Shown: positions 1 to 20,000 of the stretch, one piece after another | Position numbering within the stretch: the first letter of the stretch is position 1 | Layout of the letters: the number at the start of each line of letters is the position of its first letter | IMG/VR virus record: IMGVR_UViG_3300038393_001696 | Source: an uncultured virus (IMG/VR IMGVR_UViG_3300038393_001696) | Lineage: Duplodnaviria; Heunggongvirae; Uroviricota; Caudoviricetes | DNA length: 20,000 nucleotides | Reading direction: 5' to 3' (one strand) | Made by a program: the position numbers and the translations under genes | Notes under the pieces: model-generated | The model's input: the letters and a program-made list of their open reading frames with translations, nothing else | Told to the model about the DNA's origin: nothing | Database searches by the model: none

Positions 1-578
1 GTGTGGCCGACGAGCTGCTGCCGCGCGCGTTCCCGGTCAAGAGCGCCCTGCACGTCTGGATCGACCCGGCCAACGGCTGGCTCGCGATCGACACCGCCAA
101 CGCAGCCAGTGCGGACGGCGTGGTCAAGCTGCTGCTCAAGGCGGTCGACCGGATGCCGCTCGCATCGCTGCGCGTGGCGCATGCGCCGGTCGCGGTGATG
201 ACCGGCTGGCTCGACGCGGATGAAGCCCCGGCAGGTTTCTCGATCGACCAGGACGCCCAGCTGCGCGCCGCCGGCGAGAGTCGCGCCGAGGTCGGCTACC
301 GGCGGCACACCCTCGAACCGGACGACATGCGCCGCCACATCGCCGCCGGCAAGCAGTGCACGCGGCTGGCGCTGACCTGGAACAGCCGCATCTCGTTCGT
401 GCTGACCGAGACGCTGGCGCTGCGCGCGATCCGCCCGCTCGACGTGCTCAAGGAAGGCGCCGCGGCCGCGTACAACGACGACGAGCGCTTCGACAGCGAC
501 TTCGCGCTGATGGCCGGTGAGTATGCGCAGCTGCTGGCCGACCTGGCCGCAGCGCTGGGCGGCGAGGCAGCAACATGA
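1..578 (+). CDS. rdgC: Recombination-associated protein RdgC, phage-encoded (5'-truncated by window)
   Basis: Translation ELLPRAF...VWIDPANGWLAIDTANAASAD...MTGWL...PAGFSIDQDAQL...HIAAGKQCTRLALTWNSRISFVLTE...RFDSDFALM...LGGE matches the RdgC C-terminal half as I recall it; the frame is open from the window start. Confidence 0.9.
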   Translation, partial: VADELLPRAFPVKSALHVWIDPANGWLAIDTANAASADGVVKLLLKAVDRMPLASLRVAHAPVAVMTGWLDADEAPAGFSIDQDAQLRAAGESRAEVGYRRHTLEPDDMRRHIAAGKQCTRLALTWNSRISFVLTETLALRAIRPLDVLKEGAAAAYNDDERFDSDFALMAGEYAQLLADLAAALGGEAAT

Positions 579-793
579 GCGCGCTCGGCGGGCGCGCCGC
601 AGCGAACACCGGATTCCATTGCCCTGAATGCTACGCCAAGGGCGACCAACCGCACGCGTCGACCTGCTCGGCAGCCAAGGCGCCGGCGCCGGCGGTTATC
701 CCGCTCGGCATCTCCAATTACCAGCTCCCCGACGGTACGACGGGAAGCTCCTACACCAGCAGCACCAACCAACCACAACCAGGGAGAACCTCG

Positions 794-1570
794 ATGTCCT
801 TCGACACCGCCGAAGCAGCACCCGCCGCAGTGGACGCCACCGCTGCCGCACCGGCAGCCGCTGCCGTTGACCAGCACCTGTTCGTTACCGTCCCGGAAAC
901 CACGCTGCCGAACGGCACGGTGGTCCCGGCCTTCCAGGTCGGCCAGTACTACTGCTCGCAGGGCGCGGACGGCAAGCTCGCGATCAACGCGAGCAGCGAG
1001 CCGTGGGTCGAGATCAGCTACCACGCCGCGCGCCAGGCCTGCGCCGCCGCCGGCTACTCACTGCTGACCGAGCTGCAGGCGTTGGCGATTGCACACAACA
1101 TCGCCCAGCAGGGCGCGAACTGGAGCGGTGGACAGGTTGGCGTGGGCAACCTGCTGCAGGGCCTGCACCTCGACCCCGACGACGCCGACGAAGCCTACGC
1201 CGGCGACTACGTGCCAGCCGATCCGGCCGAGCGCCGCATGTTCGTGCTGTCGAACGGCCAGACCATCTGCGACGCGGCCGGCAATTTCTACGGCTGGGTC
1301 TTCGATGACGTCCAAGGCGACGAGAACGGTTTAGTGGCGCGCGCATTCGCTGCCGATTCGCCGTCGATCACCACGGCGCCATTCCCGTCGCTGGAGCGCG
1401 GCATGGGCTGGTATCCGAAGGCCGGCAGCGATTGGTCGGGCGCTGCGCTCCTCCGCGGCGGCTACTGGTGTTCGGACGGCGATGCCGGCGTGTTCGATCT
1501 CGACTACGGCTGGCCCGGCGACGCCTACGACTACGTGGGCTTCCGCTGCACCAAACCCATTGGTCTCTGA
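794..1570 (+). CDS. DGR target protein 1, C-type lectin / FGE-sulfatase-like fold with C-terminal variable region
   Basis: CLec/FGE motifs DAAGNFYGWV, LRGGYW, VGFRC; 3' end contains VR1, which aligns to TR. ATG 794 has SD AGGGAG at 781-786. An in-frame alternative start at 575 overlaps the rdgC stop and adds a CPEC..H..C segment. Confidence 0.88.
   Translation: MSFDTAEAAPAAVDATAAAPAAAAVDQHLFVTVPETTLPNGTVVPAFQVGQYYCSQGADGKLAINASSEPWVEISYHAARQACAAAGYSLLTELQALAIAHNIAQQGANWSGGQVGVGNLLQGLHLDPDDADEAYAGDYVPADPAERRMFVLSNGQTICDAAGNFYGWVFDDVQGDENGLVARAFAADSPSITTAPFPSLERGMGWYPKAGSDWSGAALLRGGYWCSDGDAGVFDLDYGWPGDAYDYVGFRCTKPIGL
1434..1548 (+). repeat. DGR variable repeat VR1
   Basis: 115-bp ungapped alignment to TR 3478-3592 with 14 mismatches, all at TR adenines (manual count). 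Confidence 0.95.
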
Positions 1571-1582
1571 TCCCTGGTCCCG

Positions 1583-1604
1583 GGTCGCCGCGTCAGCGGT
1601 GACC
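1583..1604 (+). promoter_or_regulatory. DGR target-recognition hairpin downstream of VR1/IMH
   Basis: GGTCGCCGC-GTCA-GCGGTGACC: 9-bp stem with one G-T pair and a 4-nt loop, starting 13 nt after the stop codon; duplicated after VR2 and absent after TR. Confidence 0.8.
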
Positions 1605-1640
1605 GATCCCGAGCCACCGACAAACGCGAGAACCGCCAAC

Positions 1641-2531
1641 ATGAAAATCGAACTCACCCAAGAGCACACCTTTACCGCCCGCGCTGGCGCCTACACGGTA
1701 CACGGCCTGCGCCGCGCCGACCAATGGGAAGGCCTGACCAAACTGGTGGACCTGTCCGAGCGCTTCCTGATCGTATCTGACAACGACGGAATCGTGGTCA
1801 AGGGCACGCCCGCGCTGCTGCGCGACCTGCGCCTGACCGCCAGCACCGACTTGTTCGTCACCGTGCCGGAAACTACGCTGCCCACCGGCCAAGTCGTGCC
1901 GTCGTTCCAGGTCGGCCAGTACCACTGTGGCAGCGACGGCGACAGCATCGCCATCCGTTCCGACTTGGTGCCGCTGGTACGCGTCAACTACCGCGACGCG
2001 AAAACGCGCTGCGTGGACGCCGGCTACCAGTTGATCACCGAACGGCAATGCCTGGCGATTGCCGTCGACATCGCCGGGCAGGACATCAACTGGACCGGCG
2101 GCAAGGTCGGGCACGGCGCGATCTACCAGGGCCTGCACCTCGGCACGGTCAGCGCTCCGCAGGCCGGCACCTACGAACCGGACGACAACGAACGCCGCTG
2201 GCACCAGCTGTCGAACGGTGCGCGCATCTACGACTTCGCCGGCAACATGTTCAGCTGGGTGTACGACGACGTGCAGGGCGACGCCGAAGGTCTGGTAAGC
2301 GCCGCGATCGAAAAGGACTCGCCGTCGCTCGCCAGCGCGCCCTACCCCAGCGAACAGAAGGGCATGGGCTACATCCCGCGCGGCCCGCTGAAGTGGTCGG
2401 GCCGTGCGCTCGTCCGCGGCGGCTGCTGGTTTTCGGACGACCGTGCCGGCGTGTTCAGTCTCGACTACGACTGGCCCGACTCCGCCAGCGTCTACGTGGG
2501 CTTCCGCTGCACCAAACCCATTGGTCTCTGA
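1641..2531 (+). CDS. DGR target protein 2, C-type lectin / FGE-sulfatase-like fold, paralog of target 1
   Basis: Shares LFVTVPETTLP.G.VVP.FQVGQY.C, QGLHL, LSNG..I.D.AGN...WV.DDVQGD..GLV and the identical C-terminus VGFRCTKPIGL with target 1. Start taken at ATG 1641 (MKIELTQ); the longer ORF-track start lies inside VR1. Confidence 0.9.
   Translation: MKIELTQEHTFTARAGAYTVHGLRRADQWEGLTKLVDLSERFLIVSDNDGIVVKGTPALLRDLRLTASTDLFVTVPETTLPTGQVVPSFQVGQYHCGSDGDSIAIRSDLVPLVRVNYRDAKTRCVDAGYQLITERQCLAIAVDIAGQDINWTGGKVGHGAIYQGLHLGTVSAPQAGTYEPDDNERRWHQLSNGARIYDFAGNMFSWVYDDVQGDAEGLVSAAIEKDSPSLASAPYPSEQKGMGYIPRGPLKWSGRALVRGGCWFSDDRAGVFSLDYDWPDSASVYVGFRCTKPIGL
2395..2509 (+). repeat. DGR variable repeat VR2
   Basis: 115-bp ungapped alignment to TR with 15 mismatches, all at TR adenines (manual count). 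Confidence 0.95.
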
Positions 2532-2543
2532 TCACTGGTCCCG

Positions 2544-2565
2544 GGTCGCCGCGCCAGCGGTGACC
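2544..2565 (+). promoter_or_regulatory. DGR target-recognition hairpin downstream of VR2/IMH
   Basis: GGTCGCCGC-GCCA-GCGGTGACC; same stem as 1583-1604, differing only in the loop. Confidence 0.8.
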
Positions 2566-2599
2566 TCCCTTAACCAGAACAATAAATAAGAAGACAACC

Positions 2600-3454
2600 A
2601 TGCAACAGGCAGCAACCCAGCACCCCACCGACGCCGAACTGAGCGGGTTCGGTATCAGCAAATTCAGGGGCATCGACATCGGCCTCGGCCAGGCCGACCC
2701 GATGACCGGCATCGCCGCCAAGCTCGAGCAGCAGTACCCGCACCACTTGGTCCTGATCCAGTGCGGCAAGTTCCTGCACGGCTTCGACCGCACCGCGCAC
2801 GCGCTCAGCACGCTGAAGGGCTACCAGCTCAAGCTGGTCGGCACGACCGATGAACCGCACCTACGCGTCGGCTTCCCGGCCGGTAACTTCAAAAGCCGGC
2901 TGTGGTCGATGGTCGAGGAATTCGGCATCCCTTACGTGGTCGCGCTGGGGACGCTGGCGCAGGGTCATACCGTCTACGTGTCGGACCAGTCCAGCCAGCA
3001 GTCGACGGTGCTCGCCGCGGTGACTCCCGAGATCGTCGCCCAGGTGATCGCGGACCTGCGCCAGCGCGGCAACCTCAACAAGGCGGCAGCGCGGCAGGTG
3101 CTGGCCAACCCGGACAGCGCCGGTTTCAAGCTGAAGCAGCAGGCCCAGGCGCTCGACCTGCAACTGCTGCAGGACATCATCAAGATGCCGCGCGACCTGC
3201 GCGTCACCTATGGCGAGAACCTGCGCGCCTGCATGGCGCGGCTGATGCGCGCCGTGTTCGCCTTTGGTCTGGACGTGAACCGGGCCGCATCGCTGCACGC
3301 GATCTCGGCCGACGTCGACCTGCTCAAGCACTATCTGGCGCAGGCTCCGCGGCTAAGCAAGCTCAAGTTCGCTTTCGAACACAGAGTGGGCTTAGCCGTT
3401 GAGCTTGGGCGCCTGGTCGGCGGCCTGATCCGCGCCGAGAAGGTGGCAGCATGA
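2600..3454 (+). CDS. avd: DGR accessory protein: N-terminal MutS domain I-like region fused to C-terminal Avd four-helix bundle
   Basis: N-half KLEQQYPHHLVLIQCGKFLHGFDRTAHALSTLKGYQL...HLRVGFP resembles MutS-I (K..yPd.lllfr.GdFYE.f..DA..as..L.i.L...maGfP). C-half MPRDLRVTYGENLR...LHAISADVDLLKHYL...ELGRLVGGLIR resembles Avd. Gene sits immediately upstream of TR. Confidence 0.8.
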   Translation: MQQAATQHPTDAELSGFGISKFRGIDIGLGQADPMTGIAAKLEQQYPHHLVLIQCGKFLHGFDRTAHALSTLKGYQLKLVGTTDEPHLRVGFPAGNFKSRLWSMVEEFGIPYVVALGTLAQGHTVYVSDQSSQQSTVLAAVTPEIVAQVIADLRQRGNLNKAAARQVLANPDSAGFKLKQQAQALDLQLLQDIIKMPRDLRVTYGENLRACMARLMRAVFAFGLDVNRAASLHAISADVDLLKHYLAQAPRLSKLKFAFEHRVGLAVELGRLVGGLIRAEKVAA

Positions 3455-3477
3455 TCAACGAAGGGGGATTTCTGGAA

Positions 3478-3592
3478 GGTCGAGCAATGCGCTCATCCGC
3501 GGCGGCTACTGGTATTCGGACGACAATGCCGGCGTGTTCAATCTCGACAACGACTGGCCCGACAACGCCAACGACAACGTGGGCTTCCGCTG
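3478..3592 (+). ncRNA. DGR template repeat (TR)
   Basis: Adenine-rich copy of VR1/VR2 (AAC/AAT/GAC triplets; 24 A) between avd and RT. It diverges from the VRs immediately after ...GTGGGCTTCCGCTG (IMH* vs IMH). Confidence 0.95.
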
Positions 3593-3699
3593 ACCCAACA
3601 ATTACATGCCTGGACGCCGAGCCGCGCGCTCGCGGGAGGTCAATTCTTGGTCGAAATCCTCTTGGGGAGTCCCCGCAAGCAGGGCCGAAGGTAGCACCC

Positions 3700-4803
3700 A
3701 TGGCCACACCGAGGACCGCGCCGGGGCCCGCGGGCGCCGGCGCGGAACGAGGCGACGCCAGCCTGTTCGTGCGCCTGACCAGCCTCGACAACCTGCACGC
3801 CTGCTGGCTGCAGGCCAAGCGCAGCAAGTCGCAAAGCCCGCGCGTGCAGCGCTTCGAGGCGGACCCGCTGCACTACCTGTTGATGATCCAGCAGCGCCTG
3901 CGCGCGCGCCAGTTTTCGTTCGGCCCGTACAAGGCGTTCACTGTGCGCGAGAAGAAGTTCCGCCAGGTGATCGACGCGCCGATGAAGGACCGCGTGGTGC
4001 ACTGGATGCTGTACCGGTACCTGCTGCCGCTCTGGCAACCGCGCTTCATCCACGACACCTACGGCAACCTGCCCGGGCGCGGCACCCACGCCGCCGTCGA
4101 TCGGCTGGCCACGTTTTGCCGCGGCGCGAACGCGCGCTGGGCACTGCAACTGGACATCTCGAAGTACTTCTACTCCGTCGGCCACGCTGTGCTGAAGGCG
4201 CGCGCGCTGCGCTACGTCGGCGACCACGACCTGCGCCAGCTGATCGCGGCACTGGTCGATTCGTTCCGTACCGACGACAGCTACGACCACCTGTTCGCCG
4301 CTGACTCGGCGTATCGGCTCACGCCGGCCAAGGGCATGCCGATCGGGAACCTCTCCAGCCAGTTGTTTGCCAACATCTTCCTGGCCGACTTCGACAGCTG
4401 GGTCAAGGGCGCGCTGCGCGTCAAGCGCTACATCCGCTACGTCGACGACCTGGTGGTCGTCGGCGAGACGCAGGCCGAGCTGCTGGATATCAAGGACGCG
4501 CTGGTTGCGCGGCTGGCCGCAGACGGCCTGACTGTCCACCCGCGCAAGGCGCGCATCGCGCCGATCGCCGCCGGCGTACCGTTCCTCGGCTACGTCGTGT
4601 GGCCGCGCCACGTCTCGGCCGGCGCCTACGTGCGCGGGCGCTACCTGCGCCGCCTGCGCGAGCACGAATCCGGCGGCTACGACCGCAGCGACACGCTGCG
4701 CGCCTATCAGGCGATGCTGGCCCATACCGGCCCCACCAATGTCCGCAGGGGCGTTCGCCACCCTGCTTTGCAACCACACCAAACCAAGGGAGAACTGCTT
4801 TGA
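3700..4803 (+). CDS. DGR reverse transcriptase
   Basis: RT motifs KDRVVH, GRGTHAAV, LQLDISKYFYSV, GMPIGNLSSQLFANIFL (DGR-type SQ), YIRYVDDL and GVPFLGY; no maturase/endonuclease extension. Start placed at ATG 3700, downstream of TR; the ORF track extends the frame to 3451. Confidence 0.93.
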   Translation: MATPRTAPGPAGAGAERGDASLFVRLTSLDNLHACWLQAKRSKSQSPRVQRFEADPLHYLLMIQQRLRARQFSFGPYKAFTVREKKFRQVIDAPMKDRVVHWMLYRYLLPLWQPRFIHDTYGNLPGRGTHAAVDRLATFCRGANARWALQLDISKYFYSVGHAVLKARALRYVGDHDLRQLIAALVDSFRTDDSYDHLFAADSAYRLTPAKGMPIGNLSSQLFANIFLADFDSWVKGALRVKRYIRYVDDLVVVGETQAELLDIKDALVARLAADGLTVHPRKARIAPIAAGVPFLGYVVWPRHVSAGAYVRGRYLRRLREHESGGYDRSDTLRAYQAMLAHTGPTNVRRGVRHPALQPHQTKGELL

Positions 4804-6266
4804 ATCTGTCACAAGAACATGGAACGGGCGACGCCGCCCTGGCCGTAACCGCGACCGACGTACCGGGCCGGCGCACCAAGGCGCAAATCATTGCGCTGGC
4901 CAACGCCGTTGGCATCGACACGGACACCGAAGGCGATATCTGGGGTAGCACGAACGGCGCGCTGCTGAAGTTCGCTGATGCGCTGCTCGACGCCCACCTC
5001 GCGCACCGGTCTCAGGACGCTCCAATGGCGAATGAGCGGACAGACTTTGAGCGATGGGCCTTGGATGAGCAAGTTGCCTATCGCGACGTCCAGCACGGCC
5101 TTTGCTTCTACGATGCAGGGTCTGGCGCACACCAATGGATCGGATGGCAAGCACGCGCCAGATTCGGGGCTCCAGCTCAGGGCGCCGAAGCGCAAGCAGA
5201 GCGCGCGGCAGTGCCGGAAGGGTGGAAGCTCGCCTTGCACGCTGCTGTGTCGGCTATCTACTTCGATGACTCGTCTGACTACAAATCGGCGCTCGGCGCG
5301 GTTGTGAGCAATCTGGACGCGAACCTCGCTGGCGAGTTGCTCGGCAGCCCGAAGGCCGCATACGACAAGGCATGCGCACTACTCGCCGCCCCTGTTCCAG
5401 CAGTCGCGCAGGAAGACGAACGGCAAGCTGGCCGCGACCTGAACAACACTCCCTGCCCGAAGTGCGGCCGGCGCACTGGTGTTCACACGCAGGAGGATTG
5501 GGAAGAGTGCTTTGGCGTCAAGACGCCTCCAGATGAGGAAGAGGAGGGCGAGCAGGTCGCGCCCGATGATGGCATGTTCTCGTCGGACTGGAAAGACGGC
5601 TACTCAGTCGGGTTCCAGGCCGCGAAAAAGCTATCCTCTCCTGCCGCCGCCAGCTCCGAGAGCGTCGATACGCCGGAATTGCGCCGCTTGCTCTACACGT
5701 TGTCGTGCACAACCGGCGCGGAGAACAAGGAAATCGAGCGTCGCATCATCGCCCACATCGAATCCCTGATCGCTGCGCGGGTAGCTGGAGCACAGGCCGC
5801 GCCTACCGACCTGTCGAAGCGCTTGCGTGCCTACGCCGAGGGTAGCCCGAGATTTCAACAAACGCTGCTACCAACGCGCGACCTGCTCGCAGCCTGCGAC
5901 GAGATCGACCGCTACTACGGCGGCATGATGGCTTGGAAGCAGACGGCCGAGAAGAAGGATCGCGACTGGTACGCCGAGCGCATGGACCGGATCAACGACC
6001 GCATCGCCTTCCGAAATTCCGAAGCACAGGCCGCGCCTGATGCGGTGCGGGATGGCCTTGAAGCACTGCTCATCGAGCGCCGGATCGCCATCACGCCGGA
6101 ATACGAAGGCGGCTTCCATGCTGCGATTTACGGCGAAGAGGAAGCGCCCCAGTCCAAAGGATTTGGCAAAAAGCCGAGTGAAGCTGTCAGCAATGCGATC
6201 AATAGCACCCCGGCAGGCGACAGCCAGCCCGCTGTGGGCGCAGCAGGTCAGGAAGGCGGTGCGTGA
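4800..6266 (+). CDS. Hypothetical mosaic phage early protein
   Basis: Long ORF with likely TTG start at 4800 overlapping the RT stop (TTGA) and SD AAGGGAG at 4786-4792. Short domains are joined by Ala/Pro linkers; one CPKC motif. Start uncertain. Confidence 0.65.
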   Translation: MNLSQEHGTGDAALAVTATDVPGRRTKAQIIALANAVGIDTDTEGDIWGSTNGALLKFADALLDAHLAHRSQDAPMANERTDFERWALDEQVAYRDVQHGLCFYDAGSGAHQWIGWQARARFGAPAQGAEAQAERAAVPEGWKLALHAAVSAIYFDDSSDYKSALGAVVSNLDANLAGELLGSPKAAYDKACALLAAPVPAVAQEDERQAGRDLNNTPCPKCGRRTGVHTQEDWEECFGVKTPPDEEEEGEQVAPDDGMFSSDWKDGYSVGFQAAKKLSSPAAASSESVDTPELRRLLYTLSCTTGAENKEIERRIIAHIESLIAARVAGAQAAPTDLSKRLRAYAEGSPRFQQTLLPTRDLLAACDEIDRYYGGMMAWKQTAEKKDRDWYAERMDRINDRIAFRNSEAQAAPDAVRDGLEALLIERRIAITPEYEGGFHAAIYGEEEAPQSKGFGKKPSEAVSNAINSTPAGDSQPAVGAAGQEGGA

Positions 6267-6655
6267 TGGGGCACGCGACTGAACTTGAGCGCGTCAAAGC
6301 CGCCAAGGTGACGCACCGTTGCTCCTGGTGCGCCGAGAAGATTAATGTTGGCTCCCCATACTCCCGATACCGCTACTTCGACGGTGGCGATGCCGGGACG
6401 GTAAAGCTGCACCCAGAGTGCCACGAAGTGCTGGATGAAACCGTGCGCGAGGAGGGCTACGACTACGAGTTTTACCCGGGCGAAAACCCGCGCGGCTGTA
6501 ATTGCGGACACAGCCATGGCTGCCCGACATGCGAGGAGCGGAAGCACAAAGCCCCCGCCCAGCAGGCAGACGACAGCCAGAAAGCCACAACGAAAGAGAA
6601 ATTCGACTGCTGCGACGGCGAGTGCCCCGTATGCATGAGCGAAGGCCAAATCTAA
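6263..6655 (+). CDS. Cys/His-rich hypothetical phage protein (putative zinc-binding)
   Basis: HRCSWC...HPECH, CNCGHSHGCPTC and CCDGECPVC motifs; start overlaps the upstream stop (GTGA). Confidence 0.65.
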   Translation: MMGHATELERVKAAKVTHRCSWCAEKINVGSPYSRYRYFDGGDAGTVKLHPECHEVLDETVREEGYDYEFYPGENPRGCNCGHSHGCPTCEERKHKAPAQQADDSQKATTKEKFDCCDGECPVCMSEGQI

Positions 6656-6663
6656 GGACAACC

Positions 6664-6921
6664 ATGACCGACAAGACCACCATGACCAACCCGCAAAAGA
6701 ATATTGATGAAGCGATGGTGAGAGAGGCGCTGAAAGCTGTCGCGATCATCCCACGGCTGAAAGTCGAAGAGCGCGGGCCGTACCTGAGTGCGCTCCTGGC
6801 GATTTCGTACAAGCTTCTGCGCACGGTCGAGGGCGACGAATTCGTGCGCGGCTGGCTGGAATCCGCCCTGCACGAAGTGACGACCGAGGCACCGGACGTT
6901 GCCATCAACGAACTGCACTGA
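6664..6921 (+). CDS. Hypothetical phage protein
   Basis: SD TAAGGA just before ATG 6664; fills the gap in a tightly packed + strand operon. Confidence 0.6.
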   Translation: MTDKTTMTNPQKNIDEAMVREALKAVAIIPRLKVEERGPYLSALLAISYKLLRTVEGDEFVRGWLESALHEVTTEAPDVAINELH

Positions 6922-6931
6922 GGACTGACAC

Positions 6932-8155
6932 ATGGCCGACCAGACCACCACCACCGCAGGCATCGACCTGGACAAGCTGGAAGCACTGGATGCTAATCCG
7001 CTCTACGAAGCGTTGAAGCTCGCGCTTGGAAACCTCGCTCTGCACGACCACAAAGAGGCAAGCCGCATCGGTGCCATGGTCCGTCAGGCGATGACGTGCG
7101 TGAGCGAACAGGCGGACGAGCGGGCGTTGTTTGAGGCTTGGTATCGCAAGCGCTACAGCGTGCCTGCTTGGGCACCCCTGAATTTCCCGGATGTGCCGAA
7201 TGCATGGGAAGTATGGCAGGCCCGCGCCGCCCTCACCCAGAAAGTCGCGCCCGAAGCACCGGTCGCACCATGTGTTCCGGGTGGTGTGGCGAAGCTACTT
7301 CGCCATCTTCGAGAGGAGGGAATCTTGAGTGAAGGCCAGATAACCAAGGCGCTTGGCGTTGACCGCCTGACGTGCCGTGAGATTTTGGATGAAGTTGCCA
7401 TTACCGCACCGGCCACCCAGCAGGCAGGAGCGGCAGATTGCCACGCAAGCTGCGGCTATATCGGTGCCGAGTGCGACTTCCCGCAGTGCAAAAGCCGCGC
7501 CCCAGTCCCTGCGGCCACCACAGCAAGCTCCCTGCCCCTCATCACCGATGCCGACCTGCCAGCGACACTCGAGCCTGGCTTCTACCTTGTGGGAGTCACG
7601 CTCAAGGGCGAACGCACCCCAGCACCAGCCACCACGGCAAGCGCGAGCGGGGTAATCGGCGCGGGCGATCCAGAGGCGTTCTTTTGGGAGTTCTGCGAGA
7701 AGCAGGGCTACCCCAGCGATAGCGATATGGACGATGCGCTGCGTGCTTCATTTTATGAAGGAATCCGCTATTGCGCAGTGCATACCCCGGCCCCAACACC
7801 CAGCCGTGAGGCTGCGCCGCTGGACGACGCTGTAATCCGCAAGGTGCTGCTCAAGCATCTTGGCTGGCTTGGGTCGGCAGGGTGGGGCGATGATATCAAA
7901 GCCATCTGTGCCGACCTCCGCGCCGCGCTCGCCCAGCAGGGCGCAGGACACGCAGCGCAGGCTGGGGCGGATGCCGAGCGAGAGGTGACCTGGCGCAAGG
8001 CACGCGATGACGCGTGCGCCCGCAGCGAGAAGCCGCCGTTGGGGCCGCTGCCGAGCGAAAGTTACCGCGCATTGTGGGAATCCATCAACGGCCCCGGCAG
8101 CTGGGACGCCAACCCATGGGTGTGGGTGGTCGAATTCAAGCGGGTGCAGCCATGA
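6932..8155 (+). CDS. Hypothetical mosaic phage early protein
   Basis: SD GAGGA; 407 aa with Ala/Pro/Thr linkers. Ends in [28 protein letters not shown], a C-terminus I recognise from ASCH-like phage proteins. Confidence 0.7.
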
Positions 8156-8293
8156 ACCCGCTCATCGCCCTGTGGCTGTGGTGGCTGATGTGGCAGCCGC
8201 AGGATGAGAGGAAGGACCAGGCATGAGCCGCCAGCACCTGCGGCGCGCGGCCGAATCGGCGAAGCAGCCACGAAGTGATGGGAGAAATGAGAA

Positions 8294-8521
8294 GTGAGCG
8301 ACATGTTTCTCAGCGGTGAGGAGCTAAGCAGCATGACCAACCGGGTCCAGCATAAAGCCCAGGCCAAGATGTTACGATCCATGGGCGTGGAGTTTCGCAC
8401 CCGCGCCGACGGTACGCTGGCGGTGCTCCGCGCCCACGTCGACAAGGTATTCGGCAACGCCGCCGAGTCGGTGCCGAAGAAGAAATCGTTTCAACCGAAC
8501 TGGGATGGTGTCAATGCCTAG
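8294..8521 (+). CDS. DUF4224-family putative excisionase / recombination directionality factor
   Basis: MFLSGEELSSMTNRVQHKAQAKMLRSMGVEFRTRADGTLAVLR...PNW pattern; overlaps the integrase start. GTG 8294 or ATG 8303. Confidence 0.8.
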   Translation: MSDMFLSGEELSSMTNRVQHKAQAKMLRSMGVEFRTRADGTLAVLRAHVDKVFGNAAESVPKKKSFQPNWDGVNA

Positions 8522-9581
8522 GAAGCGCAACAAGGAAAATGCGGGCTTGCCGGCGCGCTGGAAGGCCGAGCACGGCGCCTACTACTACCAGGTGCCGCCG
8601 GGGCTGGAAGACCGCTGGGACGGGAAGAAGAAATTCCGGCTCGGTGCAACACTGCCGGAGGCCTATGCGGAATGGGCGCGCCGGCTGCAGGACGTCGACG
8701 GGGCAAAGACCATCGGCGCCCTGCTCGACCGCTATGCGCTGGAGGTCGTGCCAACCAAGAACGTGCGCACTCAGGTCGAGAACAACCGCGCGATCCGCAA
8801 CCTGCGCGCCGTGTTCGGCGACGCCCCGCTCACATGGCTCAAGCCGCAGCACGTCTACCAGTACGTCGACCGCCGCAAGGCGACCCCGGTGGCGGCGCAT
8901 CGCGCGGTCGACGTCCTGTCGCATGCGTACACCAAGGCGGTCGAGTGGGGCTACGTCGACCGCCACCCATTCAAGGGCGAGGTGCGCCTGCAGGGCGAAA
9001 AACCGCGCGACCGCTACGTCGAGGACTGGGAACTGGTCGAGTGCCTGGCGCTCGACAGCAAGCGCAAGAAAGGCAGCGTGCTGATGATCCAGGCCTACAT
9101 CCGGATCAAACTGCTGACCGGCCTGCGCCGCGGCGACCTGCTGCGCCTGAAGACCGCCGACCTGCAGGACGACGACGGCATCCACGTCACGCCGCGCAAG
9201 ACCGAGCACAGCACAGGCAAGCGCCAGATCATCGAATGGTCGCCCGAGCTGCGCGAGGCGATCGCGACGGCCAAGGAGGCCAGGCCGGTCGACATCGCGC
9301 CGTGGCTGTTTTGCACGCGTAAGGGCGAGGGCTACATCGACGAGGAGAAAGGCACCGCCAGCGGTTGGGACTCGATGTGGCAGCGCTTCATGGAACGGGT
9401 ATTGAAGGAAACCAAGGTCACCGAGCGCTTCACCGAGCACGACCTGCGTGCCAAATGCGCAAGCGATGCCGAGTCGCTCGAGCATGCTCGCGCCTTACTG
9501 GCGCATGCAGACAGCCAGTTGACGCAGCGGGTTTACCGACGCCGCCCGGAGCGTGTAAAGCCCGGAAAACTCAGCATTTGA
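8514..9581 (+). CDS. int: Tyrosine recombinase / phage integrase
   Basis: Catalytic motifs TGLRRGD (R), RKT (K), HDLR (HxxR), LLAH (H), RVYRR (Y); N-terminal MPRKR..LP arm-binding-type region; lies between xis-like gene and att site. Confidence 0.93.
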   Translation: MPRKRNKENAGLPARWKAEHGAYYYQVPPGLEDRWDGKKKFRLGATLPEAYAEWARRLQDVDGAKTIGALLDRYALEVVPTKNVRTQVENNRAIRNLRAVFGDAPLTWLKPQHVYQYVDRRKATPVAAHRAVDVLSHAYTKAVEWGYVDRHPFKGEVRLQGEKPRDRYVEDWELVECLALDSKRKKGSVLMIQAYIRIKLLTGLRRGDLLRLKTADLQDDDGIHVTPRKTEHSTGKRQIIEWSPELREAIATAKEARPVDIAPWLFCTRKGEGYIDEEKGTASGWDSMWQRFMERVLKETKVTERFTEHDLRAKCASDAESLEHARALLAHADSQLTQRVYRRRPERVKPGKLSI

Positions 9582-9594
9582 TTCCGGCAAAGCG

Positions 9595-9975
9595 CTATCC
9601 GAAGTGGCGTGAGAGGAAGTGGTGTTGACCCGCCTTAGTCAAAACACTTTCACCGAGCGCATTGCTATTAAGCTGGTAATAACGCTGGCAAAAGTCAATC
9701 ACTGCCGCCCCAAGTGACTCTTTAGGTGCCACTTTGGCGCACATCCAGTCCAAGCGTGAACCATCGAAATTAAGTCGCATGAACCGACGACGAGAGTCGC
9801 CGTTGCATGCCAGCAAGTCAAGGACCACCACCCCTTGGAAACGTTTTCGGACAAGATCGCGCTCCACCGCCTCCATGTATTCATCGGGCCGCGTACTATC
9901 GAGCGAAAAGCAGACGAGCTCGTTGCTCGTCCCCGGGGCCTTCGCTAGCGCATAGTGCTTTTTCGATATAATCAT
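9595..9975 (-). CDS. rnlB: RnlB/LsoB-family antitoxin
   Basis: 126 aa; G.VVLDLLACNG...RF.....DG and ..L.ESVL pattern like E. coli RnlB (FDLLCANG..NRF); start overlaps the toxin stop (ATGA). Confidence 0.8.
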   Translation of the reverse strand: MIISKKHYALAKAPGTSNELVCFSLDSTRPDEYMEAVERDLVRKRFQGVVVLDLLACNGDSRRRFMRLNFDGSRLDWMCAKVAPKESLGAAVIDFCQRYYQLNSNALGESVLTKAGQHHFLSRHFG

Positions 9976-11018
9976 GGGCTCATTGCTGATGCAGTTTTTT
10001 CGATATTGTTCAAAACCTCGTGGATGATTCCAACGGCAGCTGCTTTATCGTCGAGTATGCGCGACATTTCAACGTTGGCCTCGACGTGGAACAAGCTGTG
10101 ACGGTGCTTATGATACAGGTTGTAGGATTTTTCCACAGCGGCAACAGTGTGGGGGCAATCCATCTTTTGCCGGACAGATGGTTTAAGCGTGCCGCCATCG
10201 ACTAAGTAGTCGCCAAAGCCGACCGTGTTTCGCACTGAGTAGCCATGTCGCGCCATGATGACCTTCATGTACGCTTCCAGTCCCTTAAGGGCGGGAAACG
10301 CGAAGGCCGAATAATCGGGTAGCTGCACCGCCAGCTTTGCCAGGGCAAGCGAAGGCGCAATAATAGCAGCACCGGCATCGCCTAATAGACCCATAGCACT
10401 CGGAATCCACTGCCGGAGCTCCTCAAGAAGGTCGGTGGACGTAACACCTTCAACATGAAAAGACTTCAGCTGAGCGTCAACGACCTGCTTCTTATCGGGC
10501 GTCACTTCACATAATATCTGAGCGACAATCCCGTAGACCTCTCTGGCCTTACCTTGCATCAAGAATTTGCCAGTATTGTACAGGTGCAACACAACTTCAT
10601 CGCCAATGCCTTTTTTGACGCGAAATCGTTGGCCGTGCTCGAGCGGCTCCTCGCCCACCTCGAACTTCCAGTCATGCTTGAGATGCTCAATCAGAAACCG
10701 AAAATCTTCCACGCCCAGCTTTGCAAGGACAAGTGGGCGGGGTTCATATTCGGTCCTTAGACATCCGGCCGCGATGACCTCTGCCGCCTTATATGACAGG
10801 TGCTGATTCGCGCCAACCTTATAGTGCAGCGTTGTCGTGCCGTCGACCTTGTGAAAAATCTGCAGCGTAGCGGGCTGCTGACCGACCGCCTCGACTTTGT
10901 ATTCGACAAACTTCTCTTTCGTAGTCGGCCCCAGAACTGCGACGCCAGCCAGTCCGGAGCGCAGTACGTCATCGATACGTTCTTTATCGAGAAAAATGCC
11001 TTTGAAATTGTTCGTCAT
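9972..11018 (-). CDS. rnlA: RnlA/LsoA-family HEPN endoribonuclease toxin
   Basis: 348 aa; DGTTTL, YNTGKFLMQGK, LPDYSAFAFPALKGLEAYMK and HEPN RHSLFH (Rx4H) motifs typical of RnlA/LsoA. Confidence 0.85.
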   Translation of the reverse strand: MTNNFKGIFLDKERIDDVLRSGLAGVAVLGPTTKEKFVEYKVEAVGQQPATLQIFHKVDGTTTLHYKVGANQHLSYKAAEVIAAGCLRTEYEPRPLVLAKLGVEDFRFLIEHLKHDWKFEVGEEPLEHGQRFRVKKGIGDEVVLHLYNTGKFLMQGKAREVYGIVAQILCEVTPDKKQVVDAQLKSFHVEGVTSTDLLEELRQWIPSAMGLLGDAGAAIIAPSLALAKLAVQLPDYSAFAFPALKGLEAYMKVIMARHGYSVRNTVGFGDYLVDGGTLKPSVRQKMDCPHTVAAVEKSYNLYHKHRHSLFHVEANVEMSRILDDKAAAVGIIHEVLNNIEKTASAMSP

Positions 11019-11135
11019 GCCGGCTCAACGTGGAAAAAATCGATGGATAGTTCAGGAATTATATGGCTGGTTGACGATCGGAAATCTATCGAAATGTCAC
11101 GCGACGGTGACGCGTTGGAATTACCGCGACAACTC

Positions 11136-11396
11136 GAATAGCGCAACGCGGATTGAATAGCGCAGCGCCCTAAAAAAACATTGGCCTGCGTAAGCGCAAT
11201 CCTTTGATTTCACTCACTTTTTTGGCCTGCCCAGCTGGGTTCGAACCAGCGACCCTCAGCTTAGAAGTCAGACTTTCCAACGAGAAAAACCGGTATGTTT
11301 TCAATGACTTAGCGCCGTTTGGGTGCGCTATTGGATGGCGCTAGGCTCATGTATAAGTGCTTGATTTGATTGAGGCCCATGCCGTTGAATAGCGCA
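11136..11396. repeat. attP arm-type integrase-binding repeats and IHF-like sites
   Basis: GAATAGCGCA at 11136-11145, 11155-11164 and 11387-11396; inverted TGCGCTATTG at 11324-11333. WATCAANNNNTTR matches on the - strand at 11197-11209 and 11354-11366; 1-mismatch copy on + at 11299-11311. Confidence 0.78.
11223..11267 (-). other. Phage attachment-site core: 3' half of tRNA-Arg(TCT)
   Basis: Reverse complement is CTTCTAA-GCTGA-GGGTC-GCTGG-TTCGAAC-CCAGC-TGGGCAG-G-CCA: anticodon loop, T-arm, acceptor 3' strand and CCA. The 5' half (D-arm, 5' anticodon stem) is absent. Confidence 0.88.
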
Positions 11397-11435
11397 GAAA
11401 AACTGGCACTTCCCAAGGTCGGCGGACGCGCTAGC

Positions 11436-11726
11436 TCAGCCCGGCAACACGACCGCACGCCATTCCTGCACATACCCAGCGCCGTCCGAACCCTTCTCGT
11501 AGCCGCGGAACAGCATGCCATTGCCGTGCATGGTAACGAGCTCTGCTTGATACAGGATCGGGACGATGGGCTTCATCTGCTGGTCGTTGCGGGCAGCCAG
11601 GTTCAGTTGGATGACTCCGGCCACCGAGGCAAGCGTCAGGTCGCCGGTGGCGCCCGGGTCACTATCGATGTCGTGGTCGCTGCGGCGCTTGCCGCGCTCG
11701 CGGAGGCGGGTGATGGTGACGTACAT
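11436..11726 (-). CDS. Small hypothetical protein (96 aa)
   Basis: MYVTITRLRERGKRR...LYQAELVTMHGNGMLFRGYE....YVQEW reads as a compact globular protein; extended -10-like TGCTACACT just upstream of the ATG. Confidence 0.65.
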   Translation of the reverse strand: MYVTITRLRERGKRRSDHDIDSDPGATGDLTLASVAGVIQLNLAARNDQQMKPIVPILYQAELVTMHGNGMLFRGYEKGSDGAGYVQEWRAVVLPG

Positions 11727-11755
11727 GGGCGCGAGTGTAGCACTGTTGACCCAGC

Positions 11756-12700
11756 TCACCCTGAACCCACCACCCAATAGCGCTTGATCACGGGATGCCG
11801 CAGGGTTCCGCCGTGCGTCCATTCCGTGAACGCAACCCGTGCGTGCAGCAGCGGCCGGACCCAATACACGCCCCTCTCTTGTCCAGTCGCGCCGGGGACC
11901 GATGGCGGCGCTGGGATATGGCTGAACGCGGCGAGCAATTCGCGCCGCTGGCCGTCGCTCAGGCCTGAGCCGACCGAGCCGACATAGCGCAGCCCTTCTT
12001 CCCCGGCACACATCGCTAGCAGCAGGGATCCGACGCCCACGCGCGACCGGGTGTACCCAACGATCACGAATTCGTCGACCAGGCCGCACTTAAGCTTAAT
12101 CCAGGCGTGCGAGCGGCGCGACACGTATGGCGCGTCCTTGCGCTTGCCGACGATCCCCTCGAGGCCGATGTCGCATGCGGCACGCAACATCTCGGCCGGG
12201 TCGCCGGCCAGCGGTGCACTGAACTGGACGACGCGCTGAGGCACGTTCGGCAGCACCAGCGAGAGCAGCCGGCGGCGTTCGTCAAGCGGGCAGGCGCGCA
12301 GGTCGTGGCCCGCCAGCCAGGGGCAGTCGAACAGGTAGTAGGTGATGCGCTCGCTTCGGCGCGCGTCGATCGACTGCTGGAGCAGCCCGAAGTCTGGCAG
12401 CCCGCGGTCGTTCAGCACGACGATCTCGCCGTCATAAAAGCCGCTCGGCAAGCAGAGCCTAGCCAGCGAACGGCGCAAGCACTCGAGATCGGCAGTCCAG
12501 TCGTGGCCGTTGCGGGTAAACAGCCGGATGCCGTTGCCAGCCACGCGGGCGAGCATGCGGTAGCCATCGAGCTTGATTTCCCAGACCCACTCGTCGGGCG
12601 TCGCCGGCGCGGCGTGTGCGAGCGTTACCAGCTGCGGCGCGAGGCGGGTCGGTAACGGCGCGGCGACGGCGGACGAAGGCATGGACGGGACGCGGGGCAT
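11756..12700 (-). CDS. ATP-dependent DNA ligase (stand-alone LigD ligase domain)
   Basis: Motif I EIKLDGYR; DGEIV, YYLFD, GLEGIVGKR..APYVSRRSHAWIKLK; OB-fold YVGSVGSG and FTEWT..GTLRHPV. Confidence 0.9.
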   Translation of the reverse strand: MPRVPSMPSSAVAAPLPTRLAPQLVTLAHAAPATPDEWVWEIKLDGYRMLARVAGNGIRLFTRNGHDWTADLECLRRSLARLCLPSGFYDGEIVVLNDRGLPDFGLLQQSIDARRSERITYYLFDCPWLAGHDLRACPLDERRRLLSLVLPNVPQRVVQFSAPLAGDPAEMLRAACDIGLEGIVGKRKDAPYVSRRSHAWIKLKCGLVDEFVIVGYTRSRVGVGSLLLAMCAGEEGLRYVGSVGSGLSDGQRRELLAAFSHIPAPPSVPGATGQERGVYWVRPLLHARVAFTEWTHGGTLRHPVIKRYWVVGSG

Positions 12701-12778
12701 GTTCGCTCCTGATCAGGCCCAAGCGTACTCCTTTCGCCGTTCGTTTTTGGCGTTCTACGAAACCGCCATGTGATCGCC

Positions 12779-13093
12779 TCAGTCGGCCTTCCCGCACTGC
12801 TTTCGCTCGACCTTGTCCTTCGCCTTGGCGTCGGCGCGGGTCTGCCATTGCAGGTTGGGCAGGTCGTCGAGCGCCAAGCGCTCGGCCTCGGTCTTTGCGC
12901 AGGCCAAGGCAATCTTGTGGTCGACCACATAACCGGCACAAATCCCAGAGGTGCGGCCGGTGGCCGGGCATGGGACGGTGGCACGGAAAAGCCGGATGAT
13001 TTTAGGGTTGCGCTTGAGCCTCCCGAAGTCATCTCTGGCCGGCGCCTGCGCGTGGGCGAGGACCGGCAACAGGAGCAAGACAAGTAGCTTCAT
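12779..13093 (-). CDS. Signal-peptide-bearing HNH-like small protein
   Basis: MKLLVLLLLPVLAHA signal peptide; PCPATG...C.GYVVDH.I.L.C....D...NLQWQT is HNH-like. Confidence 0.7.
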   Translation of the reverse strand: MKLLVLLLLPVLAHAQAPARDDFGRLKRNPKIIRLFRATVPCPATGRTSGICAGYVVDHKIALACAKTEAERLALDDLPNLQWQTRADAKAKDKVERKQCGKAD

Positions 13094-13234
13094 GCGCGCA
13101 TTCTAGAAGCCCGTCCCGGCGCCCCTTTTGCGAACACGCAGTTCGCTTGACCTGCCGCCGAGCTCGCCTTGACGGTTAACAAGTTGGCGTAAACACAAGC
13201 ATGCGAGGATGCCTCATCACATTACGGAGGCAAC

Positions 13235-13726
13235 ATGGCAGCAGATTTCTACCTGCAGATCGAAGGCATCAAGGGCGAGTCGTCGGACTCGAAGCACGCC
13301 GGCTGGATCGAATGCATGTCGGTCAACTGGGATATCCGGCAACCAAAATCGGCCACGGCTTCGACCGGCGGTGGTCACACCGCTGAGCGCGCCGAGCTCA
13401 GCGACATCAGCATAGCCAAGCTGGTTGACCTGTCCTCGCCCATCCTGGCGCAGCATTGCGCGATGGGGAAGACGATCCCGAAGGCGAAGCTGGAAATGCA
13501 ACGCGCTGACGGGCAGGGGCAGCCGATAAAGTATTTCGAGGTCGAGCTCGAGAACGTACTAATCTCGCACATCGCGCCGAGCTTCGACGGCGGTGGGCAG
13601 CCAATGGAGAATTTGGGCTTGAAGTTCTCGAAGGTACGCTGGCGCTACACGCAGCAAAAGGTGGGCGGCGGCGCCAGCGGCAACACGGCCGGTGGCTGGG
13701 ATCTGGCCACGAACAGGTTTGCATGA
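13235..13726 (+). CDS. hcp: Type VI secretion tube protein Hcp
   Basis: DFYLQIEGIKGES.DSKH.GWIE, SDISIAKLVDLSSPIL, YFEVELENVLIS, ENLGLKFSKVRWRYTQQ, GWDLATN; SD GGAGG. Confidence 0.95.
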   Translation: MAADFYLQIEGIKGESSDSKHAGWIECMSVNWDIRQPKSATASTGGGHTAERAELSDISIAKLVDLSSPILAQHCAMGKTIPKAKLEMQRADGQGQPIKYFEVELENVLISHIAPSFDGGGQPMENLGLKFSKVRWRYTQQKVGGGASGNTAGGWDLATNRFA

Positions 13727-14076
13727 TGCGCGCGCTCATTCTTTTGGCGCTCGCGCTGCCGGCTTACGCCGCGCCGGTCGGGACCCATCCATTCCCGTGG
13801 ATGACCGGCGAGCAGCTACTGCGCAAGCTGGACCGACCGGCGAGCCAGATCGACGCTGCGGCGACATCAGCCTACCTGCAGGGCGTGATGGACGCCACCG
13901 CTGACCGTGAATGGTGCTACAGCGCGACCAAACCCGGTACCAACCAGGTGCAGCCGGTGCTGACGGACAAGCTGCGCGCGCTGCCACCGGCGCAGGTGCG
14001 CCAGAGCGCGGCGGTGCTGGCGGTGCAGGCGTGGCGAGAGAAGTGGCCTTGCACTGCGGGGTGCTGCCATGCATAG
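13723..14076 (+). CDS. Rap1a/Tai-family T6SS amidase immunity protein (periplasmic)
   Basis: Signal peptide; TGEQLL...AYLQGVMDA...WC...AAVLAVQAWREKWPC pattern; overlaps both hcp and the effector gene. Confidence 0.8.
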   Translation: MMRALILLALALPAYAAPVGTHPFPWMTGEQLLRKLDRPASQIDAAATSAYLQGVMDATADREWCYSATKPGTNQVQPVLTDKLRALPPAQVRQSAAVLAVQAWREKWPCTAGCCHA

Positions 14077-14545
14077 ACCACTCTATGCTGTCCTGCGAAG
14101 CAAGTATCCCGACAGGCGCTCCGTCAGCGCCGAGGAAATCTACCGGTGGATCGGCTACCCGCCCGAGTACGCGAGCGACGCGCGCTGGGCGAATACCTGC
14201 GCGGTCCGGATGAGCCTCGCACTAGTGCGCTGCGGGGTGCCGGTGCCGGGACGGCTGCGCGTGCTGGCCGGCGAGTGCAAGGGCAAGCTGCTCGAGCCGG
14301 GGCAGGCGAACCTTTCGCACATGCTGGTGCGCCTGTGGGGCGCGCCGGAAAAGTACCAAGGTGGCCCGGCGGCGATTAAGGGCATCGGCAGCCGGCGCGG
14401 CGTGATCAGCTTCTACCGCCTCTGGAACCCGAGGGACCCGCAAGGGCATATCGACATGGTGGCACCGTGGGGTATCAACGACCTGGCATGTGAGGAGGAC
14501 TGCTACTGGCTGTCGTCGGAGGTGTGGTTCTGGCCGCTGAAGTAG
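14069..14545 (+). CDS. tae4: Tae4-family T6SS peptidoglycan amidase effector
   Basis: Catalytic NTCAVRMSLAL (Cys) and GHID (His); GVISF and C-terminal EVWFWPLK. Confidence 0.88.
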   Translation: MHRPLYAVLRSKYPDRRSVSAEEIYRWIGYPPEYASDARWANTCAVRMSLALVRCGVPVPGRLRVLAGECKGKLLEPGQANLSHMLVRLWGAPEKYQGGPAAIKGIGSRRGVISFYRLWNPRDPQGHIDMVAPWGINDLACEEDCYWLSSEVWFWPLK

Positions 14546-14602
14546 CTGCGCATGATTGACTAGGATCAGGCAAGAAGCGCCGGACCGCACTATCGTAGCC
14601 GG

Positions 14603-14800
14603 ATGACTCCGCGGACGAACCAGGCCGACGCCATGCTGATCGATCTTGCCGTGATCCTGCTGCCGCTGGTCGGGCCGCTGGAGGCGGCGCGCATGCTGGT
14701 CGACCGAGCGATCCCGCTGCGCCTTGCAGTACGCGCGCTGGCCAGCAGCAGGCGCCGCGCCATCTACGCGGACATGTTCCAGCCGTCGATGCCGGCCTGA
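14603..14800 (+). CDS. Small hypothetical protein
   Basis: 65 aa helical-looking ORF with -10-like TATCGT 6 nt before the ATG; 3' end overlaps a convergent gene. Confidence 0.5.
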   Translation: MTPRTNQADAMLIDLAVILLPLVGPLEAARMLVDRAIPLRLAVRALASSRRRAIYADMFQPSMPA

Positions 14801-14967
14801 CGCATGCGCGACTCGTCCTCGCGCCGGGTGTACATCAGCACGGCGCCGCACGGCTGACCGCACTTGCACATCAACTGCAGCGTGTGAACGCCCGCCCGCT
14901 TGGCCTTCACGAAGCGCGGGGCCTTGCCGCAGGAGCACGGGCGCACCATCGGTTTCTGTGCACTCAT
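14764..14967 (-). CDS. Small zinc-ribbon protein (Lar-like)
   Basis: PCSCG...CKCG...AGIDGWN pattern; ATG 14967 overlaps the upstream stop (ATGA). Confidence 0.55.
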   Translation of the reverse strand: MSAQKPMVRPCSCGKAPRFVKAKRAGVHTLQLMCKCGQPCGAVLMYTRREDESRMRQAGIDGWNMSA

Positions 14968-16148
14968 GCAGCCTCCAGCATCTCGGGAGTGACGGTGTTG
15001 CGGCATACCTGGCCAAATTCGCTGTGGTAGGTGATCGCGGTGCACTGCCGCTCGCTCATCCAGCCGCCCCGGGCCGCATAGGCGTCCCGCGAGGCCAAGG
15101 TCGAGTGTTGTACCACCTGCATGCCCGGATGCTCCTTTTCCTCGACATGGTGCCGGTGGCCGGTGTGCGCGTAGCGCTTGGTCGTGTCGCCCCACATCTT
15201 CGGGAACTGTGCGGCGAACAGCAGCGGCAGCTGGTCGTTCTTCTTCAGGTGGCCATGGTGCCAGGCCAGCATCGTGCTGCCGTGCTGGTAGGCGTAGTAC
15301 GGCAGCTCCGAATCAATTACCTCGACGCGCGGCTCCTTTTCGTACAGGGCCTTGAACATTGCACGCAGCCACACGCTCGACGCGAGGTCGTGGTTGCCCT
15401 CGGCGAGCAGCACGATCACGCGCCGGTGCTTTCGCAGCGAGAAGTCGACCACGCGCCGCAGGATACGGATTGCGGCGGCAACAACCTTCGGAAATCTCCC
15501 GTCCTGGTCGAGAATATGGCCCGAGGTGGGCGTCTTGGCCTCCAGCCCATCGCTGTGCATCCAGTCCCCAAGCTGCGCCACGATACCGACGTCGGCCGGC
15601 GGACTGGCGTCGACCATGTGCTCGAAGCAGCCGGTCAGCACCCGCTCGGCGATCGACAAATCCCAGTCGCCGTTGGCGGCCAGGTTCTCCTTATGCCACG
15701 CGAGCATGCCGACATGGCTATCCGTCAATGTGTAAAGGTTGGCCAGCTTGGCGTTTGTCAGGCGAGGTGCCTTGACCGGCTTGGCGCGCGGAAGCTCCTC
15801 GGCCATTGCCGCCGCAGCCTCGCGCATGATCTCTTCGAGCTGGTCGGCATCAGCGCGGGTCTTCACCCACTGCATGACGGGCACGCCGTTCTTGTACAGT
15901 GTCGAGGCGCCCTTGAGCATCTGCCCTGGCGCGACCGGGTGCTGCAGGTCGTATTCCGGCGCGTAGCCGCGGCGCGCCGCGGACAACTCCAGGCGCTGCA
16001 GCGCCGCCTGGATGGTGGTCCTGCCGATCCCCAGCGCGCGAGCAGCCGGCCGCTCGCCACCATGCTCCAGGACGGCGTCGAGGTACCGCGCTTGGGTCGG
16101 GTTTGCGTACTGGCGCAGCCCCGGATCGTATTTTCGTGCTTCGCTCAT
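14964..16148 (-). CDS. HTH-containing calcineurin-like metallophosphoesterase
   Basis: N-terminal ERPAARALGIGRTTI (HTH); metallophosphoesterase motifs TDSH, LGDWMH, GNHD, HHGH, GHRH. Confidence 0.8.
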   Translation of the reverse strand: MSEARKYDPGLRQYANPTQARYLDAVLEHGGERPAARALGIGRTTIQAALQRLELSAARRGYAPEYDLQHPVAPGQMLKGASTLYKNGVPVMQWVKTRADADQLEEIMREAAAAMAEELPRAKPVKAPRLTNAKLANLYTLTDSHVGMLAWHKENLAANGDWDLSIAERVLTGCFEHMVDASPPADVGIVAQLGDWMHSDGLEAKTPTSGHILDQDGRFPKVVAAAIRILRRVVDFSLRKHRRVIVLLAEGNHDLASSVWLRAMFKALYEKEPRVEVIDSELPYYAYQHGSTMLAWHHGHLKKNDQLPLLFAAQFPKMWGDTTKRYAHTGHRHHVEEKEHPGMQVVQHSTLASRDAYAARGGWMSERQCTAITYHSEFGQVCRNTVTPEMLEAA

Positions 16149-16161
16149 GTGGTCCTTTCGA

Positions 16162-16719
16162 TCACTGCGCGTCGGTCGCGGCCTTCACGGCGCCGTAGGT
16201 GGTGATGCAGGCGCGCAGTCCGACGAGGGAATCGTCCCGGGTCTGCCGCAGCCATTCAAGATCGCTTGCAACTCGAGGCTCGAGATCGACGGTGCGGCCG
16301 CCGCCTGGTGAACCCAGTCCGGCAGCGCCGGCACCTTCACCTTGTCCAGGACGAGCAGCCGCGCAGGTGGCGGCGATGGCGACTGACATCCGGCGACGAC
16401 CAGCAGCAAGGTCAGACTGCAGAGTAGCCGATTTGGCTTGTTCATGGGATAGCTCCGTGTACAGGTCAGAGAGGTCGGCGAGCGTCGCGTCGAGCTTGTC
16501 CTGCGTGATCTTGACGCGCTCATTCATCTGCGCCAACTGCGCTTTGGCGCGCCGGTCGTTCTCGGCATCGATCGCATCGCGGCGCGCCGACTCCTGTGCG
16601 ACGCCGACTTGGATCAGGTGCGCGCGATATGAAAGCGCGGCCGCCCCAGACAGGATGCACAGCGCGGCGACCGCGAGCCATCGCGGCACGCCGAGGCGAG
16701 TGAGCAAGGCGGCGATCAT
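16162..16719 (-). CDS. Rz-like inner-membrane spanin
   Basis: N-terminal TM segment, coiled-coil body, position directly after endolysin, embedded Rz1. Confidence 0.82.
   Translation of the reverse strand: MIAALLTRLGVPRWLAVAALCILSGAAALSYRAHLIQVGVAQESARRDAIDAENDRRAKAQLAQMNERVKITQDKLDATLADLSDLYTELSHEQAKSATLQSDLAAGRRRMSVAIAATCAAARPGQGEGAGAAGLGSPGGGRTVDLEPRVASDLEWLRQTRDDSLVGLRACITTYGAVKAATDAQ
16185..16445 (-). CDS. Rz1-like outer-membrane lipoprotein spanin (embedded in Rz)
   Basis: MNKPNRLLCSLTLLLVVAG/C lipobox followed by Pro-rich sequence, in an alternate frame inside Rz. Confidence 0.8.
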   Translation of the reverse strand: MNKPNRLLCSLTLLLVVAGCQSPSPPPARLLVLDKVKVPALPDWVHQAAAAPSISSLELQAILNGCGRPGTIPSSDCAPASPPTAP

Positions 16720-17210
16720 GTGCGCAGCCCCTGCAGACACATCGCGCGTTCGCGCTGGCGGCGGCGAGTTAGGCCGGCGACCTCCTTGCCGCCGACCTTA
16801 TTCCAAAGCAGCAGCGCATCGCAGCCGCCGCGGTCGTCCCCAGCGCTGGTCTTCCTGGCCATGCTCGAGCTGCAGAACGCCGTCACGCCGATGTTGTAGG
16901 CTGCGTCGACGAAGGCCACCTTCTGGCCGTCGGTCAGGCGCTGCCACGGCAGGCACGGAGCGATACCCTCGGCGTGGCGCTCAAGGTCGCGATCAGTCTG
17001 CGCATCGCACTCCGCCGGCGTGTATGTCTTCCCGGCCTGCGCGTGCTCGGTGGCTCCGTCGCAGTAGGTCAGCACGCCGCCGATGTCGCGGTAGGTCTTC
17101 AGCACCCTGCCCTCCTGCGCCGGCGTGAACGCCAGCAGCGCGGCGGCGGCAACGGCGCCGACAACGGCGGCAAGGCCGCGCTTGGGGATGCCCGGCTTGT
17201 CGGCGCTCAT
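16716..17210 (-). CDS. GH24 lysozyme, SAR-type endolysin
   Basis: Ala/Gly-rich N-terminal anchor; catalytic triad E-x8-D-x5-T (EGRVLKTYRDIGGVLT); AYNIG, GLTRRRQRE. Confidence 0.92.
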   Translation of the reverse strand: MSADKPGIPKRGLAAVVGAVAAAALLAFTPAQEGRVLKTYRDIGGVLTYCDGATEHAQAGKTYTPAECDAQTDRDLERHAEGIAPCLPWQRLTDGQKVAFVDAAYNIGVTAFCSSSMARKTSAGDDRGGCDALLLWNKVGGKEVAGLTRRRQRERAMCLQGLRT

Positions 17211-17419
17211 TTGTCGGCCTCCAGGTTCGCCAGCGTCGCGTCGCTCTCGCGCTGCTCGCGCCGGTCCTTCCGGACCATGTAGAGGACGTTGACCACGCAG
17301 GTCAGCAGCGCGGTGACGATGCCGACGACGACACCGATCTGGTTCAGGGTCAAGGAGGCGCCGATCGAGGCGACGCCGCCGGCCACGCTGGTCACTTCCG
17401 GCGCGCTCAGTTTGATCAT
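17207..17419 (-). CDS. Holin (possibly pinholin)
   Basis: 70 aa with hydrophobic segments and a charged C-terminus; stop overlaps the endolysin start. Confidence 0.8.
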   Translation of the reverse strand: MIKLSAPEVTSVAGGVASIGASLTLNQIGVVVGIVTALLTCVVNVLYMVRKDRREQRESDATLANLEADK

Positions 17420-17430
17420 GGATGGGCCTT

Positions 17431-17892
17431 TCAAGGCTGGGGCAAAGAAAAACCCGCCGAAGCGGGTTGGTTGAACAGCGACAGGGCCGAGTGCAGCGCC
17501 CCGGGGTCGAATCGCCAAGGCTCCGGCATCCCCAGCGCCGCCGCCACCGCCTCGGAACAGAACCATGCCTTCTTGTCGTCGGCGACAGGGGCGAGCACGA
17601 AGCGCAAGTTGCCGAGCAGGTCGTACGGCTGGCCGCGGTGCGCCTCGAACCATGCCCAGGCCTGCTGCTCGAGCGCGCGCGGGATCTCGACGAAATCCCA
17701 CAGATCCGGGTCGAAGTCGATCACCTTGAAGCGCACCCCGCCGTCCATGTAGGACGATGAGGCCGCATAGCCAGTCGGGAAGACCAGTTCCACGTGCGAA
17801 TAGGTCGACTTGGTCCACCAGCGCACCACCCGGTTGTAGACACCGGGCAGGCCAGGGTGGGTGGCCTTGTAGAAGGCGGCGCGTAGCATCAC
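17431..17892 (-). CDS. Permuted papain-like (NlpC/P60, YiiX-like) phage protein
   Basis: His-before-Cys motif order: YSHVELV...GQPYDLLG...WFCSEAVAAALG. Confidence 0.72.
   Translation of the reverse strand: MMLRAAFYKATHPGLPGVYNRVVRWWTKSTYSHVELVFPTGYAASSSYMDGGVRFKVIDFDPDLWDFVEIPRALEQQAWAWFEAHRGQPYDLLGNLRFVLAPVADDKKAWFCSEAVAAALGMPEPWRFDPGALHSALSLFNQPASAGFSLPQP
17444..17468 (-). terminator. Intrinsic terminator-like hairpin between tail and lysis genes
   Basis: Minus strand AACCCGC-TTCG-GCGGGTT followed by TTTCTTT. Confidence 0.65.
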
Positions 17893-18374
17893 AGCCCCAA
17901 TTCCGTACGGGTGGCGCTGATGAAATCAGCCCATGCGGCGACGGCCGCCGCCAGCGCTTCCCCGGTCGCGGCGGCGCGCATCGCCGCCTGGCTGGCAAAG
18001 CGCTGGCTGCGCATCGACAGTTTGGCGGCAGCAAAGGCGTCGGCGCGGGCGATGATCTGGTCAGCGGCCCACTGGTTGCTCTGCGCCGCGCCGGTCGGAT
18101 TGTGCAGCGCGTAATCGGACACATAGCCCGATACATCGCCCGCGTAACCTGCGGCCTTGTAGGCGCGCGCATCGGCTTCGGCATCCTTGTATTCCTCGGT
18201 GCGGTTGCCCACGGCGTCGGCGTAAACCTTGTCCACGTCGGTATAGGTCGCAGCAATTGCTGCTTCGCGCATCGCCTCAGAGCCTTGCGCCTGTCTCGCC
18301 GCAATCTCCGCAATCTCATTTTCGGTGGCGTCGCGCAGTTCGCCGTTATCCAGCACCTTGATTGCCTCACTCAT
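17889..18374 (-). CDS. Putative tail fibre assembly/chaperone-like protein
   Basis: Ala-rich helical 161-aa protein immediately downstream of the tail fibre gene; called from position only. Confidence 0.55.
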   Translation of the reverse strand: MSEAIKVLDNGELRDATENEIAEIAARQAQGSEAMREAAIAATYTDVDKVYADAVGNRTEEYKDAEADARAYKAAGYAGDVSGYVSDYALHNPTGAAQSNQWAADQIIARADAFAAAKLSMRSQRFASQAAMRAAATGEALAAAVAAWADFISATRTELGL

Positions 18375-18388
18375 ATTTCCCCCCTCTT

Positions 18389-19438
18389 TTAGGTGTTCTT
18401 AATGCCATAGACGCGCACAGTGCCTGCTGTGATGTTGCCGGTGCCAAAATACAATCGGAAGCCAGATATGGCAGATGCAAAGCTATAAGCACAAGAGTAA
18501 TCTACGGTATTTGCTGTTGGTGTGTTATCAAAGAACGTACCAACAGTCGTCATGCTCTTATGTCTTACTGCATCATTTGCATTTCGTATCTCAACTGTCG
18601 TCACCGCACCAAACCCAGAAGAAGTTGTTACTGCCGCTGATGTGATAGGAAAACTAGTGCCGTTTGTACCCGTTACATTCGGGCCTGCATAGTAATAATT
18701 GGCCCCTGTGTCAACAACTCCCGACTTTGCAAGTCGCAAATTAAGTGCTGTATTATTCTGTGGTACGAGCCCTAAAATTTCAATAATGTAATTGTCATAA
18801 GTGGACGAGAATACATTTAGGAAGTCGATATTTGCCACGGCACTGCTTACTGTCGCAGTAGCAAGCAGGAACATATTGCCAGAAACTGCCGCAGCCCCCG
18901 TATCGCCCTTATCCCCTGTGCGCTGAATCTGCATAATCAGCCCATCGCCACTAACAAATGGGTTGGTGCCGCTTGTCGCTACAACCGTACCAATAATGTT
19001 TCGATAGCCGCCCGGATTAGAAATACCACCACTAATATCAAAGACAATCCACTTGGAAGCATCTCCTAGTTTCGTAAGTTTGATAGAACCTTTTACAGTG
19101 CTTGTCGAAGTCTGAACCCTGTCAAAGATAGCACTCCAATCCTTTCCGTCTGACCCGAGGACATCGGCACGAATCGTTGTAGCAGACCCTTGTGTTGCGT
19201 TATCCAGTCGCAAGAATCCATTGCCCGGATCAGCATCGGTTGTCGTTGTGCTAAACGTGTACGGAATCGCATACGCCCCACCCGCCGCGTTGGAGTTAAG
19301 GTTTGCGGCGAGCGTGTTGGCGTCAGTACCCCATTGCGGTAGATTCGTCATCAGGTACGCCATTGCTGCATCGAACGTGGGCTGATCCATCGTCCGATTT
19401 GGCAGTTTGGTCGGGTCAAGCAAAGTGGTGATTGCCAT
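18389..19438 (-). CDS. Putative tail fibre / receptor-binding protein
   Basis: Thr/Gly/Ser-rich, short collagen-like GDKGDTG linker, beta-rich C-terminal domain ending GTVRVYGI; AT-richer than its neighbours. Confidence 0.7.
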   Translation of the reverse strand: MAITTLLDPTKLPNRTMDQPTFDAAMAYLMTNLPQWGTDANTLAANLNSNAAGGAYAIPYTFSTTTTDADPGNGFLRLDNATQGSATTIRADVLGSDGKDWSAIFDRVQTSTSTVKGSIKLTKLGDASKWIVFDISGGISNPGGYRNIIGTVVATSGTNPFVSGDGLIMQIQRTGDKGDTGAAAVSGNMFLLATATVSSAVANIDFLNVFSSTYDNYIIEILGLVPQNNTALNLRLAKSGVVDTGANYYYAGPNVTGTNGTSFPITSAAVTTSSGFGAVTTVEIRNANDAVRHKSMTTVGTFFDNTPTANTVDYSCAYSFASAISGFRLYFGTGNITAGTVRVYGIKNT

Positions 19439-20000
19439 TAAACGGTTCCTTCGATCTGGAGGTTCATCTTCGATTCAGGGAAGTTCTCAACCACGTTCTT
19501 GAAACTGGAGTAGCGACCGAACAGGCACGCAGAGCCCAACTCCTTCGCGCCAATCCACGCCACCGGTTTTTGTCGGTAGCCCTCCAGGGCCTCGATCACG
19601 TAGTCGATCTGCTCGTTGTCGATGACCACATCGATATCCATCCGCTTCGCGAAATTCCGCTTCTGGAGGTTTGTGGTCCCGTCAAAGTTGAAGTTGATGG
19701 TCGAGTAGTCCTTGATCTCGCGGCCGATGCCGTACTGCGACAGGCCGACGTCGACCAGCGGGCCGATCGCGCATACCCCGCACTTCGGAGTGCCGCCTGG
19801 CTTCTTGATCGCGATAGTGATGAGCGCGTTCGCGTAGGGAGGCGACGTGACGCTGACCATGTAGCTGCGGCGCCGGATCGGCTTGAAGCCCCAGTTGTAG
19901 AAGCTGGAGCCAGAATTCGACACGATCAGGCTTTGCGTCTCCTGATAGACCAAGCCCTCGGTCAGGTCTACGACCGACAGTCGAACCTCTGAAGCGTCGA
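19438..20000 (-). CDS. Phage tail-region structural protein (5'-truncated by window)
   Basis: Frame is open to the window end; stop overlaps the tail fibre ATG; GREIKDYS...FDG...KRNFAKRM pattern seen in tail modules. Confidence 0.65.
   Translation of the reverse strand, partial: DASEVRLSVVDLTEGLVYQETQSLIVSNSGSSFYNWGFKPIRRRSYMVSVTSPPYANALITIAIKKPGGTPKCGVCAIGPLVDVGLSQYGIGREIKDYSTINFNFDGTTNLQKRNFAKRMDIDVVIDNEQIDYVIEALEGYRQKPVAWIGAKELGSACLFGRYSSFKNVVENFPESKMNLQIEGTV

Follow-up and report, generated by a model that had tools for sequence, protein, structure and literature searches.

This study asked what is varied by a diversity-generating retroelement (DGR) carried by an uncultured virus (IMG/VR IMGVR_UViG_3300038393_001696), a temperate phage of soil bacteria: a host-attachment protein or something else. 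The phage DGR target whose function has been demonstrated by experiment, Mtd of BPP-1, is a virion protein, and surveys count most viral DGR targets as tail proteins. An earlier note on the same DNA had claimed that a complete DGR, lying between rdgC and xis/int, instead diversifies non-tail, apparently cytoplasmic proteins. The relevant features of the window, meaning the whole stretch of 20,000 nt that was analysed, are as follows:

3-578, + strand: 3' part of rdgC (PF04381, E 1.6e-64; phrog_724, E 5.8e-46), truncated by the window start
794-1570, + strand: first target gene, T1 (258 aa), with a predicted FGE-type C-type-lectin domain ending in VR1
1434-1548, + strand: VR1, at the 3' end of T1; 14/14 differences from TR are at TR adenines
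1583-1604, + strand: candidate target-recognition hairpin GGTCGCCGC-N4-GCGGTGACC, conserved, 3' of VR1 (DNA fold z -1.9)
1641-2531, + strand: second target gene, T2 (296 aa), with a beta-rich N-domain of about 70 aa, then a predicted FGE-type C-type-lectin domain ending in VR2
2395-2509, + strand: VR2, at the 3' end of T2; 15/15 differences from TR are at TR adenines
2544-2565, + strand: conserved hairpin after VR2 (DNA fold z -4.2; an equal fold in 0/200 shuffles)
2600-3454, + strand: avdL (284 aa), the C-terminal part Avd-like, with an N-terminal extension of about 170 aa
3478-3592, + strand: TR, a 115-nt repeat containing 24 adenines, located after avdL and before the start of the RT gene
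3700-4803, + strand: DGR reverse transcriptase (RT) gene, with a probable start at M84 (3700); the open frame from 3451 spans TR
8294-8521, + strand: xis-like gene (DUF4224, E 8e-13)
8505-9581, + strand: tyrosine integrase gene (Phage_integrase, E 3.3e-9; phrog_1, E 2e-38)

The element at 794-4803 is a DGR, and a complete one: the two targets, avd gene, TR, and RT described in the earlier note are all present, in the order T1-T2-avdL-TR-RT and co-oriented on the + strand. The order given for the surroundings, with rdgC before the cassette and xis/int after it on one strand, likewise agreed with the gene calls, and the xis-like gene and integrase (8294-9581) form the distal end of the co-oriented arm. 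A single repeat occurs in three in-register copies, VR1, VR2, and TR. All mismatches between TR and the two VRs fall on TR adenines (29/29) and the non-adenine positions are identical (91/91), an adenine specificity with hypergeometric P values of 5.5e-12 for VR1 and 5.5e-13 for VR2. The TR adenines occupy codon positions 1 and 2 only. When the whole 20-kb window was scanned with TR adenines as wildcards, no further copies were found. The hairpin element follows both VRs and is absent downstream of TR.

DGR-type RTs are defined by the motifs [ILV]GxxxSQ and YxDD, and the translated RT gene contains IGNLSSQ and YVDD. The ORF matched RVT_1 (E 1.9e-20) and phrog_1423 (E 9e-94, the match beginning at residue 104), and its product is, by sequence, a TR-adjacent RT of the DGR type. 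The avdL product is similarly predicted to be an Avd-type accessory protein. The window copy matched bAvd at E 1.6e-4, which is below Pfam's cut-off, and phrog_3206 ('Avd protein of DGR') at E 1.5e-5; among 14 orthologs, sharing 45-90% identity, bAvd was matched by 12 (best 9.3e-7). Its N-terminal extension shows a weak likeness to MutS domain I (MutS_I, E 0.006, below Pfam's cut-off), and 4 of the 14 orthologs matched the same domain (best 9e-5). Single and profile searches of avdL against PDB sequences gave nothing below E 0.09.

The DGR is active in nature, since near-identical relatives (L001, L002, and L003) carry an identical TR but different VRs, the differences lying at A sites only. 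Among metagenome contigs from soil and rhizosphere that cover 378-1563, all 16 listed differences fell within 1442-1532, and contigs from these sources over avdL-TR-RT showed 0 differences.

The two targets are paralogous (51% identity). T1 has almost no N-terminal domain, its lectin domain being preceded by about 28 Ala/Pro-rich, low-complexity residues; the start at 794 is supported by ortholog alignment and by a GGGAGA ribosome-binding site. The VR-carrying domain is probably FGE-sulfatase-like: T2 matched PF03781 with E 8.5e-6 and 26 bits, exceeding the cut-off of 23.3, while T1 stayed under it (E 0.002, 18.3 bits) and matched phrog_2889 at E 6.5e-24. An AF2 model of T2 (pLDDT 92.1) was compared by Foldseek, and the hits included FGE (3e-8), TaqVP (5vf4, 9e-7), and Mtd (1yu3, 2e-5), which places the VR at the C-terminus of a target with a C-type-lectin fold. 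The N-domain of T2, modelled on its own (pLDDT 83) and searched against 48,161 chains, reached a best Z of only 3.7, giving no meaningful fold match, and in the ESM Atlas it met only unnamed clusters with scores of 0.79 or less. With no recognisable fold, this domain might still have a tail-anchoring role. A rough hydropathy check found no signal-like N-terminus or TM segment in either target (maximum 19-residue hydropathy 1.29 for T1 and 1.02 for T2), in agreement with what had been claimed. TvpA, another target of the FGE-sulfatase type, is a lipoprotein. Virion proteins also lack signal peptides, however, so the missing export signals cannot separate tail from non-tail readings. In a collection of 50,697 records of cultured phages, neither tblastn with the T2 ORF nor megablast with window 1-9600 gave a match.

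One argument offered for a non-tail target was that a putative tail fibre ORF at 18389-19438 has no VR. The 20-kb scan bore this out, but the argument is weak alone because the ORF possibly belongs to a different unit; between it and the integrase lie RnlAB, a DNA ligase, and a T6SS Hcp-Rap1a-Tae4 set. The proposition that this ORF proves a non-tail target was dropped, as its ownership is uncertain. The non-tail argument from related genomes is stronger than that from the ORF.

Related cassettes were counted at 38 genome loci, of which 19 have both avdL and RT; 14 of these 19, with 253 flanking ORFs, were annotated from gene calls of an in-house ORF picker, the other 5 complete cassettes lying outside the annotated set. 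Members of the DGR family occur in lambdoid temperate phages across Burkholderiales and Rhodocyclales, and prophage carriers were seen in the cultured bacteria Pseudoduganella rivuli (strain FT92W, locus L042), Duganella guangzhouensis (strain FT80W, locus L047), Undibacterium arcticum, and Solimicrobium silvestre. In all 14 annotated loci, as in two nearly complete genomes (G002 and G003) and in L002, the cassette is separate from the virion genes and belongs to an arm that begins at a CI-like repressor gene, continues through recombination genes, and ends in xis/int. A CI-like repressor gene was found upstream on the same strand in 8/14 annotated loci and an integrase downstream in 12/14, and none of the 253 flanking ORFs matched a tail category. 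Head and packaging genes occurred on the opposite strand only, about 6 kb or more upstream (L024, L038, and L013). The co-orientation with the repressor, the recombination genes, and the xis-int end together suggest a lambda-type early-left (PL) arm.

In G002 (99% complete), genes for a tail spike, tubular proteins, capsid, portal, and terminase lie on one strand with the replication genes, and T1-T2-avdL-RT-xis-int lies on the opposite strand; its virion module is colinear with that of BPP-1 (terL 61%, MCP 48%, tubular B 54%). G003 (92% complete) has a siphovirus module with a tape measure, and the same cassette beside rdgC. The cassette is therefore common to a BPP-1-like podovirus and a siphovirus whose virion modules are unrelated, and the T2 N-domain keeps 79% identity in the former and 69% in the latter. 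The TR probe detected exactly three copies in each of G002, G003, G004, and G006, and it found no VR in the tail genes of these near-complete relatives. Targets encoded with, and co-oriented to, tail genes, as in the Mtd type, were seen neither in G002 and G003 nor in any of the 14 annotated loci. A T-like gene in a complete DTR phage (G005) sits inside a helicase-exonuclease-SSAP-polymerase cluster; this genome lacks both an RT and a second copy of the repeat, and lysogeny genes were not found in the half examined.

Regulatory signals were sought by consensus. In a 95% relative (L002), in DNA corresponding to a position outside the window, a + strand promoter-like site is flanked by two copies of AGTCAGACT, the same motif as AGTCGGACT by the divergent cro-side promoter, and the operator-like motif occurs in 4 copies against 0.18 expected, all of these being consensus-level matches. 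No + strand terminator-like site was detected there between either the promoter-like site or cI and int. Within window 1-9700, the consensus scan yielded neither a promoter-like site nor a + strand terminator-like site, and no copy of the operator motif lies near the cassette. A search for RNA runs containing the sequence listed none.

Taken with the completeness and activity of the DGR, its place in a CI-side arm apart from the virion genes, its association with unrelated virion modules, and the lack of a tail VR in the relatives probed, the non-tail part of the earlier claim holds in the form that this DGR probably varies something other than a host-attachment protein. The explanation we favour, though only slightly, is that an active DGR in the CI-to-int arm diversifies putative ligand binders, T1 and T2, which would be made early, be cytoplasmic, and not form part of the tail. 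Adenine-mutagenised cDNA derived from TR has overwritten the last 115 nt or so of both target genes. Under this explanation, transcription of the arm would start from a repressor-controlled, PL-like early promoter, so that T1 and T2 would appear early after infection or induction, with read-through in the lysogen also possible. The proteins would then remain in the cytoplasm as small variable ligand binders rather than tail parts. Each progeny genome would carry its own binder pair, expressed at the onset of the next infection, and selection would favour variants able to bind a variable intracellular protein of the host or of a rival phage, the likeliest being a defence component. We infer from this that T1 and T2 may act as intracellular counter-defence binders.

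A different account of the position, tentative but the likeliest of the alternatives, is that it reflects retrohoming, with SSAP, exonuclease, and RdgC helping cDNA integration and the MutS-domain-I-like part of avdL shielding A-site mismatches from host mismatch repair; it would fit either function of the targets. An SSAP or exonuclease gene is present in the cassette arm of 7/14 annotated loci and lies between two target genes in five of these loci (L012, L016, L020, L024, and L029), but the other 7/14 have neither, and in the window's own lineage (L002) the stretch from the promoter-like site to rdgC contains no SSAP. In the window, rdgC is the gene next upstream of the cassette. This gene adjoins the cassette in the window, L002, L005, L006, L012, L029, L042, and L047, as the earlier note had seen for the window, but it was found in only 4/38 genome loci, and rdgC linkage was dropped as a rule. 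The MutS_I matches among the avdL orthologs speak for a shield, although that of the window copy is under Pfam's cut-off. In the DGRec preprint (10.1101/2025.03.24.644984), the natural cDNA-integration step is stated as not understood, and cDNA made by BPP-1 RT and Avd in E. coli entered targets only with CspRecT, in work run with mutL*. On the other side, BPP-1 functions from a late-operon site, and a lambdoid arm usually houses recombination and accessory genes, so their co-location with the cassette may be due to chance.

It seems unlikely that T1 and T2 belong to the virion as receptor-binding or decoration proteins encoded outside the late operon, with the DGR serving tropism switching as in BPP-1. 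The lectin fold shared with Mtd, the predominance of tail proteins among viral targets in published surveys, and the unmatched fold of the T2 N-domain all fit such a role, as does VR turnover in near-identical genomes, which would follow from selection by an outside ligand; moreover, on the circular map just a few kb, spanning int/attP, separate the cassette from the end of the late genes. Against this, every annotated relative has the cassette on the other strand and in the other arm from its virion genes, and the same targets, with their conserved N-domain, accompany either a podovirus or a siphovirus module. T1 has no anchoring domain, the DGR-less homolog of G005 belongs to a replication cluster, and longer fused homologs of the targets (519-2000 aa) were not found at E<=1e-10, which is weak evidence. 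Somewhat less likely still is a DGR-based anticipatory defence in which T1 and T2, made in the lysogen, recognise proteins of superinfecting phages: the cassette is downstream of and co-oriented with the CI-like gene, with no terminator-like site from cI to int in L002 and defence-type cargo (RnlAB) among its neighbours, and DGR-based immunity with cytosolic variable proteins is already proposed in PMC10053308, but T1 and T2 have no effector domain, no PADLOC model matches them (or avdL), the promoter-like site and operator-like repeats between the cI block and the cassette suggest repression in the lysogen, and the DGR-less homolog resides in a phage whose examined half has no lysogeny genes.

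To return to early-made cytoplasmic binders, an extended version of that explanation is possible, though doubtful. The DGR could provide temperate phages with a genome-linked library of intracellular binders, in which T1 and T2, hypervariable and expressed early, neutralise variable host defence or rival-phage proteins, and it could be coupled to phage single-strand-annealing recombination and to an Avd-fused MutS-like mismatch shield. Such an arrangement would be the natural counterpart of the engineered DGRec system.

The cassette resembles the BPP-1 DGR (mtd-avd-TR-brt) in its adenine-specific TR-to-VR mutagenesis, its avd-TR-RT order, and the VR at the 3' end of a C-type-lectin target followed by a hairpin, and one relative (G002) even has the virion module in common with BPP-1. 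It differs in that the BPP-1 cassette closes the tail operon, as checked in the record, whereas here it occupies the CI-to-int arm. BPP-1 has one Mtd, while two or three FGE-type targets with little or no N-terminal part are found here; the RT and Brt share only 30% identity, and the accessory protein, at 284 aa, has an additional N-terminal domain.

T1 and T2 resemble the FGE-sulfatase-type targets (category 'b' of Wu et al. 2018; TvpA and TaqVP) in being short, mostly FGE-like lectin domain, with a C-terminal VR. Those targets were described from cellular DGRs; T1 and T2, in contrast, are phage-borne, have no signal-like N-terminus, and sit in a conserved phage-arm context. MutS-like (MSL) accessory genes accompany 16 DGRs, including that of Legionella (Wu et al. 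2018), and share with avdL a weak likeness to MutS domain I, but the survey describes MSL and avd as two distinct genes within one DGR, whereas here both likenesses, that to MutS_I being weak, occur in one protein. Intracellular targets without export signals have been proposed to act in regulation or immunity in cellular DGRs (PMC7517822 and PMC10053308). The targets of cyanobacterial and other cellular DGRs are alike in having no export signals, but they are large signalling or NTPase fusions, whereas T1 and T2 are small, stand-alone phage proteins.

Phage DGRs have been read almost entirely through the tropism-switching model of BPP-1. Here, a whole phage DGR family is placed in the lysogeny-proximal arm, whatever the virion type, and its small targets have no export signals. 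Because cultured carriers exist, the question of target function is open to experiment. The association with recombination genes, together with the MutS-like domain, may be relevant to how cDNA is integrated during retrohoming. If T1 and T2 do act inside the cell, the binders would be natural compact scaffolds from which to select intracellular ligands, and the uses of targeted hypermutation would extend beyond adsorption to counter-defence or host takeover.

The DGR in the window is complete; the earlier note had placed it at 794-4803, and both the claim and its coordinates were borne out by the repeats and gene matches. The cassette and its flanks comprise the following features.

3-578: rdgC (PF04381, E 1.6e-64)
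794-1570: target gene T1, with weak to moderate FGE-sulfatase matches
1434-1548: core of the first variable repeat (VR1)
1641-2531: target gene T2, a paralog of T1, with weak to moderate FGE-sulfatase matches
2395-2509: core of the second variable repeat (VR2)
2600-3454: accessory gene avdL (284 aa), C-terminal part Avd-like (bAvd E 1.6e-4; phrog_3206 E 1.5e-5)
3478-3592: core of the template repeat (TR)
frame open from 3451: reverse transcriptase (RT; RVT_1 E 1.9e-20, phrog_1423 E 9e-94)
downstream of the RT: xis-like gene (DUF4224), then tyrosine-type integrase

The start of T1 (794, preceded by GGGAGA) was set by ortholog alignment; that of T2 is at 1641. The RT frame runs through the TR, with translation probably beginning at M84 (3700), and contains IGNLSSQ and YVDD, which we take to be marks of DGR RTs. 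Between RT and xis (4803-8155) are three ORFs of unknown function, one encoding a Cys-rich protein of 130 aa (6263-6655); numerous short skips in the metagenome contigs indicate that this stretch varies between strains.

A direct-repeat search of positions 1-6500 recovered a unit of ~172 nt in three copies (1433-1604, 2394-2565 and 3477-3648), and the cores were delimited by aligning these in register. When TR adenines were treated as wildcards, a scan of the entire window found the three known copies and no fourth, in keeping with the earlier observation that the tail-fibre ORF at 18389-19438 has no VR. Adenines occupy 24 of the 115 nt of the TR. Mismatches to it numbered 14 in VR1 and 15 in VR2, all 29 at TR adenines (hypergeometric P = 5.5e-12 and 5.5e-13, respectively), and the non-A positions were unchanged in both repeats (91/91). 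In both target frames the TR adenines are restricted to codon positions 1 and 2. A hairpin, GGTCGCCGC-N4-GCGGTGACC, lies ~35 nt 3' of both VRs but not after the TR (fold z of -1.9 and -4.2 after VR1 and VR2, versus +0.26 after the TR).

The DGR is active. Three related loci (L001, L002 and L003) encode targets ~95% identical to T1 and T2 and have exactly the same TR, but their VR1 and VR2 differ, at A sites only. VR1 of L003 (L003 9061-9175) is a mosaic, its 5' half matching VR1 of L002 and its 3' half that of the window, which could be explained by incomplete retrohoming, by recombination of one variant with another, or by chimeric assembly of a mixed population. Contigs from four soil and rhizosphere runs were also compared with the window. 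Those covering 378-1563 (runs X3 and X6) carried 17 differences, and among the differences listed 16 of 16 fell at 1442-1532; those covering 1543-2524 (X4 and X6) carried 18, and contigs spanning avdL, TR and RT (2504-5425 or 2504-5671) carried none. The VR edges were break points of the metagenome contigs.

Relatives of T2 are encoded at six viral loci. A TR probe matched exactly three copies in each of the virus records G002, G003, G004 and G006, so the tail genes of G002 (99% complete) and G003 (92%) hold no extra VR. On one strand G002 carries genes for a tail-spike, a chaperone, a 2014-aa protein (phrog_9880, an unnamed family) and a 718-aa PHROGs 'endolysin', then tubular proteins, capsid, a portal-like gene, terminase and O/P-like replication genes; T1, T2, avdL, RT, xis and int are on the opposite strand. 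Its virion module is colinear with that of Bordetella phage BPP-1 (terL 61%, portal-like 61%, MCP 48%, tubular B 54%), whereas its RT shares only 30% identity with Brt, the BPP-1 RT. In the BPP-1 record, mtd-bbp7-TR-brt follows the tail genes directly and closes the late operon; no part of a DGR lies in its cI-to-int arm. In the siphovirus G003 the tape measure has 1793 aa and the capsid is of a different type from that of G002; rdgC-T1-T2-avdL-RT occupy the arm opposite the virion genes. Identity of the T2 N-domain is 79% for G002 and 69% for G003. The targets are encoded in the repressor-to-integrase arm independently of virion type, and are absent from the tail genes.

The same placement recurred in bacteria. 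Scanning their genomes for a sequence pattern recovered 38 loci, from Oxalobacteraceae, Rhodocyclales, Methylotenera, Gallionella and other groups. When a panel of 26 proteins was run against these with tblastn, avdL was present in 22, avdL with RT in 19, and rdgC in four. PHROGs annotation covered 14 of the 19 complete cassettes, picked for long flanks (excluding L014, L015, L017, L025 and L033), and 253 flanking ORFs called with our own ORF picker, none of which matched a tail-category family. Head and packaging genes occurred only on the opposite strand, at least ~6 kb upstream (portal-like in L024, terS in L038, terL in L013). The cassette arm carried a CI-like repressor in 8/14 loci (two by tblastn only) and RecT/Bet, RecE/YqaJ or other exonucleases in 7/14, as well as RusA, NinB, methyltransferase, ParB-like and HNH genes. 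An integrase lay downstream in 12/14 (same strand in eight), and additional target genes were often directly 3' of the repressor block, before the recombination genes (L012, L016, L024, L029, L042). A DNA methyltransferase gene separates avdL from RT in two loci (L021 13062-14072, L038 15643-17211) and stands immediately 3' of RT in several more. A neighbouring rdgC is not a general feature of the family.

Locus L002 was used as an upstream extension of the window lineage. Between its repressor block and int, the sole + strand promoter-like site (7088-7116, TTGACT-17-TAATAT) lies ~1 kb 5' of rdgC, flanked by two copies of AGTCAGACT, and AGTCGGACT is beside the divergent cro-side promoter; this operator-like motif occurs four times against 0.18 expected. 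No + strand terminator-like site was found between the promoter-like site and int. As judged by consensus matches, the layout fits a lambda-type OL/PL arrangement.

We infer that the targets are transcribed early, reside in the cytoplasm and act as binders. Neither T1 nor T2 has a signal-like N-terminus by a rough hydropathy check (maximum over 19 residues 1.29 and 1.02), in agreement with the earlier note. A non-virion role is, by a small measure, the reading we favour, and within it our best guess is a binder serving counter-defence or host takeover, since the variant carried by each genome would be expressed at the outset of the next infection. Full-text searches of the literature (main texts) returned no description of a DGR placed in the early arm of a lambdoid phage, which is not proof of absence.

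An attractive alternative is that the site is mechanistic, the cassette being placed beside SSAP, exonuclease and RdgC genes; it is compatible with either target function. The accessory protein is 45-90% identical across 14 loci, and its conserved N-terminal domain (~170 aa) bears a weak likeness to MutS domain I in 4/14 orthologs; in one preprint, BPP-1 cDNA in E. coli required CspRecT in a system run with mutL* (10.1101/2025.03.24.644984). A 2018 DGR survey described MSL and avd as separate genes, whereas here both likenesses reside in one 284-aa protein.

A virion role for T1 and T2 is possible but less likely. Viral DGR targets are treated as mostly tail proteins in PMC8144416 and PMC11792537, and the predicted T2 fold (AF2, pLDDT 92.1), compared as the earlier note had proposed, matches the BPP-1 tail receptor-binding protein Mtd (Foldseek E 2e-5), along with FGE chains (3e-8), TaqVP (9e-7) and PvdO. 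A third possibility is a lysogen-protecting role.

Downstream of the integrase the window continues as follows.

9595-11018, - strand: RnlB/RnlA toxin-antitoxin pair, low G+C, directly 3' of the integrase
11756-14545: ATP-dependent DNA ligase (- strand), then a T6SS set of Hcp, Rap1a immunity gene and Tae4 amidase effector
16716-20000, - strand: tail protein (phrog_6278), low-G+C fibre-like ORF (18389-19438) and ORFs with holin-like matches

The RnlAB stretch is an insertion/deletion polymorphism, 9339-10672 being without cover in runs X2 and X4 and joined to int in one contig in X3 and X6. The ligase/Hcp-Rap1a-Tae4 block, located past the integrase and before the lysis/tail genes, may be cargo of the phage rather than host DNA, since Hcp recurs 3' of int in G002 and 3' of the lysis genes in G003. 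The last segment is colinear with the right end of G003, and the fibre ORF has a low G+C that points to recent exchange of a receptor-binding module. In the window, int, Hcp, a 394-aa gene (440 aa in G003) and the tail protein follow one another in the order seen in G003 when that record is read across its contig ends. The window may therefore span the junction in the circular gene order of a single phage whose cargo includes RnlAB, the ligase and Hcp-Rap1a-Tae4, or may represent two elements on either side of a host island. The main argument is unaffected by the ownership of the fibre ORF.

The target family extends beyond DGRs. It has 692 members at E<=1e-5 among proteins of 162-518 aa, with no homologs found among longer proteins (519-2000 aa). 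A 230-aa relative (L007 10013-10705) is encoded in G005, a complete DTR phage with 42% G+C, where a Dda-like helicase gene stands on one side and genes for an exonuclease, a Sak4-type SSAP, a DNA polymerase and a primase on the other. The phage lacks an RT by protein search and PF00078 (G002 and G003 were positive in the same searches), and it has no copies matching the TR probe and no second or template copy of the VR-equivalent stretch. Nine loci on Massilia/Telluria chromosomes (L031, L032, L034-L037, L040, L041, L048) carry, at ~9.9-10.7 kb in each, a solitary relative with no signal-like N-terminus; neither avdL nor RT occurs within 10 kb of it. Judged by ORF sizes, it is preceded in 9/9 by the same genes of ~340 and ~620 aa, an SGNH/GDSL hydrolase and a carbamoyltransferase by Pfam in the two examined (L035, L048), and in L035 it is followed by spoT. 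This gene may be a fixed cellular relative of the targets, and could offer a hint at the class of ligand.

Follow-up and report, generated by a model that had tools for sequence, protein, structure and literature searches.

A diversity-generating retroelement acting on two paralogous target genes of a temperate phage

The stretch of DNA analysed here (20,000 nucleotides, called the window) almost certainly carries a complete and currently active diversity-generating retroelement (DGR) of a temperate phage. All parts of a DGR cassette are in place (Table 1), the template repeat (TR) differs from two variable repeats (VR1 and VR2) at template adenines only, and both VRs turn over in nature in a genome that is otherwise almost invariant. 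The element is a textbook DGR in which one template rewrites the tips of two sister putative binding proteins, and the two-target kind is already known.

Table 1. Features of the DGR cassette, with positions counted from the first letter of the window
Feature	Position	Strand	Description
Target gene 1	575..1570	+	331 aa from ATG 575; C-terminal domain FGE/C-type-lectin-like
VR1	1434..1548	+	3' end of target gene 1; 14/14 mismatches to TR at TR adenines
IMH-like VR1 3' boundary	1535..1554	+	A-free GTGGGCTTCCGCTG in common with TR, then CA + CCAA (TR: AC + CCAA)
Hairpin after VR1	1583..1604	+	GC-rich: GGTCGCCGC, loop GTCA, GCGGTGACC; one G-T pair
Target gene 2	1641..2531	+	296 aa; small beta-rich N-terminal domain, then FGE/C-type-lectin-fold domain
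VR2	2395..2509	+	3' end of target gene 2; 15/15 mismatches to TR at TR adenines
Hairpin after VR2	2543..2566	+	GC-rich: GGGTCGCCGC, loop GCCA, GCGGTGACCT; from hairpin scan
Accessory gene	2600..3454	+	284 aa; MutS-domain-I-like N-terminal half (predicted) fused to Avd four-helix bundle
TR	3478..3592	+	Non-coding, between accessory gene and RT gene; sole copy with all 24 A
TR-RT spacer	3593..3699	+	107 nt, conserved; stem-loops at ~3608-3640 and ~3663-3675
RT gene	3700..4803	+	367 aa; YVDD catalytic motif, IGNLSSQ

A repeat search of the window found a single three-copy family (1433-1604, 2394-2565 and 3477-3648). The initial annotation had aligned TR with the two VRs by eye and placed every mismatch on a TR adenine; our computational ungapped re-alignment (115 nt for each pair, gap-free) gave the same numbers throughout, 29 of 29 mismatches falling on TR adenines and none elsewhere. 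With a TR composition of C37 G34 A24 T20, a hypergeometric calculation puts the chance of all mismatches falling on the 24 adenines among 115 positions at 5.5e-12 (VR1) and 5.5e-13 (VR2). The adenines are spread over 17 codons, all at codon position 1 or 2, and the third bases are C or T, so that stop codons cannot arise; these earlier statements were also correct, as was the size of the sequence space, 4^24 = 2.81e14 DNA variants, which corresponds to 1.79e14 variants at the protein level. Nine of the adenine sites are altered in both VRs, five in VR1 only, six in VR2 only and four in neither. The TR homology ends upstream of 3478, where the adenines at 3476-3477 could still belong to the repeat and 3475 is a non-adenine mismatch. 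Across the DGR family, 562 of 568 mismatches were at TR adenines (37 VRs from 23 loci), a count into which 22 of the 48 related viral loci entered, with duplicates, truncated loci and further single-VR loci left out. When the TR pattern, with A read as N, was scanned for exact matches, the viral_contigs collection yielded two contigs with the three copies each and nothing else, indicating that those two contigs hold no further VR; metagenome_contigs and genome_contigs gave no match.

We compared the window with a related virus record (G001) and found 38 differences in 13,856 aligned bases, of which 35 were at TR-adenine positions of VR1 (17) or VR2 (18). The other three lay far from the cassette, at 13037, 13241 and 13666, and the first 6,400 bases had no difference outside the VRs. 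The difference rate was ~0.15 per VR base versus ~0.0002 per base elsewhere (3 in roughly 13,600). TR had no difference between the window and G001, was identical in the window and three related records, and its letters were invariant in 2922-nt contigs (covering 2504-3800) of runs X2, X3 and X4. A third record carried VR2 as in G001 together with a VR1 that differed from that of G001 at 8 positions, suggesting that VR1 and VR2 change separately. Different versions were also found within single runs, here given as assembled contigs rather than reads, so that rare variants go missing and depths are approximate: run X3 had two VR1 contigs, of window type (depth 5.5) and G001 type (8.7); run X4 had two as well, one of G001 type and another with 15 differences; and run X12 had VR2 in two contigs, one with 18 differences and the other with 15. 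These related records and runs possibly come from one sampling campaign and are not fully independent. Four VR versions together had alterations at all 24 adenine sites, and the substitution spectrum was G-rich (G 38, T 14 and C 11 of 63 changed letters). The initial annotation had proposed independent and recent retrohoming of both targets, which is supported by the concentration of differences in the VRs, by the third record and by the versions coexisting within runs. It had added that an absence of VR variation across related phages would speak for an inactive element; such variation was found, both across related records and among the contigs of single runs. We conclude that the DGR is active on both targets.

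The window by itself would be compatible with a fossil DGR, in which both VRs were once diversified by a cassette that has since lost its activity, leaving old VR differences. Nothing specifically supports this reading, and it fits poorly with 35 differences in the VRs against three in all other aligned bases, with two VR versions inside single runs, with intact RT, accessory and target ORFs and with VRs free of non-adenine drift; we regard it as very improbable and close to refuted. We also asked whether the repeats could be ordinary paralogous sequences, outside any retroelement, that differ by point mutation, gene conversion or strain-mixed assembly. The targets are indeed true paralogues (52% identity; 73% over ~740 nt that exclude the VRs), assembly from metagenomes can yield chimeras, and one VR1 is a mosaic. 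But random mutation would not put all differences on 24 adenines of 115 positions, a non-coding copy would not stay invariant across records, and strain mixing would leave differences outside the VRs. The adenine specificity refutes this reading, to which we give practically no weight, and the active DGR remains the explanation that we follow below.

Three of the nine co-mutated sites carry the same letter in VR1 and VR2 (3483 A>G, 3549 A>T and 3576 A>T), and the initial annotation had suggested that the resulting Gly, Tyr and Tyr residues may be selected. As a sign of common selection the three shared substitutions do not hold, because three of nine is the chance level, which is higher still with the G-rich spectrum. 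At the first site, where AGC of TR becomes the Gly codon GGC, G was present in all five VR versions of this phage. Thirteen VRs, the window's two included, have a TR with A at this site, and 12 of them carry G; Gly was at least 90% conserved at that column among 37 targets. In contrast, the codons of the two shared Tyr were S/D and D/S in other VR versions and are thus not conserved. These data suggest that the suggestion stands for the Gly codon, which looks selected or fixed, and not for the two Tyr residues, which fit chance.

The RT matched Pfam RVT_1 (1.1e-20, 74.7 bits vs a cut-off of 29.6) and phrog_1423 of PHROGs (6e-94); its best NCBIfam match was a group II intron RT, at 111 bits vs a cut-off of 300, in libraries used without a DGR-RT model. 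The protein contains IGNLSSQ, which we take to be the DGR signature motif. An adenine-specific TR/VR pair adjoins the RT in 42 of 48 viral loci with relatives of the window RT. The spacer between TR and the RT gene gave no signal when that of the window was folded alone (z +0.71), and structure appeared only in the family alignment, in which the consensus fold of 19 family members retained 10 of 26 predicted pairs despite changes in both partners. In addition, TGACC at 3591-3595 can pair with an invariant GGTCG at 3649-3653; these pairs never vary and are hence uninformative.

Avd accessory proteins are present in most DGRs, not all. The accessory of the window matched Pfam bAvd over residues 194-278 (E 1.6e-04; 22.5 bits, below the 40-bit cut-off), NCBIfam DivGenRetAVD (2e-06; 28 bits, below the 80-bit cut-off) and phrog_3206, 'Avd protein of DGR' (1.5e-05, PHROGs being without a curated cut-off), so that in three libraries its residues ~176-281 match nearly full-length Avd profiles. 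Residues 169-284 model as a four-helix bundle, with a Z of 10.2 to 2rld, a value that helical bundles commonly reach. Residues 27-133 of the model, which is of middling confidence (pLDDT 69.5), resemble MutS/MSH domain I (Z 11-12.6, rmsd 2.3-3.5, ~100 residues), and the best 49 matches listed by Foldseek against the PDB were all MutS/MSH chains. At the sequence level, Pfam MutS_I gave E 0.0059, below its cut-off, an ungapped 69-residue alignment with Taq MutS gave E 0.53, and the profile of the accessory alignment had no significant match among PDB sequences (best E 0.18, unrelated). The link to MutS thus comes from the fold together with a weak single-sequence alignment. This putative module keeps the mismatch-stacking Phe, but the Glu of MutS is replaced by an invariant His (G-K-F-L-H). 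The accessory of the window is a single ORF with no internal stop; it is one ORF in 21 of 21 aligned family members and is 281-285 aa long in 20 of 20 relatives. The MutS-like module might bind the mismatch-dense heteroduplex of cDNA and VR and shield it from host mismatch repair. Such protection would fit the very high VR turnover observed.

GC-rich hairpins shortly after the VR are a trait of BPP-1-like elements and not of all DGRs. The window has one after each VR and none after TR. The hairpin of VR2 formed when 2510-2600 was folded for minimum energy (z -3.73); in the stretch after VR1 the hairpin itself is present in the sequence, and the minimum-energy fold prefers another pairing. In the family, a hairpin 3' of the VR was found in 34 of 40 cases by a strict rule and in 37 of 40 by a loose one, compared with 80 of 2000 random stretches from the same loci (strict), and compensatory changes in the stems are visible among relatives. 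We rejected the idea that they are plain terminators, since no T run follows either hairpin. The boundary ahead of them has the same layout in both VRs, with 14 A-free nt that TR shares, then CA in place of the AC of TR, then CCAA. The AC/CA pair also occurs in relatives whose printed TR/VR comparison extends past CGCTG.

By analogy with Bordetella phage BPP-1, TR and the downstream spacer would be transcribed, and the YVDD RT would copy TR to cDNA with the Avd-type accessory, misincorporating opposite template adenines. The cDNA would then take the place of the homologous VR (115 nt) with which one or the other paralogous target gene ends, one target per event. Direction may be set by the 3' boundary, through the A-free stretch followed by CA in the VRs or AC in TR, and by the GC-rich hairpin that only the VRs have. 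One VR1 version has a G001-like 5' half and a window-like 3' half, so that a simple 3'-anchored model would be insufficient without recombination or patchy repair. The predicted outcome is two small FGE-type C-type-lectin-fold proteins whose binding surface would be redrawn at 17 codons, with ~1.8e14 protein variants each.

Both VRs end 22 nt ahead of the target stop codon, and the targets are small, about 230-330 aa. The ATG at 575 of target 1 overlaps the stop of the upstream RdgC gene; an alternative ATG at 794 would give 258 aa and has a better ribosome site (AGGGAGA), and either start is possible. Target 1 matched Pfam FGE-sulfatase below the cut-off (E 0.002, 18.3 bits under 23.3), as well as phrog_2889 (6.5e-24) and phrog_9572 (1.7e-17), and target 2 matched FGE-sulfatase above it (5.2e-06, 26.7 bits). 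The predicted model of target 2 (mean pLDDT 92.7) matched, in Foldseek, FGE (2q17, 1e-07), TaqVP (5vf4, 8.6e-07) and Mtd (1yu0-1yu4, ~1e-05), the latter two being solved DGR variable proteins.

What these proteins do for the phage is a matter of the genomic setting as well. The phage comes from soil and rhizosphere metagenomes, and its relatives are prophages of Burkholderiales and Rhodocyclales. Two VRs are present in 21 of 48 related viral loci; a megablast of window positions 1-9600 had no match in the GenBank phage collection. The cassette lies between an RdgC-family gene and an integrase. We scanned 66 flanking proteins at the cassettes of 10 relatives (8 of locus L072 and 58 of nine further loci) and found RecE-like, Erf, SSB, Gam, RdgC, methyltransferase, ParB, repressor and integrase families, with endolysin, spanin and a late activator also at locus L038; neither among these proteins nor near the cassette in the window was there a tail family. 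A tail-fibre role is made less likely by this position in a block of early recombination and lysogeny genes, and the same mechanism could serve another purpose if the targets were non-structural binders, for example of variable host or competitor factors. Their small size agrees with this, as do the lack of a recognised tail-attachment domain in the targets and the N-terminal 70 residues of target 2, for which a language-model look-alike search gave unnamed clusters only, all at or below 0.78. On the other hand, the viral structures that best matched the target model were lectin-fold tips of proteins that bear the name tail fibre or tail collar fibre, Mtd and TaqVP match too, viral DGR targets are mostly tail proteins according to Roux et al. 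2021 (PMC8144416), and gene position is weak evidence on the timing or location of a protein. We consider the non-structural role rather unlikely, and ligand or receptor binding for the phage is our best guess, held with modest confidence.

Among known systems, two-target DGRs make up 50 of 372 (about 13%) in Wu et al. 2018 (PMC5758913), where the BPP-1 DGR (mtd-avd-TR-brt, architecture B1) has a table row with 23 A in TR and a 'strong' stem-loop. BPP-1, a temperate phage of Betaproteobacteria like that of the window, shares the target-accessory-TR-RT order on one strand, and its VR likewise lies at the C-terminal end of a protein with a C-type-lectin fold. There too, TR and VR differ specifically at adenines, the 3' boundary is GC-rich and free of A, and a short-loop GC hairpin follows the VR. 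It has one target, the tail-fibre protein Mtd, whereas the window has two adjacent paralogous targets with FGE-type lectin folds, about 260-330 aa long, and a 284-aa accessory with an extra, MutS-domain-I-like half. The cassette of BPP-1 is presumably at the end of the tail genes, unlike that of the window.

Another close entry is the DGR of Sideroxydans lithotrophicus ES-1 (CP001965.1_1972697_1973665; row 60 of Supplementary Table S1, PMC5758913). Its row gives, as in the window, TG-AVD-TR-RT order, a CLec1 / FGE-sulfatase target and a strong stem-loop, with a 114-nt TR that contains 20 A; the 'AVD' range spans 846 nt (281 aa), a long accessory listed simply as AVD. One of its targets is adjacent and the second is non-adjacent, 6.7 kb away, whereas both are adjacent in the window. 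Judged by these same features in the table row, the ES-1 element most likely belongs to the same family, which would thus be already catalogued. Msl-containing DGRs (architecture D, PMC5758913; the Bacteroides elements Bfr, Bth and Bun, bioRxiv 10.1101/2024.11.15.621889) also have an accessory akin to domain I of MutS, which recognises mismatches, a likeness that for the window comes from the model. Msl and Avd are separate genes in all 16 of the architecture D rows listed and one ORF in the window family, so that the window has a fused variant and is not a standard member of architecture D. In the same table, architecture D hosts are Bacteroidetes, Vibrio/Shewanella/Photobacterium and Firmicutes/Tenericutes, the targets are mostly CLec2 (DUF1566) with one adjacent target each, and no Betaproteobacteria row of the supplementary table has an MSL entry. 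A phage DGR described in 2023 (PMC10743442) likewise has one TR and two lectin-fold targets; according to that paper the two differ in topology, and one is a 'tentaclin' that carries Ig domains, whereas the targets of the window are closely paralogous, with a short N-terminal part as their main difference. That the window represents a distinct DGR type of betaproteobacterial phages, in which Avd is permanently fused to a MutS-domain-I-like module and small stand-alone lectin-fold binders outside the virion are diversified, is doubtful as a joint claim.

What stands out is the unusually clean natural evidence of activity: near-identical genomes whose differences fall almost exclusively on template-adenine positions in two separate VRs, the coexistence of several VR versions in single samples, and hints of partial conversion. 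The fused accessory and a cassette among early recombination genes, not tail genes, are side points; if the targets do act outside the virion, the element would diversify a non-virion function. The question of the MutS-like module is timely because host MutS suppresses DGR mutagenesis 5- to 10-fold in Bacteroides (bioRxiv 10.1101/2024.11.15.621889). Candidate cultured hosts are Undibacterium, Duganella and Solimicrobium, whose prophages have 66-70% RT identity, and the phage together with these relatives is suited to measuring how two targets share a template, how long the conversion tracts are and what role the MutS-like module may have.

The cassette is an active, canonical diversity-generating retroelement (DGR) with two targets, and the initial annotation had read its repeats correctly. 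A repeat search of the window found a single repeat family, with three copies at 1433-1604, 2394-2565 and 3477-3648. We compared the template repeat (TR) with the variable repeats of target 1 (VR1) and target 2 (VR2), without gaps, over 115 nt. Against TR there were 14 mismatches in VR1 and 15 in VR2, and all 29 faced TR adenines. With 24 A in 115 positions, the probability that every mismatch falls on A is 5.5e-12 and 5.5e-13, respectively. This computational alignment thus placed no mismatch outside the TR adenines, and all figures of the initial annotation, which had been obtained by manual alignment, proved correct. The 24 A lie in 17 codons, in a frame common to both targets, and occupy only codon position 1 or 2 with a third base that is always a pyrimidine, so that stop codons cannot arise. 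The variant space amounts to 2.81e14 DNA and 1.79e14 protein sequences. Nine A sites were altered in both VRs, with an identical letter at three of the nine, which is the chance level; five were altered in VR1 alone, six in VR2 alone, and four were unaltered.

Features of the DGR cassette and its surroundings in the window
Feature	Coordinates	Strand	Remarks
RdgC-family gene	3-578	+	
Target 1	575 or 794 to 1570	+	
VR1	1434-1548	+	115 nt, compared with TR without gaps
GC-rich hairpin 3' of VR1	1583-1604	+	loop of 3-4 nt
Target 2	1641-2531	+	
VR2	2395-2509	+	115 nt, compared with TR without gaps
GC-rich hairpin 3' of VR2	2543-2566	+	loop of 3-4 nt
Accessory gene	2600-3454	+	284 aa
TR	3478-3592	+	115 nt, ungapped comparison
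TR-RT spacer		+	107 nt between TR and RT; conserved in 19 family members
Reverse transcriptase (RT)	3700-4803	+	motifs YVDD, IGNLSSQ
Three ORFs without informative matches			between RT and integrase
Integrase	8505-9581		
RnlA/RnlB-type toxin-antitoxin pair (RNase LS family)	9595-11018	-	directly after integrase

We then compared the window with G001, a near-identical virus record that aligns to 1-13,856 with 38 differences in total. Seventeen of these lie in VR1 and 18 in VR2, and all 35 face a TR adenine; the remaining three are at 13037, 13241 and 13666. The last two fall inside the Hcp ORF (13235-13726), and 13037 is about 200 nt upstream of it. VR variation across related phage records, whose absence the initial annotation would have taken to argue for a currently inactive element, was therefore found in both VRs (35 of the 38 differences). 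The same cassette occurs in two IMG/VR contigs, one of which has VRs identical to those of G001. The other (L006, 1006-7038, IMGVR_UViG_3300037423_001656) has a VR2 that is fully of G001 type and a mosaic VR1, with G001-type letters through repeat position 48 and window-type letters from position 62. TR was identical in all four sequences (window, G001 and the two contigs).

The stretch, or part of it, occurs in 16 public runs of soil, rhizosphere and plant metagenomes (13 study codes, perhaps one campaign), and contigs of four of the 16 were compared with the window. Because these data are contigs and not reads, they give only approximate frequencies and miss rare variants. Run X3 held two VR1 contigs, one of window type (no differences, depth 5.5) and one of G001 type (17 differences, depth 8.7), and its VR2 was of G001 type only. 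X4 held the G001-type VR1 plus another VR1 with 15 differences; X12 had two contigs for VR2, one differing at 18 positions and one at 15. In X2, a major contig (depth 34.8) that includes the 5' part of VR2 in its window-type form breaks off at 2436 and the next major contig (depth 46.5) begins at 2504, 2437-2503 being covered by low-depth pieces alone. No alternative letters were found in the 2,922-nt contigs covering 2504-3800 (X2, X3 and X4). Differences at 1883-1895 came from contigs with the target 1 flank that were placed again on a paralogous stretch of target 2, and those at 2229-2248 from short, mostly high-depth contigs on a conserved stretch, which probably derive from other organisms. 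Taken together, both VRs change far faster than the remaining genome (about 0.15 vs 0.0002 differences per base), and VR1 and VR2 turn over separately.

How the VRs change can be partly read from these versions. The gap at 2437-2503 in X2 may reflect many variants of the VR2 3' part in that sample and, lying beside a fixed 5' part, suggests that conversion tracts are anchored at the 3' end. Both this broken VR2 contig and the mosaic VR1 of L006 hint that conversion tracts may be partial. Conversion anchored at the 3' end accounts for the step between the VR1 of L006 and that of G001; the step between the VR1 of L006 and that of the window requires recombination or patchy repair. The initial annotation had also supposed that a Gly and two Tyr shared by VR1 and VR2 may be selected. 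The TR codon AGC at 3483 became GGC in five of five VR versions of the phage, and the equivalent site carries G in 12 of 13 VRs whose TR has A (the window's two included), while in 23 further VRs the G is already in TR; at the matching column of 37 targets, Gly is at least 90% conserved. Being conserved across versions and targets, the Gly is therefore either selected or at the edge of the transferred stretch. Both Tyr are absent from the other VR versions of the phage, and for them the supposition did not hold.

The three repeats share an A-free 3' end, GTGGGCTTCCGCTG, which in the ungapped comparison is followed by CA-CCAA in both VRs vs AC-CCAA in TR; the same AC (TR)/CA (VR) pair appears in those TR/VR comparisons of relatives that extend past CGCTG. 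A hairpin lies 3' of the VR in 37 of 40 family VRs under a loose rule and in 34 of 40 under a stricter one, vs 80 of 2000 stretches drawn at random from the same loci, and the stricter scan found none 3' of the window's TR. The stems vary among relatives through compensatory changes. That the VR hairpins are ordinary terminators was ruled out, since neither is followed by a T run. In the spacer, which has covariation-supported stem-loops, 10 of the 26 predicted pairs are preserved via double changes in the 19-member alignment. Its invariant GGTCG (3649-3653) could pair with the complementary TGACC at the end of TR, invariant pairs being no proof either way. GGTCG also forms the first bases of TR, VR1 and VR2. 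The boundary, hairpins and spacer fit mutagenic retrohoming as in BPP-1, and the biochemical steps would follow by analogy.

The model of target 2 (pLDDT 92.7) matched formylglycine-generating enzymes (2q17, 1e-07) and the DGR variable proteins TaqVP (5vf4, 8.6e-07) and Mtd (1yu0-1yu4, about 1e-05). Its matches among predicted viral structures were the lectin-fold tips of proteins annotated as tail fibre or tail collar fibre. For target 1, ATG 575 overlaps the RdgC stop and ATG 794 has the better ribosome site; a start at 575 may add a 73-residue N-terminal extension (575-793) with a Cys-rich stretch and a low-complexity linker. Downstream, a 488-aa ORF (4800-6266) starts from a TTG that overlaps the stop codon of the RT, with AAGGGAGAA as a strong ribosome site. 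Searches of Pfam, PHROGs and NCBIfam gave no match for this ORF, and it is probably outside the DGR, because the gene at this position differs among relatives.

The C-terminal part of the accessory protein (about 176-281) matched Avd profiles in three libraries, those in Pfam and NCBIfam falling below curated cut-offs. In the N-terminal part, residues 27-133 were modelled with a fold resembling MutS domain I (VIA-align Z 11-12.6), and among the Foldseek matches listed, ranks 1-49 were MutS/MSH chains; the confidence of the model is middling (pLDDT 69.5). In MutS, the Phe and Glu of the G-D-F-Y-E motif touch the mismatch, and PDB titles with E38 mutants of E. coli MutS agree with this. A weak ungapped alignment with Taq MutS (E 0.53) sets the invariant Phe58 on this Phe and the invariant His60 on this Glu; the invariant G-K-F-L-H of the accessory protein corresponds to G-x-F-x-E in MutS. 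All 20 aligned relatives encode the fusion as a single ORF (281-285 aa), and it was found in 391 clusters of 90% identity (E <=1e-05); the 120 clusters listed are 250-297 aa long, with source names hypothetical, four-helix-bundle or MutS. Literature on the topic, bioRxiv preprint supplements lying outside the search, yielded no paper on such a fusion. The catalogue of Wu et al. (2018, PMC5758913) gives MutS-like (MSL) accessory genes in 16 DGRs and only as genes separate from avd, unlike the one fused ORF here. Judged by its table row there, Sideroxydans lithotrophicus ES-1 is the sole Betaproteobacteria entry resembling this family: one of its two targets is of the FGE-sulfatase type, the second lies at a remote site, and the long accessory gene (846 nt) is catalogued as plain AVD. 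An anti-repair role of the MutS-like module is plausible, because host mutS loss raised DGR mutagenesis 5- to 10-fold in Bacteroides (bioRxiv 10.1101/2024.11.15.621889).

RT relatives were present in 49 viral loci. TR/VR pairs were sought in 48 of them (L013-L060, some cut short upstream and some duplicates), giving two VRs in 21, one in 21 and none in six. The 37 VRs examined from 23 loci showed 568 mismatches, of which 562 were at TR adenines that had become G (332), T (149) or C (81). Relatives of the RT with 63-72% identity occur in genomes of Undibacterium, Telluria, Duganella, Solimicrobium, Thauera, Aromatoleum and other Burkholderiales and Rhodocyclales, which points to the host range; they include prophages of Undibacterium arcticum, Duganella sp. 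BJB476 and Solimicrobium silvestre. The two-target architecture itself is already known, phage DGRs of this kind being described in PMC10743442.

The integrase and the neighbouring gene content indicate that the window is part of a temperate phage. The RdgC gene lies on one side of the DGR cassette and the integrase on the other; the integrase is followed by the RnlA/RnlB pair, an ATP-dependent ligase, an Hcp/Rap1a/Tae4 cassette, an SbcD-like exonuclease and a lysis cassette. The type VI secretion trio (13235-14545) comprises Hcp (1.2e-40), a Rap1a immunity protein (1.1e-12) and a Tae4 amidase effector (5.6e-11). We scanned 66 flanking proteins from 10 relatives (L016, L022, L038, L045, L047, L050, L051, L060, L064 and L072; eight proteins from L072 and 58 from the other nine) against PHROGs. 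The neighbours belonged to RecE-like, Erf, SSB, Gam, RdgC, methyltransferase, ParB, repressor and integrase families, with endolysin, spanin and late activator additionally in one of the 10 loci, and no tail family was found among the 66. In window 1-9600 and the 10 loci, the cassette always lies amid early recombination, replication and lysogeny genes. This is unlike the usual picture (Roux et al. 2021, PMC8144416), in which viral DGR targets are tail proteins. The points worth keeping are this early-region location of the cassette, the signs of partial conversion in VR1 and VR2, the fused MutS-like/Avd accessory protein and the clean natural evidence of DGR activity.
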